From positions 1,248,001 to 1,312,000 of the forward strand of contig CAVSHF010000003.1 in NCBI GenBank assembly GCA_963727805.1: a stretch of DNA of 64,000 nucleotides. Reading direction: 5' to 3'. Under the pieces are notes generated by a model that worked only from the letters and a program-made list of their open reading frames with translations, searched no databases and was not told the origin of the DNA. This document shows, piece by piece, positions 1 through 64,000 of the stretch (position 1 is the stretch's first letter; every line of letters begins with the position of its first letter). This stretch comes from an uncultured Nitrospiraceae bacterium (GTDB lineage Bacteria > Nitrospirota > Thermodesulfovibrionia > Thermodesulfovibrionales > Dissulfurispiraceae). Made by a program: the position numbers and the translations under genes.

Positions 1-286
1 AAACATCAGGCACGAAGAGAATATCGACCTTCGCGGTTTCGAGCTTCTGCCTATCGCTCTCGAACTCCCTCGGATATTGTTCAAAATCCTCAGTAGGTCC
101 GAACTGTGTCGGATTGACAAAGATGCTCGCTACAACCACATCGTTCTCGCTTCGGGCGCACTTGCTAAGGTAAAGGTGGCCTTCATGCAAAGCACCCATG
201 GTCGGGACAAACCCTATCGTCTTACCCTGCGTTAGCAGCCTTCTAGACGTTTCTTTCATCATGCGTGGCGTGCGGATAATTTCCAT
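1..286 (-). CDS. panC: Pantoate--beta-alanine ligase, 5' part (runs off window start)
   Basis: Manual translation [38 protein letters not shown]...[20 protein letters not shown]; PanC motifs. Confidence 0.95.
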
Positions 287-403
287 AAAATACTGTATAC
301 AAGTTTTTGGCTAATAATCAAGCAGCCCTTTTCACTTACCATGTGCAACATAAGGCGACATTAGGAAAGCAGCAGTTCAATTCACCGCAAGAATTATACA
401 ATT

Positions 404-745
404 TTAACAGGTAAGATGAAGGCAGGCGATGGTCCTCTTTTGAAGGGAGAGGTCTTTATAAAGAGAGACTGCCTCTCCGGTTTTCTTCACATATACCTCG
501 GTCCCTTTCGAAACATGTTCCCGAACTAAGTCTTGAGGGACTTTTAATGCACCATTAAACCCGGTACCGATGATAATCGATTCAGGCCTTTCATTTACGA
601 CATCCACAAGATCGTCTAGGTGCAGGGAATGGCCCGCCCTGCGCCTCCATGAAGAGTCGACTCTACCCGGATAGATGATCACATCCGCTGTATATCCCTT
701 GCCGCCAACCGTAATTTTACCGAACGAGTAGTCTTCGATCCTCAT
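404..745 (-). CDS. Mth938/DUF498-like protein
   Basis: MRIEDYSFGKITV...DVIIYP...IIGTGFNGAL...ACLHLTC pattern; ATG at 745 preferred. Confidence 0.8.
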   Translation of the reverse strand: MRIEDYSFGKITVGGKGYTADVIIYPGRVDSSWRRRAGHSLHLDDLVDVVNERPESIIIGTGFNGALKVPQDLVREHVSKGTEVYVKKTGEAVSLYKDLSLQKRTIACLHLTC

Positions 746-928
746 ATTTAATGAATATATAAAATTTCCCGGCACTTCACAATGAAATCCCTTTTATGCT
801 AAAACACTAGAGACGGTTGAAGGATTCAGATGTCGAAGAGTTACTATGTCAAGACATAAAAATATGCTGGCATGTTATTTCATAACTTCTCAACGCCGGA
901 ACTCAGTAACTAATTTTTGGAGGTTTTG

Positions 929-2134
929 ATGGCAAAAAAAATTGTTCTTGCCTATTCAGGGGGTCTCGATACATCCGTCGCGATTAAGTGGCTCAAGGAG
1001 ACGTATCATGCTGAAGTTGTCGCATACTGCGCCGACCTCGGACAGGACGAGGACCTGCAGGCAGTTAAGAAGAAGGCGTTGAAGACCGGCGCTTCAAAAG
1101 CTTATGTTGAAGATGCAAGGGAAGAGTTCGTCAGGGATTATGTCTTCCCCATGCTTAGAGCAAATGCTATTTATGAGGGTGTCTATCTGCTCGGCACATC
1201 GATAGCACGTCCTCTGATCGCAAAAAAGCAGATAGATATAGCGATCAAAGAAAAGGCGGATGCAGTGGCACACGGCGCTACTGGCAAAGGCAATGACCAG
1301 GTCCGCTTCGAGCTGACATATTATGCACTGAAACCAGGCATACAAGTTATCAGCCCCTGGCGCGAATGGACCTTTGATTCCAGGCAATCGCTCATCAGTT
1401 ATGCTAGAAAGCATAATATACCTGTAGACGCCACAAAAAAGAAGCCCTACAGCACTGATAGGAACGTCCTCCATATCAGCTATGAAGGTGGCATCTTGGA
1501 AGACCCTTGGGCGGAGCCGCCGAAGGATATGTACACTATGATGGTACCTCCCAATAAGGCGCCCGACAAACCTACTTATATCGAGATCGATTACGAAAGA
1601 GGAAATCCGGTAAAGCTGAACGGAAAGGCCCTTTCACCGTTTAAGTTCTTTCAGCAGCTCAACAAGATCGCAGGATCGAACGGTATCGGGAGGGTCGATC
1701 TCGTCGAGAACCGCTATGTCGGCATGAAATCGCGGGGCGTCTACGAGACCCCGGCGGGCACCGTTCTCCATGTCGCTCACAGGGCCGTCGAATCGCTCAC
1801 TCTCGACAGGGAAGTCTTACACCTTCGGGATTCCTTGGTCCCGAAATACGCCGAACTCGTCTATTACGGCTTCTGGTTCTCGCCTGAAAGGGAGATTCTT
1901 CAAAATACGGTAGATATGATCCAAAAAGATGTAACAGGGACAGCGCGGCTGCAGCTCTACAAGGGCAACTGCCTCGTAGTCGGAAGAAAGTCGCCCAAAT
2001 CGCTGTACCATCCCGAACTTGCGACTTTCGAATCGGAAAAGATCTATAACCAGAAGGATGCCGAAGGATTCATCAAATTAAATGCTCTTCGCCTCAAAGT
2101 CAGGAGCTTACTGAGAAATGATAATAGGAAATAA
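929..2134 (+). CDS. argG: Argininosuccinate synthase
   Basis: [36 protein letters not shown] before ATG 929. Confidence 0.97.
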
Positions 2135-2190
2135 ATGGATCATGTTTCAGCTAGAGGAGCCTGGATAAGAATACTATAATTAGCAGCGAC

Positions 2191-3015
2191 CCTTATGGGA
2201 AATCGATTGCCCGGACCATCGCCGCTGAGTTCACAGCAGAGGGCTGTACCATTGTCAGCGGTATAGCCTGCGAAGCCCGCGCGATAGATACCACGGGGAA
2301 TAAAGGGGCGCTGAAGGCGGAAGGTAGAAGTATCGCCGTGCTCGATCGCGGCATCGATACGCCCTATCCTCGCGAAAACAAATCGCTCTTAAAGAAACTG
2401 GTCGAAAACAGCGCTGTCATCAGCGAATTCACGCTCGGTACCTCACCGAACCGGAAGAACTTTCTCAAAAGAAACAGGCTCATTAGAGGACTTTCGCCAG
2501 GCCTGCAGATCATCAAGGCCAGCGCCGGAAGCGGCTCATTGATAACCACTCATTATGCCCTCGAACAGGGCAAGGGAATCTTGCCGTCCCGGAGGCATCA
2601 TCTCCATGAATTCCTTGGGGCACTAATGCGATTAAAAAGAAAGGAGCAAAACTGGTTCATCATGTCAACGAGATCATCGGCGAGTTGACTCCGCTTCTAG
2701 GAGGCTGCTCAGAAGATTCCGAATGAGACCGATAAAAAGGGGCACGACATGGTTACTGTTCTTGGCGGACTTGAAATAAACAATAAAGAAAAGGCAATAT
2801 GTAGTGTTCTGGGGAGCGACCCCCGCCATATCGATGTAATCTCCCGAGATACCGGGATAGCCTCTCAGAAATTGTCGGGAATTCTGCTTGACCTTGCAAT
2901 GAAAGGTATACTAAAGCAGCCTGAAGGTAAAAGATTTGTGATACTCAAGACAACACAAACCAGGATCATACTCCGGCAGCCTGCACTGTCTGCTAGACAG
3001 TCTCGCTTATTATAA
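2191..3015 (+). pseudogene. dprA: Degraded DNA-processing protein DprA/Smf
   Basis: PYGKSIA..TIVSGIA(CEA)RAIDT..GAL..IAVL.RGID.PYP.EN, SEF.LGT.P...NF..RNRLI.GLS, SGSLIT..YALEQG; N-terminus missing (in-frame TAG 2152-2154); frameshifts near 2580-2620; winged-helix remnant 2749-3015; dprA-smg-topA synteny. Confidence 0.88.
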
Positions 3016-3117
3016 ATTCCGGAAGTAGTGCATAAGTGCGCGATGTGTTTGCGTTTGTGCGACGATGTAAGAAAATACCGCATTTAGGGCGTGTGGACTT
3101 GCTATATAGGGAGGAGA

Positions 3118-3402
3118 ATGGCAAGAAGACTGATGGATCTGCTGAGGGTCCTTGCAAAGGAAATCATCGAGAAGGGTTACGATGCCGATGACGCGTTGCA
3201 GAAGATCAACGTCGTCGACATAGATTTTATTACCGTTAAAGAGGAGCTCCACACTCTCGAGCAGTCGAAACATATCGACGATGCCGAACTGGACACTATA
3301 AAGGCGCTCCTCGCATATATACTCATGAGGGACTCCGACCTCGAAGTCGAGGACGTCTATGCCTTTATTTTCGGTAGAGGGCGTCAAATCATATGGAATT
3401 AG
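3118..3402 (+). CDS. Small acidic hypothetical protein, probably Smg/DUF494-like
   Basis: GGAGGAG before ATG 3118; lies between dprA and topA where smg normally sits; family call rests on synteny. Confidence 0.6.
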   Translation: MARRLMDLLRVLAKEIIEKGYDADDALQKINVVDIDFITVKEELHTLEQSKHIDDAELDTIKALLAYILMRDSDLEVEDVYAFIFGRGRQIIWN

Positions 3403-3432
3403 CTGAATTCATCCGGAATCAGGAGGAAGATT

Positions 3433-5739
3433 TTGAAATCTCTGGTCATAGTCGAATCGCCCGCCAAGGCGAAGACCATCAACAAAATACTCGGAAGTGA
3501 TTTTGACGTAAAGGCCTCTATAGGGCATGTAAAAGACCTGCCTGCAAAGGAACTCGGAGTAGATGTAAAAAAAGGTTTTGCGCCCACTTACATCATTATC
3601 CCCGGCAAGGAAAAGATTATCAGGGACTTAAAAAAAGAGGCGAAAAAAGCCGAAAGGGTCTACATCGCAACTGACCCTGACCGCGAAGGAGAAGCTATCG
3701 CCTATCATATCGCCGAGGAGATCAAAGATCCAAAGAATCCTGATAAGATCTTCAGGGTCGCCTTTCACGAAATCACGGCAAAATCGGTCAAGGAAGCTAT
3801 CAACCATCCTGGTGCGATCAATACGGACAAAGTCGACGCGCAACAAGCGCGCAGGATCCTTGACCGTCTCGTCGGATACAATCTCAGCCCATTCCTGTGG
3901 AGGAAAGTCCGAAGGGGATTAAGCGCCGGAAGGGTCCAATCCGTTGCCGTGCGGCTCGTTGTCGACAGGGAGCGCGAGATCGAGGCCTTCAATAAGGAGG
4001 AGTACTGGACCATCGAGAACATACTCGAATCACCCAAAATTTCCGGAGTCTTAATCCCGGCAAGACTATTTAAATACGCTGATTCCCTCGTCGTCGATCG
4101 CGATAAACCCGAAGGACAGAGGTTCCTGATCAGTACAGCAGAAAAAGCTCAGCAGGTTGTCGATGATATCAAAGGCAAGGAATGCTTCCTTGCAAAAATC
4201 GACAAACGCCTTAAGAAAAGGACCCCTGCGGCGCCGTTCATCACCAGCACCATTCAGCAGGAAGCGGCGCGAAGGCTGCGGTTCCCCGCGAAAAAGACCA
4301 TGATGATTGCCCAACAACTCTATGAAGGTGTCGAACTCGGGGCCGAGGGCTCTGTCGGTCTGATCACTTATATGAGGACCGATTCTTTCAGAATTGCTCC
4401 CGAGGCGCAACAATGGGCGCGAGATTTCATCGGCAATAAATTCGGTAAAGACTATGTACCCGAAAAGGCACCCTTCTACAAGAGCAAACAGGCAGCCCAA
4501 GAGGCCCACGAGGCTATCAGACCGACTTATGAAGATAAATCGCCCGAAAAAGTAAAGCCTTTTTTGCACAGGGACCAGTACAATCTTTACAAGTTAATCT
4601 GGAACCGCTTCATCGCCAGCCAGATGAGCCCGGCGCAACTTGAACAAACGACCTTCATCATCGGTCTCAGAGACAACGGTCGTGATGTTCAGGGCATCGA
4701 ATTCAGGGCATCCGGAATGGTAATCAAATTCCCCGGCTTTATGGCCCTCTATACCGAGAGCAAGGACGATATTGAGGAAGAGGAAGGGGGCTTGCTTCCT
4801 GCACTATCCGAAAATGATACGCTCGAACAGAAGGAAATCAAACCCGTTCAGCACTTCACCCAGCCACCCCCACGCTACACCGAGGCGACCCTTGTAAAGG
4901 CATTGGAAGATAAAGGCATCGGAAGGCCGAGCACGTATGCCTCCATCCTCTCGACCATCCAGGACAGAAAATATGCCCAAAAATCCGACAACCGTTTTTC
5001 CCCTACCGAATTAGGCGTAGTGGTCAACGATCTGCTAGTTGAAAAGTTCCCCGAACTGATAGATTACAATTTCACGGCGACGATGGAAAATGAGCTTGAC
5101 GAGATTGAGCAGGCGAAGCTGAACTGGGTGAAGGTAGTCAAGGACTTTTTCATACCCTTCGATTTCGATCTGAAAGCCGCTGCAAAGGATACGGAGAGGG
5201 TCAAGCCCGAAGATATCCCGACCGAGATAGTCTGCGAAAAATGCGGCTCTCCCATGGTCATAAAATGGGGCCGACACGGCAGGTTCCTCGCCTGTTCCGG
5301 ATACCCCCAGTGCAAAAACACAAGACCGCTTGAGGGAGAGAGACCCCAGACAGTCGAAGATATCGCCACCGGTGAAAGCTGCGAAAAGTGCGGCTCTCCC
5401 ATGGTCATAAAGACGGGCAGATTCGGTAAGTTCGTCGCTTGTTCGAAATACCCCGAATGCAAGACAACCAAGCCGCTCTCTACAGGCGTCAAATGCCCCG
5501 TCGACGGAGGAGACATCGTCGAACGGAAATCGAAGCGCGGCAAACCTTTCTGGAGCTGCAGCAACTATCCAAACTGCACCTTCGCCCTGTGGTATAAGCC
5601 CGTCCCGGTGGAATGCCCGAAGTGCAAGGCTCCGTTCCTCGTCGAAAAGCGGAACAAGACCGGTGATATCTTCCAAGTCTGCATCGAAAAGCAGTGCGGA
5701 CACAAGGAAGAGGTGAAACAGCAGGAGGGCGTGACGTAA
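3433..5739 (+). CDS. topA: Type IA DNA topoisomerase I
   Basis: VIVESPAKAKTI, ATDPDREGEAI, SAGRVQS, GLITYMRTD, C-terminal C4 zinc ribbons; AGGAGG + TTG start. Confidence 0.97.
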   Translation: MKSLVIVESPAKAKTINKILGSDFDVKASIGHVKDLPAKELGVDVKKGFAPTYIIIPGKEKIIRDLKKEAKKAERVYIATDPDREGEAIAYHIAEEIKDPKNPDKIFRVAFHEITAKSVKEAINHPGAINTDKVDAQQARRILDRLVGYNLSPFLWRKVRRGLSAGRVQSVAVRLVVDREREIEAFNKEEYWTIENILESPKISGVLIPARLFKYADSLVVDRDKPEGQRFLISTAEKAQQVVDDIKGKECFLAKIDKRLKKRTPAAPFITSTIQQEAARRLRFPAKKTMMIAQQLYEGVELGAEGSVGLITYMRTDSFRIAPEAQQWARDFIGNKFGKDYVPEKAPFYKSKQAAQEAHEAIRPTYEDKSPEKVKPFLHRDQYNLYKLIWNRFIASQMSPAQLEQTTFIIGLRDNGRDVQGIEFRASGMVIKFPGFMALYTESKDDIEEEEGGLLPALSENDTLEQKEIKPVQHFTQPPPRYTEATLVKALEDKGIGRPSTYASILSTIQDRKYAQKSDNRFSPTELGVVVNDLLVEKFPELIDYNFTATMENELDEIEQAKLNWVKVVKDFFIPFDFDLKAAAKDTERVKPEDIPTEIVCEKCGSPMVIKWGRHGRFLACSGYPQCKNTRPLEGERPQTVEDIATGESCEKCGSPMVIKTGRFGKFVACSKYPECKTTKPLSTGVKCPVDGGDIVERKSKRGKPFWSCSNYPNCTFALWYKPVPVECPKCKAPFLVEKRNKTGDIFQVCIEKQCGHKEEVKQQEGVT

Positions 5740-5761
5740 TCCCCCTGAGTCAGGCCTGCTC

Positions 5762-6526
5762 ATGAGTACGCGCAAACCTTTCATAATAGGAATTGGCGGC
5801 GCGCACAGTTCCGTCGGCAAGACAAGCCTTGCTGCCGCAATTATCAGGTTTTTTACAAGCCGCCAGTCCGTGTACCCTTTCGGCAAACAGCCGAGACTCG
5901 GCGCGATTAAATATACCCGAACGCCTCTTTATGCTTCTCTCGTCGAAGATGCATCGCTTATCGGCATAGACCGTAAAGATACCGCGAGGCTTTCCGAAGC
6001 CGGGGCTGAAAAGGTGCTCTGGATTCAATCTCCGCGGACAGACCTCGAAGAGCTCGTTACCGTAGCCTTATCGAGACTCGCAGATCTTGACATAATAGTG
6101 ATCGAGGGGAACAGTGCGATTGAGTTTGCGAAGCCTGATATTGTAATATTCATAATTGGAGAAACTGAAAAGAGTATCAAGCCCTCTGCTCAAAAGCTTT
6201 TAAGTCAGGCTGATATTATTATCGTTCCAGACGCGGCTTGGACAGTACGTCTTGTCTCAATGACATCGGCGAAGACACATGCTGTGAAGGACTATCCTTA
6301 CGTATTTGATGATGAGGCCATACAGGTTATAATAAGTTTCATGGAAGAAATCGTGAAGAAAAAAAAGATTGAACGAATGCTGAAGGAAAGGGCTATTGAT
6401 GCCCGGATTACCTGTACTGCCGCGAGGATGATTGCTGAAGAGCTTAGCGTGTCATATAGTGAAGTCGGTAACGCAGCGACCGAGTTGAAAATCAAGATCA
6501 AGAACTGCGAGCTCGGTTGCTTCTGA
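5762..6526 (+). CDS. MobB-like P-loop NTPase fused to a small C-terminal Cys-containing domain (..CELGCF)
   Basis: GGAHSSVGKT Walker A, KDTARL..AGA, IVIEGNS; tail ITCTAAR..A.EL.V....VG..A.ELKIKIKNCELGCF. Confidence 0.6.
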   Translation: MSTRKPFIIGIGGAHSSVGKTSLAAAIIRFFTSRQSVYPFGKQPRLGAIKYTRTPLYASLVEDASLIGIDRKDTARLSEAGAEKVLWIQSPRTDLEELVTVALSRLADLDIIVIEGNSAIEFAKPDIVIFIIGETEKSIKPSAQKLLSQADIIIVPDAAWTVRLVSMTSAKTHAVKDYPYVFDDEAIQVIISFMEEIVKKKKIERMLKERAIDARITCTAARMIAEELSVSYSEVGNAATELKIKIKNCELGCF

Positions 6527-7341
6527 TGGATACCATACTTTTCGAATTGGCCGTTACCGGCTACTTTGTCGCCACCGTCCTCGGCATCTTCGATATATTT
6601 AGGGGCGGCAAGCAATCATCGAAGCTGATGATCTCATTTGCCGCTGCCGGTTTTGCCGTCCACACCTCATGCATACTTTATCGCTATGTTGTTGGCGGCC
6701 ACCTGCCCGTAACCAGTATGCATGAAGCGACTTCTTTCTTTGCATGGTGCATCGTGCTTATTTACTTCTTCCTCGAATTCAGGTACAAGATCGGAATCAT
6801 GGGATCGTTCACCCTCCCCATCGTATTTCTGATGATGCTCTCTGCAGCTTTTCTTCCGAGGGCAATGGCACCCCTGAGTCCGGCGCTTCAGAGCAACTGG
6901 CTTTGGATACATACGATCTTTGCCTTTGTCGGCAATGCAGCATTTGCCGTTGCCTTCGGAGTCGGCATTATGTACCTGCTCCAGGAGCATTACTTGAAAT
7001 CAAAGCATTGGGGCGGTCTCTTCCAGAGACTCCCAAGCGTGCAGGTCCTGGACGAAATCAACCATAAGCTTATTAACATAGGGTTCCCATTTCTCACAAT
7101 GGCTATCATCACAGGCTCGCTCTGGGCCGAAAACACTTGGGGGAGATACTGGCGCTGGGACCCTAAAGAGGTCTGGTCGCTCATCACTTGGTTTGTCTAC
7201 GCAGTCATATTCCATCTGCGACTTACCGCGGGATGGCGCCAGAAAAGGGCCGCCTTGCTCTCCATAATCGGGTTTATTATCGTATTATTCACCTTTTTCG
7301 GTGTTAATCTTCTTTTGAAAAGTGTTCACACATTTCAATGA
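6526..7341 (+). CDS. ccsA: Cytochrome c assembly protein, CcsA/ResC (WWD) family
   Basis: WGRYWRWDPKEVWSLITW motif, several TM helices, conserved His; ATG overlaps upstream TGA. Confidence 0.88.
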   Translation: MDTILFELAVTGYFVATVLGIFDIFRGGKQSSKLMISFAAAGFAVHTSCILYRYVVGGHLPVTSMHEATSFFAWCIVLIYFFLEFRYKIGIMGSFTLPIVFLMMLSAAFLPRAMAPLSPALQSNWLWIHTIFAFVGNAAFAVAFGVGIMYLLQEHYLKSKHWGGLFQRLPSVQVLDEINHKLINIGFPFLTMAIITGSLWAENTWGRYWRWDPKEVWSLITWFVYAVIFHLRLTAGWRQKRAALLSIIGFIIVLFTFFGVNLLLKSVHTFQ

Positions 7342-8609
7342 ACATCCTCGTCATCGGACTGAATCATAAGACCGCATCCGTAGAAGTGAGGGAACGGCTT
7401 GCCTTCAACGGCCCGAAGCTTGAAGAGGGTCTCTTAAAGGTTAGACAACTGTCATCTGTGAATGAAGCAGTGCTCCTTTCCACCTGCAACAGGGTCGAGA
7501 TCTATTTGGCAGTAGGGGACAGAGTGGCAGCAACAGAAGCAGTAAATGATTGCATCTCGTACTTTCACAATATCGAACGGCGGGAGTTCGAGACGTCTCT
7601 TTATGTCTATAATAATTCTGAAGCAGTGCGCCACGTGTTCCGTGTGGCTTCAAGCCTTGATTCGATGATCGTCGGGGAACCTCAGGTCCTCGGCCAGCTC
7701 AAAGATGCATTCGAGTTCGCTCTCTCGAAAAAAACGACTGGCGTCTTCCTGAACCGCCTTATGAAAAAGGCGATCTCGACTGCCAAAAGAGTCCGAACCG
7801 AAACAAAGATCGCCGAAAATGCCGTATCCATTAGCTTTGCAGCCGTCGAACTCGCCAAGAAGATATTCACTGAGCTCTCCGGCAAATCCTTCATGCTGCT
7901 GGGTGCGGGCGAGATGGCCGAACTTGCCGCCCGCCACCTCGTCAACAGCGGAGTAAGTGATGTAAAGGTCGCAAACCGGACTTATGAGCGCTGCTGCGAG
8001 CTCGCGCAGGAATTCTGCGGCAAGGCAGTCCGCTTCGAAGATTTCGTCAAGGAACTGGTCCATACAGATATCCTCATCTGCTCCACGGGAGCGCCTTCTT
8101 ATGTCCTTCTCAAAGATCAGATGCAACAGGTAATGAAAGAACGGAAGCACCGGCCGGTCTTTCTGATCGACATATCAGTGCCGAGAAACATCGATCCGGA
8201 TATCAATAAAATAGACAATGTCTACCTCTATAATGTCGACGACCTTCAGGAAGTCGTGGATACGAACATTCTCGGAAGAAAAAAAGAAGCAGCGAAAGCG
8301 GCAGCGATAGTCGACGAAGAGGTCGAAAAGTTCACGCACTGGCTTACTACCCTCGATTCGGTGCCTCTCATCATAGCCCTCCGGCAGAAGGCCGACGGTA
8401 TCAAGCAGGAGGAGATTGAAAAATTCAAAAATAAATTCCCCGATCTCGACAAGGAGAAAATGGAAGCGGTGGAACATCTCGCGAACGCGTTAACAAACAA
8501 GCTCATACATCACCCCACGGTTGCACTCAGAGAGAACGCTGAGGACCGTGAGATGATAACTATTGTGATAAAAAAACTCTATGGGATAAACGGAGACGAT
8601 GAAGAATAG
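7338..8609 (+). CDS. hemA: Glutamyl-tRNA reductase
   Basis: [43 protein letters not shown]. Confidence 0.97.
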
Positions 8610-9576
8610 AAAGATCGTTATTGGAACACGCGGAAGCAAGCTTGCTTTGTGGCAAGCCGAATGGGTTAAGGCGGAATTACAGAGGCTCCATCCGGGGATA
8701 GAGGTCGGGCTAAACAAGATCAAGACGACGGGCGATAAAATACTTGATGTCCCGCTCGCCAAGGTGGGCGGCAAGGGCCTCTTCGTAAAGGAGATTGAAG
8801 AAGCACTATTACGGGGAGAGGCAGACATTGCGGTCCATAGCATGAAAGATGTGCCGACCGAGTTTCCTGAAGGGCTGCACTTAGCGGTCATATGCAAAAG
8901 GGAAGACCCTCGGGACGCCTTTATAGCACAAATCAGAAATCAACAGCCAAAAATCAATAATTTTGGGAGTCTACGTGAAGGGGCCGTGATAGGGACGAGC
9001 AGCCTCAGGCGCTCTTGCCAACTCCTGCATATCAGACCGGACCTGAAGATCGCTCAATTAAGGGGAAACCTCGGCACCCGCATCCAAAAGCTCGACGAAG
9101 GCCAATTTGACGCGATCATCCTCGCAGCCGCTGGAGTGAAAAGACTCGGCTGGGCTGAACGGATAACCGAAATCCTTTCTCCCGAGATGAGCCTGCCAGC
9201 GATCGGACAGGGCGCCATTGGGATCGAATGCCGGATCGACAGCGAGGTCAATGATCTCATCGCCTCCCTTAACGATTCCGAAACCTCAATCTGTGTGCGC
9301 GCAGAAAGGGCCTTCCTCGGGAGGCTTGAAGGTGGCTGTCAGGTGCCAATCGCCGCATACGCGAGGATTGAATCTCAAGTTCTTACAATGGAAGGTCTTG
9401 TCGGAAACCTTGCGGGGGATATCATAATAAAGGAACACATGGAGGGCCTGCCCGCTGATGCTGATTCAATCGGTCTTGCCCTGGCGGAAAAACTCCTTTC
9501 GCGCGGTGCAAAGAAAATACTCGACGAGGTATACGGCCGATGCGTCCCCGGAATAGACGGAGATTTGGCGAGCTAA
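8599..9576 (+). CDS. hemC: Porphobilinogen deaminase
   Basis: [43 protein letters not shown]. Confidence 0.97.
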
Positions 9577-9669
9577 ATCTGCACTGAATCATACGGCTCT
9601 CCGATGTGACAGATTCCGGTCAACTCGGAATAATATCAACTTGAATCCACAGGAAGGTCTGAAGAATTA

Positions 9670-11229
9670 ATGAAAAGAGGAAAAGTATACTTAATCGGCG
9701 CAGGTCCGGGAGACATCGGATTGTTTACGCTGAAAGGTCTCAGATACCTCAAAAAAGCGGAAGTGGTAGTTTACGATTTTCACCTCAACGCACAGATACT
9801 CAACTATATCGACCACGATGCCGATTTCATCTATGCAGGCAAGCGCGGCGGACATCATGCGATGACCCAAGACGAGATCAACCAGGCGCTTATCGATAAG
9901 GCAGCGGAAGGTAAGCTGGTCTGTAGGCTTAAAGGTGGAGACCCCTTCGTCTTCGGTCGTGGTGGCGAAGAGGCTGAAGCTCTTGTGAACGCGGGCATCG
10001 AGTATGAGCTGGTCCCCGGCGTAAGCTCCTCAATCGCGGCTCCCGCCTATGCGGGCATCCCACTCACCCACAGGAAATATTCGTCTTCCTTTGCGGTGAT
10101 CACCGGCAACGAAGATGCCGATAAAGGCGAAAGCACGCTCGACTGGCCACATCTTTCTAAAAGTTTCGATACACTCGTTTTTCTCATGGGGGTAAAAAAC
10201 CTACACCGGATTACCTCAAAGCTCCTCGATCACGGCAAGGCACCGGACACGCCGGTAGCTCTTGTACGATGGGGGACGAGGCCCGACCAGAAGACAGTTG
10301 TAGGGACGCTGATCGATATCGCCGACAAAGCCGTCACCGAAAATATAAGGCCGCCTGCCGTTATGATCGTCGGCAATGTGGTCAAGCTCCGGGAAACGTT
10401 GAAATGGTATGAGAAGAAACCGCTTTTCGGCCACCGGGTGCTCATCACCCGCGAGTATACCCCAGACTATGAGCCGCTTGAAGATCTTGGGGCGGAGGTG
10501 TTCGAGTTCCCAACAATAAAAACCGTACCACCAGAGGATTATTCGGCACTGGACAGCTCCATCGACATGATCGGGACCTATCACTGGCTTATCTTCACAA
10601 GCGCAAGCGGTTTCGGTTTTTTCGTGCGTCGGTTCATCGAGAGAGATAGGGACATCCGGGATCTGAAAGGGATAAAGATTTGCGCCATTGGAGCGAAGAC
10701 AGCTGAGGCAATCAGGCAATACGGACTAAAGGTAGATCTTGTCCCCGATGAGTTCAATGCAGAAGGACTTATTGCCGCGTTCATTAAAGAGGCCAGGGGA
10801 ACCGTACAGGATCCAAGATACAAGACATCCAACCTAGAGGGTCTACGGATGCTTCTGCCACGTGCCGAAAAGGCAAGGGAGCTCTTTCCCGAGCGGGTCA
10901 GAGAGCTTAACGGCGAAATCGACTGCCCCGCTACCTACCGCACTATAAAGCCTGAGAAGCATGGTAAGCGTCTTTATCGCTTTCTCAAGTCGGGCAGGAT
11001 TTCCGTCGCCACTTTCACAAGTGCTGCCACATTCACAAACTTCGTCGATATTATGGGGGGCGAAGCTTCCAATTTTCTTCAGGGTATTACTATCGCGGCG
11101 ATTGGACCAGTAACTGCGAAGGCGATAGAGTCAGCTGGGTTGAGAGTCTCAATAATACCCAAAGAGGCGACAATTAAGGCGATGGTAGAAGAAATCGTGC
11201 GCTGGGCGGGGACAGGGCTTAGAACATAA
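9670..11229 (+). CDS. cobA: Fused uroporphyrinogen-III C-methyltransferase / uroporphyrinogen-III synthase (CobA-HemD)
   Basis: GAGPGD, RLKGGDPFVFGRGGEE; HemD domain with IFTS, AIG.KTA, TFTSAAT, AIGPVT. Confidence 0.93.
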   Translation: MKRGKVYLIGAGPGDIGLFTLKGLRYLKKAEVVVYDFHLNAQILNYIDHDADFIYAGKRGGHHAMTQDEINQALIDKAAEGKLVCRLKGGDPFVFGRGGEEAEALVNAGIEYELVPGVSSSIAAPAYAGIPLTHRKYSSSFAVITGNEDADKGESTLDWPHLSKSFDTLVFLMGVKNLHRITSKLLDHGKAPDTPVALVRWGTRPDQKTVVGTLIDIADKAVTENIRPPAVMIVGNVVKLRETLKWYEKKPLFGHRVLITREYTPDYEPLEDLGAEVFEFPTIKTVPPEDYSALDSSIDMIGTYHWLIFTSASGFGFFVRRFIERDRDIRDLKGIKICAIGAKTAEAIRQYGLKVDLVPDEFNAEGLIAAFIKEARGTVQDPRYKTSNLEGLRMLLPRAEKARELFPERVRELNGEIDCPATYRTIKPEKHGKRLYRFLKSGRISVATFTSAATFTNFVDIMGGEASNFLQGITIAAIGPVTAKAIESAGLRVSIIPKEATIKAMVEEIVRWAGTGLRT

Positions 11230-11375
11230 GCCAAGATCATCGACCACAGCCTACAGAAAGTGCCCCCCCTCCCGAATCCACTGGTTCAGCTCTATGCACT
11301 CGTCGAGTATGAAGTTATTCACAAAAAAGTGCATGTCTTCTGCACGTTCTAGTAACAGAATACTAATGACACTCC

Positions 11376-12281
11376 TTATAACATGCTTCCCTTTCCGAAC
11401 AATCTGCAATCCTCGCATTTCTTTGCGCTGCATACCTTTGAGATACCCTGGTGGCAGAGGGCGAAATCATATTTCAATGGGTCTTCGAAATCAAGCTTTT
11501 TCAAAGATTCTGTAATCTCGACGGCCATCTTCCAGTCCTGCGAAGACCTTGTCGTGAGGCTGAGACACTTGCCAATCCTCGCTATGTGCGTGTCGAGAGG
11601 TATGATAAGTTTGTTCTTTGGAATACCTTTCCAAATGCCAAAGTCAATGTCCGTGTCCCGTATCATCCATCGCAGATAAAGGTTCATCCGCTTGCAGGCA
11701 CTACCCTTGATGGGCGAAGGAATGAGTTGAAGAAGGCCTGAAGGTTTGATGTCGCTACCATAAACGGGCGACGTATCCGTCGCTATAAGGATCTCTATCA
11801 ATCCCGAGAGAGCTTTCCCGATGTCCACGTCGTCGGAACCATACCGTTTTTTGAATGCGGTCTCAATGGAGCCATGCTTCTTGATGAGTTCGTGGAGTGT
11901 GAAGAAAAAGGCGATGATATCATCGTTCTCATTGAAGCGGTATTTTATTCCGAGAAAGAGTCTGCGGTGTTTTTTGATAGCGAAATTGCGGATAAACCCA
12001 AATGGACTTTCGCCCATTCGGGAGAGCAGTGTCCCCACAATAGGCTTGAAGAGATTGACGTTGCCGTAGGCGAAAGCAGCCGCAATGAATCCCGCTATTT
12101 CCTTGTCTTCCGACCTCTGGTAAGCATGAGGAAATGAGATGGGATCGCGGACAATGGTCCCAGTGAAATCGAAATCATGATAGAATTCATCAAGTATGTG
12201 TTTCAGATTGGAGACTGTTTTAGATGTCACAGTGAAGTATACCCGATTCTCCTCTCCACCCGCATGCTCAAAAGGAAGCAC
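11376..12281 (-). CDS. TIGR02757/DUF2400-family protein (start uncertain)
   Basis: DPISFPH.Y, AYGNV, SACKRMNLYLRWMIR, DFGIW, IPLDTHI, DPLKYDFAL. Confidence 0.85.
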   Translation of the reverse strand: MLPFEHAGGEENRVYFTVTSKTVSNLKHILDEFYHDFDFTGTIVRDPISFPHAYQRSEDKEIAGFIAAAFAYGNVNLFKPIVGTLLSRMGESPFGFIRNFAIKKHRRLFLGIKYRFNENDDIIAFFFTLHELIKKHGSIETAFKKRYGSDDVDIGKALSGLIEILIATDTSPVYGSDIKPSGLLQLIPSPIKGSACKRMNLYLRWMIRDTDIDFGIWKGIPKNKLIIPLDTHIARIGKCLSLTTRSSQDWKMAVEITESLKKLDFEDPLKYDFALCHQGISKVCSAKKCEDCRLFGKGSML

Positions 12282-12352
12282 TTGTGGAGCAGAGATGAGA
12301 CTTTAAGCTTCTTTCTTAATATTGACATCCCAATAATCGAGCCCTTGCAGCT

Positions 12353-12760
12353 ATTATTCCAAACAGTCGGAATCTTCCGCCCTATTAACCCAAACCCTGA
12401 TGACGATCTTCCTGAAATCCACTTGACTGCCTTCGTACGAGGTGAGAATACTCAGAAACTCAAACCCGTGTTTTCTGAAAACATCGGCCACTTCCCTGAT
12501 CTTCCCTTCTCGAGAAGATAATGGAGCTCATAGAAATCGTCCGTCGTCGCCTTTAATGGCATGAATTCCCTAATGTCCCTGTCCGTTACGATCCCTATCA
12601 TCTGGTCGCACCCCTCAACCGAAAGATGACTCACCTCATTCTCTCGCATAGTAAGCATAACCGAGGAGATACTTTCGTCAGCGCCATGCTGAGCCCGACA
12701 AAGGTAGAGATCGCCGAGAAGCATCCTGGCGATCAAGGTCTGCAGAAAAGTCCAATCTAT
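12353..12760 (-). pseudogene. Chimeric scar: livH N-terminal remnant + AcuB-type CBS and ACT remnants
   Basis: (I)DWTFLQTLIARMLLGDLY; then GIVTDRDIREFMPLKATTDDFYELHYLLEK; after frameshift GKIREVADVFRKHG..LSILTSYE..FRKIVIRV. Confidence 0.7.
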
Positions 12761-12786
12761 GGTGCCACCACCGGTGCGTCTTGAGT

Positions 12787-13968
12787 CTATCTTCTGTCTC
12801 TCCATGCCGGCATCGGATAGATGTAATTCTTGGTGGCGTATTTCACAGGCCAGATCAGCTCATACTTGCCATTCTGGACCTGAAGCGCGAAAGTCTCATG
12901 GAAATTCTGATTCTGGTATCCATCTCTGTCCTCGAATTTCACACGACCAAACGCTGTCATTATACTGGTCGCCTTGAGCGCCGCACGGATGTCTTCGGTA
13001 TTCCAGCTCTTCGCCTTCTCAAGTGCATTCTTGACAACAAAGAGTGCAGCATATGCCGATGCCCCATGATAAGACGGATAGTCACCGAATCTAGTCTTGT
13101 ACTTGTTAGCAAACTCATGCGCACCCGGATAGTTAAGCTGATAAAACCACAGGGTTGCCGTGATGACATATTCCGCTGCATCCTTCGCATTATTGATGAA
13201 CTCGGGGATGGTAAATCCAGCAGCACCGCCGGTATAGAGCTTAGCATCAACACGTAGTTCCTTGATCTGCTTCATCAGCAACGCTGCATCCATTACATAC
13301 GAAACCATATAGATGACGTCCGGATTAGCAGCCTTTACTGTCAAGAGAATCGGCTTGAAGTCAATCGTGCCTTTCTCATATTTCTCTTTCACCAGAACCT
13401 TGATATGCAGCTTTTTGGCCTGTCTCTCCATGTCTTCTGACGCGGAGGTACCGAAGTTGGTGCTCTCGTAAATAATCGCCATTGTCTTGGGCTTGACGAC
13501 TTCAGTCATGAATGAGATTACCGCATCAGTATAATGGTTGTTTGTGGCGTTCTGGCGAAAAACGTATTTATAGTGCTTCTGCGTGATTTCGTCTGCAGCA
13601 CTTGCAACAACCAGGTATGGCGTCTTCCATTCTTCAGCGACAGCAGCAACAGCCTTGGCGCAGGATGACGTGTATTCGCCGATAATTATTGGTTGCTTAT
13701 TCCTGATAAGTTTTTCGACAATTGCGCGCGCAGTTTCGGGCTTCGCCTCGGAGTCCTCGAACCGTAAAGTCAGGCGTTTACCCTTGATGCCGCCCTTGGC
13801 ATTGATTTCTTCGGCGGCAATCTCATAGGACCGTTTCTGAATCTCACCGACTTTAGCCTCGGACCCCGTCAACGGCAGCGGAATGGAAAGTTTGAGGTCG
13901 GCTGCATAGATTTGAGCAGCATAAAGCACTAAAAACAATATGATCGCAAGGATAAAAGAACGTTTCAT
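12787..13968 (-). CDS. Branched-chain amino acid ABC substrate-binding protein (LivK/LivJ family)
   Basis: Signal peptide, PLTGSEA, EEINAKGGIKG, GEYTSS, YVFR; AGGAG RBS. Confidence 0.9.
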   Translation of the reverse strand: MKRSFILAIILFLVLYAAQIYAADLKLSIPLPLTGSEAKVGEIQKRSYEIAAEEINAKGGIKGKRLTLRFEDSEAKPETARAIVEKLIRNKQPIIIGEYTSSCAKAVAAVAEEWKTPYLVVASAADEITQKHYKYVFRQNATNNHYTDAVISFMTEVVKPKTMAIIYESTNFGTSASEDMERQAKKLHIKVLVKEKYEKGTIDFKPILLTVKAANPDVIYMVSYVMDAALLMKQIKELRVDAKLYTGGAAGFTIPEFINNAKDAAEYVITATLWFYQLNYPGAHEFANKYKTRFGDYPSYHGASAYAALFVVKNALEKAKSWNTEDIRAALKATSIMTAFGRVKFEDRDGYQNQNFHETFALQVQNGKYELIWPVKYATKNYIYPMPAWRDRR

Positions 13969-14110
13969 CGAACTCTCCTGTTCAATACGCTCATAAGCAA
14001 AATATATTCACAATCTGGCACAACCACAGTTTATGGATCGTTCGTAAAGATGCTTTTGGGGAACTTCTGAAACTTGCTTCTACCTTATTGCTCATGGAAT
14101 CACAGGTTAT

Positions 14111-14138
14111 ACTATATAGAGCTTTTGCCCCATGTCAA
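14111..14138 (-). promoter_or_regulatory. Putative sigma70 promoter for the livK-like gene
   Basis: TTGACA-16 nt-TATAGT on minus strand. Confidence 0.5.
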
Positions 14139-14199
14139 GAACTCGAATAAACAGCCTCCCCTGAAGTCACAATGACAGCATGGCACTGCATTGCCACTA

Positions 14200-14215
14200 C
14201 GGCACCAAAATTGCA
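14200..14215 (+). promoter_or_regulatory. Putative sigma54 (-24/-12) promoter of the nuo operon
   Basis: CGGCACCAAAATTGCA: GG-N10-GC with GGCAC and TTGCA, ~60 nt before nuoA ATG. Confidence 0.5.
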
Positions 14216-14275
14216 AGTCCCTCCTTTCGTTGTTAGACTGATACTCATGTGTATATACCATACAGTGAGGTGACC

Positions 14276-14677
14276 ATGGGTCGGCAGCCGCTCTGGCCTT
14301 TTGTCGTCTATACCATCGCCGTTATTTTTATCTCGGCAGCGATGATCATCGCTTCATATCTGCTTGGGCAGCGGCACCGCGAGAATGATACGGAGGAACC
14401 TTACGAATCAGGCATCCTTGCCACCGGTTCGGCCCGGATGAGGTTTGACATTAAGTTTTACATGATCGCCATGTTCTTCATCATCTTCGACCTCGAATCG
14501 GTCTTCATCTTCGCCTGGTCCGTGTCCTTATTCGAAGCAGGCTGGTCGGGCTATTTAGGGATGCTATTCTTTATTGGCGTCCTCATGGTAATGCTGATTT
14601 ATTTGTGGAGAATCGGCGCTCTGGAATGGGGCCCGAAAAAAAGAATAACAGTAACGATTCAGAAAAGGCAGTTCTGA
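14276..14677 (+). CDS. nuoA: NADH-quinone oxidoreductase subunit A
   Basis: [25 protein letters not shown]. Confidence 0.95.
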
Positions 14678-14679
14678 CA

Positions 14680-15300
14680 ATGGACACCATGCCCGCCGGG
14701 ACCGGCAATCTGGGACAATCCATAGATGATACGGTCGGGAAAGTACTCATACTTTCACGCCTGCAGGACCTGCTCGCCTGGGGCCGCAAGAATTCCCTCT
14801 GGCCCTTCAATTTCGGACTTTCGTGTTGTTTCGTAGAGATGGCGACTAGTCTGACAAGCAAGTACGATATCGCCCGCTTCGGCGCGGAGGTGATACGCGG
14901 TACGCCCCGCGAAGCGGATGTGATGATCATAGCAGGCACCGTTTTCATCAAGATTGCCCCGGTAATCAAGCGCCTCTATCACCAGATGATGGAGCCGCGC
15001 TGGGTGATATCAATGGGATCCTGCGCGAACTCAGGCGGGATGTACGATATCTACAGCGTAGTCCAGGGGGTGGACAAGTTTCTCCCGGTGGATGTTTACG
15101 TGCCGGGATGCCCTCCCAGGCCCGATGCATTCATAGAGGGGCTGCTCCTTTTGCAGAAGGCAGTCGGCTCCGAAAGAAGACCACTCAGCTGGGTGGCCGG
15201 TCCGCAGGGCATTCAAAAGACGCCCGCTCCCTCGATGCGTGATCTACTGCGGAACGAGCGAATGAAGGTCGTCGACCTGAGATCTCCGGATGAAGTATGA
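14680..15300 (+). CDS. nuoB: NADH-quinone oxidoreductase subunit B
   Basis: [28 protein letters not shown]. Confidence 0.96.
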
Positions 15301-15306
15301 GGCATC

Positions 15307-17067
15307 ATGACTGAAACAGCAGCAGTGATTGGTGAACTCCAAAGCGCATTCGGCAGCAACAGCGTCATCCCCCAAGAAACGCGGGACGATATCCCGACTG
15401 CCTGGATATCACAGGACAAGGCGAGGGATATTCTCCGTCATCTGAAGACAGAAATCGAGCACCCATATGAAATGCTGTACGATCTTACGGCCGTAGACGA
15501 GCGGGCTCGCGTCCGCCTGCCCGACCCCCAGATGTCACGTCCGAAGCATGATTTCACTGTCGTGTATCACCTCCTGTCATTCGGGAGAAACGAGGACGTT
15601 AGGATCAAGGTCCCGCTCAAGGGCGATTCTCCTTCCATCAAGAGCATTGTCGACATCTGGCCTGCTGCGAACTGGTATGAGCGCGAGGCGTGGGACATGT
15701 TCGGGATCACCTTCGAAGGCCACCCGATCCTCAGGCGTATCCTGATGCCGGACTATTGGCAAGGTCATCCTCTTCGCAAAGACCATGCCTCACGCGCTAC
15801 TGACATGGAACCCTTCAGCCTTCCCGATGATATGGAGACTCTTCGTCAGAAAGAACTTCAGTTCCGTCCCGAGGAGTGGGGTCTTAAAAGAAATCTCCGG
15901 GACACGGACGTGATGTTTTTGAATCTTGGTCCGCAGCATCCCGGCACACATGGACTTCTACGGGTGATCCTGGAACTGGACGGGGAAGAGATCATAGACT
16001 CCACGCTTGATATCGGTTACCACCATCGGGGCGCGGAGAAGATGGGTGAAAGACAGTCGTGGCATACATATATCCCTTATACGGACCGGATAGATTACCT
16101 GGGCGGAGTGATGAATAATCTCGCCTATGTCCTTTCAGTCGAGAAGCTTGCGGGGATCGAAGTGCCCGGCAGGGCGAAGGTAATACGTGTCATGCTTTCG
16201 GAGCTTTTCCGCATTGCAAGCCATCTTGTTTGGTACGGGACGTTCGCCCAGGATGTCGGCGCGCTATCTCCTGTCTTTTACATGTTCACCGATAGGGAGC
16301 ACGTCTTCGACATCATTGCCGCGATTTGCGGAGGCAGGATGCACCCTAACTGGTTCAGGATAGGCGGTGTGGCCCAGGACCTTCCAAGTGGCTGGGACAG
16401 GCTGGTTACGGAATTCCTCGACTACATGCCTGCGCGGCTTGCTGAGTATGACAGGATCGTAATGGGCAATCAGATCTTCAAAGCGAGGACCAAAGGGATC
16501 GGATGCTATACAAAAGAGGAAGCTGTCGAATGGGGCATTACGGGACCGGGCCTGCGCGCCTGCGGCCTGCAATGGGACTTCAGGAAGAAAAGGCCGTACT
16601 CCGGTTATGACCAGTTCGAATTCGACATCCCAACGGCCTTAAACGGCGACTGTTACGACAGAGGAGTCGTTCGCGTAGAAGAGATGCGCCAGAGCCTTCG
16701 CATTATCAGGCAGTGTCTCGACAACATGCCGGGCGGCCCTTACAAGGCGCTCCATCCATCCGCCACACCCCCCATAAAGGACCGCACCATGCACGATATC
16801 GAAACGTTGATCGATCATTTCCTCGGGGTCAGCTGGGGGCCTGTGATTCCGTCGGGAGAGGCGAGTGTCGGGATCGAAGCGACCAAAGGGATCAACAGCT
16901 ATTATCTAATCAGCGACGGCAGCACTGTGCCTTACCGGGTAAGGATCCGTACGCCCTCTTTCCCTCACCTCCAGATGGTGCCGCTAATATGTCGTGGCTT
17001 GATGATACCCGATCTCATGGCCATTTTGGGAAGCATAGATTTCGTGCTTGCGGATGTAGACAGATGA
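15307..17067 (+). CDS. nuoCD: Fused NADH-quinone oxidoreductase subunit C/D
   Basis: [40 protein letters not shown], terminal DVDR. Confidence 0.96.
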
Positions 17068-17074
17068 GGCAGGA

Positions 17075-17536
17075 ATGATCACACAGGAAGAAAAACGAGA
17101 AATCGATGACGAGATAAAAAAGGCACCAACGAAAAAGGCGGCGGTCATCGATGTACTGAAGATCATGCAGAAACATCGGGGCTGGGTCACGGATAATGTC
17201 ATTGAAGAGGCGGCTGAACTGCTCGGCATGACGCCTGCCGAGGTTGACAGTATTGCCACTTTTTTCTCTCTTATTTTCCGCAGGCCTGTCGGCAAACATG
17301 TCATCCTCGTCTGCGACAGTGTAAGTTGCTGGCTTGTCGGGTATGAAGACATTAAGGACCACCTAATGAAACGGCTCGGCATATCGTTGGGCGAGACAAC
17401 AAAGGACGGCAGATTCACACTCCTGTCCTCAGCTTGCCTTGGCCTATGCGAAGAGGCCCCGGCGATGATGATAGATGAGAACCTCTTTACGAAACTGACC
17501 ACGTCTCTCGTGGACGAGATACTCGGAAGATATTGA
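17075..17536 (+). CDS. nuoE: NADH-quinone oxidoreductase subunit E
   Basis: VCDSVSC...CLGLC [2Fe-2S] motif. Confidence 0.95.
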   Translation: MITQEEKREIDDEIKKAPTKKAAVIDVLKIMQKHRGWVTDNVIEEAAELLGMTPAEVDSIATFFSLIFRRPVGKHVILVCDSVSCWLVGYEDIKDHLMKRLGISLGETTKDGRFTLLSSACLGLCEEAPAMMIDENLFTKLTTSLVDEILGRY

Positions 17537-18834
17537 TGGAAATGATAAACGAAAAACCTCTCACGAAAAATTTTCGCCCCAACGGGACTCCCTGCAATCT
17601 AAAAGAGTACGAACAATCGGGCGGCTACCGCGGTCTCCGTAAGGCCCTCGCAGACCACGACCATGAGGAGGTCATCGACATGGTCGTACGGGCGAACCTT
17701 CTTGGCAGAGGCGGCGCCGGGTTCCCGGCGGGCAAGAAGTGGAGCCTCGTACCGATGGGAGAAAATGTCCCCCGCCCGAAATATGTAGTCTGCAATTTCG
17801 ACGAGATGGAGCCGGGCAGCTTCAAGGATAGATTCCTTGCCGAGGGAGACCCACATCAACTCATCGAAGGGCTGATCCTGGCGGGTTACGCAATCGAGGC
17901 CGAAATAGGTTATATCTTCATCCGCAAGGACTATGTGAAGGCCGCCCGGATATTGAACGCGGCAATAGCGGAAGCTTACACTAATCATTACCTCGGCAGC
18001 AATATCTTCGGCTCCGGTTTCAATTACGAACTTCATCTCCATGTAAGCGCGGGCCGATACATCTGCGGGGAATCGAGTGCCCTGTTGAACGCCCTCGAAG
18101 GCGGCCGCGCAATACCCAGAAGCAGGCCGCCCCATATGTCTTCTATGGGTCTATGGGGAAAGCCGACAGTCGTCAACAATGTCGAGACGATTTGCAATGT
18201 GCCACACATAGTCGCAAACGGCCCCGAATGGTTCAGGGAACTCAGTTATACGGAGGAAGGTGGCACTAAAATCTATGGAGTCAGCGGTAGGGTCAAAAGG
18301 CCGGGCGCATGGGAGCTACCGGTGGGCACACCCCTGAGAGAAATACTTGAAAAACACGCCGGCGGAATGCAGGATGGCTTCAAGTTTCGTGGGGCGCTTC
18401 CCGGTGGCGCGTCTAGCAACTTCGTGATCGACGAGCACCTCGATACGAGGATGGACTTTGCCTCGATGAAAAGGGTACAGAGCCATTTCGGTACTGGCAC
18501 GGTCATCGTCCTTGACGACGGCAACTGTCCTGTCGGCATGGTATTGAACCTCCAGAGATATTTCGCCCGCGAATCCTGCGGTTGGTGCACTCCCTGCCGG
18601 GAGGGACTTCCCTGGATCGTCCATGTCCTTGAAGCGCTTGAAGAAGGAAGCGGCACGCCGGAGGATATCGAAATGCTCGAATCACATACGAAACTGCTCA
18701 AGACTGGAAATACTTTCTGCACCCTTGCGCCTGCGGCGATGTTTTCTCTCGAAAGCGCCCTGCGTCACTTCAGAGAGGATTTTGAGCAGCATATACGCAT
18801 GAAAAGATGTTCATATCGCTTAGGGGCGGGATAA
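17536..18834 (+). CDS. nuoF: NAD(P)H-binding flavoprotein subunit F
   Basis: GRGGAGFP, DEMEPG.FKDR, YICGES, NNVET, ESCGWCTPCREG. Confidence 0.96.
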   Translation: MEMINEKPLTKNFRPNGTPCNLKEYEQSGGYRGLRKALADHDHEEVIDMVVRANLLGRGGAGFPAGKKWSLVPMGENVPRPKYVVCNFDEMEPGSFKDRFLAEGDPHQLIEGLILAGYAIEAEIGYIFIRKDYVKAARILNAAIAEAYTNHYLGSNIFGSGFNYELHLHVSAGRYICGESSALLNALEGGRAIPRSRPPHMSSMGLWGKPTVVNNVETICNVPHIVANGPEWFRELSYTEEGGTKIYGVSGRVKRPGAWELPVGTPLREILEKHAGGMQDGFKFRGALPGGASSNFVIDEHLDTRMDFASMKRVQSHFGTGTVIVLDDGNCPVGMVLNLQRYFARESCGWCTPCREGLPWIVHVLEALEEGSGTPEDIEMLESHTKLLKTGNTFCTLAPAAMFSLESALRHFREDFEQHIRMKRCSYRLGAG

Positions 18835-18846
18835 CCTCGTCCCTAC
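18821..18846. repeat. Degenerate GTAG-family REP-like palindrome
   Basis: TAGGGGCG-GGATAACCT-CGTCCCTAC; contains the nuoF stop codon. Confidence 0.55.
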
Positions 18847-18857
18847 CAAAACAATTA

Positions 18858-21575
18858 ATGGCAACGATATACATAGAAAATAAGCCTTACGATGTCAGGG
18901 AAGGAAGGAACCTACTGGAGGCATGCCTCGATCTCGGCTTCGACATTCCCTACTTTTGCTGGCATCCGGCCCTCGGGTCAGTGGGCGCATGCAGGCAGTG
19001 CGCCCTGAAGCTCTTCCACGATGATAAAGATACGAAGGGCAATATCATTATGTCCTGCATGACCCAGGTAAAAAACGGAATGCGCATCTCCATCGACGAT
19101 CCAGAGGTAGTGCAGTTCAGGCGGAGCTGCATCGAGTGGCTCATGCTCAACCATCCCCACGACTGTCCCGTCTGCGACGAAGGAGGTGAATGCCATCTCC
19201 AAGACATGACGGTGATGACTGGGCACGTTTACCGAAAAACACGTTTCAGGAAACGCACGCATCAAAATCAGTATCTCGGCCCTTTCTTAACCCATGAGAT
19301 GAACCGCTGCATACAATGTTACCGCTGCGTCAGGTTTTACTGCGATTATGCGGGAGGCCGTGATCTCAATGTATTTTCAGCACATGATCATGTCTATTTC
19401 GGGCGCTACCAAGATGGCATACTTGAAAGCGAATTCAGCGGCAATCTTGTCGAGATCTGCCCCACCGGTGTTTTCACCGACAAGACCCTCAAGGAGCACT
19501 ACACCAGGAAATGGGATCTCCAGACAGCACCATCAATATGCGGCCATTGCGCTCTCGGATGCAACACCCTCCCTGGCGAAAGGTACGGATCTGTCAGGAG
19601 AGTGCAAAACAGGTTCAACAGCAGGGTGAATGGGAACTTCCTATGCGACAGGGGCAGATTCGGCTATGCCTTCGTCAACAGCCCTGACAGAATCAGGAAG
19701 CCGGTCATGCGAAGTATCGGAGGAGACCTGAAGGAGGCGTCACAGGAAGACGTGCGGGATTACTTAAGAAGCTTATTCCATTTCGGCGCGCACGCTGTCG
19801 GCATTGGTTCTCCGAGAGCATCCCTCGAAGCCAATTTTGCACTTCGCACCCTTGTTGGTCCCGAATCATTTTACTTGGGGATGTCATCTGCGGATTACCG
19901 TTTGGTGTCCCTCATAACCGATATACTGAGTAAAGGACCGGCTGTAACTCCATCATTGGAAGACATGAGAAATTCGGATGCTGTGCTGATACTTGGGGAA
20001 GACGTCACCAACACCGCTCCGCTCGCAGACCTGGCCCTGCGACGTGCCGTGCGTCAGCAACCTATGAAAAAAATGGACGCGGGTGGCATCCCCCGTTGGA
20101 ACAACCTGGCCGTTAGTTATGTCACGCAGGACGAAAAAGGGCCTCTATTCGTCGTGTCGCCTGCGCGCACAAAACTCGACGACATAGCAACAGCCACGTA
20201 TCGGGCCGCCCCCAATGATCTAGCCCGATTCGGTTTTGCTATCGCCCATGCACTGCACAACGAAGCCCCGCAGGCCGGAGAATTTTCCGAAGGTGATCTT
20301 TCTCTGATCAATGATATCGCAACTGCGCTCAAGAAGGCAGACAGACCGCTGATCGTCTCCGGCACAGGATGCAGGAGCGAGGCGGTAATCCAAGCCGCAG
20401 CCAATATCGCGTGGGCGCTGAACGCGACAAACCATCGAGCAGGACTGTGTTACGTCGTACCCGAATGCAACTCACTTGGTCTTATGCTCATGGGAGGCAT
20501 CAGCATCGAAGAGGTCTTTACAACGGATATTTCGCATGCTGAAACGCTTGTCATACTTGAACGTGATCTATATAAGCTTGCAGAGAAGCGCAGCGTCGAC
20601 GCCTTCCTTGCGAAATTTAGACATGTAATCCTTCTAGATTGCCTGCCCTCTGAGACTGCATCAAGGGTTGAACTCCTGCTGCCTTCAGCTACCTTCACCG
20701 AAGGAGACGGCACCCTTGTAAACAATGAAGGACGCGCGCAGCGCTTCTATCGTGTATTTGCGTCATCCGATATGGTGCGTGACAGTTGGAGCTGGATAAT
20801 CGATATGTTAAAAGCAGCTGGGAATCCTTATGCGGCAACATGGAGCACGATTGATGATATCAATAAATCTATGGCAGAAGACGTTCCGATATTTTGCACT
20901 ATTCCTGAGATCGCGCCACCGGCCGGCTTCAGAATAAGCGGGATGAAGGTCCCCCGCCAGCCGCACCGCTACAGCGGCCGGACTGCGATGCATGCGGATA
21001 TCAGCGTGCACGAACCGAAACCTACGGATGATCCCGACTCGCCCTTGGCCTTTACGATGGAAGGATACGAGAATTTGCCTCCACCTTCACTCATAACGCG
21101 CTACTGGACTCCGGGATGGAACTCAGTTCAGTCCCTGAGCAAATTCCAGGACGAAATCGGAGGGGCTCTGCGTGGCGGGGATCCCGGCATCCGACTGATC
21201 GAGCCTCATGAAGAAGCGGACCCGCAATATTTCCCGAAGGTACCCGCACCTTCGGGTCATAAAGCGAAGGAGTGGACTGTAGTCCCTCTCTATCATATCT
21301 TCGGATCAGAGGAACGGAGCATGCTCTCTCCGGCCATCGCCGAGCTTGCGCCGCGACCTTATTTGGCACTCAACTCGGAAGATATGAAGCATCTGAAGGT
21401 TGCAGAAGAAGATATGGTCACGCTGACATGGAATGAAGAAAGATTGTACCTCCCGGTCAAGCGCGAGGATTCCCTGACGAAAGGCGTTGCTGGCTTACCG
21501 TTCGGTTTGCCGAAGATGAAGTGGATCGATTTCGATGCAAGGTACAGAATGACACCAATGGAGCAAAAGCAATAA
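18858..21575 (+). CDS. nuoG: NADH-quinone oxidoreductase subunit G (long type with N7 motif)
   Basis: FCWHP..GACRQC, HPHDCPVCDEGGECHLQ, RCIQCYRC, CGHCALGC..CDRGR. Confidence 0.96.
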   Translation: MATIYIENKPYDVREGRNLLEACLDLGFDIPYFCWHPALGSVGACRQCALKLFHDDKDTKGNIIMSCMTQVKNGMRISIDDPEVVQFRRSCIEWLMLNHPHDCPVCDEGGECHLQDMTVMTGHVYRKTRFRKRTHQNQYLGPFLTHEMNRCIQCYRCVRFYCDYAGGRDLNVFSAHDHVYFGRYQDGILESEFSGNLVEICPTGVFTDKTLKEHYTRKWDLQTAPSICGHCALGCNTLPGERYGSVRRVQNRFNSRVNGNFLCDRGRFGYAFVNSPDRIRKPVMRSIGGDLKEASQEDVRDYLRSLFHFGAHAVGIGSPRASLEANFALRTLVGPESFYLGMSSADYRLVSLITDILSKGPAVTPSLEDMRNSDAVLILGEDVTNTAPLADLALRRAVRQQPMKKMDAGGIPRWNNLAVSYVTQDEKGPLFVVSPARTKLDDIATATYRAAPNDLARFGFAIAHALHNEAPQAGEFSEGDLSLINDIATALKKADRPLIVSGTGCRSEAVIQAAANIAWALNATNHRAGLCYVVPECNSLGLMLMGGISIEEVFTTDISHAETLVILERDLYKLAEKRSVDAFLAKFRHVILLDCLPSETASRVELLLPSATFTEGDGTLVNNEGRAQRFYRVFASSDMVRDSWSWIIDMLKAAGNPYAATWSTIDDINKSMAEDVPIFCTIPEIAPPAGFRISGMKVPRQPHRYSGRTAMHADISVHEPKPTDDPDSPLAFTMEGYENLPPPSLITRYWTPGWNSVQSLSKFQDEIGGALRGGDPGIRLIEPHEEADPQYFPKVPAPSGHKAKEWTVVPLYHIFGSEERSMLSPAIAELAPRPYLALNSEDMKHLKVAEEDMVTLTWNEERLYLPVKREDSLTKGVAGLPFGLPKMKWIDFDARYRMTPMEQKQ

Positions 21576-22525
21576 TGAACATAATCATCGGCATAATCAT
21601 TCCGCTGGGTGTCCTTTTTTCCGTGCTGATAACCGCAGCGGGACTAATCTGGCTTGAAAGACGGCTCCTAGCCTTCTGGCAGGACCGATACGGCCCTAAC
21701 CGAGTCGGCACATACGGTCTACTTCAACCGCTGGCGGACGCGATCAAGCTGATGTTCAAGGAAGACTGGATTCCCCCCTTCTCCGACAAGCCAGTATTCA
21801 TACTCGCTCCGATTGTTATTGTGATAACCGTCATCCTTGCTTTTGCAGTTATACCCTTTGCGCCGGGTATCATTATTGCGGACCTCAACATTGGACTTCT
21901 CTTTTTCCTGGGCATGTCATCATTGGGCGTTTACAGCGTAGTCCTGGGTGGCTGGTCATCGAACAGCAAATACTCTCTTTTAGGCAGCCTGAGGGCCTCA
22001 GCTCAAATGCTCAGTTATGAGGTATGTATGGGCATCTCCGTTATGGGTGTCGTGATGATGACTGGCTCCTTCAATCTCGTCGATATTGTCGAGGCACAGA
22101 GGATTGGATGGTACGGTGTCCCACAGTTTTTGGGGATGGTGATCTTCATCATCGCCGGCCTCGCTGAAACACGACGTCTTCCCTTCGACCTGCCCGAGGC
22201 TGAGAGTGAACTCGTAGCAGGTTTTCATACGGAGTACTCGGGAATGAAGTTCGGACTCTTCTTTGTCGGAGAATATATCGGCATCACTCTGGTTTCGGCA
22301 ATGATCGTAACGCTCTATTTCGGTGGATGGCTCGGGCCATTTTTGCCTCCTATCATCTGGTTTTTGATCAAAACGTTTCTGTTTATCTGCGGGTTTATCT
22401 TGATCAGGGCAGCGCTGCCAAGACCTCGATACGATCAGCTTATGTCTTACGGATGGAAAATATTACTACCTCTTGCGATGGTGAACCTGCTGATCACAGG
22501 TGCTTTCCTGTTGGGGCCAGTATAG
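21575..22525 (+). CDS. nuoH: NADH-quinone oxidoreductase subunit H
   Basis: QDRYGPNRVG, ADAIKLMFKE, RLPFDLPEAESELVAG, PRPRYDQ. Confidence 0.96.
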   Translation: MNIIIGIIIPLGVLFSVLITAAGLIWLERRLLAFWQDRYGPNRVGTYGLLQPLADAIKLMFKEDWIPPFSDKPVFILAPIVIVITVILAFAVIPFAPGIIIADLNIGLLFFLGMSSLGVYSVVLGGWSSNSKYSLLGSLRASAQMLSYEVCMGISVMGVVMMTGSFNLVDIVEAQRIGWYGVPQFLGMVIFIIAGLAETRRLPFDLPEAESELVAGFHTEYSGMKFGLFFVGEYIGITLVSAMIVTLYFGGWLGPFLPPIIWFLIKTFLFICGFILIRAALPRPRYDQLMSYGWKILLPLAMVNLLITGAFLLGPV

Positions 22526-22549
22526 GGGCGGTTCGAGAACCTTCCCAAC
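22522..22549. repeat. Degenerate GTAG-family REP-like palindrome
   Basis: ATAGGGGCGGTTCGAGAACCTTCCCAAC, 23/28 identical to the perfect palindrome GTAGGGGCGGTTCGCGAACCGCCCCTAC; supplies the nuoH TAG. Confidence 0.6.
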
Positions 22550-22569
22550 TGTAATATTGAAAGGAAAAT

Positions 22570-23085
22570 ATGATCGGTACTTTAAGAAGCATCTGGAATG
22601 TATTCCTTCATCTCTTCAGAAAGAAGGAGACTATACTCTATCCTGAAGAGAAGCCTTACTTGCCTCCGCGTTGGAGGGGCCGTATTATTCTTTCGAGGGA
22701 TCCCGGCGGCGGAGAACGCTGCGTAGCCTGCTACCTTTGCGCTGCCGCATGTCCGGTTGACTGCATATCTTTACAAGCCACTGAGGACCAATATGGCAGA
22801 AGGTACCCGGAGTTCTTCCGAATCAATTTTTCACGCTGCATCTTCTGCGGTTTCTGCGAGGAGGCATGCCCGACCTATGCTATACAGCTAACTCCAGACT
22901 TCGAGATGGCGGAGTACCGGCGTGAGAACCTTGTATACGAAAAGGAGGACCTTCTGATTAGCGGTCCCGGTAAATATCCTGAATATAGTTACTACAAAGT
23001 CGCCGGGACATCAATAGCAGGCAAAAAAAAAGGCGAGGCGGAGAACGAGGGTCCGCCTGTGGATGTACACTCGTTGATGCCATGA
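22570..23085 (+). CDS. nuoI: NADH-quinone oxidoreductase subunit I
   Basis: [12 protein letters not shown] and [12 protein letters not shown]. Confidence 0.96.
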
Positions 23086-23107
23086 AGGAAATGACGGAGG
23101 AACAGCG

Positions 23108-23635
23108 ATGATGTCGTTTTTTTATATTTCGGCTGCCGTGGCCCTGATATCCTCGGTCCTTGCGATCAGCAGGTCGAATGCAGTCCACGCATTGCTCTAT
23201 GCTATTGTATCACTCTTGTCGGTTGCGCTGGTGTTCTTTATCCTCGGGGCGCCCTTTGCTGCGGCCCTGGAAATGGTTATCTATGCGGGGGCGATCATGG
23301 TACTCTTCGTATTCGTCATCATGATGATCAGTGCTGGACCGGGAGCAAAGCAGCAGGAGAGGAACTGGATGAGCTTCCGAATATGGTTTGGGCCGTCCGT
23401 GCTTGCGACGGTCCTTATAGTTGAATTGTTGGCCATCATTTCGTATCCGCAATCACCGGTGACGGCAAATCCCGTTGTTGAATCTAAGCAGGTGGGCATA
23501 GCACTGATGGGCCCATATATACTCGGAGTCGAACTCTCGTCACTCCTGCTGACGGCCGGGCTTGTCGGTGCCTACCACCTCGGGAAGCGCAAGGGAGATG
23601 CTTCTCAGATAGAGGAGGTGCGACTTGATGACTAA
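23108..23635 (+). CDS. nuoJ: NADH-quinone oxidoreductase subunit J
   Basis: YAGAIMVLFVFVIMM; hydrophobic; synteny. Confidence 0.94.
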   Translation: MMSFFYISAAVALISSVLAISRSNAVHALLYAIVSLLSVALVFFILGAPFAAALEMVIYAGAIMVLFVFVIMMISAGPGAKQQERNWMSFRIWFGPSVLATVLIVELLAIISYPQSPVTANPVVESKQVGIALMGPYILGVELSSLLLTAGLVGAYHLGKRKGDASQIEEVRLDD

Positions 23636-23936
23636 CGTGCCTGCGGAATATGGTTTGATTTTAGCCGCGCTGCTCTTCGCTACAGGTCTCGCAGGAGTGC
23701 TTGCCAGACGCAACATAATCTTCATCCTCCTGTCCATCGAGATCATGCTGAATGCAGCGGGACTGGCGTTCATAGCCGCGGGTTCGAAATGGGGACAGCC
23801 TGACGGACAGATCATGTTCATTTTCATCCTGGTGATGGCCGCTGCCGAAGTATCTGTCGGACTCGCCATCGTACTGCAGTTGTTTCATCATATTAAAACG
23901 GTAAACAGCGACGAAGCCAATACTATGAGAGGATAA
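23628..23936 (+). CDS. nuoK: NADH-quinone oxidoreductase subunit K
   Basis: RRN...SIEIMLNA, AAAEVSVGLA. Confidence 0.95.
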   Translation: MTNVPAEYGLILAALLFATGLAGVLARRNIIFILLSIEIMLNAAGLAFIAAGSKWGQPDGQIMFIFILVMAAAEVSVGLAIVLQLFHHIKTVNSDEANTMRG

Positions 23937-25826
23937 ATGCTCTTACAGCTCTGGTTGATACCTGCTCTTCCTTTTGCGGGATTCGTCATCCTTGCCCTCT
24001 TGGGAGCTAGGATGCAACGGCCTTTTGTTGCGGCCATAGGCGCGGGCTTCGTCGGGGTCTCCGCTCTTGTCGCGCTGGCCATAGCGATATCCTTCATGGC
24101 TGCGCCTCCTGCAGGTCAAATCTACACTCAGCACTTGTGGCAATGGATCGATGTTGATGGGTTCAGGCCTGATATCTCTTTGTCTCTCGATGCTCTCTCT
24201 CTGGTGATGATCCTCGTTATCACTGTCGTGGGCTTCCTGATTCACCTTTATTCAACTGAGTCCATGTCTGGTGAGGAGGGCTACAGCCGGTTCTTCGCTT
24301 ACATGAATCTATTTGTTGGTTCGATGCTAACGCTAGTCCTGGCGGATAACCTGCTTCTGCTCTATCTGGGGTGGGAAGGCGTCGGGCTTTGCAGCTACCT
24401 CCTGATCGGCTTCTGGTATACAGACCCTGCCAATGGACGTGCTGCAATGAAGGCCTTCATCGTAACTCGAGTCGGTGATGCAGCCATGGCGATCGGCCTC
24501 TTCATTCTCTATCAAAACCTCGCCACTCTCCAGATTCATGAAGTACTGATCAGGGCAGTAGAGCAATGGCCCTCAGGCTCCACTCTTGCAATCACAGCGG
24601 CGGCCCTTCTTCTCGGTGGCGCGGTTGGTAAATCAGCTCAGATTCCGCTCCAGACGTGGCTGCCGGACGCGATGGCAGGACCCACTCCGGTGAGCGCCCT
24701 CATACATGCGGCTACGATGGTAACGGCCGGTGTATACCTGATAGCTCGGACCCATGTACTATTTACCCTCGCCCCCCCTGTTGAACTTGCCGTGGCGGTA
24801 ATAGGCGCCGCAACACTGCTCCTTGCGGGTATCAGCGCTATAGTGCAGAGAGACATCAAGCGCGCGCTTGCCTACTCCACAATGAGCCAGATCGGCTATA
24901 TGTTCCTTGCCCTTGGCGTCGGGGCATGGTCCGCTGCGATCTTTCATTTCATGGTACATTCCTTTTTCAAGGCCCTACTCTTTTTGAGTGCAGGAGTTGT
25001 AATAGATGCCCTCCACCATGAAAGGGACATGTTCAAGATGGGGGAACTCCGCCGTAAGCTCCCTTTGGCCTTCTGGTGCTTCCTGATCGGGGCGAGTTCG
25101 CTCTCCGCGCTCCCGCTGATTACAGCAGGATTCTACAGCAAGGACCTGATACTCTGGAAGGCATTGTCTTCAACTCAGGGGAGCGGCTGGCTCTGGGCTG
25201 CGGGTTTGGCCGGGGCCCTGTTAACTTCTATATATGCCTTTCGCATGGTATTCCTCACCTTTTACGGAAAGGCGCATTCGGAAGCAGCAGGCAAAACGGG
25301 TTTACGGATAAAGGTACCCCTGATAACTCTTGCCGTCCTTTCACTGATCGGAGGATTTATCCAAGTGCCTGAGATACTCGGCGATATCCCGCTTTTTTCG
25401 GAAATCGTAACAACCGCTCTGCCTGCGACAACGACCATCCCGGTTGCGATGTCCGAGAGCACCATGCAATACATCTCGGCGTTCGTATCACTCTTTGGCG
25501 TATTCATAGCCTACATCTTCTTCCTCTACAATCCGCTTTATGCGAGAAACTTCCTCTCCAAACCCTTTGGATACGCGCTTCATTGCTTCCTTTACGGCGG
25601 ATGGAACTTTGACCGCCTGTACGAAGTCCTTTTTGTCCATCCCTTTGTCTGGACGGCCCGGGCCAACAAACGCGATATCGTCGACCGGTTTTACCAGCTC
25701 GTCGCCTTGCTCAACATGGTTTTGAACCGACTGCTGAGCACATCCCAGAGCGGCCTTGTCCGAAGATACGCCTTCGGCATCGCCCTCGGAGCGATAATAA
25801 TCATAGGCGCGGTGGTCCTGAGATGA
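23937..25826 (+). CDS. nuoL: NADH-quinone oxidoreductase subunit L
   Basis: GWEGVGLCSY, GKSAQIPLQTWLPDAMAGPTPVSALIHAATMV. Confidence 0.96.
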   Translation: MLLQLWLIPALPFAGFVILALLGARMQRPFVAAIGAGFVGVSALVALAIAISFMAAPPAGQIYTQHLWQWIDVDGFRPDISLSLDALSLVMILVITVVGFLIHLYSTESMSGEEGYSRFFAYMNLFVGSMLTLVLADNLLLLYLGWEGVGLCSYLLIGFWYTDPANGRAAMKAFIVTRVGDAAMAIGLFILYQNLATLQIHEVLIRAVEQWPSGSTLAITAAALLLGGAVGKSAQIPLQTWLPDAMAGPTPVSALIHAATMVTAGVYLIARTHVLFTLAPPVELAVAVIGAATLLLAGISAIVQRDIKRALAYSTMSQIGYMFLALGVGAWSAAIFHFMVHSFFKALLFLSAGVVIDALHHERDMFKMGELRRKLPLAFWCFLIGASSLSALPLITAGFYSKDLILWKALSSTQGSGWLWAAGLAGALLTSIYAFRMVFLTFYGKAHSEAAGKTGLRIKVPLITLAVLSLIGGFIQVPEILGDIPLFSEIVTTALPATTTIPVAMSESTMQYISAFVSLFGVFIAYIFFLYNPLYARNFLSKPFGYALHCFLYGGWNFDRLYEVLFVHPFVWTARANKRDIVDRFYQLVALLNMVLNRLLSTSQSGLVRRYAFGIALGAIIIIGAVVLR

Positions 25827-27370
25827 TACTGATTTTTCTTATAGCCATTCCTCTCATCGGGGGCATCCTCTCCTGGCTTTCTACGCGCTTTCATCGCAGG
25901 GCGCCCTTCTGGATATCTCTGACAACCCTTACCGCTAATCTTGCTATCGCGCTTTGGATATGGATAACCTGGGCGGCCGTGACAGTTTCTGGAGGGATGC
26001 AGGACCAGTGGATTGTCGATTTCAAATATCCCTGGATCCCCAATCTCGGAATCGGGATTCACCTTGCACTTGATGGACTCAGTCTGGTCCTCATAACTCT
26101 CACTGCTTTGCTCGGTATCGTAGCACTCATTTCATCCTGGTCCGAGATCAGGGAGCGCATAGGCTTTTTCCATGCCAATATGATGTTCATAATCGCTGGG
26201 ATACTCGGTGTCTTTCTGTCGCTCGATCTCTTTCTCTTCTACTTCTTCTGGGAGCTGATGCTCGTACCGATGTATTTCCTCATTGGCATCTGGGGCCATG
26301 AAAACCGCATCTATGCAGCGACGAAATTCTTTATATTCACGCAGGCGGGCGGACTGCTGATGCTTGTCTCGATCTTGGGGCTCTATTTTATCCATGCCCG
26401 GACAACGGGCGTTTATACATTCGACTATTTCCAGTTGCTCGGCACTGCCCTTTCGACTTCTGAAGGCCTCTGGCTCATGTTGGGGTTTGCCATCGCCTTT
26501 GCCGTCAAACTGCCTGCCGTGCCCTTTCATCCGTGGCTTGCTGATGCACATACCGAGGCACCTACTGCGGGAAGCATAATCCTTGCGGGACTCCTGCTGA
26601 AAACGGGGGCTTATGGGTTCCTGAGATTCGTGCTCCCTCTCTTCCCCGAAGCATCTTCGGTCATCGCTTTACCCGCGATGCTTGTGGGTACGGTATCGAT
26701 ACTCTACGGCGCCACCCTCGCCTTCTCTCAGACCGACTTCAAAAGACTCATAGCTTACACAAGCGTTAGTCACATGGGTTTTGTGCTCCTCGGCATCTTC
26801 GCCTTCAATGGACTCGCCCTGCATGGAGTGGTCATGCAAATGGTAGCGCACGGTATCAGCACCGGAATGCTCTTTTTCATCGCAGGTGCGCTCCAGGAGC
26901 GGATGCACACGCGGGACATGACCCTCATGGGCGGGATGTGGTCGACCGCACCTCGCATGGGCGCTGTGGCACTCATATTCGCCGTCGCCTCGCTCGGCCT
27001 ACCGGGAATGGGTAATTTCGTAGGTGAATTTCTTGTGCTGCTGGGCTCCTATAAAGCTGATGCTGTGATTACGGCGATAGCGACAACGGGGCTCATCGCC
27101 GCTACAGTTTACGCTGTCTGGATGATGCATGTGACGTTTTTCAGCGATGCAAAGACGCCTTGTAAATTTCCAGACTTCTCGATTCGTGAGATGATGGTAG
27201 CGACGGTGATGATCATCGCCATAATCGGGATCGGTCTCTATCCGCAGCCTGTGCTTGATGCTGCAAAGGATTCTATGAACAGCCTGCAAAGAACCATGGA
27301 GGGCGCTAAATTTTCGATTAATCATGAAGATCATAAGACCTCAGTCGCTGAAACGGTAGGCAGCCGATGA
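25823..27370 (+). CDS. nuoM: NADH-quinone oxidoreductase subunit M
   Basis: FYFFWE, KLPAVPFHPWLADAHTEAP, LGLPGMGNFVGE. Confidence 0.96.
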   Translation: MILIFLIAIPLIGGILSWLSTRFHRRAPFWISLTTLTANLAIALWIWITWAAVTVSGGMQDQWIVDFKYPWIPNLGIGIHLALDGLSLVLITLTALLGIVALISSWSEIRERIGFFHANMMFIIAGILGVFLSLDLFLFYFFWELMLVPMYFLIGIWGHENRIYAATKFFIFTQAGGLLMLVSILGLYFIHARTTGVYTFDYFQLLGTALSTSEGLWLMLGFAIAFAVKLPAVPFHPWLADAHTEAPTAGSIILAGLLLKTGAYGFLRFVLPLFPEASSVIALPAMLVGTVSILYGATLAFSQTDFKRLIAYTSVSHMGFVLLGIFAFNGLALHGVVMQMVAHGISTGMLFFIAGALQERMHTRDMTLMGGMWSTAPRMGAVALIFAVASLGLPGMGNFVGEFLVLLGSYKADAVITAIATTGLIAATVYAVWMMHVTFFSDAKTPCKFPDFSIREMMVATVMIIAIIGIGLYPQPVLDAAKDSMNSLQRTMEGAKFSINHEDHKTSVAETVGSR

Positions 27371-28803
27371 CCCCGAATGATCTCATGGCCTTGCTGCCGC
27401 TGATGGTTCTCTCTTCGACCACGATCACCGTCATGCTCGGCATCGCAGCCTCCCGCAGTCACAGCTTCACCGCGACACTCGCCCTCTTCGGCATTTATTT
27501 GTCATTCCTGTCTCTTGCCCTTGCTTATTCAGAAGCGCCTCGCCAAGTTACTCCTTTGATCGTGGTAGACAATTTTGCACTCCTATATATGGCCCTCATA
27601 CTCTTATCCGGCTTTATTACCGCTGTTCTTTCCTTCGGATATCTAAATAAGCTTCAAATCAATCGCGAAGAATTCTATCTGCTTCTTCTCCTTGCGTTGC
27701 TTGGTGCTATGGTTCTGGTCTGCAGCTGCCACTTCGCTTCATTCTTTCTTGGGCTGGAGATCCTAAGCGTCAGCCTGTATACGCTCATCGCATATCCCAA
27801 GAGTCGGATTAAACACGTCGAAGCGGGGATGAAATATCTGGTATTAGCTGCAGTATCGTCGGCATTCCTGCTATTCGGCATGGCGCTGATATATGCCGAT
27901 TCAGGCTCCATGATGCTTTCGGTCATAGCATCTAAAGCAGCACATAATGCCCATTATACCTTGTCCTTCACAGCTGGTCTAGTACTGATGCTTGTCGGGA
28001 TCGGCTTCAAACTGGCGCTCGTGCCGTTCCACATGTGGACGCCCGACGTGTATGAAGGAGCGCCCGCGCCCGTGGCTGCATTTATCGCGACGGTTTCCAA
28101 GGGCGCGGTATTTGCTCTTCTGCTCAGGTATTTCGCTCAAACCGATTTCTTGAAATCTGATACACTGTTCCTTGTATTTGGATTCATTTCATTCGTTTCC
28201 ATGGTTGCCGGAAATCTTCTCGCACTGTTCCAGAACAATATCAAAAGGGTTCTTGCATATTCGTCCATTGCTCACATGGGCTACGTGCTCGTCGCGTTCC
28301 TGGCAGGCGGCGCGCTCGCAACACAGGTTGTGTCTTTTTATCTCGTAACCTATTTCGTGACGACCTTCGGTGCTTTTGGCATCATCACTCTGTTATCGGA
28401 TTCTAAGAAAGATGCTGACGATATTGAGGATTACCGAGGAATGGCATGGCACCGTCCTTTTCTCACCGCTGCCTTTACAGCCATGATCTTCTCACTGGCG
28501 GGGATTCCCCTGACCGCAGGATTTATCGGTAAGTTTTACCTCATCTCCGCCGGTGCATCGTCGGAGTTATGGGTGCTCATAGTCACTCTAGCACTGAGCA
28601 GCGTCATAGGGCTATTCTATTATCTCCGTATTATCTTCAGCCTCTATGCGCGGCCCTCTGGAGATCAAATGCCTTCCCTCCCCCTTATCTCCATTACCGG
28701 GAGTGTTTTCCTCGCAGTCCTCACGCTGCTTCTGTTATGGATTGGTATTTACCCCGACCCTCTGATGGAAGGGATCAAATCAGTGCTGGGACGATTTTCA
28801 TGA
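27367..28803 (+). CDS. nuoN: NADH-quinone oxidoreductase subunit N
   Basis: FKLALVPFHMWTPDVYEGAP, AYSSIAH, LAGIPLTAGFIGK. Confidence 0.96.
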   Translation: MTPNDLMALLPLMVLSSTTITVMLGIAASRSHSFTATLALFGIYLSFLSLALAYSEAPRQVTPLIVVDNFALLYMALILLSGFITAVLSFGYLNKLQINREEFYLLLLLALLGAMVLVCSCHFASFFLGLEILSVSLYTLIAYPKSRIKHVEAGMKYLVLAAVSSAFLLFGMALIYADSGSMMLSVIASKAAHNAHYTLSFTAGLVLMLVGIGFKLALVPFHMWTPDVYEGAPAPVAAFIATVSKGAVFALLLRYFAQTDFLKSDTLFLVFGFISFVSMVAGNLLALFQNNIKRVLAYSSIAHMGYVLVAFLAGGALATQVVSFYLVTYFVTTFGAFGIITLLSDSKKDADDIEDYRGMAWHRPFLTAAFTAMIFSLAGIPLTAGFIGKFYLISAGASSELWVLIVTLALSSVIGLFYYLRIIFSLYARPSGDQMPSLPLISITGSVFLAVLTLLLLWIGIYPDPLMEGIKSVLGRFS

Positions 28804-28845
28804 TGACTACGAAGATGACCGTCAGTGGAAAAAAGGAGAGACGTG

Positions 28846-29394
28846 ATGAATGAATGCAGAGAATGCCCGTCCCCTGAAAATATGGGGACAAAAATCGCGA
28901 CGACTCGCCGCCGATTTCTTGAGGCAATGATAGCCATTGCTACATTGCTTATTAGTGCGATACTTGGCGTCCCCTTCATCGGTTCGCTGATGCGATCGCA
29001 AGCCAGTGCTCAAAAAGAGAAGTGGGTGAAGGTCGCCGATGTCCAATCGATTCCCGATGGCGAACCGCTACGATTGAATTTCATCCAGAGTGAAATGGAT
29101 GCCTATCGAGAACAAGAAACGGTACATTCAGTCTGGATCGTCAAACATTCCCCGTCTGAAATAGCAGTCTATTCCCCCATCTGTCCTCATGCAGGATGCT
29201 ATTTCAACTGGAATGCACAGCGCAGGCTTTTTGAATGTCCGTGCCATGGGAGCGTGTTTAGGGTCGATGGCCCGGTCGTCTCGGGCCCTGCACCGCGCCA
29301 ACTGGACGCCCTTCCCGTCAAAGTAAAAAATGGCGCTTTATTTGTTATCTGGAAACGCTTCAAAGCGGGCATACCAGATAAAATTGCGGTCTAG
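28846..29394 (+). CDS. Rieske [2Fe-2S] subunit of a Rieske/cytochrome b complex
   Basis: TRRRFL Tat motif + TM helix; CPHAGC and CPCHGS boxes; AAGGAG RBS. Confidence 0.92.
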   Translation: MNECRECPSPENMGTKIATTRRRFLEAMIAIATLLISAILGVPFIGSLMRSQASAQKEKWVKVADVQSIPDGEPLRLNFIQSEMDAYREQETVHSVWIVKHSPSEIAVYSPICPHAGCYFNWNAQRRLFECPCHGSVFRVDGPVVSGPAPRQLDALPVKVKNGALFVIWKRFKAGIPDKIAV

Positions 29395-29406
29395 GGGAGG
29401 GATTGA

Positions 29407-31386
29407 ATGTTCTCTCACATTAGGCAATGGGTGGATGAAAGATGGCCTTTGTCAGTCGTGATCAAAGCGGTCATAGAAGAGGACATCCCCGGAGGGAGCA
29501 GATACGCCTATACCTTAGGTAGTGCGGTCCTTACCATTGTTCTCATACAGGTTGTTACCGGTATTTTTCAGATCTTTTTTTATGTGCCAACCGTCGATCA
29601 CGCCTACAACAGTCTCAGTTATTTGAGAATAATGGTGCCGTTTGGCTGGCTGATCCATGGTCTCCACTATTGGGGTGCCAACGCGATGATCATCGTGGTG
29701 GTCCTCCATATGACACAGGTCTTTCTTTGGGGAGCGTACAAGCGTCCGCGCGAATTGACATGGCTTTTCGGAGTAACACTTCTGCTTATCACCATGGGGA
29801 TGAGCTTTACCGGCGGACCTCTGCCCTGGGACCAGGCAGGCTACTGGGCCGCTGAGGTCGGAACAAGCATCCCTGCGGCGATCCCTCTAATCGGTGATCT
29901 GACCACAAATCTTATGAGGGGTGGTCAGAATATGGGACAACTTACCATTTCGCGCTTCTTCGTCTTGCATGCAGCGATACTCCCGATAGGTCTTGTAGTC
30001 CTCTTTGTGGCACACCTTGTTGCCTTCAGAGCGAAGGGGGCTGTAGGCCCGTGGGACCCTGTCAAGAGACAAATAAAAGAGCCTTTCTGGCCCGACCAGG
30101 CTTTCAAAGATGTGATGATCGCCTCAGCGGTAGTCATAACGCTGATCGCGCTATCGGTTTTCTTTCCTCCTCCCTTCATTGGGGCTGCGGATCCTTTATC
30201 AACGACCTTCACTCCCAAACCTGAGTGGAATTTCCTTTTTCTTTATCAGGCACTCAAATATTTCACTGGCTCCCTTGAGCCGGTGGGCGTGGCAGGCGTC
30301 CCTGCCGCGTTGGTTTTCATCCTTGTGGCTCTGCCCTTCCTTGATCGAAACCCGGAGAGGAATCCCTTGAAACGGCCCGTTGCTCTGACAGGTGCGGCGC
30401 TACTCGCAGCAACTCTGATAGCCCTTACGATAGCAGGCTATATCAGCAAACCCGGATCTGCCACAACCGCCATCACTGCGGAAACGCCTGCAGCAGGCCG
30501 CCTTTCTCCGAGAAATGTTCCCTCCAGTACGGAGAGTATCAAGACAGGTGCAGCTGTCTTCCAATCCAATGGATGTGCCGGATGCCACAAGATTAATAGT
30601 GCCGGCGGCGTTATCGGTCCGGACCTGTCAAATGAAGGGAATCAGGGCAGATCGCACGAGTGGCTTACAATCCAGATCAGAAATCCCAAAGCGCACTACC
30701 CCGACACGATAATGCCTTCATTCAATAAACTAAACGACCAGGATATTAATAACCTGATCGATCATCTTCTGAGTCTCAAAATGGCGACTGCTCAACCTCC
30801 AACTCAGGGAAAGGCCGATACAATGCAACCTGTTAGTTCCGCGGATCCGGCTGTCTCCGCTCCATCTGAAAATTCCTCATCTGACCTGAAAAAGCAGACT
30901 GGACCAGCGGCAAACACTATTGGCAGCGCCGATCAAGGCGAGTTGCTTTTCGAGAGGCAGTGCGCCGCCTGTCACGGAGCGAGAGGAATGGGCAAGATAC
31001 ACAATCCTGGCTCTAATGACGGATCAGTGCCAGCGCTCAACCCCATCGACCAGAAATTATTCAACAAAAACCCTCAGGAGTTTGCCGACGCGATAGACAA
31101 GTTTATACAACACGGTTCGATACCATCAGGACATAAACCGCAGCTGCAAATGCCTGCCTTCGGTGACAACAGTGCCTTGACCCAACAGCAGATATCAAAT
31201 ATCGAAGCCTATGTCCTCAGACTGAACGGCGTCGACAGGGCCGAATTGGTCAATCCCGGCATGTCACCCATACGCTTTTTCTTCATCACCGTCTCGGCGT
31301 TTTTGGTTATCATGCTTTTAATAGGAGGAATCTATATGTGTCTGCCACGCACTGATCGGGAGAAGCCAGAAAAGGAAATTAAGTAA
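29407..31386 (+). CDS. Cytochrome b/b6 + subunit IV + two cytochrome c domains fusion
   Basis: H-x13-H and H-x14-H heme b ligands, LPWDQ..YWA, PEWN, CAGCH..MP, CAACH..MP, C-terminal TM. Confidence 0.92.
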   Translation: MFSHIRQWVDERWPLSVVIKAVIEEDIPGGSRYAYTLGSAVLTIVLIQVVTGIFQIFFYVPTVDHAYNSLSYLRIMVPFGWLIHGLHYWGANAMIIVVVLHMTQVFLWGAYKRPRELTWLFGVTLLLITMGMSFTGGPLPWDQAGYWAAEVGTSIPAAIPLIGDLTTNLMRGGQNMGQLTISRFFVLHAAILPIGLVVLFVAHLVAFRAKGAVGPWDPVKRQIKEPFWPDQAFKDVMIASAVVITLIALSVFFPPPFIGAADPLSTTFTPKPEWNFLFLYQALKYFTGSLEPVGVAGVPAALVFILVALPFLDRNPERNPLKRPVALTGAALLAATLIALTIAGYISKPGSATTAITAETPAAGRLSPRNVPSSTESIKTGAAVFQSNGCAGCHKINSAGGVIGPDLSNEGNQGRSHEWLTIQIRNPKAHYPDTIMPSFNKLNDQDINNLIDHLLSLKMATAQPPTQGKADTMQPVSSADPAVSAPSENSSSDLKKQTGPAANTIGSADQGELLFERQCAACHGARGMGKIHNPGSNDGSVPALNPIDQKLFNKNPQEFADAIDKFIQHGSIPSGHKPQLQMPAFGDNSALTQQQISNIEAYVLRLNGVDRAELVNPGMSPIRFFFITVSAFLVIMLLIGGIYMCLPRTDREKPEKEIK

Positions 31387-31421
31387 AATTTAGTCGATTC
31401 ATCAACTGAAGAGGAGAGCAC

Positions 31422-31889
31422 ATGTCATATCAATACGCAAATGAATTTCTCTATTTTGTGATTAAGCCGGATACCAGTATAGGCAATGGGGCAGTCATCC
31501 TTTGTTCAGGTGTCAATCTCTCACGCTTTCTCCCCATTACAAAACAGCGGCACGGCTTGGCTTCAAATCCCGCCATGAGGGGACTACAACTGGTAAAGAT
31601 CGATATCTGCGATCTCGCACTGACAAAAGGAGCATTGCCAAAGATTATTCGCAGAAACGACTGTGCAGGATTAACTCCTACAGACGAAGGATGGTATACG
31701 GAGATACTGCTGATAGAAAATACGCCGGAGTCATTTCCCTCAGAGGCGATCGAATATTGTGTCATGGCTCTTCTAAAAAGCATTTTCAAAGCCTGTCGTC
31801 TTGAAGTAAAGCTGCCTGATAAACTACCGAAGCCAGATGAACTTCAATTATTTATTGAGGGCGTGTGCAGTGCTTACGGCAGGGGATAG
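31422..31889 (+). CDS. Hypothetical protein
   Basis: 155-aa ORF with GAGGAG RBS, co-directional with the respiratory operon; family not recognised. Confidence 0.7.
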   Translation: MSYQYANEFLYFVIKPDTSIGNGAVILCSGVNLSRFLPITKQRHGLASNPAMRGLQLVKIDICDLALTKGALPKIIRRNDCAGLTPTDEGWYTEILLIENTPESFPSEAIEYCVMALLKSIFKACRLEVKLPDKLPKPDELQLFIEGVCSAYGRG

Positions 31890-31899
31890 GGAGGATCTG

Positions 31900-32652
31900 A
31901 TGAATACTTTATTTGAGAAATACAGGTATTTTTTAAAGGATAGCGTGCGCCGGACCATTAATTTTGCCTTGACGGACCAAAGTCAAGGGATCAAGCCTCC
32001 CCCCATTGAAAAACCCTACCCTGTAGATGCCGAACGCATCAACCTCACTGGGAAGGAGGAGATGGAAGGCTTATTCAGTATCGATCTTTTTGCTGCAATA
32101 AAAAACAGACAAAGCCATAGACATTTCAAGGATGCCCCACTAACACAGAAAGAGCTATCTTTTTTGCTCTGGACAACTCAGGGGATCCGATCAAAATCCA
32201 ATGAATTCGCCACTCTTCGAACAGTTCCATCGGCCGGATGCCGCCACGCACTCGAAACATATTTATGCGTTTTGAATGTCCAGGGACTGGATGCCGGAAT
32301 ATACCGGTACCTACCGATTGAACATCAACTTCTCGTTGTTTCAATAGACGATGAATTGTCGAAGAAAATCGTTGAAGCCACTTTCAACCAGGTTTTTACA
32401 GGACGTTCAGCGGTAACCTTTATTTGGACTACCATCCCTTATCGCATGGAATGGCGCTATGACATCGCGGCCCATAAGGTGATTGCGCTTGATGCCGGTC
32501 ATGTATGCCAAAATTTGTACTTGGCATGTGCAGCTATTGGCGGCGGGGCCTGCGCAGTCGGAGCCTATCATCAGCAACTGATGGACAAGCTAGTGGCAGT
32601 TGACGGTATTGATGAGTTCACGATATACCTGGCCACTGTGGGAAAGATATAA
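31900..32652 (+). CDS. SagB/ThcOx-like FMN nitroreductase-family protein
   Basis: RQSHRHF, LRTVPSAGCRHALE, YRYLP.EH.L, LDAGHVCQNLYL; GGAGG RBS. Confidence 0.88.
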   Translation: MNTLFEKYRYFLKDSVRRTINFALTDQSQGIKPPPIEKPYPVDAERINLTGKEEMEGLFSIDLFAAIKNRQSHRHFKDAPLTQKELSFLLWTTQGIRSKSNEFATLRTVPSAGCRHALETYLCVLNVQGLDAGIYRYLPIEHQLLVVSIDDELSKKIVEATFNQVFTGRSAVTFIWTTIPYRMEWRYDIAAHKVIALDAGHVCQNLYLACAAIGGGACAVGAYHQQLMDKLVAVDGIDEFTIYLATVGKI

Positions 32653-32658
32653 TCGTTA

Positions 32659-33465
32659 TCACACTTTTATCGATTTTACGTCATACCTTTCCTTCAGATA
32701 TTCCGCAAAGAGATTGAAGCAAAAAGCCGTTGCCGTTATCATCATGCCGGGAAAGAATACCGTCCACGGGGCAGTTAGGATATACGCCCGGCTTGCGCTA
32801 ATCATCGCTCCCCATGAAGGCGCAGGCGGCTGGACGCCGAGTCCCAGAAATCCGAGCGTGGCTTCGGCTATAATAAATCCTCCCAACTTCATCCCCATCA
32901 TAACAAGTCCTACGGTCAGGCATTGCGGAACGATATGAACAAACAGTATCCTCGCATTGCTGCAGCCTATGGCCCGGGCAGCCTCCACAAAAGGAAGGCC
33001 TTTAACGATAAGGACCTGCCCTCGAATAAGCCTCGCAAAAGAAGTCCAGCCGGCTGCGGATAGAGCGATCATGGCCGTGTGAATACCGGGGGGCAGTACA
33101 ACCGATATGGCGATGGCGAGGAGCAAGGATGGGAATGAGAGGATGAAGTCCACGATTGCCATTGCCACAGTGTCAATTTTACCGCCAAAGTATCCTGCTA
33201 CGAGGCCTATGAGGGAGCCGATGCAGCAGGATGCAATAGCTGCTGCAAGGGCCACGCTTATGGATACCTTTGCTCCGTAAATCACTCGTGAAAAAATATC
33301 CCTGCCTTTATGGTCGGTGCCGAAAGGGTGTTCTGCATCGGGGGATATTTTCAGGGAGTCGAGGTCTATCCTGTTGGGATCATGGAGGGGCAGCAGGGGT
33401 GCTGCAAGGGAAAGCGCAAACAGGAAAAGGACGATGTAGAAATAGACCTTACCCGCTTTTATCAT
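32659..33465 (-). CDS. Peptide/nickel ABC permease (OppC/DppC type)
   Basis: HPFGTD..GRDIFSR, EAARAIG, LGFLGLG, PSWG. Confidence 0.92.
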   Translation of the reverse strand: MIKAGKVYFYIVLFLFALSLAAPLLPLHDPNRIDLDSLKISPDAEHPFGTDHKGRDIFSRVIYGAKVSISVALAAAIASCCIGSLIGLVAGYFGGKIDTVAMAIVDFILSFPSLLLAIAISVVLPPGIHTAMIALSAAGWTSFARLIRGQVLIVKGLPFVEAARAIGCSNARILFVHIVPQCLTVGLVMMGMKLGGFIIAEATLGFLGLGVQPPAPSWGAMISASRAYILTAPWTVFFPGMMITATAFCFNLFAEYLKERYDVKSIKV

Positions 33466-34381
33466 GGATGCTTATCCTCGGGTCTAGATAATGGTAAAGT
33501 ATGTCGGTTAGAGTGTTGACGATCACAAATACTGCGGTACAGGTGATGATACATCCCATAATCACGGGATAATCGCGCATAATGATGCCTTCCATTGTAA
33601 ATCGCCCTATTCCGTCCCAGCCGAATATGGTCTCGGTGACTACGGCTCCGCTTAGGTAACTGCCGAAATCGAGTCCTATAATCGTCACAATGGGGATGAG
33701 CGCGTTTTTCAGGACATGGATCATTGCTATTTTTAGAGGGGCGAGCCCCTTTGCCCTTGCGGTCCTGACATATGACATGCCCATAGTTTCCTCAATGGTT
33801 AATGCCGTTACCCTGGCAAGAGAGGACATGGCCGGGAGTGCAAGTACTAGGGCAGGCAGCATCAGAAATCTCAGCCCGCCCGTACCCGATGGCGGCAGCA
33901 GCTTGAGGTTCAGACTGAAGATAAGCATTGCCATAAGCCCGCACCAGAAGATAGGAACGCTCAGGCCACCGATGGAGATTATACTGACGAGCCGCTCCAT
34001 GGGCCGGCCTTTTCGATACGCCATTACCATACCGAATGCAATGCCGCACGGAACAGCGATTGTCATTGCAGCCAAAGCGAGCGCTATGGTGTTCGGCAAC
34101 TTAGCGACCATATCGTTGAGCACATCCCTATTGGAGTAATAGGATCTTCCGAAGTTACCCTGCATAATAAGCTTCAGATATCCGAGGTATTGCCAGGCAA
34201 CCCCTTTATCCGCACCGATCTCCTTTCTGATGCTTTCGATTGTTTCAGGGTTTGCACGCTCGCCGACCATCGAATACACGGGGTCTCCCGGCAAGGCCTT
34301 TAGCAGGCAAAAAGCGGTGAACGTAACGCCCAATAGCAGCGGAAAAAGGCTTATGATCTTTTTTAGGATATATGTCTTAAT
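33449..34381 (-). CDS. Peptide/nickel ABC permease (OppB/DppB type), probable ATT start
   Basis: LPGDP, TARAKGL, HVLKNAL, ETIFGWDGIG, RDYPV, LDPR; conserved N-terminus (I)KTYILKK extends to ATT 34381 behind AAGGAG. Confidence 0.9.
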   Translation of the reverse strand: MKTYILKKIISLFPLLLGVTFTAFCLLKALPGDPVYSMVGERANPETIESIRKEIGADKGVAWQYLGYLKLIMQGNFGRSYYSNRDVLNDMVAKLPNTIALALAAMTIAVPCGIAFGMVMAYRKGRPMERLVSIISIGGLSVPIFWCGLMAMLIFSLNLKLLPPSGTGGLRFLMLPALVLALPAMSSLARVTALTIEETMGMSYVRTARAKGLAPLKIAMIHVLKNALIPIVTIIGLDFGSYLSGAVVTETIFGWDGIGRFTMEGIIMRDYPVIMGCIITCTAVFVIVNTLTDILYHYLDPRISIHDKSG

Positions 34382-35972
34382 AGTCTTGGCTCCTTAAGAG
34401 GACATCAAGCCCCTTATCCATTGTATAGATCGGGTACGTTTTGAACTCAGTTACCCACGGCTGTCGTATTATATAATCTGTCTTATGCCAAAAGGGAACC
34501 CATGGCGCGGCACTTACAATGATCTCTTCCGCTTTTTGATAGAAACGGTTTCTTTGTCGTTCATTGACGGAATATTGTCCGGCCTCGATGAGATGGTCGA
34601 CTTCCCTGTTGATGTACCACGTCCTATTCCCCGCTGGTCCCAGGTTTGCGGAATCGAAAAGGGGAAAAAGAAAATTCTCAGGGTCGGGGTAATCGGCCCA
34701 CCAACTCAGCCAGAACATGTCAGGTTCACCCTTGTTGATCGCCTCCTTGTATGCGCTCCATTCGAGTTGATGGACGACTATGTTCAGCCCTACCTCTGAG
34801 AGATAACTCTGAATAATCTCGGCAAGGTCGACCGCCTCTTGATCTGCAGGGACATAAAGCGCAAGGCTTGTGCCGTAAAGCTTGTGCTCCCGCATAATCG
34901 CCTTTGCCAATGAGGGGTTGTATTGCATTATGGACCCGTCTCTATCAAGGTTCCAGGGCCTGAGCAGATCAGGGATCGGGCCTTTAGCAAGTCTGCCCCT
35001 TCCTTCATAGAAGGTTTCAAGGATTTTTTTGCGGTCTATGGCCATGGTGATCGCTCTTCTTAACGCCGGATTGTTGAGGGGTGGCCTCGAGGTATTCAAG
35101 CCGAGATAGTATGTATTCAGCCCCTGGATGGATTCTATATATTGTTTCCACTTGTTATCATGATCCAATTTTTGATAAGCGGATGCGGGTATTTGCAAAA
35201 TGTCGATATTGCCCAGTTCGAATTCGCTGAGAGCAGTTAAATCTTCAGGTATAATCCGGTAAACAATACCTCTGAGCAACGCAGTGCCACCAAAATATCG
35301 CTCGTTGCGCTTCAATATTACTTCTTGATTGGGAAGCCATTTCTCCAGGATGTAAGGGCCGGTTCCTGAAGGATTCGCCGCAAAATTCGCACCTTTCATG
35401 TTAACAATCTCTTTCGGCACAACGTACGTTGAGGTCATCGTCAACATCTTTAAAAAAGGGGAGAAAGGCCGTATAAGCCTTATCTCAAACACATAGGGGT
35501 TGACGACCCTGAATCCCTCGACTCCTTCTGCCTTTCCCTCCCGGAAACACTTTGCCCCTTCAACATTATCAAAAACCCAGGTGTTGGGAGATTTGGTCGA
35601 AGGTCTCAATATACGCTCGAAAGAATACTTGAAATCCTGAGCCGTCACCTCGCGTCCGTGCGAAAACAAGACACCTTCTTTCAGGAAGAACCGATATGAC
35701 AGACCATCATTTGAGACTTCCCATCGTTCTGCAATATCAGGAGATATACCAAGACGTTCATTGAGCCTCACCAAGCCGTTAAAAAGTTTTGCTGCTATCA
35801 GGGACGCCTGCACATCGGTGATTAGCGCGGGATCGAGAGTGGTCGGGTTTACATTTAATCGGTAGTACAGATGATCGGCAAGACGATTTTGAGCAGAGCA
35901 GCCGACAAAAGCGAGAAAAAAGGACATTATGACGAGCTTTCTGATAACTGATTTGAAAGGCTCAGGATTCAA
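34377..35972 (-). CDS. Family-5 ABC substrate-binding lipoprotein (OppA/DppA type); start uncertain
   Basis: Lipobox FVGC, TLDPA, PDIAERW, GTGPY, WWADYPDP. Confidence 0.92.
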   Translation of the reverse strand: MNPEPFKSVIRKLVIMSFFLAFVGCSAQNRLADHLYYRLNVNPTTLDPALITDVQASLIAAKLFNGLVRLNERLGISPDIAERWEVSNDGLSYRFFLKEGVLFSHGREVTAQDFKYSFERILRPSTKSPNTWVFDNVEGAKCFREGKAEGVEGFRVVNPYVFEIRLIRPFSPFLKMLTMTSTYVVPKEIVNMKGANFAANPSGTGPYILEKWLPNQEVILKRNERYFGGTALLRGIVYRIIPEDLTALSEFELGNIDILQIPASAYQKLDHDNKWKQYIESIQGLNTYYLGLNTSRPPLNNPALRRAITMAIDRKKILETFYEGRGRLAKGPIPDLLRPWNLDRDGSIMQYNPSLAKAIMREHKLYGTSLALYVPADQEAVDLAEIIQSYLSEVGLNIVVHQLEWSAYKEAINKGEPDMFWLSWWADYPDPENFLFPLFDSANLGPAGNRTWYINREVDHLIEAGQYSVNERQRNRFYQKAEEIIVSAAPWVPFWHKTDYIIRQPWVTEFKTYPIYTMDKGLDVLLRSQDY

Positions 35973-36112
35973 CGAACTAGAAGCCCCTCGAGATTATTGA
36001 GCCGCCGCTCAAGCTTGGCAAGCCACTGAAATGTTCTCATCCCATCTGGCTTAGCAAACTTCTTCAGGTCATCTTTTTCTGCTGTTGTTGGCATGACATT
36101 ATGGATTAGCGC

Positions 36113-36319
36113 TCACAGGGGAGGCATCTTTCTTCGTTCAAGGCCGTTATATTTATCTTTACGTTTGCTTATGCGTATCGAATCGACGCCGATAGTGACC
36201 CATCTCTCCTCTGAGTTTCGATAAAATTTTACTACTTCATTCTTATTTATCAATCGGTCAAGGAGCTCATCAGGCAGGAAAGCGCATTCGCTATCATGAT
36301 ACATCACCCAGAGACTCAT
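36113..36319 (-). CDS. Small protein resembling the GSU3473 family
   Basis: VMYHD...LD.LI....V.KFYR.S..WV.IG.D.IR....Y.G.ERR pattern; GGGAGG RBS. Confidence 0.65.
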   Translation of the reverse strand: MSLWVMYHDSECAFLPDELLDRLINKNEVVKFYRNSEERWVTIGVDSIRISKRKDKYNGLERRKMPPL

Positions 36320-36359
36320 CCTTATACCCCTCCCTAAAATCTACTACAAATGATGGCGG

Positions 36360-36542
36360 TTAACAGCTTCCCCCCTTGTCGCTAAAAAAACCGACCACAA
36401 TAGCTAGCCCTATGCCTGTCAACACCGCAGTCGACAAAGATATGACTTCGTACGTGGACAACAGTAAAAGCAGTGAAATACCGCCTACTATTACTACCGG
36501 CACCCAAGGTGCCCTGTTATTACTCCCTCAAACCATTCCCAT
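36360..36542 (-). other. Small two-TM membrane ORF with in-frame TGA at codon 5 (recoded CDS or pseudogene)
   Basis: AAGGAG-6nt-ATG; MGMV*GSNNRAPWVPVVIVGGISLLLLLSTYEVISLSTAVLTGIGLAIVVGFFSDKGGSC. Confidence 0.55.
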
Positions 36543-36702
36543 CACAATCTCCTTTCGTCATGCCACCCTTATTTTTACCTATTCCGACAACTAATGTACA
36601 CCCCATATTTTTTACTGAAAAGAACTGCATTTTTGTGAGTACGGGACAGCAATAAATATCACTGTTTCGAAACCTAGTGTACCCTGCTCATTTGCACTTA
36701 TT

Positions 36703-37617
36703 CTAGATCCCCCCTTTCTCTTTTTTTACGGCATGACCTCCGAATTCATTTCTCAGGGCGGCGATAAGCTTGTCGGAGAATGAATCGGTTTGACGAGAGC
36801 GGAACCGCTGAAAAAGAGAGAGCGCAAGCACTGGTGCAGGCACCGATGCTTCGATGGCTTGGAGAATAGTCCATCGTCCCTCTCCGGAATCGTCAACATA
36901 TCCCTTAATCCGCGAAAAAGAAGGGTCTTTTTCAAAAGCATCCTCAGCGAGCTCCAGGAGCCATGAGCGGACTACGCTCCCTTGGTTCCACAGATGAGCA
37001 ACCTTCGAAAAGTTGAGTTCACCAGCATAGGGAGAGGCATTCATAATAGCGAAACCTTCGCCATAGGCTTCGAGCATTCCATATTCGATACCATTATGGA
37101 CCATCTTAACGAAGTGACCTGCTCCGGATGGTCCACAGTAAAGGTATCCGCCCGTTGGTGCAAGAGTTGCAATGGCAGGCTCTAGCTGTGTAAATACTTC
37201 CTCATCTCCCCCTATCATCTGGCAATATCCGACCTTCAATCCCCATATGCCTCCGCTCACTCCGATATCCAGATAATTAATTCCGGCAGTCTTCAGCGAC
37301 GCACTCCTTCGCAACGCATCTTTGTAAAAGCTGTTCCCACCGTCAACAATCGTATCGCCTTTCTGTAGAAGGCCGCTCAACGATTCAATATGGTCATCGA
37401 CGGTCGTGCCGGCAGGCAGCATCAGCCAGACAAATCTCGGTGTCACGAGCTTCTCGACCAGTTCTGCGAGTGAATATGCGCCCGCAGCTCCTACCTTCAC
37501 GATTTCATCGACCTTATCGGAGGACCTGTTGAACGCGACCACATCATGCCCTCCCTTTACCAGCCGTAGCGCCATATTCATCCCCATCCGTCCGAGTCCC
37601 ACCATTCCTATCTGCAT
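36703..37617 (-). CDS. gnd: 6-phosphogluconate dehydrogenase (decarboxylating, short type)
   Basis: GLGRMG, FNRS, DGGNS, GVSGG, GHFVKMVHNGIEY, DSGEGRW, FGGH. Confidence 0.95.
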   Translation of the reverse strand: MQIGMVGLGRMGMNMALRLVKGGHDVVAFNRSSDKVDEIVKVGAAGAYSLAELVEKLVTPRFVWLMLPAGTTVDDHIESLSGLLQKGDTIVDGGNSFYKDALRRSASLKTAGINYLDIGVSGGIWGLKVGYCQMIGGDEEVFTQLEPAIATLAPTGGYLYCGPSGAGHFVKMVHNGIEYGMLEAYGEGFAIMNASPYAGELNFSKVAHLWNQGSVVRSWLLELAEDAFEKDPSFSRIKGYVDDSGEGRWTILQAIEASVPAPVLALSLFQRFRSRQTDSFSDKLIAALRNEFGGHAVKKEKGGI

Positions 37618-37628
37618 GTACGTCCTCC

Positions 37629-38402
37629 TTATATCTGCACGTAATCCTTTTTCGACATAAGCGATGCCGCTTCCGAATCGAGAACAAACATCAAGGTGCC
37701 ATTCGAAGGCTCAACCGTTGCTGCGGGGAATACAACCTGTCTTTCCTTGATTACTCGCTTGACAATCGCCGCCTTCCTCTCACCTGTTACAACAAAGATC
37801 ACATTGGCGGCATTATTTATAACTGGCAACGTGAGGCTTATCCTCGCATACCTAACATGATCGTATTCGACGGAAATGGCAAGCCGTATTTTCTGCCTGA
37901 CCTCCGGCGACTGACTCTCAGGGGCTTCTGGAAAGAGCGAAGCCGTGTGCCCATCAAGACCAATGCCCAGGCTGATCAGGTCGAATACAGGGAGTTCGGT
38001 TCCTGTAAGCTTGAAGAAACGTTTTAACTCCTCTTCGTAGCGGGCGGCTGCCTTGGACGGTGACGATTCATTTATACTTACGGCATGAATGTTTGTTCCG
38101 GGAATTTTGACTCTGCTCAATAAAAGAGAGTTAATCATCCCAAAATTGCTATTGCTGTCGCTGAAAGGGACAAAGCGTTCATCAACAAGAAAAATATGGG
38201 TCTGATCCCAGGGGAAGGAATCCTTCAGTGCCGCGAGAGTACTGTAAAAATCTGCTGGTGTTGTTCCCCCTGAAAGGGCTGCGGCAAAAAATCCTGTGCG
38301 CGCTATCGCATGATCGGCTATTTCCCGCCACTTCTGCACGAGAAAAGCCGTCATTTCATCCTTGTCCTTAAAAACACGAATGATCAAGCCGGGACTTGCC
38401 AT
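37629..38402 (-). CDS. pgl: 6-phosphogluconolactonase
   Basis: LSGGTTP, VDERFV, LGIGLDGHTASLFP, RISLT. Confidence 0.94.
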   Translation of the reverse strand: MASPGLIIRVFKDKDEMTAFLVQKWREIADHAIARTGFFAAALSGGTTPADFYSTLAALKDSFPWDQTHIFLVDERFVPFSDSNSNFGMINSLLLSRVKIPGTNIHAVSINESSPSKAAARYEEELKRFFKLTGTELPVFDLISLGIGLDGHTASLFPEAPESQSPEVRQKIRLAISVEYDHVRYARISLTLPVINNAANVIFVVTGERKAAIVKRVIKERQVVFPAATVEPSNGTLMFVLDSEAASLMSKKDYVQI

Positions 38403-38408
38403 TTCGCG

Positions 38409-39950
38409 CTAAACCGTAAGCCAGCGATGACCGTCCTCTTTGATGAGGCGATCTGCTTCTGCCGGTCCCCATGACCCAGCTTCATAATTCGGGAAATCAC
38501 CGGGGGGGAAGCTTTCCCATTTTTCGATAATCGGGTCGACTACTTCCCACATGGCATCAACCATATCTTCCCTGACAAAGAGGGTGAGGTCCCCTTTCAT
38601 GCAATCGATGAGTAATCTCTCATAAGCTCTGTAGTGCTCTTGTGGAAAGATGTCGCGATAACAGAAATCCATGTTTACCGGGTATATTTGATTCTCCGAA
38701 AATGGGTACTTGACTCCAAATCGGAGGGATATCTTTTCCTCAGGCTGGATCGTCAGGGTGAGTGTGTTAGGCTCCATAACATCGCAGGTGCGTCCGAAAA
38801 GTCTGAGCGGAAGCTGCTTGAACTGAAGGCAGATTTCGGTAACGCGTCTCTTCAGCCGCTTACCGGTGCGCACATAGAAGGGGACTTTAGCCCATCTCAG
38901 GTTATCAACATAGAACTTTCCCGCGAAAAAAGTCGGGATAACGGATAATGGTGATACCTTTTGTTCTTCCCGGTAACTCGGAACAGTTGTGCTATTTATT
39001 TTCCCTCCTCCATACTGCCCACGAACCATATACTTGTCTATATATTTACTCTCCATGGCCCTGATGGAGCGTACCACCTTGATCTTTTCATCTCTGATAT
39101 AATCTGCTTTAAATCCGATCGGCGGCTCCATGGCTATCATACCGATCAGTTGCAGAACATGGTTCTGGACAATATCCCGGACAATCCCATTCCTTTCATA
39201 AAATTCCCCTCGGAGCTCAATACCAATATCTTCCGCTACGGTTATCTGAACATTGTCAATATGCCGCTCATTCCAGAGCCGTTCGAATATAGGGTTAGTA
39301 AAACGAAGAAACATGATATTCTGAACGGTCTCTTTTCCGAGATAATGGTCGATGCGATATATCTGAGTCTCGTCAAAAGCATCTCTCAATATCGCGTTCA
39401 ACATGCCCGCGCTCTCTTGGTTCATACCCACCGGCTTTTCAACTATGATCTTTGCGTTTTTACAGAGGCTATGGTCCTTAAGAGCTTTAACGATTCCCGG
39501 GGTAGATTCAGGCGGGACGGCCAGATAATAAACAACCTCTTTGCTACCCTTCTGTGTCCTGATCGAAATCTCGTCGATTCGGGCGGATAGGCGTCTCATA
39601 GTGGCCTCCTCCCCGACATGGCCGGAAACGTAATAAAGATGCGAGATGAATTCTTCCAATGCCGACTCGCTATAAGATTTGACGGAATACTCTTCTAGGA
39701 ACTCCTTTATCAGAATCCGGAACTCGGCGTCCGTCATGCCGGTCCTCCCGAAGCCGAGTATCGAGAAATGTTTAGGTAACTCCCCATTTTTATGGAGATC
39801 AAACAGAGTCGGCATAAGCTTCTTTCTGCTCAAATCTCCGGTTCCCCCGAAGATCAGTAGAGTAAATGGTTCGATCTTTGATGCCTCTGTCGGTATGTCG
39901 CAGGCCTGGAGATACCTGCTGTCGATGACTTCATTAGTGTTAGCTGTCAT
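38409..39950 (-). CDS. zwf: Glucose-6-phosphate 1-dehydrogenase
   Basis: GGTGDL..KK, EKP.G, RIDHYLGKE, RDIVQNH, RTGKR. Confidence 0.96.
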   Translation of the reverse strand: MTANTNEVIDSRYLQACDIPTEASKIEPFTLLIFGGTGDLSRKKLMPTLFDLHKNGELPKHFSILGFGRTGMTDAEFRILIKEFLEEYSVKSYSESALEEFISHLYYVSGHVGEEATMRRLSARIDEISIRTQKGSKEVVYYLAVPPESTPGIVKALKDHSLCKNAKIIVEKPVGMNQESAGMLNAILRDAFDETQIYRIDHYLGKETVQNIMFLRFTNPIFERLWNERHIDNVQITVAEDIGIELRGEFYERNGIVRDIVQNHVLQLIGMIAMEPPIGFKADYIRDEKIKVVRSIRAMESKYIDKYMVRGQYGGGKINSTTVPSYREEQKVSPLSVIPTFFAGKFYVDNLRWAKVPFYVRTGKRLKRRVTEICLQFKQLPLRLFGRTCDVMEPNTLTLTIQPEEKISLRFGVKYPFSENQIYPVNMDFCYRDIFPQEHYRAYERLLIDCMKGDLTLFVREDMVDAMWEVVDPIIEKWESFPPGDFPNYEAGSWGPAEADRLIKEDGHRWLTV

Positions 39951-40405
39951 GTCTGCAAAAACTCCTTTTCGATGGCAGTGACCTTGCCGAGTCTCCTGAC
40001 GTGTCTTTCAGCCTCTGAAAATCTCGCCACCAGAAAAAACGAAACGAGCTCCTTGGCAAGTTCTTCGCCGATAACTCTGGCTCCAAGACAGAGGATATTG
40101 ATGTTGTCATCCTCGACGCCCTGATGGGCTGAAAACGAGTCATGGCAGAGAGCGGCTCTTATGCCTGGGAATTTATTCGCGGCGACCGATGCGCCGACCC
40201 CGCTTCCGCATATCAAGATGCCCCTATCTGCGCCTCCTTTTAGAATCGTCTCCGCAACTGCCCTCGCAAAATCGGGATAGTCGTCCAAAGGCTCATGAAC
40301 AAAAGCGCCCGCATCTATGACGTCATGTCCTTTGTCAGATAAAAAGTGTGCGATTATCCCCTTAAGATCAAACCCGCCATGGTCGGAAGCAATCACTATT
40401 TTCAT
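39947..40405 (-). CDS. rpiB: Ribose-5-phosphate isomerase B
   Basis: SDHGG, DYPD, CGSGVG..ANK..GIRAA, RH.RR. Confidence 0.93.
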   Translation of the reverse strand: MKIVIASDHGGFDLKGIIAHFLSDKGHDVIDAGAFVHEPLDDYPDFARAVAETILKGGADRGILICGSGVGASVAANKFPGIRAALCHDSFSAHQGVEDDNINILCLGARVIGEELAKELVSFFLVARFSEAERHVRRLGKVTAIEKEFLQT

Positions 40406-41268
40406 AACGCGATTAAGAGGTTCCAGTCCGCAGAGAATCTTTCCATACCCTTTACCGTCAGGTCATGCGAGATATCGAACTTCTTCCAAGGCTTCGAAAG
40501 ATCGATTTCCTTGTAAGGAATTGTTTTCAGGCCTTTTGTATCGTAATTATATCGCTTATCAGGTAAAGGCAGGCCTCGAGACCCCCATTCCTTCACTATC
40601 TCGTACGGTACCGTCACGATATCGGAGCCTAATGCGATCGCATAGAGAAGGTGTTCTATGCTTCTGACACTCGCTGTCAACACTTCAACGTGGTGATCAC
40701 TGTTTCTGTACATGCGGAGGATATTCGAAATAAGGTCTATGCCGTTTTCACCCCTGTCGTCGAGCCGGCCAATGAAGGGGGAAACGAATACATCTCCCTT
40801 GTTCGCACTTCTGGTGGCGGCATAGACGGCAGCGGCTTGCTCCTGGGTGAAGCAAAGCGTCATGTTCACCCTTATGCCGTTCTTCACCGCCTGCTCTGCA
40901 GCCTTGAGACCCTCGGCTGATAAAGGGAATTTGACATGGGCATTGGGAATCCATGAAAACATTTCTTTACCTTGTGAAAACATCACCTCAGCTTTCGTGG
41001 ATGTGTCGGCATAAACCTCGACAGATACCGAGCCACCCGGTATCAGACTCGATATCTCGGTCACCACATCCCGATAGAAGCTGAATATTTCCTTTTGGTT
41101 AAATTTCCCCCCTCTCTTGAGACGCTCCTGCGCTTCAGGGTTTTTCGAAATGAGCGTCGGATTCGTCGTCTGGCCATCGAGAAAGCCGAGAATCCTGATA
41201 CTATCTCTCGTTTCCTCAGGATTGCCGCCATCAAGAAAAATTCGGGTTTGTAGATTAGCCGGTCTCAT
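40402..41268 (-). CDS. tal: Transaldolase
   Basis: GQTTNPTLI, SVEV, VKFP, NMTLCF, SPFIGRLDD. Confidence 0.9.
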   Translation of the reverse strand: MRPANLQTRIFLDGGNPEETRDSIRILGFLDGQTTNPTLISKNPEAQERLKRGGKFNQKEIFSFYRDVVTEISSLIPGGSVSVEVYADTSTKAEVMFSQGKEMFSWIPNAHVKFPLSAEGLKAAEQAVKNGIRVNMTLCFTQEQAAAVYAATRSANKGDVFVSPFIGRLDDRGENGIDLISNILRMYRNSDHHVEVLTASVRSIEHLLYAIALGSDIVTVPYEIVKEWGSRGLPLPDKRYNYDTKGLKTIPYKEIDLSKPWKKFDISHDLTVKGMERFSADWNLLIAL

Positions 41269-43091
41269 AGCAACTCCTTTACCTTTTTGATAATCGCCTC
41301 TTTCGATATGTCCTCGAATAAGAGTAACTCTTCCGGCTTCCCGCTTTTCGGCATCTTCCGAACGGCGAGGGAATGCACGGCAGTGCCGGAGAGCGCGCTT
41401 CTCACAGCCTCACCTATACCGCCTTCTGATGCATGGTCTTCTACCGTTATGATCGCTTTGGTTGTCCTGGCGGCCTCTCTGAGGGTCGCTTCATCGAGCG
41501 GTTTGATGCTGTAAAGATCGATAACCCTCACTGCTATATTCTCTTTCATCAACTCTTCATATGCCTTTATTGATTCATGGAGGGTTACACCTGCCGCGAT
41601 TATCGTCACAGTATCAGCATCGCTCCGCTTTACAACCTTGCTTCCTCCTATGGCAAATAGTTCATCATTGTCATAGAGTATCGGGGTCTTCATTCTGGTA
41701 GTCCTGATATATACCATCCCCTTGTGCCTAGCAGCCTCTTCGACAAGCTTTTCGGTAGTCACGGCATCTGAAGGGTAGAGCACCACGCAGTCCTTGACTG
41801 TCCTGAACATGGCAATATCCTCGAGCCCCATTTGTGAAGGCCCGTCCTCGCCAATGGATACACCCGCGTGGGAACCGCAAAATTTGATGTTGGCGCGGGA
41901 ATATTGGCTCATACGTATCTGGTCAAAAGCCCGTGTAAAGAAGGCCGCAAAAGTAGAGACAAATGGGACCTTTCCCCTGCGCGCAAACCCGAGAGCCGCA
42001 CCGGCCATGTTCTGTTCTGCGATATACATTTCAAAAAACCTTTCGGGATAGGCATCCATGAATATCTCAGAGTAGGTTGAGTTACTCACTTCTCCATCCA
42101 GAACGACCATGTCGGGGAATTGGGGAAACAATCTTTTTAAAGCATGACCGTATGCCTCGCGAGTTGCGAAGGGCTTGTTCTTATCGTAAGAAATCGCAAC
42201 TGCCTCAATAGGAGCTTTCTTTTCAGCGCACTGGTCTTCAGGTTGGTCAATCTCCCCGATGACGGACATATCGACCGCGCCCAGTTCTCCAAGTGCAGTC
42301 TGAAACTCATCACGGTTGAGGGCCTTTCCATGCCAGCCGTTTTTGTCTTCGAGGAACGAAACTCCCTTCCCTTTTATAGTCCCGGCTATAATCATGATGG
42401 GTTTAGTCCGGCCCTGCGTTGCCTTCTTATACGCGTCGAGAACCTCCTCAAAATTGTGGCCGTCAATAACAATCGTATCCCAGCCGAAAGCGGAAACTCT
42501 TTTTTCATATGCTCCGAGATCGCAGCCATACATGGTTTCGCCTCTCTGCCCGAGGCGATTGACATCGATGATACCGATTAGATTGTCCAGTTTGTAATGG
42601 GCTGCAATCTGAATAGCTTCCCACTGAGACCCCTCGGCCATTTCACTGTCGCCCAGAAGCACGTAAGTCCTGTAGGCTAGCTTGTCGACATACTTTGCAT
42701 TCAATGCCTCGCCCACCCCGATTGGAAGTCCCTGTCCGAGGGAACCGGTGGCGGCCTCGGTGTATTGAAATGCAACTGCTGGATGACCTTCGAGGACGCT
42801 GCCGAATTTCCTGTAAGACTTTAGGTCCTGCTCGCCGAGCCTTCCCGCAGCGGCCCATAAGGCATAGAAAAGTGGTGTGGCGTGCCCTTTGGAAAAAATA
42901 AGCCGATCATTATTTGGTTTATTAGGTTTATCCAGGTCGAATCTGAAGACGCCCCCAAAAAGCAGACCAGTCATTAGCTCCGTCGCGGAAAGACTCGAGG
43001 TTGGATGGCCCGAACCCGCTTCTGTTGTCGAAAGAAGAATGTAATAACGGATAAGCCGGGCAATTTTTTCGAGAACTGCGATATCGTCCAT
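41265..43091 (-). CDS. tkt: Transketolase
   Basis: SGHPTSSLS, FSKGH, TGSLGQG, GDSE..EG, IAEQN, GEDGPSQ. Confidence 0.95.
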   Translation of the reverse strand: MDDIAVLEKIARLIRYYILLSTTEAGSGHPTSSLSATELMTGLLFGGVFRFDLDKPNKPNNDRLIFSKGHATPLFYALWAAAGRLGEQDLKSYRKFGSVLEGHPAVAFQYTEAATGSLGQGLPIGVGEALNAKYVDKLAYRTYVLLGDSEMAEGSQWEAIQIAAHYKLDNLIGIIDVNRLGQRGETMYGCDLGAYEKRVSAFGWDTIVIDGHNFEEVLDAYKKATQGRTKPIMIIAGTIKGKGVSFLEDKNGWHGKALNRDEFQTALGELGAVDMSVIGEIDQPEDQCAEKKAPIEAVAISYDKNKPFATREAYGHALKRLFPQFPDMVVLDGEVSNSTYSEIFMDAYPERFFEMYIAEQNMAGAALGFARRGKVPFVSTFAAFFTRAFDQIRMSQYSRANIKFCGSHAGVSIGEDGPSQMGLEDIAMFRTVKDCVVLYPSDAVTTEKLVEEAARHKGMVYIRTTRMKTPILYDNDELFAIGGSKVVKRSDADTVTIIAAGVTLHESIKAYEELMKENIAVRVIDLYSIKPLDEATLREAARTTKAIITVEDHASEGGIGEAVRSALSGTAVHSLAVRKMPKSGKPEELLLFEDISKEAIIKKVKELL

Positions 43092-43263
43092 CGAATGTCT
43101 CCTTTTACATATGATTAGTCTGCATCCGTATTTTTCCTATGCGGTTTCATCCCTCTGCTATAGTCAATATGTCTTAAATAAGTATATGGGTTTAAAGACC
43201 CAATACCAAGAGAGCACCCAGAGTCGTCTCAAGCATGTCATCACACTATTTCTCTTTAAGTGC

Positions 43264-44565
43264 CTACTCCTCAAGGAACTCGTCTCTTGAAGTCACAAGG
43301 ACAATGCCCTGTCCCGGCCTGAGGTCGTAAATAAAGGGAGACGGGATGGAGTCGAGCTGATATTCCGGAGAGATATCGACAGGTGCAGCTCCTGACTGGA
43401 GGTAATGGCCAATGTTTTCGACGTTAAAATGCTGATAGTTGTCAATATCCTTATTGAGGATAATCAGGGACTCCTCCTTCGTGCCTACCGATGCTTTCCA
43501 TATGAAAAGCACTTTCGAATTGTCGCAGTGAAAGACCATCGCAGGCCCATCCTCTTGGAAAATGCCTCGTGAGGCTTTAGTCCTGTTGACCTTCGCGATG
43601 AAGGAAGTCAGATCGATGCCCGTCTCTTCCCAATCTTCTGGCCGTGTCTTTACTACATGCATCCTCTTACGGAAGCCGAATTCGTAACCCATAGGCATCA
43701 TGACGCCACCGGAAAAGAGGGCTGCGAAAAGATAGCGCTGCTTTAGCACTTTGATATTGCCGTTCAGTTCTTCGCAGAGCCTTACTGTATCGTGGCTTTC
43801 AGGAAAGCTGATGGAAGGTGCGATGTCTCGCGTCAAAGCATACTGCTGCATAAGCCATGGGCTGTTGAAGTCCCACCACTTGGAACTGTTAAAGATATAA
43901 TCAAAACCAGCAGAGGCGGTTTTTCTTGTAAGGTCGGGCGTACAGCCGAGAGTCTCGGCGAAAAAAAGCACATCCCCATGATTCATTCGTATCTCGTCGA
44001 TAAGCCTTTTCCAAAGGCTCCTCGGCACCTGGTATGCCGCATCACACCGGAACCCCCTAAACCCGAGGGCTATCAGATATTCCACTACCTTCAGGCAATA
44101 GTCGTAGAGCCCTTCTTTATCGCGTGTTTCCCTATGATCGAATTTTGCTAGATCTGTCCAGACTACTTTCTTCCCATTTTCGTCCGCATCGGGATGGGCG
44201 ATATGGGCTCCCACCCAGACGAACCATTCGGGGTGTGATCTGAGCAAGCCCGAATCGACCGAACAGTGATTGATAACGAGGTCCACCATCATTTTCAGGC
44301 CGAGTCTTTCCGCTGATTCAATCATCTCTTTTACCTGTTCTTCGGCTGATCGTGCACTTTCGGCGTCGACCATGAGGGGATTGAAATCAAAGTAATCAGC
44401 TATCGAATAAAGGCTTCCCGAACTGCCAGTGCGTTGAATAGGATTCACAAATACCCAGTTAAACCCCATTTCTGCGACACGCGTCAAGTGCTTTTCCCAT
44501 GCCGTAACCCTACCCGCAAGTAGAGGGAATAGATTGTAAATAATCATTTTTTCAGGTTTTTTCAT
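43264..44565 (-). CDS. GH13 alpha-amylase-family glucan enzyme, cytoplasmic
   Basis: DLVINH, GFRCDAAY, FFAET, ESHD regions I-IV; GAGGTG before ATG 44565; no signal peptide. Confidence 0.88.
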   Translation of the reverse strand: MKKPEKMIIYNLFPLLAGRVTAWEKHLTRVAEMGFNWVFVNPIQRTGSSGSLYSIADYFDFNPLMVDAESARSAEEQVKEMIESAERLGLKMMVDLVINHCSVDSGLLRSHPEWFVWVGAHIAHPDADENGKKVVWTDLAKFDHRETRDKEGLYDYCLKVVEYLIALGFRGFRCDAAYQVPRSLWKRLIDEIRMNHGDVLFFAETLGCTPDLTRKTASAGFDYIFNSSKWWDFNSPWLMQQYALTRDIAPSISFPESHDTVRLCEELNGNIKVLKQRYLFAALFSGGVMMPMGYEFGFRKRMHVVKTRPEDWEETGIDLTSFIAKVNRTKASRGIFQEDGPAMVFHCDNSKVLFIWKASVGTKEESLIILNKDIDNYQHFNVENIGHYLQSGAAPVDISPEYQLDSIPSPFIYDLRPGQGIVLVTSRDEFLEE

Positions 44566-45508
44566 TATCCACCTCTTTTTGCGAACCTTTATGATAAGCT
44601 GATGATTCTTGTGCAGCCCCGCTAATTTTTTTAACGACACCATCCGCCACTTGAGGAATGCCGATCGATAAGGAATCAATAATCTCAAGTAGCCTAGAAC
44701 GGGATGTGTTAAGTAGGCTCGGAGGGATCGGCCATTGTTCAAGGATAACGCAGCCAGTAAAATGACGTTGCTGCAGTCGCTTGAAAAGTCCCATGATGCC
44801 TGAGGGATCTCTCCCCGACGGTCCAGTAAAAAGAGGAAGATGACTGTCATAATCCCCATAATTTTCGTGCATGTGGAGATGAATGATGGGCACATCAGGC
44901 CCAATTAGGTCAACGTAACGGAGATAATCGTTCCGTGTAGTGTGACAAAGATTAGCATGTCCGAGATCAAGGCAGAGACCCACGCTATCGGCAGATATAA
45001 CGCCTGGCTCACGGAGCCGCCTGAAAAGCTCGTTGATATCCGCAGGAGTGGTGTCGATCGTGTTTTCGATAGAAAGTTTTATTCCGGCCTCAACAAGTTG
45101 ATTTATAATTGGCGTAATTGTCTCATAATAAACGCGGAGTCCCCCATTCGTGGAGAGATGGATATTGAAAAGCGACGCGCCGATATCCTGCGCAAATTCT
45201 ATCGTCTCATAAATAGACTTGTCGCCCGGGGGGTTCAGAGGAATGGTACGCGATGATGCATGGACAGTCAAACAGACGTCATTGCTGCGGGCGGCTTCCT
45301 TTATGACTGATCGCTTTTCAGCCGAAATATCGCCCTCCATCCAGCCTGCACCTGAGGCTTTTTTGTCAGGGAACCACTCGAAGGCGTCGAAGCCATTCAC
45401 GACGGCGTATTCGAAAGGCTGCATTATGTTCTGAACAGTATAAGCGGTCTGGTTGCCGATCCTGATTCGAACAGTTTCTTCCATATCGAATTGTCCCTGA
45501 GATCCCAT
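44552..45508 (-). CDS. Sugar phosphate isomerase/epimerase (xylose isomerase-like TIM barrel)
   Basis: SIENT, CLDLGHA, HLHMHENYG..DSH, ILE metal-binding pattern. Confidence 0.8.
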   Translation of the reverse strand: MGSQGQFDMEETVRIRIGNQTAYTVQNIMQPFEYAVVNGFDAFEWFPDKKASGAGWMEGDISAEKRSVIKEAARSNDVCLTVHASSRTIPLNPPGDKSIYETIEFAQDIGASLFNIHLSTNGGLRVYYETITPIINQLVEAGIKLSIENTIDTTPADINELFRRLREPGVISADSVGLCLDLGHANLCHTTRNDYLRYVDLIGPDVPIIHLHMHENYGDYDSHLPLFTGPSGRDPSGIMGLFKRLQQRHFTGCVILEQWPIPPSLLNTSRSRLLEIIDSLSIGIPQVADGVVKKISGAAQESSAYHKGSQKEVDNEKT

Positions 45509-45822
45509 CCTCTCCCTCCGACGTGACGGAACGTCTGCACCACCTACGGGCTGGAAACAGGCGCATCAGGATGCCGTCGAACAACCTGCCCCTTTATCCG
45601 GATGTGAAAGCAGCCTTGCTCCCATGTATATAAAATATGCTGTTTATTCAAATTCATGCAAATTTTCATGGAGCTTGAGGAGACATAAGGATTTTTTCAT
45701 CTCTTGATTTTCGGTATCATCTGTCATAATAAATTCGTTCTGTCAACCGGACGTAGTAGCGGCAATATATGAATAAAGAGGAGGTAATGAGAGTGAAATC
45801 GTGATCGACCGATCCCGTCTAC

Positions 45823-46528
45823 ATGGAAAACATGCTCGAAGGCATAAAGAAAGACCTTGGCAAACTCAGTAACCCTGCAAAGGCTAAATACCTCCCGCGA
45901 TTCCAAAACCCTTCCGGGTGGTTATGCTAAGGGGGATATCTTCATCGGTGTCACTGTGCCAAACGTTCGCGCAGTGGCTAGAAAATACAGCAATCTGCCT
46001 CTTTCGCAGGCAAGGCACTTGCTGCGATCAAGGGTGCACGAACACAGGCTGGCAGCGCTTTTGATCCGCGTGGACTGTTTCAGGCGGTCCGGCGGACCTG
46101 AAAGAGAAAAAATCGCCGCTTTTTATCTGGATAATCTGTGCCACGTAAATAACTGGGATCTGGTAGATCTATCGGCGGACAAGATTCTCGGGAACTTTCT
46201 CTTCGATAAAGACCGAAGCATTTATACACCCTCTGCCGGTCGGACCAACTCTGGAGGCAGCGCGTTTCGATCATGTCAACCTTCTTTCATTCGTCACGGT
46301 CAATTTGATGACACATTTCGGCTAGCAGAGCAATTGCTTTCGCACAAACACGATCTCATTCATAAAGCGACAGGATGGATGCTTCGCGAGGTAGGCAAAA
46401 GGGACAAGAAAGCTGAAGAGAATTTCCTGAAAAAACATTACCACATAATGCCTCGAACCATGCTCAGGTATGCAATTGAAAAGTTCGACCCCAAGGAGCG
46501 AGAGAGCTATCTGAAAGGACTTGTCTGA
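45823..46528 (+). pseudogene. Frameshifted DNA alkylation repair (AlkD-like) gene
   Basis: N-terminus MENMLEGIKKDL..SNPAKAKYLPRF out of frame with KT..GGY..GD.FIGV.VP; NNWDLVD; HDLIHKATGWMLREVGK; conserved LWRQR.SIMSTF segment in a shifted frame. Confidence 0.82.
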
Positions 46529-46802
46529 TATACTCATGAATATAGCACTACAGTTCGCCAGCGACTCCATACAGCCCTCACATAAACCGAATCGTGCCTG
46601 CCATACATTTCGCTAAGAATCGACTGTCCCACAATCCAGAACTAGGGAACTCTTGCTTTCTAGCAACTTTTTCAAGGGAGGCAGCTTCAATCAGTATAAC
46701 TGGCTGAATCGTCCGTGACCTGTGCAGCATTTGACTTTCAGTACGGAAGGCTCGATAATCAAAATATCAGCAATTCTCTATTGCCGCGGGAGGGCGGAAG
46801 AA

Positions 46803-48200
46803 ATGAACGCATACCGTATTGAAGAAGATTCCATGGGGAAGGTCAATATACCATCAGGCGCTTTGTACGGGGCACAGACACAGCGGGCCATCGAGAATTT
46901 TCTTATCAGCGACCTGCACCTGCCGCACAGTTTTATTAAGGCGCTGGCCTTAATAAAAGACTGCGCCGCTCGGACAAATGCCGAATTGGGACTTCTTGAT
47001 CACGGTATCAGCAATGCTATAGCAGCAGCTGCAAACGAGGTTTTCGAGGGCAAATGGGTCGACGATTTCCCCATCGATGTATTCCAGACGGGCTCAGGCA
47101 CCTCCTCGAATATGAACGTCAATGAGGTGATTGCCAACCGGGCAGCACAGATACTCGACTTTGAGGTCGGGTCGAAAAGAGTCCATCCTAATGACCATGT
47201 AAATCTTTGCCAATCCTCGAATGACATTATCCCAACCGCAATTCACGTAAGCGCGCTGCTCCAAATACAGGAGATACTCATGCCCGGCCTGTCACACTTG
47301 CATTCGACGCTCATCAAGCGTGCTGTTGAATGCGATAACATCGTAAAAACTGGAAGGACACACCTGATGGATGCGTTACCGCTGCTTTTAAGTCAGGAAA
47401 TTGGTGGATGGGCTTATCAGATATCCTGGAGTATCGAGCGGATTGAGTCGTGTTTCCCCCGTCTTGCAAAACTAGCGATCGGAGGGACAGCTGTTGGCAC
47501 CGGAATAAATGCTCATCCCGAATTTGCTAACCGGGTAATAGAAAAGCTGAACGATCGGACGGGACTCGTCTTTGCCGAAACGGATAATCACTTTGCAGCG
47601 CAGGCTTCGATGGAGACGGTCGTCGAGTTGAGCGGGCATCTGAAGGCAGTGGCAGCGGCACTTTCAAAGATCTCGAATGATCTGCGCTGGATGAACAGCG
47701 GACCTGTCGCCGGACTTTCAGAGATATCCCTGCCAGCTCTCCAACCGGGATCAAGCATTATGCCGGGGAAGGTGAATCCAGTTATCTGCGAATCGGTGTT
47801 AATGGCATGTGCCCAGGTGATTGGCAACGATGCATCGATAGCGATATGCGCCAATCTCGGCAACTTTGAACTGAACACTGCGTTGCCTCTGATGGCTTAT
47901 AACATCCTTCAGTCAATAACTCTGCTCGGCAATGGAGCAACACTTCTTGCCGATAAGGCGGTTGCCGGATTCACGGTAAATGCCGAACATATCTCCGAAT
48001 TTCTCAATCGCAATCCGATACTCATTACAGTTCTCGCTCCGAAAATCGGCTATGACAAGGCTGCCCGGATCGCACAACGCGCCTTCAATGAGAAGAGGTC
48101 CATTAGGGAAATTGCATCGGAAGAACTGAAGATGCCGAAAGAGGAAATAGCGCGCATACTCGAACCGCTGAGGATGGTCCAAAAGGGTATTATCGGCTGA
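46803..48200 (+). CDS. fumC: Fumarate hydratase class II
   Basis: FQTGSGTSSNMN, HPNDHVN, GRTHLMDA, GSSIMPGKVNP. Confidence 0.93.
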   Translation: MNAYRIEEDSMGKVNIPSGALYGAQTQRAIENFLISDLHLPHSFIKALALIKDCAARTNAELGLLDHGISNAIAAAANEVFEGKWVDDFPIDVFQTGSGTSSNMNVNEVIANRAAQILDFEVGSKRVHPNDHVNLCQSSNDIIPTAIHVSALLQIQEILMPGLSHLHSTLIKRAVECDNIVKTGRTHLMDALPLLLSQEIGGWAYQISWSIERIESCFPRLAKLAIGGTAVGTGINAHPEFANRVIEKLNDRTGLVFAETDNHFAAQASMETVVELSGHLKAVAAALSKISNDLRWMNSGPVAGLSEISLPALQPGSSIMPGKVNPVICESVLMACAQVIGNDASIAICANLGNFELNTALPLMAYNILQSITLLGNGATLLADKAVAGFTVNAEHISEFLNRNPILITVLAPKIGYDKAARIAQRAFNEKRSIREIASEELKMPKEEIARILEPLRMVQKGIIG

Positions 48201-48435
48201 TAAGACAATTTAGCCAGGGGCACCTGACGCATCTGTCGCCGGCTTCTCAACCAACTATTCACTTTGATAAACGGCTTTTTATGAAACCTTGAATTGACAA
48301 TAATAAGCGTACCATTTATTTAGCTGAACACCTATCTCGGAAGGATTTGCATCAACTAAATAAGGAGAACTGCAAACAAAGATATTTGCCACGTGCAAGT
48401 GCTGTTTTCTTTCATCTCCGTAATGGCTTCAGAAA

Positions 48436-48732
48436 TTGGCGGACTTCTCAGTTATCAAAGAAGCAGGTAAACTTCAGGTTCTTTTAGCGGCAGGCAATGA
48501 ACTGAACTTGATAGATACCGAGCGCCATCTGCTTCTGCGCGCCCTCGAAAAAACGTCCCGGAATCAGATGAAAGCGGCCGCCGTGCTCGGCATCTCCCGC
48601 AACCGGCTTCGAACTGAGACGAAAAACCACGGGTTCCTGCAGGAAGAACAGTGTGAAATTCCGCAGAGCTCTGTTTCTACAGGCATACTAGAGGTAGTCA
48701 TGTCAGTCGATATCCTTAGGAAGTTTGAATAG
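48436..48732 (+). pseudogene. Isolated Fis-type HTH, likely remnant of a sigma54-dependent activator
   Basis: ERHLLLRALEKTSRNQMKAAAVLGISRNRLR; no AAA+ or receiver domain upstream; TTG start without RBS. Confidence 0.6.
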
Positions 48733-48799
48733 TTCAACTAAGCTTCATTCTACCGCAAAGTCGCAGAAGCACTCCTGAAGAACTCAGCCGTTGCACTGA

Positions 48800-50962
48800 C
48801 TATGATATCAGGTCGCTTTGTACAGGTATTGTGAAATAAAATGTCGAACCACTGCCCGATTTTGAATCTGCCCAGATCCCTCCACCATGGCGCTCTACGA
48901 CCTTCTTGCAGATTGCCAAGCCTATTCCGGTTCCTGGGTATTTTTTCCTGTCGTGAAGACGCTGAAAAATTAAAAAAATGCGCCCAAAATATTCAGGCTC
49001 TATGCCGATACCGTTATCACGGATGGAAAAGACCCATTCATCTTCTTGCTGATCAGCCGAAATATGGATACAAGGTGCCCGGTCCCCGCAAAACTTGATA
49101 GCATTACCGATAAGGTTCTGGAAAAGTTGCACAAGTTGGATGTCATCCCCCATAACTACAGGCAGCGGATCCCGCGTAACCAACGCACCGCTCTGTTTAA
49201 TAATCACCTGCAAGTTAGACAGCGCACGATCAAGCGCAACCTCACTGGATACCTGCTTGAATTGTTTTCCCCGGGACCCTACCCGCGAATAGGCAAGAAG
49301 ATCGGTGATCAACCTTTGCATACGATTCGCACCATCCACCGCATAATTGATGAAATCGTCAGCGTCCTGATCGAGTTTCCCTTTATAGCGTTTCTCCAAA
49401 AGTTGGACGAAGCTTGATACCATGCGGAGCGGTTCCTGCAAGTCGTGCGACGCTATATAGGCGAATTGTTCCAATTCTGCATTGGAACGGGCCAATTCAG
49501 CCATAGCATGTGTTAGCTTTTCCTCCGCGCGTTTGCGCTCGGTTATGTCCCTAAAAGTTACAACTGCTCCAACAAGTTTGCCGTCTTCCTTAATAGGAGT
49601 ACTGGTATATGCGACCGGAAAAGATGAATGGTCCTTTCTCCAAAAAACCTCGTCTCTCACATGATGAATAGAACCGTCCTTAATGGCTTTGTATATTGGG
49701 CATTCATCTTCTGGATATGGACTCCCATCTGCTTTTGTGTGATGACACATTGCATGGCTATGTTTATTCAGGAGTTCCTCAATTGCATATCCAAGCATTT
49801 CAGCGGCAACAGGATTAACAAAAGTATGATTCCCGTCTGAATCCAATCCGAATATCCCTTCCCCCGCTGAGTTTAAAAGCAGTTCCTTCTCAATTCTAAG
49901 TCGTTCAATTTTCTGTTCTGCATGCTTGCGCTCCTCAATTTCTAGAGATAGTTGTATATTCGAATCATTTAATTCAGCGGTTCGGTCCTTAACCCTTGTT
50001 TCCAATTCCTCTGTGAACTTCTGCAGTGAATAAATCAATTCTGATCTTTTATGTGCAAAATAAACACCTGTCAAAAGCATCATTGATGCAAAAGCAAAAA
50101 GCCCAAAGGTTATTTCCCGTAGTGGTGCGAAAGCCTCTTTCTCTAGTCTCTCAACAACTACTCCCCATCCATTTCCCTCAACCGGATGATATGCCGTAAG
50201 CATACGCTGCCCATCAGGACTTGAAAATGTCTCAACACCTGCCTTCCCTTGCTTGACTTTCTGCACCGCTGGAATACTGGAGAAATCAATAATCCGATCT
50301 ACTGTGTACTTGGGGTGGTATATTAAATTGCCATTCTTATCAACCACGTAAGCTGTCTGATTTTGTGGAGCATGTATATAAGATACTGCGTTTTTAACAT
50401 AATTCTCTTCCGGCTGCAATCCAAGAATGCCTATGATGCTATTGTCATCAGCCCTTATGGGTAAGGATATGGAAAAAACATACCTCTGAGGGGTACCAGC
50501 TCTCAGGTAAAATTCTGAGGCATAAGGCTGCCAGTTTTTGGAAACCCCTTTATACCAATCTCTCTGACTGAAATCCCTTTCAACTAACAAAGGATCATCC
50601 GGATAAACAGCAAGCAAAATGCCCCTGGAATTTGTTATAAATGCTGTCTCAATGGTGACAGAATGTTCAATATATTCCTTCAGGTGCCTTGTTATCTCTT
50701 TTCTGTCAGTACTTTTAATCGCCGCTATGAGAGATCTTCTTATGACAAGGAGATTGCCCAAGCGCACCTCGTTATCTATTTTCTCTTTTATATCATCTGC
50801 GACAGCAAGAGCAGACTGTTGGTTCTCTGTTATAACGATATCTTCAATGTAATTGGCGCTCTGAAAATAAATGAATACGGTAAGACCAATAATAGGAATC
50901 GCAGTGATGATTAATCCCGATAATATAACCCTCCATTTTTTCTGCAAAGACCATTTCTTCAT
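48800..50962 (-). CDS. Membrane sensor histidine kinase (dCache-PAS-HisKA-HATPase)
   Basis: Two TMs around Cache domain (DFSQRDWY, YVVD..G.LIYHP), PAS, FAYIASHDLQEPLR, NLIGNAIKF, DNGIG, GTGIGLAI. Confidence 0.93.
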   Translation of the reverse strand: MKKWSLQKKWRVILSGLIITAIPIIGLTVFIYFQSANYIEDIVITENQQSALAVADDIKEKIDNEVRLGNLLVIRRSLIAAIKSTDRKEITRHLKEYIEHSVTIETAFITNSRGILLAVYPDDPLLVERDFSQRDWYKGVSKNWQPYASEFYLRAGTPQRYVFSISLPIRADDNSIIGILGLQPEENYVKNAVSYIHAPQNQTAYVVDKNGNLIYHPKYTVDRIIDFSSIPAVQKVKQGKAGVETFSSPDGQRMLTAYHPVEGNGWGVVVERLEKEAFAPLREITFGLFAFASMMLLTGVYFAHKRSELIYSLQKFTEELETRVKDRTAELNDSNIQLSLEIEERKHAEQKIERLRIEKELLLNSAGEGIFGLDSDGNHTFVNPVAAEMLGYAIEELLNKHSHAMCHHTKADGSPYPEDECPIYKAIKDGSIHHVRDEVFWRKDHSSFPVAYTSTPIKEDGKLVGAVVTFRDITERKRAEEKLTHAMAELARSNAELEQFAYIASHDLQEPLRMVSSFVQLLEKRYKGKLDQDADDFINYAVDGANRMQRLITDLLAYSRVGSRGKQFKQVSSEVALDRALSNLQVIIKQSGALVTRDPLPVVMGDDIQLVQLFQNLIGNAIKFCGDRAPCIHISADQQEDEWVFSIRDNGIGIEPEYFGRIFLIFQRLHDRKKYPGTGIGLAICKKVVERHGGGIWADSKSGSGSTFYFTIPVQSDLIS

Positions 50963-51199
50963 TTATGGATCCTGCAGCATAGAGAGTGCCTATACATTAA
51001 AGGTATCATCATTTGTCCCAAAGTTAATTGTTGATCTTGATCTGCAATCGTCACATCTTAGCACACTTCGAAATCTGAATCATTGTCACTCCTGATTTTA
51101 CAGATCGTTATGCCATGAATGACATGCTTGAATTGGTGATTTCTCACGGTTTGACGTCCACCTCTTCAACTTATATTGCCCACCTGACTAGTCGATTGT

Positions 51200-52666
51200 T
51201 CATTCTGCCGCTATAGTTAAATAAATTGTCGAGCCTGCTCTAAATATGAGCAAAAGAATATCCTCACCGGACTGAATCTTCGATACTACCCTCTCATAAT
51301 CTTTCAAAGACCAAATCTTCTTTTTATTGATCTCAAGTATTACGTCATATTGACCCAATATGCTCGCGGCGGGACTACCTGATCCGACACCGGTGACGAT
51401 GACTCCCACCATGCGCTTAGGCATATTCAGTCTCTTTTTCATCTCCGGAGTAACATCTTCGACGTGAATGTCCCTCAGAAGATTGTCGTATGCTTTTGAC
51501 ATCTTCTGCAGAGAAACTGGGAGCTCGCCGATAGCACTATTTACCGTCTTCAGTTTCCCTTCACGCTGAATCTTTATTGCAACCATCTGGTGGGGTGAAG
51601 TGCCTGCAACCATATTCCTGAGTGCTGTTGGGTCGGGGACCTCTTTCCCGTCATATTCAATGATCACGTCTCCCCTTTGGATGCCAGCTTTCTCCGCAGG
51701 GCTGCCCTCAGTGACATCTCCGACGAGCGCACCCTTTTCTTCCTTTAGTCCAAACTGCTTTGCAATTTCAGAAGTCACTGGCTGAATCGACACGCCAAGC
51801 CATCCCCTGACAACTTTTCCACTCTTGATTAGACTGTTCATCACCACTTTAGCCAAATCGCTGGGTATGGCAAAGCCCACGCCCTGGTAACCACCCGAGG
51901 TACTAAATATAGCGGTATTGATTCCTATAAGTTCCCCGCGTATGTTCACCAAAGCCCCACCAGAGTTTCCGGGATTAATCGCTGCATCTGTCTGTATGAA
52001 ATCCTCGTAATCAGTGATGCCAACATTAGCCCTTCCGATAGCGCTTACTATTCCCGAAGTCACAGTCTGGCTCAAGCCGAAGGGGTTGCCGACCGCCAGT
52101 ACGGTCTCACCCACTTTCATTTTACTGGAGTCTCCTATTTTAATTACTGGCAGATTGTGAGCATCGATCCGAATGATTGCGAGGTCAGTCTTAGGGTCAG
52201 TTCCGATGACCTTGCCTTTGAACTCACGTTTGTCTGAGAGCCTGATCTTTATCTCATCAGCATCTTTTATGACATGATTATTGGTGAGAATATACCCGTT
52301 CTTTTCGACGATAACGCCAGAACCGAGACTAGACTGCTTAAACTCTCTAGGTTTTTGGAGCCCGTTGAACTCTTCGCCGAAGAATCGTCTAAAGAGAGGA
52401 TCATTGAAAAAGGGATGCTGTGTCCCTCGTGCTTGAATGGAGTAGGTGGACGATATATTGACAACCGTAGGTTTGACTACTGCAACTACTTCGGCCATAG
52501 CCTGATCCACTTTGGAGAGTACATCAATAGATTCCTTCGATATCGTCGGCTGTTCGGAAGTGGCCATAGAGCTCAGATTGAGACTTGTTGATATCCCAAG
52601 TCCAATGATAATGCCTGCAATGGCAAACATTCCTGCAATGAGTAGCAGCTTTTTTCTTACTACCAT
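51200..52666 (-). CDS. degP: DegP/DegQ (Do) serine protease with two PDZ domains
   Basis: LGSGV, TNNHV, TDLA, QTDAAINPGNSGG; AAGGAG before ATG 52666. Confidence 0.93.
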   Translation of the reverse strand: MVVRKKLLLIAGMFAIAGIIIGLGISTSLNLSSMATSEQPTISKESIDVLSKVDQAMAEVVAVVKPTVVNISSTYSIQARGTQHPFFNDPLFRRFFGEEFNGLQKPREFKQSSLGSGVIVEKNGYILTNNHVIKDADEIKIRLSDKREFKGKVIGTDPKTDLAIIRIDAHNLPVIKIGDSSKMKVGETVLAVGNPFGLSQTVTSGIVSAIGRANVGITDYEDFIQTDAAINPGNSGGALVNIRGELIGINTAIFSTSGGYQGVGFAIPSDLAKVVMNSLIKSGKVVRGWLGVSIQPVTSEIAKQFGLKEEKGALVGDVTEGSPAEKAGIQRGDVIIEYDGKEVPDPTALRNMVAGTSPHQMVAIKIQREGKLKTVNSAIGELPVSLQKMSKAYDNLLRDIHVEDVTPEMKKRLNMPKRMVGVIVTGVGSGSPAASILGQYDVILEINKKKIWSLKDYERVVSKIQSGEDILLLIFRAGSTIYLTIAAE

Positions 52667-52866
52667 TTTTGATCTCCTTACATTATTACGTATATCGTTT
52701 ACCCAAAGCAAATCGTTGATATTTTATCCAAATGAGGCAGAAGCCCGCTCCGTCACGGTTGCGCCATTTTTTGAACTGCAACAAGCTAATCCATCGCACA
52801 AAAGAAGGCCGAGCAAATCTCATACTTAGAGGATCATTAAATGCTCATATGTGTTTCATTCAGCAC

Positions 52867-53358
52867 TTACTCGATCATAACTGCAATTTTCTTGGGTTTA
52901 TCTCGATCTTTAGCCGACTTTGGAAGTGTCACTGTCAACACTCCTTTTTTGAGTTGGGCTGCAATCTTGTCTTTATCAACTTCGACAGGAAGAAGAATGG
53001 TGCGGCTAAACGAACCATAGGAACGTTCCATGCGGTAATAGGCCTTTCCCTCCTGTTCTTTCTCTGCCTTTTTTTCACCTCTGATTGTCAGTGTGTTGTT
53101 ATTAAGCAAGACTTCTATATCGTCGTCATCTATTCCGGGAAGCTCGGCACGAACCGTGATGTCCCTAACATTCTCCGTAACGTCAACCTTGGGACTGAAG
53201 ATACCTTGACGGTCTTCAACAGGCTCCATATGGACTCCGCCGAAATAATCATCAAACAGAGAATCGATTCTATGCCGCAGAAGGCTAAAAGAATTCTCAT
53301 CCTCGCTTTTCCCGGGGACACTATTCTTTCTAGATGTCACAAGGCTTTTGATAGCCAT
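52867..53358 (-). CDS. Hsp20/alpha-crystallin protein
   Basis: VDV.E, AELPG, ERSYGSF.R, GVL.V.LPK. Confidence 0.93.
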   Translation of the reverse strand: MAIKSLVTSRKNSVPGKSEDENSFSLLRHRIDSLFDDYFGGVHMEPVEDRQGIFSPKVDVTENVRDITVRAELPGIDDDDIEVLLNNNTLTIRGEKKAEKEQEGKAYYRMERSYGSFSRTILLPVEVDKDKIAAQLKKGVLTVTLPKSAKDRDKPKKIAVMIE

Positions 53359-53389
53359 AGCAAATACCTCCATCTTCAGGATTTACTCC

Positions 53390-53824
53390 TCACTTTACCA
53401 GGTCAATGACTCCACCGTCGCCCTCAGCCATTACCTGAATTTTATTTGTTTTAGCCGTCTCTGCCTTGGGCAGAATGATTTTCAAAATGCCGTTCTTAAC
53501 TGTTGCATGAATTTTGTCCCTGTCAACCTCATCAGTCAGAGTAAAGACCCTTTGATAATCGCCGATTCCATATTCTGCTTTGGCAAGCCTAAAATTCTGC
53601 GGTATTTCTGCTTCAACTCTTCCATAAATGGTAAGGACATTTTTCTCCAACGTTATATCAACAGTATTTTCGTCCACGCCAGACATATCAGCGATAACAA
53701 CAATGTCATTTCTCTTTTCCAGAATATTTACATTTGGTGCGTACATCCTCCTATCACTTGTACGCTCGCCTTGCTCAGGTGTTTTAGCCTCCTGTTTCCG
53801 CATCTCTTTTTTCGGCTCAGTCAT
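53390..53824 (-). CDS. Hsp20/alpha-crystallin protein
   Basis: P.VNI.E, ADMSGV, GDYQR.F, NGIL...LPK. Confidence 0.92.
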   Translation of the reverse strand: MTEPKKEMRKQEAKTPEQGERTSDRRMYAPNVNILEKRNDIVVIADMSGVDENTVDITLEKNVLTIYGRVEAEIPQNFRLAKAEYGIGDYQRVFTLTDEVDRDKIHATVKNGILKIILPKAETAKTNKIQVMAEGDGGVIDLVK

Positions 53825-53845
53825 GATCAGTTCGCCCCCCTCGAA

Positions 53846-54277
53846 TTATTCCGACTTTATTGATATCTTCCTGGGTTTGTCAGCTTCTGCACGGGGTAGC
53901 GATATCGACAAAATTCCTTTTGCATATTTTGTTTCTACTTTCTTGACCTCTACAGGGAACGAAAGCTCAAGAGTCTTAGTGAACTGTCCCTGCCATCTTT
54001 CTCTTCGGTGATAGGATTCGCTTTCAATAAGCCCGTCCGGTTGACGAGACCCACGCAGCGTGAGCGCATCGTTGATGACAGAAATATCTATGGCCTTAGG
54101 ATCTATCCCAGGTAATTCTGTCGTTACCAGTGCAAGATCGGCCGCAATCCAAACATTCACTGCAGGGAATTCGGCAGTTTGCGGGGTCACATGCCCTAAT
54201 GCAAACCGATTCGTACGCTCAAACTCAAGCCATGGATCAAGCCATCTGCCGAACCTATCCAAATCGTACCATAACAT
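53846..54277 (-). CDS. Hsp20/alpha-crystallin protein
   Basis: FPAVNV, ELPGID, RRER..G.F, GIL.I.LPR; AGGAGG RBS. Confidence 0.92.
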   Translation of the reverse strand: MLWYDLDRFGRWLDPWLEFERTNRFALGHVTPQTAEFPAVNVWIAADLALVTTELPGIDPKAIDISVINDALTLRGSRQPDGLIESESYHRRERWQGQFTKTLELSFPVEVKKVETKYAKGILSISLPRAEADKPRKISIKSE

Positions 54278-54303
54278 ATGCGTTACCTCCTGTTTACCAA
54301 CAA

Positions 54304-54330
54304 TTAGCACTCGCGAGCCTAGAGTGCTAA
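54304..54330. promoter_or_regulatory. CIRCE element (HrcA operator)
   Basis: Perfect TTAGCACTC-GCGAGCCTA-GAGTGCTAA upstream of first hsp20. Confidence 0.96.
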
Positions 54331-54334
54331 TTGT

Positions 54335-54363
54335 TATTTAACAAAAAATTAAGAGTTTGTCAA
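54335..54363 (-). promoter_or_regulatory. Putative sigma70 promoter of the hsp20 operon
   Basis: TTGACA at 54363-54358, AT-rich -10 (TTAAAT) 16 nt downstream, just before CIRCE. Confidence 0.55.
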
Positions 54364-54740
54364 GATCATTTAATTCATTTATTATTCAATAGGTTAATGC
54401 ATTGAGAAATGAAATAATTGTTTGAAAGATATTCTATTTTATCATCTTCATCAGGCAATCCGACGATATAAATCCGAATTATTGGGTCTTATCTTAAAAT
54501 AGAATTACTCCATTTTCCCAGTGGTAAGACTGATATGGATTTAACTTCAAACACATACAAGCCTATCAACGGCTTTACTAAGGTATTCGCGACGGGCTCG
54601 CAGGGCGAAATGTGAAAATTTTAGAAGTTCTATAAGCAACCGTGAACAGGGAATACGTTTAGCTTTTATTTTCTGCTACAATGGATTAAGAGAAGACATT
54701 TTTTGACGGATACCAAAAATAATTTTTGAGGAGGAACAGT

Positions 54741-55856
54741 ATGGCCACTTTATTTGATCCTACAGAGATCAATGGTATGAATCTTCAAAATCGCCTTATC
54801 CGCTCAGCCACTTGGGAAGGGATGTGCGACGCCGAAGGCCGTCCCACGAGCAAATTGATCAATTATTACCAAACCCTTGCCAAGGGTAGGATTGGTCTGA
54901 TTATAAGCGGGTATACCTTTATCAGGAAGGAGGGCAAGCAACTTCCCAGTCAAATGGGCCTCTATACTGAAGATTTTGCCCCTGAAATGAAAGCCCTTGC
55001 CAAGGCGGTGCATGATGAAGGCGGGAAAATCTGCATCCAGTTGGTTCATGCAGGCGGGCAGACAGACTCGGCCACAGCTGGCCGTCGCCCCCTTGCACCA
55101 TCCTCAGTGAGAATAGCACAGTTTCCTGAAGTCCCTCGGAAGCTGTCTAAAGAAGATATAGTTGAAATTGTAGTCGCGTTTGGTGATGCTGCCAGACGGG
55201 CACAAGCCTTTGGCTTTGACGCTATCCAGCTTCACGGAGCACACGGCTATTTGATCAACCAGTTCCTCTCTCCCCTAACCAACAGACGCACAGACTCATA
55301 CGGCGGTAGTATTGAAAACCGATGCCGTTTTCTCCTTGAAGTATACCGCATTGTACGTCAAACTGTAGGGAACGATTACCCAGTGATGATCAAACTCAAC
55401 GGTGCCGATTTCGTAGACGGCGGCCTATCTGTTGAAGATGCGGTATTTGCTGCCAACATCCTTGATCGCGAAGGGATAGATGCCATTGAGGTAAGCGGAG
55501 GCACCTCAGCCTCAGGCAATAAAACCCCTGTGCGAACAAAAATTAAGCACCCTACACAGGAGGCATACAATCTGGAACAGGCCAAAAAGATCAAAGTCGC
55601 GGTTAGCTGTCCTGTGGTCGTGGTTGGCGGTTACAGAAGCTTCGAGGTGGCTGATCAATCCATTCGGAAGGAACGGATGGATTACATTGCCATGGCGCGG
55701 CCTTTCATCAGAGAGCCCAATTTAGTTCAGCGGTGGCAGCAGGGCGACACCTCGGTGGCCAAATGCATTTCTTGCAACGGCTGCTTTAAACCTGGTCTGA
55801 AAGAAGGTGGCATTTACTGCGTGGTAGATGCAAAAGAAAAATTAAAAAAGAGATAG
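54741..55856 (+). CDS. Old yellow enzyme family NADH:flavin oxidoreductase
   Basis: NRLIRSAT, QLVHAG, QLHGAHGYLINQFLSP, RTD.YGGS.ENR; C-terminal CISCNGC..C. Confidence 0.92.
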   Translation: MATLFDPTEINGMNLQNRLIRSATWEGMCDAEGRPTSKLINYYQTLAKGRIGLIISGYTFIRKEGKQLPSQMGLYTEDFAPEMKALAKAVHDEGGKICIQLVHAGGQTDSATAGRRPLAPSSVRIAQFPEVPRKLSKEDIVEIVVAFGDAARRAQAFGFDAIQLHGAHGYLINQFLSPLTNRRTDSYGGSIENRCRFLLEVYRIVRQTVGNDYPVMIKLNGADFVDGGLSVEDAVFAANILDREGIDAIEVSGGTSASGNKTPVRTKIKHPTQEAYNLEQAKKIKVAVSCPVVVVGGYRSFEVADQSIRKERMDYIAMARPFIREPNLVQRWQQGDTSVAKCISCNGCFKPGLKEGGIYCVVDAKEKLKKR

Positions 55857-55960
55857 TAAAATCGGTTAACCACATATTTACTGAGTCGTTGAGCTCATCC
55901 TGTGTTGTAATGCATGTCATTTTGACTGAATGTTAGTTACACCTATGCGAATAAAGGCGG

Positions 55961-57709
55961 TTAATAAGTAATTCCAGCGCTTTCCCCGAAGCTGTCAAGG
56001 ACCGGACCCGGAAATACCGGCTGAATACAAATACACGTACCTTCAAAATCATCACCAGTAGCCAGCTTCAGCGGCGTGTTTTTTTGTATGGCGTTGCTAC
56101 CATCCAACCAGGATTCAAAGCGCTCCTGATTTTGGATTACAACCTGATACGGGAAACACGCGAAGGCTTGATCAAGATGGAATTTAACCCCTTCGAAATC
56201 ATTGCGTGCCGCGGCAATGCAGGCATGTAAATTATGGACAAGCCCCGGCAGAAAATATCCCAGCTGCACTGCTCGCAACAGATGACGCTCCGCGGCATCC
56301 GGATTTCCCTCATGCAGATAAGCTCGGCACAAATCCACATGCAATAAATGCATTTCAGGGAGCCAGGCTGAAGCAGCCTGGCATTCTTCAACACCGTATT
56401 TCCAGATGTTCTGAATGCCTGGCATGGTACGGAGAGCTTTACGAATTCGTATTTCATCATCTTTGTGGCCGGCAAAACAGGTAAGACAAAAAAAATCTCT
56501 GGTGAAATATATTTCCGGCGAAACAAGTCCTTGCCTTTGAAAAATATCAAATTCTTCTGTTCCTGGATAAAGGTGGAGCTGCGAAAAGACGAATTGATTG
56601 GGGTTAGCCTTATTAATATAATCCAGACTCTGCTGGAATGTCTTTTGAGTCTCTCCCCGGTTCCCCACCATCATGTAATATCGGGTTTGAATGCCGTATT
56701 TTTTTGCCGTCCTGGTCACATCGAACAGCTTGTTCAACGAGAGCCTTTTTTTTATGTTTTTCAAAATGATATTTGAAGCAGATTCTACCCCCACGCTGAT
56801 CCTTATGCATCCGGACCGCCGCATCTCATACAGCAGCTCGTCATCCAAATAGTCTGCCCTTGTATCGCAGCTCCAGACAAATTCAAGTTGCCGTTTTCGA
56901 ATCCCCTCACAAATAGCCAGCACCCTGGGCTTGTTCGCCGTAAACGTATCATCTTTGAACGAGATAATCCTCTGACCATGCCGATTAACTGCGGTCTCCA
57001 GCATATCCAGTACATATGCCGCCGAGTGGAACCGTACTCGTTTTCCCCACATCAGACTGCTGCTGCAGAATGTGCACTGCATCGGACACCCGCGAGAAGT
57101 CAAAATAGTGCGCATGTTGAAATAGTCACATGGTGAAGCCAATACGTCCAGATCCCTAATCTGCTCTCGCGGCGGACCAAGTTGATAACCATGCGGACTT
57201 CGCCAGGCTGTTCCCGGAATCCCCCAGATAGGTTTGTCTTCCTCCAGGCATCGAATGATGTCCAGGAACGTTTGCTCGCCTTCGCCAACTATGACGGTAT
57301 CGATCGCCGGAATATGTCGAAGGGTTTCGATTGGCAATGCCGTGACATGAGGTCCGCCGACCACGATGTGGGACCTTGGGTGAACTTCATGGATCAACTG
57401 AGCCAACATCGCCACCCCGCGCCGATTTGCTGTCATGCATGAAAGCCCAAACAAGTCTGCATCAAGGCGACGAATGAGGATCTCGATAGCCGGCCAGGGG
57501 AAATTGGAAATATTAAATATCAGAACGCTCAGTCCATTCTTCAATGCTTGCGCCGCCAGCGAAAGCAGACCGTAAGGTGCCTGAATAAAATCACCTTCAT
57601 TCACAGCTGCAGCATCCACATTGTCCGGTGCACCTTCTCCGGAAGGATAGGCTGGATAGCCATCCAATGCAATTTTCCAGGGCGGTGCATATAACAGGAC
57701 AACTTTCAT
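55961..57709 (-). CDS. Cobalamin-binding radical SAM protein with helical C-terminal region
   Basis: PYGLLSLAA, VGGPHVT, GEGE, SRGCPMQCTFC, GVES. Confidence 0.9.
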   Translation of the reverse strand: MKVVLLYAPPWKIALDGYPAYPSGEGAPDNVDAAAVNEGDFIQAPYGLLSLAAQALKNGLSVLIFNISNFPWPAIEILIRRLDADLFGLSCMTANRRGVAMLAQLIHEVHPRSHIVVGGPHVTALPIETLRHIPAIDTVIVGEGEQTFLDIIRCLEEDKPIWGIPGTAWRSPHGYQLGPPREQIRDLDVLASPCDYFNMRTILTSRGCPMQCTFCSSSLMWGKRVRFHSAAYVLDMLETAVNRHGQRIISFKDDTFTANKPRVLAICEGIRKRQLEFVWSCDTRADYLDDELLYEMRRSGCIRISVGVESASNIILKNIKKRLSLNKLFDVTRTAKKYGIQTRYYMMVGNRGETQKTFQQSLDYINKANPNQFVFSQLHLYPGTEEFDIFQRQGLVSPEIYFTRDFFCLTCFAGHKDDEIRIRKALRTMPGIQNIWKYGVEECQAASAWLPEMHLLHVDLCRAYLHEGNPDAAERHLLRAVQLGYFLPGLVHNLHACIAAARNDFEGVKFHLDQAFACFPYQVVIQNQERFESWLDGSNAIQKNTPLKLATGDDFEGTCICIQPVFPGPVLDSFGESAGITY

Positions 57710-57810
57710 GACTAGTTATTCAATTTTAATGCAAGCGAACCTGCTGGGAATCACAGTCAATTAACCTTTCATTGCGAGCGGCATCATTAGTGTGGTAGAA
57801 ACCCCTCAAC

Positions 57811-57841
57811 AAAAAAGCCCAGGCAGAACCAGGGCTTTTTT
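57811..57841. terminator. Intrinsic terminator (bidirectional form) after the lipoprotein gene
   Basis: AAAAAAGCCC-aGG-cagaa-CCa-GGGCTTTTTT. Confidence 0.75.
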
Positions 57842-57857
57842 GCAGGCTAAAATAATA

Positions 57858-58346
57858 CTATCTCTGAGATGCAGGCGCTGCCGGCGGAGTTGGACAGGGA
57901 CCAAGATACTTGCCCTTCATAGTCATCTTCATCGTCATCTCCTTGCCTTCCACCTTCATGACCGATTCCATGAGACCATCATAACTGGTACCAGCGTAAG
58001 TAATGGTTCCCTTGCTCGTTGCGTTCGGACAGACAATCGTCCACGTAACGGTATTGCCAACTGTCGTCATGTCCTGCATTTTGCAGCCTGACTCTTCCTT
58101 GACCTTTGCAATCGGCTCTCTCTGCGTAAGGCACGTGGTCATGATATGGGGCTTTGCCATGCTGGCCGGCATACCAGGCATTTCATTGGTTACGGTAACC
58201 TCCCACTGCCCTTCCTGCATATTTACCTTAGGCTGGGCAGGCGCAGGTGCCCGAGCACCGTCTTTTGGTTTCTCACCGCAGGCAGTCAGTGAAAGAGCAA
58301 AAAAAAGCATCAACACCAACAAAAAAAGTCTCATAAAAGGTTTCAT
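57858..58346 (-). CDS. DUF3617-like lipoprotein
   Basis: Lipobox LTAC; G.WEVT..EMPGM, TTC.T, C, W.I.C, GKYLGPC. Confidence 0.8.
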   Translation of the reverse strand: MKPFMRLFLLVLMLFFALSLTACGEKPKDGARAPAPAQPKVNMQEGQWEVTVTNEMPGMPASMAKPHIMTTCLTQREPIAKVKEESGCKMQDMTTVGNTVTWTIVCPNATSKGTITYAGTSYDGLMESVMKVEGKEMTMKMTMKGKYLGPCPTPPAAPASQR

Positions 58347-59334
58347 CCTGTTCCCCTTCCTTGCCGATCTTGCACCGGCGCTTAAGATGACTGATAGGAA
58401 TTTGCTTTTTCAGTATGAAAGAAGAATAACACGAGAAAAGGAAATTATCAATATGAAGTGCAGGAAATTTATACGGAATATTTTTCGAACACTTCAATTC
58501 GGAGCAATTTTTGATGCATGCACAGAAAGTCCCATTTCGATCATAGTGATGTCCCGCCTCGCATCCTGCTTTTGTTGAGATAGATTGCCGCATCGCGTGC
58601 CTTTGACAACTTACGTAGCACCACCATAAAAAAACTTGCTGCCGGGGTCTTATATATTTGACGATCAGTCTGTTGAGATTGCTGATGTCTTTCTTTATCT
58701 TATTCGTCTTGGCCTCCTGGAGATACCTCATCCATCCACTTAGGACAATACTCTTGAGAATCTCATCGAGGCAATAGAGCGCCATATAAAAATAATTTTT
58801 TCTGTCCGCTATATGGTTCATCATGAAACCCTCAGCGAGGTAGGAAGGATGGACAAGGTACTATTCCGATCTCTCTAGGTACGTGCGACTTCGGATCTGC
58901 TTTACCCGTCAGCGGTGCGTTAGACCTCCATTTATAGATAAGAAGTGAGCATGCTGATATTATTATGTCTTCCCGCTTGAGCCCTTCCGGAACAATTTAC
59001 TTATCAGTCGTTCTGGTTCTATCTTCTGCAGTCTTTTGTCATCAATGATAGACCTAGTCTGTGAACGTTAAGTAATATTCAATTAAGTTATCCATTTTCT
59101 TTTTATCTTATGTGTGTATTCTGTCAACACTCATGTTATATTAAATAAATTACATAAGGCTTTCAGAGAACTCAGCTGACCCATTCTGGACTGCGCTTTT
59201 CGCGTATCTTCAAAGCTCTTTTTTGATAATCTCTGAATTTACAGCATATTATACTATGAACCACCGGTTCTTTTTATCTGGTACATTTATTGGTTAAATT
59301 AAGTGATTTTGAGCCAATTTCAAGGAGGAACTTC

Positions 59335-60600
59335 ATGAAGCGCGTTTGGATATCACTTGTAATTGCACTGAGTGCGACGATTTTTATGATGTGGCAGGGC
59401 GGTGCCTTCGCCGAGAAACCGAAGGACATGGCACAGGCTGAGACAAAGGTTGAGCAAAAATCTGATGCAACGCCTAATGCTGCAGTATCGCCGACCATCT
59501 TGATCGACAAGACTTCGCTCAGTAATGGCGGCACTATCACCGTTACCGGTACCGCTCCCGCGGGGAAACCGGTCTATATCGAAGTATGGTCTGACGACAA
59601 TGTGCGCGTCTCACGTTTCGATGCAGATGTGGACAAGGAGACCGGCAAGAGACCATATATCCTGTACATGACCGAACAAATGCCAGCCTACTATAAGATA
59701 TTTATGCCGACAGACAAGAAGGAGGCACTGGACGGGATCAAAAAAGAGGGGAAGAACTGGAGCGTCTCAAAGGCGGTTAAAGACCTCAGTGCGGACATCG
59801 CGTACTCGATACCCGCAAAGATCAAGATAGAACGTTACCAGGCGACGCTGATGGGCAGCATCATCGGCTCACGCGGCGACCTACTTCCCCAGATGGATGA
59901 AAAAGAAAGCAGGAAGCGTTCAATGCAGCTCATCAAGGCTCGCTTCCGATCTCCGGACAAAGTGCTCAGCGCCGATGTCGAGGTCAATCCCGACGGTACC
60001 TACAAGGCGACGATCATGATCAGGGAAGGTCTGGCACCGGGTAACTATTCAATCGCAGCAGTCGTCGATAAAGGTGTGAAGAGCCAGCCGGTATCCTTTG
60101 AAAATAAGATCAGCTTTCCGAATATCTATCTGAGTAATGCTGGAACGAGCCTCAATCTTTTCTGGCCTTTCTTGCTCAGCCTCGCCATATCGATCTTCGG
60201 CGTTCTCATGGGTGCTGGAGGGGGCTTCATTCTGAACCCGCTCCTCGTATCTATTTGGCCGCTTCCGCATACTGTAGTTGCCGGTACTGTCATGCCGACG
60301 GTCCTCTTTTCTCAAGGCAGCGGCATCTACAATTATTCAAAGATAAAATTCATCAACTGGAAACTTGGCATCACGATCGGCCTCGGCATGCTCCTGGGCG
60401 GATTCATCGGCCCGAAGCTTACAGAGTTGATCACTCTCGATCAGTATAAATTCGTCTTTGGCTGGATCCTAGTCATTCTTGCGGGCCTAATGCTCTGGCA
60501 GACAACACCCAGCTATCTCAACAAGAACAAGAAGGAACAGGCCATACTGAAGGAATTCAGGAGACGGGCGGAAGAATCGATAAAAGCGAAAGGCAAATAA
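59335..60600 (+). CDS. Extracytoplasmic domain fused to half of a TauE/SafE (TSUP) transporter
   Basis: AAGGAGG RBS, signal peptide ..GGAFA, ~240-aa soluble region, then GVLMGAGGGFILNP, VAGT, GG.IG. Confidence 0.85.
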   Translation: MKRVWISLVIALSATIFMMWQGGAFAEKPKDMAQAETKVEQKSDATPNAAVSPTILIDKTSLSNGGTITVTGTAPAGKPVYIEVWSDDNVRVSRFDADVDKETGKRPYILYMTEQMPAYYKIFMPTDKKEALDGIKKEGKNWSVSKAVKDLSADIAYSIPAKIKIERYQATLMGSIIGSRGDLLPQMDEKESRKRSMQLIKARFRSPDKVLSADVEVNPDGTYKATIMIREGLAPGNYSIAAVVDKGVKSQPVSFENKISFPNIYLSNAGTSLNLFWPFLLSLAISIFGVLMGAGGGFILNPLLVSIWPLPHTVVAGTVMPTVLFSQGSGIYNYSKIKFINWKLGITIGLGMLLGGFIGPKLTELITLDQYKFVFGWILVILAGLMLWQTTPSYLNKNKKEQAILKEFRRRAEESIKAKGK

Positions 60601-60611
60601 GGAGGATAATC

Positions 60612-61001
60612 ATGATAGTCGAATTCTGGGGACACGAATTTAAGGTTAATATCATTTTCGGAGTAATCGGAGGTTTCCTGATCGCCATTGTTTCATCTAT
60701 GTTCGGGTTCGGTGGCGGCCCCTTTATGACACCTCTCATGGCGGTAGGCCTTGGACTGCCGATGTATCTCGTCGTCGGAAGTTCGCTGCTCGCAATCTTC
60801 TTCAATACTTTGATGGGCACGATGCGTCATTACCAGTTCGGCAACTTCGACCTCGCCTTTTTTCTTATCATGTTTCCAGCCGCGATCCTCGGAGGATTCA
60901 TCGCGCCGCAGATTGCGAAACGAGTCAGCCCCATTGTGGTAAAGCGGGTTGCGGTCGCCGGACTGCTCATCCTTGCGTTGAACCTGCTTGGGCTTTACTA
61001 G
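60612..61001 (+). CDS. Second half of TauE/SafE (TSUP) transporter
   Basis: SSMFGFGGGPFMTP, VVGSSL, GG.IA; ~4 TM; GGAGG RBS. Confidence 0.85.
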   Translation: MIVEFWGHEFKVNIIFGVIGGFLIAIVSSMFGFGGGPFMTPLMAVGLGLPMYLVVGSSLLAIFFNTLMGTMRHYQFGNFDLAFFLIMFPAAILGGFIAPQIAKRVSPIVVKRVAVAGLLILALNLLGLY

Positions 61002-61021
61002 AGACCGATGTTGAAGGGGCG

Positions 61022-61050
61022 AGGAGCAGGGTCGAATAGTCCCTGCTCCT
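61022..61050. other. GC-rich hairpin between transporter and Mo-enzyme genes
   Basis: AGGAGCAGGG-9nt-CCCTGCTCCT perfect 10-bp stem, no U tract. Confidence 0.55.
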
Positions 61051-61293
61051 TCAAGAGCAGCATGAGACAGAAGTGCCGGATCAAAAGCGCGATGAATCAG
61101 TCAGTCGTATTATGAGTTCACTCGTTAGGAATGAACATGAACCACAGGGGTAAGACTGTCGTGGATACTCACACGCCCGACTGAATACAAAGACATCGCG
61201 CTTTAGCTCACGTTTTTCTTCGTGACGACAAATTTATGTTAAGCTGAATTTAGAAAGGGTTTTACGAAAGCAAATAACTACAGAGGGACAGAT

Positions 61294-63387
61294 ATGACAG
61301 AACAGACTTCTGTTTTTAGCATGTGCGGCATGTGCGCTGTGAGATGCCCCATCCGCGTCGAAGTTGAAGGTGGTGCCGTGACTTGGATCGAGGGCAATCC
61401 GCATGTGCCGGGCATCGAGGGGGCACTCTGCGCCAAAGGTTCTGCTGGACTTGCCTTTGAATACGACGCGGAAAGACCTCAGCATCCGATGATCAGAAGA
61501 GGTGCAAGGGGGGCCGGCAAGTGGGCACAAGCCACGTGGGACGAGGCCCTCGATTATATCGCCGACAAACTCAAAGAGGTGACAGACAAGCACGGAGACA
61601 GAGCCATTGCACTCGCGGACCGTTGCGGCCCCTTCACCGACCTGACTAAGAGTTTCCTCAAGTCTCTCGGCTCGCCCAACTATTTCGACCACGACGACTC
61701 TTGCGCGATGAACGTAAACATGGCCTGCCAATCTCTTTTCGGGTACGGCCGCGGTGAGTTGGGCTATGACTTTTCGAACACGAAGTATATCGTACTCTTC
61801 GGTCGTAATATCTTCGAATCCCTCCAAGTCAAAGAGGTGAACACGGTCTTGGACGGCATGGAGAAAGGCGCGAAGATGGTTTACATCGATATCAGAGCCA
61901 CAGTAACCGCATCAAAGGCCGATAAGTTCCTAACGATTCGTCCCGGAAGCGACTATGCTATGTTGCTTGCCCTTGTTAACACAGTTTTGAAAGAACGGCT
62001 TTATGATGCGGCATATGTCAATCGCTATGTGTCGGGACTTGCAGAGCTTGAAGCCTTCGTTGCGGCCTACACCCCCGAGTGGGCCGAAAAGGAGACAGGC
62101 ATTCCTGCCCACGAGATATACACCATAGCGCACGACGCGGCAGCTGCCAAGCCGAACGTCATATTCCACGGCGGCTGGATGCTGTCCAGATACATCGATT
62201 CCTTCTATGCCAGCAGGATGCTTTATATCCTTAACGCCCTTCTGGGTAGTGTCGAGTCTAGAGGAGGCATCATCATTGCCAAGGGGCCGAAGGATACTGG
62301 CAGAAAGGGGCTAAAGTCTTTGGGCGCTCATATTCCGGATGTATCAGACACGATTGTGGATACCGACATGAAAAAGAAGTCACTCGGTACAGGCCACATG
62401 GTCAATCTCTATAAGGCGATCAGGACCGGAGAACCCTACCCTGTGAAAGCCTTCATCGCGTACCGATTCGATCCGATAGCGGCATTCCCGGATCCCGATG
62501 AACAACGGCAGGTGCTGGATAATCTCGACCTGCTAGTAGCGATAGATGTGAATTATAGCGATACCGCGTGGCATGCTGACGTGATTCTGCCCGAGGCAAC
62601 ATATCTTGAACGTTCGAACATCATCGCGACACAAAAAGGGCCGAAACCGGCATTTGTCATGAGAAGGCAAGCAATGGCACCACGCTACGACAGCAAACCC
62701 GCCTGGGAGATCTTCACGCTTCTTGCCGAGCGCATGGGCGCTGGCCGGTATTTTCCTTACAAGAACATAGATGACATCTGGAACTATCAGCTCGAGGGCA
62801 CTGGTGTGGAGATCGAAGACTTCGGCGCAAAGGGTCTTGTAAGCCTTGCCAAGGACCCGATCATAATGCCGCGTGATTCCATCAAGTTCACAACTGCATC
62901 AGGAAAAATCGAGTTGGTCTCATCGAAGCTCGAAAAGGCAGTATTCTCATCATTCGCTCCATATGTGACCCCAAAGAAACCCGAAGTGGGATTCTTCCGT
63001 CTTGCCTTCGGCCGCACTGCTGTGCATGCACATGCGCAGTCACAAAACAATCCATACCTCAATGAGCTTGTTCCCAAAAACACTCTGTGGATAAACGATG
63101 GCGAGGCAGAGAAGCTTGGCATTAAAAACGGTGATGACGTCGAAGTAAGCACCGAAGGTTATAGCGGGAAGATCAGGGCCTATGTTACCGCATACATTCA
63201 TCCAGAAGCGGTATTCATGCTCCATGGCTTTGGAAACGAAGTGCCGCTCAAGACGAGGTCCTTCAAAAAGGGACTACGAGATACCAAGTTCCAGAAGGGA
63301 CTTATTGAAACGGTTGATCCTGTTGGCGGTGGGGTCGCGTATCTCGAATGCATGGTTAGCGTGAAAAAGGCATCTGGGGGGCAATAA
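61294..63387 (+). CDS. Molybdopterin oxidoreductase catalytic subunit, PsrA/PhsA-like, no Tat signal
   Basis: CGMCAVRC..C N-terminal [4Fe-4S], DHDDSC, PGSD.A, YTPEWAEKETG, ADVILPEATYLER. Confidence 0.9.
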   Translation: MTEQTSVFSMCGMCAVRCPIRVEVEGGAVTWIEGNPHVPGIEGALCAKGSAGLAFEYDAERPQHPMIRRGARGAGKWAQATWDEALDYIADKLKEVTDKHGDRAIALADRCGPFTDLTKSFLKSLGSPNYFDHDDSCAMNVNMACQSLFGYGRGELGYDFSNTKYIVLFGRNIFESLQVKEVNTVLDGMEKGAKMVYIDIRATVTASKADKFLTIRPGSDYAMLLALVNTVLKERLYDAAYVNRYVSGLAELEAFVAAYTPEWAEKETGIPAHEIYTIAHDAAAAKPNVIFHGGWMLSRYIDSFYASRMLYILNALLGSVESRGGIIIAKGPKDTGRKGLKSLGAHIPDVSDTIVDTDMKKKSLGTGHMVNLYKAIRTGEPYPVKAFIAYRFDPIAAFPDPDEQRQVLDNLDLLVAIDVNYSDTAWHADVILPEATYLERSNIIATQKGPKPAFVMRRQAMAPRYDSKPAWEIFTLLAERMGAGRYFPYKNIDDIWNYQLEGTGVEIEDFGAKGLVSLAKDPIIMPRDSIKFTTASGKIELVSSKLEKAVFSSFAPYVTPKKPEVGFFRLAFGRTAVHAHAQSQNNPYLNELVPKNTLWINDGEAEKLGIKNGDDVEVSTEGYSGKIRAYVTAYIHPEAVFMLHGFGNEVPLKTRSFKKGLRDTKFQKGLIETVDPVGGGVAYLECMVSVKKASGGQ

Positions 63388-63894
63388 ATGAGCATTTATT
63401 ACATATATCAGGACCAGAATCGATGTATTGGCTGTTACGCCTGTGAGGTGCACTGCAAGACCAAGAATAATCTTCCGGTCGGACCGCGTTTTTGTAGGAT
63501 TATACCTGTGGGGCCAAAACCGGTCAGGGGAATACCGAAACTCAATTTCGTCTTCATGCCCTGCTTTCACTGTGAGAAGCCGTGGTGCGCATCTGCGTGC
63601 CCCACGGGTGCTATGCAGAAGCGGGCAAGGGACGGCATAGTCTTCGTCGATGCATCGCTGTGCGTCGGCTGCAAATCATGCATCACTGCATGTCCGTGGG
63701 GTGTGCCGCAATGGGACTGTACAACGGGCAAGGTGATCAAATGCGATTACTGCAAGGACAGGGTCGACAGAGGTTTGAAGCCTGCATGCGTGACCAAATG
63801 TACTGCTCACGCCCTGCGGTGGGTGTCTCCTGACGAGGCGTCTGAATTAAAGAGGGAAAGGTTTGCCAAGGATATCACTGAAAATCAACAGTAG
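63388..63894 (+). CDS. 4x[4Fe-4S] electron-transfer subunit (PsrB/DmsB type)
   Basis: CIGCYACEVHC, CFHCEKPWC..CP, CVGCKSC..ACP, KCDYC..PAC..C. Confidence 0.93.
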   Translation: MSIYYIYQDQNRCIGCYACEVHCKTKNNLPVGPRFCRIIPVGPKPVRGIPKLNFVFMPCFHCEKPWCASACPTGAMQKRARDGIVFVDASLCVGCKSCITACPWGVPQWDCTTGKVIKCDYCKDRVDRGLKPACVTKCTAHALRWVSPDEASELKRERFAKDITENQQ

Positions 63895-64000
63895 GGAAGT
63901 GCAGGCGGCCGAGGGCATGACAGTCCTCGAAGCTGCGCGCCAGGAGGGGGTCGACATTCCTACCCTCTGCTATCTCAAGGCACTAGGTCCCTACGGCGTA
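63863..64000 (+). CDS. [2Fe-2S] NuoG/HydA-type N-terminal domain protein, truncated by window end
   Basis: Manual translation from TTG 63863: MPRISLKINSREVQAAEGMTVLEAARQEGVDIPTLCYLKALGPYGV. Confidence 0.8.
   Translation, partial: MPRISLKINSREVQAAEGMTVLEAARQEGVDIPTLCYLKALGPYGV

Follow-up and report, generated by a model that had tools for sequence, protein, structure and literature searches.

Does a complex I whose NuoF subunit lacks the glutamate that binds the adenosine ribose of NADH remain an NADH dehydrogenase, or can it draw electrons from NADPH? Complex I counts as an NADH enzyme, and its NADPH-using forms appear in the literature accessible to us as engineered mutants only. The residue changed in E. 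coli NuoF by Morina and colleagues in 2011 was reportedly E183. The locus considered here lies in a 64,000-nt stretch of contig CAVSHF010000003.1 (the window), from an uncultured bacterium of the Dissulfurispiraceae, a family of the Thermodesulfovibrionia. A first-pass annotation, made from the letters of the window alone, had noticed a Ser in the nucleotide-binding motif of its NuoF and had proposed a natural NADPH:quinone oxidoreductase.

Results

The window nuoF is an intact 433-codon open reading frame (17533..18834, plus strand), and at 18058..18078 the in-frame codons TAC ATC TGC GGG GAA TCG AGT specify YICGESS, as first read, where the canonical motif is YICGEET. A 67-residue piece of the protein aligned without gaps to residues 162-228 of E. 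coli NuoF (7awt_F), 164-227 of T. thermophilus Nqo1, and 299-365 of T. kivui HydB and, from query residue 5, to residues 242-303 of R. capsulatus FdsB. These alignments place the Ser (TCG, 18073..18075) at the position of NuoF E183, Nqo1 E185, FdsB E259, and HydB S320, bearing out its assignment to the second Glu of the motif. They also place the second Arg of the nearby RSRPPH sequence (AGG, 18124..18126) at K200 and the His of that sequence, with the Met beyond it (18133..18138), at F203-P204; the His (CAT, 18133..18135) corresponds to HydB R340 and FdsB L279. The FMN and N3 motifs had been called intact, and a motif scan found the Gly-rich loop GRGGAGF, NxDExEP, NNVET, and all four N3 cysteines (FMN loop, 17704..17724; N3 cysteines, 18577..18720), together with a feature that had been overlooked, a Phe in NxDE where most relatives have Ala. 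Among solved structures, E. coli NuoF ranked first as the nearest to the window protein. An alignment-based model (mean pLDDT, 87) had the E. coli NuoF fold (TM score, 0.90 to 0.91 against 7awt_F) and was weakest at the pocket (pLDDT, 55 to 63 over residues 171-210); the pLDDT of a single-sequence prediction was 34.

The gene sits in a run of 13 contiguous open reading frames, nuoA-B-CD-E-F-G-H-I-J-K-L-M-N, in which C and D are fused and all A-N subunits are encoded, all on the plus strand. The nuoA, nuoB, fused nuoCD, and nuoE genes (14249..17536) were identified from the open reading frame list, cluster motifs, and curated profiles (NuoCD passes NF008728, and NuoE passes TIGR01958); nuoG (18807..21575) encodes about 905 aa with the N1b, N5, N4, and N7 cysteine motifs; and within nuoH, I, J, K, L, M, and N (21521..28803), NuoI has its cluster motifs, and nuoJ and nuoK were assigned by similarity to a second nuo cluster of the genome. 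Curated cutoffs were passed by NuoCD, E, G, H, L, M, and N (at least one each for the last four), while NuoF itself passes NF010120 (393 versus 389), falls just under TIGR01959 (547 versus 559), and is well under NF008436. A motif scan of the operon found the FMN-site motifs and the Fe-S ligands of N1a, N3, N1b, N4, N5, N6a/b, and N2; the adenosine-ribose position, where Glu goes with NADH selectivity, is occupied by Ser in the NuoF alignment.

Clade E complex I is described by Spero et al. 2015 (PMC4453560) as having a fused NuoCD, a NuoG near 894 aa, and an N7 motif of CXXCXXXC-X27-C. The window operon has the fused NuoCD, a 905-aa NuoG, and the N7 motif and is predicted to be an intact E. 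coli-type (clade E) complex I operon; judging from the intact NuoCD, H, L, M, and N, its product would couple quinone reduction to proton pumping. It resembles E. coli complex I in gene set, fused NuoCD, long NuoG with N7, NuoF fold (TM score, 0.90; 53% identity), and the position of the residue at issue, but differs in having a Rieske/cytochrome bc module behind the operon. We rejected a Bfu/HydB-type bifurcating subunit (~600 aa, extended at both termini by Fe-S domains), given 433 codons here versus 584 to 630 aa in solved HydB chains.

The bc-type module, a Rieske protein and a cytochrome b fused to two c-type heme domains (28825..31386, plus strand), directly follows nuoN and is syntenic in G003, G007, and G010. 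A Rieske plus cytochrome b/c module and gnd also occur near E. coli-type nuo operons in several families (L167, L172, L174, and L177), and the changing order suggests a mobile respiration module. Ahead of the nuo operon lies a short CBS-like open reading frame (12452..12805; 117 aa), whose counterparts in G002 and G007 have 217 aa and follow ABC-transporter genes that are missing in the window, so it is likely a deletion remnant.

Conservation was examined in a 150-row NuoF alignment (the query, the best 120 of 8000 scored database matches, and 29 genome loci, with some proteins present twice). With the database matches limited to those best 120 of 8000, Ser-Ser, Arg, His, and Met were present in 15 of 15 rows of at least 76% identity, Asp occupied the E183 position in 5 of 5 rows at 70 to 75%, and Glu was present in 111 of 114 rows (3 non-Glu) at 59 to 69%, where Arg was found at the K200 position in 15 rows and His at the F203 position in 28; in the rows below 50% identity in the 150-row alignment, Glu was found in 15 of 16. 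The first-pass annotation had set RSRPPH against a usual K-P-P-F, and while the residues were correctly read, the Arg and His counts among those 114 rows show the sequence to be less unusual than it had seemed. The Ser rows grouped on a single branch (SH-aLRT, 99) lying within the Asp rows, which indicates one origin; the stem of the Ser clade is long (0.38). Three homologues at 76 to 85% identity have a source name, and two of these are Dissulfurispiraceae. NuoF of the window's type was present in 7 of 8 genomes of the genus searched, all with TCG, and among 46 genomes with this type (43 of 301 from a class-wide search and 3 from a first search), the residue was Ser in 7, Ala in 1, and Glu in 38.

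A base-call error, already judged unlikely in the first pass, is ruled out by the TCG codon in all seven Ser-type genome loci and by Ser in all 15 of the closest homologues. The dN/dS ratio of nuoF against four relatives was 0.042 to 0.064, and that of NuoCD was 0.050 to 0.065; these ratios are rough because synonymous sites are near saturation. Such purifying selection, at the level seen for NuoCD, rules out decay of the gene. The change to Ser is an old one that has been fixed and maintained. A contig from run X1 covers 17799..18704 with 0 differing letters, but X1 is possibly the source sample and hence is not counted as support; in three wetland RNA runs, contigs contained short pieces of related nuo genes, and the Ser codon lay outside the matches listed.

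At about 20 positions that are conserved elsewhere, the Ser clade carries a fixed change. Many of these changes are common to the Asp sister group, and the shared substitutions, along with the Asp itself, suggest that the lineage was drifting before Ser arose. Besides the Phe in NxDE, clade-wide changes at conserved sites include Leu in place of Arg ahead of the Gly loop and Phe-Ser in place of Glu-Pro beyond the final N3 cysteine, and these, too, are mostly common to the Asp group. That group (P0010 to P0014), which has His-Thr at 203-204, is a possible evolutionary intermediate.

We then compared the pocket with those of characterized homologues. The FdsB Glu forms a hydrogen bond to the 2'-OH of the NADH ribose; E259G, E259Q, E259R, and E259K gained NADP activity and had lowered NAD activity, whereas the wild type and E259D had no NADP activity, and L279R, altered at the position of the window His, had NADP activity too (PMC10671435, which cites the same NADP effect for a change of the E. 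coli complex I glutamate). Ser was not among the E259 replacements named (G, Q, R, K, and D). The HoxF E341A/S342R variant of C. necator, likened to the window NuoF by description rather than alignment, accepts NADP+ (review PMC10127272). Both are engineered, soluble enzymes that do not pump protons; the FdsB substitutions fall by alignment at the same pocket positions as the changes seen here. Compared with the engineered Glu183 variants of E. coli complex I, the present change is natural and lineage-wide, is to Ser, and is accompanied by His-Met at F203-P204.

A natural parallel is T. kivui HydB (8a6t_B), which has CGEST with S320, an Arg at the K200 position, and R340 at the position of the window His. 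T. kivui HydABC showed 20.8 U/mg with NADP+ and <0.01 with NAD+ and is described as strictly NADP specific (PMC8578170); in the structure with NADP bound, R340 is given as a contact of the nucleotide (PMC10021017). The HydB signature, a nonacidic residue 183 with a basic residue 203, is found in the window NuoF as Ser plus His; as an NADP signature it rests on this one characterized enzyme, and it is also present in A. mobile WorB. HydB differs in that it is part of a soluble, bifurcating hydrogenase that lacks a membrane arm; it is 630 aa long, carries additional ferredoxin domains, and has Arg where the window NuoF has His. Among five aligned homologues, the three NAD-linked ones (7q4v, 7t2r, and 9bov) have Glu and Phe. 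WorB (9mqx_B), in contrast, has CGESS and His at the same positions as the window NuoF, yet it was solved with NADH (9MQX) and is described as NAD reducing (PMC12318220; echoed in PMC11725836). It belongs to a soluble aldehyde oxidoreductase, WorABCSL, and is a counterexample: the Ser-His pair is compatible with NADH and is no proof of NADP preference. The Arg at K200, although invariant in the Ser clade, was rejected as an NADP marker because it is also present in NAD-using 7q4v_B and 7t2r_B and in the 15 of 114 mostly Glu-containing relatives counted above, and the 28 relatives with His203 show that this residue, too, occurs beside Glu. Thus, the earlier suggestion that Ser with the nearby Arg and His could accommodate a 2'-phosphate agrees with HydB and the engineered FdsB and HoxF for the Ser and the basic residue 203, whereas the Arg drops out and WorB speaks against it.

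Is the window operon alone in this respect? A motif scan of GTDB genomes for a nonacidic residue at E183, with a pattern blind to Asp, Gln, Asn, His, and Lys, returned at least 120 loci, and 93 of the 120 listed were NuoF homologues. Among 80 listed loci with flanks, 63 were NuoF, and 48 had NuoCD or NuoH within 5 kb, 38 of them with both; 11 of the 48 were partial or frameshifted and were left out of later counts. The matches listed included Thermodesulfobacteriota, Myxococcota, Actinomycetota, Pseudomonadota, and Nitrospirota and had Ala, Gly, Val, or Ser. On a NuoF tree for which 187 rows were thinned to 126 at 88% identity and the motif columns omitted, there were six switches between acidic and nonacidic states, at least three of them on well-supported branches; database proteins and loci L015 to L030 were taken as complex I irrespective of gene context (L016 has E, F, and G alone nearby). 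With position 203 assigned by counting back from a downstream motif, Phe203 was present in 39 of 79 acidic versus 0 of 47 nonacidic rows, and Arg203 was present in 0 of 79 versus 11 of 47. Under phylogenetic control, this covariation was not significant (no more than three independent pairs on well-supported branches, too few for significance; P of 0.5 to 1, never in the opposite direction). Substitutions like this one at E183 are found in many nuo operons, and the window case is not unique. A deltaproteobacterial group (L041, L042, L055, L081, L092, L096, L098, and L109) has Val at E183 and Tyr at 203, and its K200 region is replaced by Gln or Met; this may be a different remodeling and not necessarily one for NADP use.

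The Ser form belongs to one genus of uncultured sulfate-reducing bacteria. The genome from which the window comes, rated 100% complete, encodes DsrA, heme-copper oxidase subunit I, an NADP-type isocitrate dehydrogenase, and an NfnA-like protein. PntB transhydrogenase was not found in it, and no RnfC scored above the cutoff. PntB was present in 0 of 6 Ser genomes searched versus 4 of 39 others, and because its absence is so common in the control genomes, we do not take it as support for NADPH use. An NDH-2 search of the genome gave no match, and the same search also missed the E. coli control. Three other NuoF homologues in the genome are HydB-type proteins of 601 to 647 aa, and a second complex I cluster (G000:C3:384470-394659) encodes nuoA-D and nuoH-N without nuoEFG; the window NuoF is therefore the genome's only stand-alone NuoF. 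Locus L031 (G000:C3:438421-446179) encodes NuoD, NuoI, a small open reading frame of unknown function, a fusion of a response-regulator receiver domain with NuoE, a NuoG/Fdh-like protein, and a HydB-type protein in which Ser (CGEST) stands at the E183 position and Gln at that of F203. This locus may serve the cluster without EFG as a second input module, possibly an NADP-linked one. Elsewhere (G000:C5:920418-924626), two apparent hdrC/hdrB-like pairs, named from the sequence, lie ~2.7 kb apart with equal lengths and identical N termini and are either a real duplication or an assembly artifact.

About 5 kb beyond the bc module, on the opposite strand, the window has a pentose phosphate cluster, tkt-tal-zwf-pgl-gnd (36703..43091, minus strand), whose Gnd has an Asn-Arg-Ser motif of the NADP type; in the Gnd coenzyme loop, Asn-Arg-Thr marks NADP and Asp marks NAD, according to PMC8900737. 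NCBIfam labels for the window Gnd conflict (NADP in NF007161, NAD in TIGR00872). A short Gnd was found in 43 of the 46 genomes with window-type NuoF and within 45 kb of nuoF in 23. The motif was Asn-Arg in 8 of 8 genomes with nonacidic NuoF, compared with Asp in 21, Asn-Arg in 9, Asn-Lys in 3, and another motif in 2 of 35 genomes with Glu-type NuoF; where gnd lay within 45 kb of nuoF, Glu genomes had Asp in 15 of 20 and Asn-Arg in 1 of 20, and Ser genomes had Asn-Arg in 3 of 3, although the Ser genomes are one lineage, which limits the comparison. Asn-Arg Gnd is also common in relatives without a window-type nuo operon, and with phylogenetic control the association with the NuoF residue was not significant (no more than four independent pairs on well-supported branches, too few for significance; P of 0.5 to 1, never in the opposite direction). 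The pattern would fit a module in which the product of the pathway matches the substrate of the pump, and we regard it as a lead, not proof. Within Glu-type NuoF, His203 goes with NADP-type Gnd (7 of 9 genomes, namely, G010, G160, G193, G201, G209, G221, and G278, versus 3 of 26 otherwise), an association not significant on the tree.

Discussion

The cofactor, direction, and partners of the window enzyme are what we infer from this anatomy. The reading that we favor, and consider probable though well short of certain, is that a NuoF without the ribose Glu makes this an NAD(P)H-accepting complex I that would take NADPH, alone or alongside NADH, pump protons, and reduce quinone. With loss of the Glu that binds the 2'-OH of the adenosine ribose, the enzyme likely oxidizes NADPH, and since its Ser is that of NADP-specific T. 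kivui HydB, NADPH is likely used as well as or instead of NADH. Dual use seems likeliest because the engineered variants kept some NAD activity and the genome has no other stand-alone NuoF. In such an enzyme, the Ser would leave space for the 2'-phosphate, which the His at the F203 position (HydB Arg340) might help to hold. NADPH would be provided by the neighboring Zwf and NADP-type Gnd and by the NADP-dependent isocitrate dehydrogenase; with or without NADH, it would reduce the FMN in NuoF, from which electrons would travel through the usual series of clusters to quinone and so drive the membrane arm. The quinol would presumably be handed to the neighboring Rieske/cytochrome bc module and, beyond it, to the terminal oxidases of the genome.

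The most serious alternative, which we regard as unlikely, is that the enzyme is essentially an NADH dehydrogenase in which Ser was tolerated, compensated, and fixed once, any NADPH activity being incidental. WorB, which binds NADH with the same Ser and His, is consistent with this view, as are the roughly 20 fixed changes, many shared with the Asp group, the position of the window protein as the only stand-alone NuoF, and the nonsignificant covariation tests for both Gnd and residue 203. The Asp state of the sister group also counts against the NADPH reading, since E259D gave no NADP use in FdsB. However, Glu is kept in 111 of the 114 next-nearest homologues among the best 120 of 8000 matches, so its loss is not neutral in general, and all four nonacidic FdsB substitutions named above gave NADP activity and lowered NAD activity.

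It is less probable still that an NADP-type pocket serves an enzyme running mainly in reverse, using proton motive force and quinol to make NADPH for biosynthesis. The lack of PntB and of an RnfC above the cutoff in a complete genome would fit this idea, and the second cluster without nuoEFG could carry the forward flow; against it, NADPH sources are already encoded (Zwf, NADP-type Gnd, NADP-dependent isocitrate dehydrogenase, and the NfnA-like protein), PntB is missing in 35 of 39 non-Ser relatives and so does not single out the Ser clade, and the operon runs into a bc-type module. A NuoF that binds no pyridine nucleotide productively and takes another electron carrier, or a decaying or miscalled gene, is very improbable: other substitutions close to the flavin site (Ala to Phe in NxDE, for example) and the long stem branch would suit it, but the dN/dS ratio of nuoF equals that of other subunits, the Gly-rich loop, NxDExEP, NNVET, and all cluster motifs are intact, and the same TCG codon is found in seven genomes.

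For the favored NAD(P)H-accepting complex I, the nearest analogies at the level of physiology are Geobacter SfrAB, a "putative NADPH dehydrogenase" (PMC2825233), and Nuo-Bfu (PMC9304861), in which NADPH-rich catabolism or an alternative input module feeds a Nuo-type pump. These use separate or swapped modules, whereas the window operon keeps canonical NuoEFG, with the pocket alone altered. In the literature searched, with most subscription papers outside its scope, we found no report of a natural complex I with an E183 substitution, and the accessible parts of PMC6560083, PMC8357420, PMC5562879, PMC9304861, PMC2825233, and bioRxiv 10.64898/2026.06.25.734504 describe no natural case. New here are a Ser form that matches HydB exactly, the Asp sister group, the WorB counterexample, and the Gnd lead.

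We offer a broader hypothesis only tentatively and think it somewhat more apt to fail than to hold: NADPH-preferring, proton-pumping complex I would be a natural and widespread class that arose, in the sample examined, at least three and up to six times through loss of the acid at E183 and of F203. In the window's lineage, the pump, an oxidative pentose phosphate pathway of the NADP type, and a bc complex would make up one cofactor-matched module, through which sulfate reducers would respire sugar-derived NADPH directly, without a transhydrogenase. Should a natural NADPH-using complex I be real, models of NADPH balance would change for many anaerobes whose operons are annotated as NADH dehydrogenases, a two-residue marker would become available for cofactor prediction, and nature would have supplied an evolved template for linking proton pumping to NADPH.
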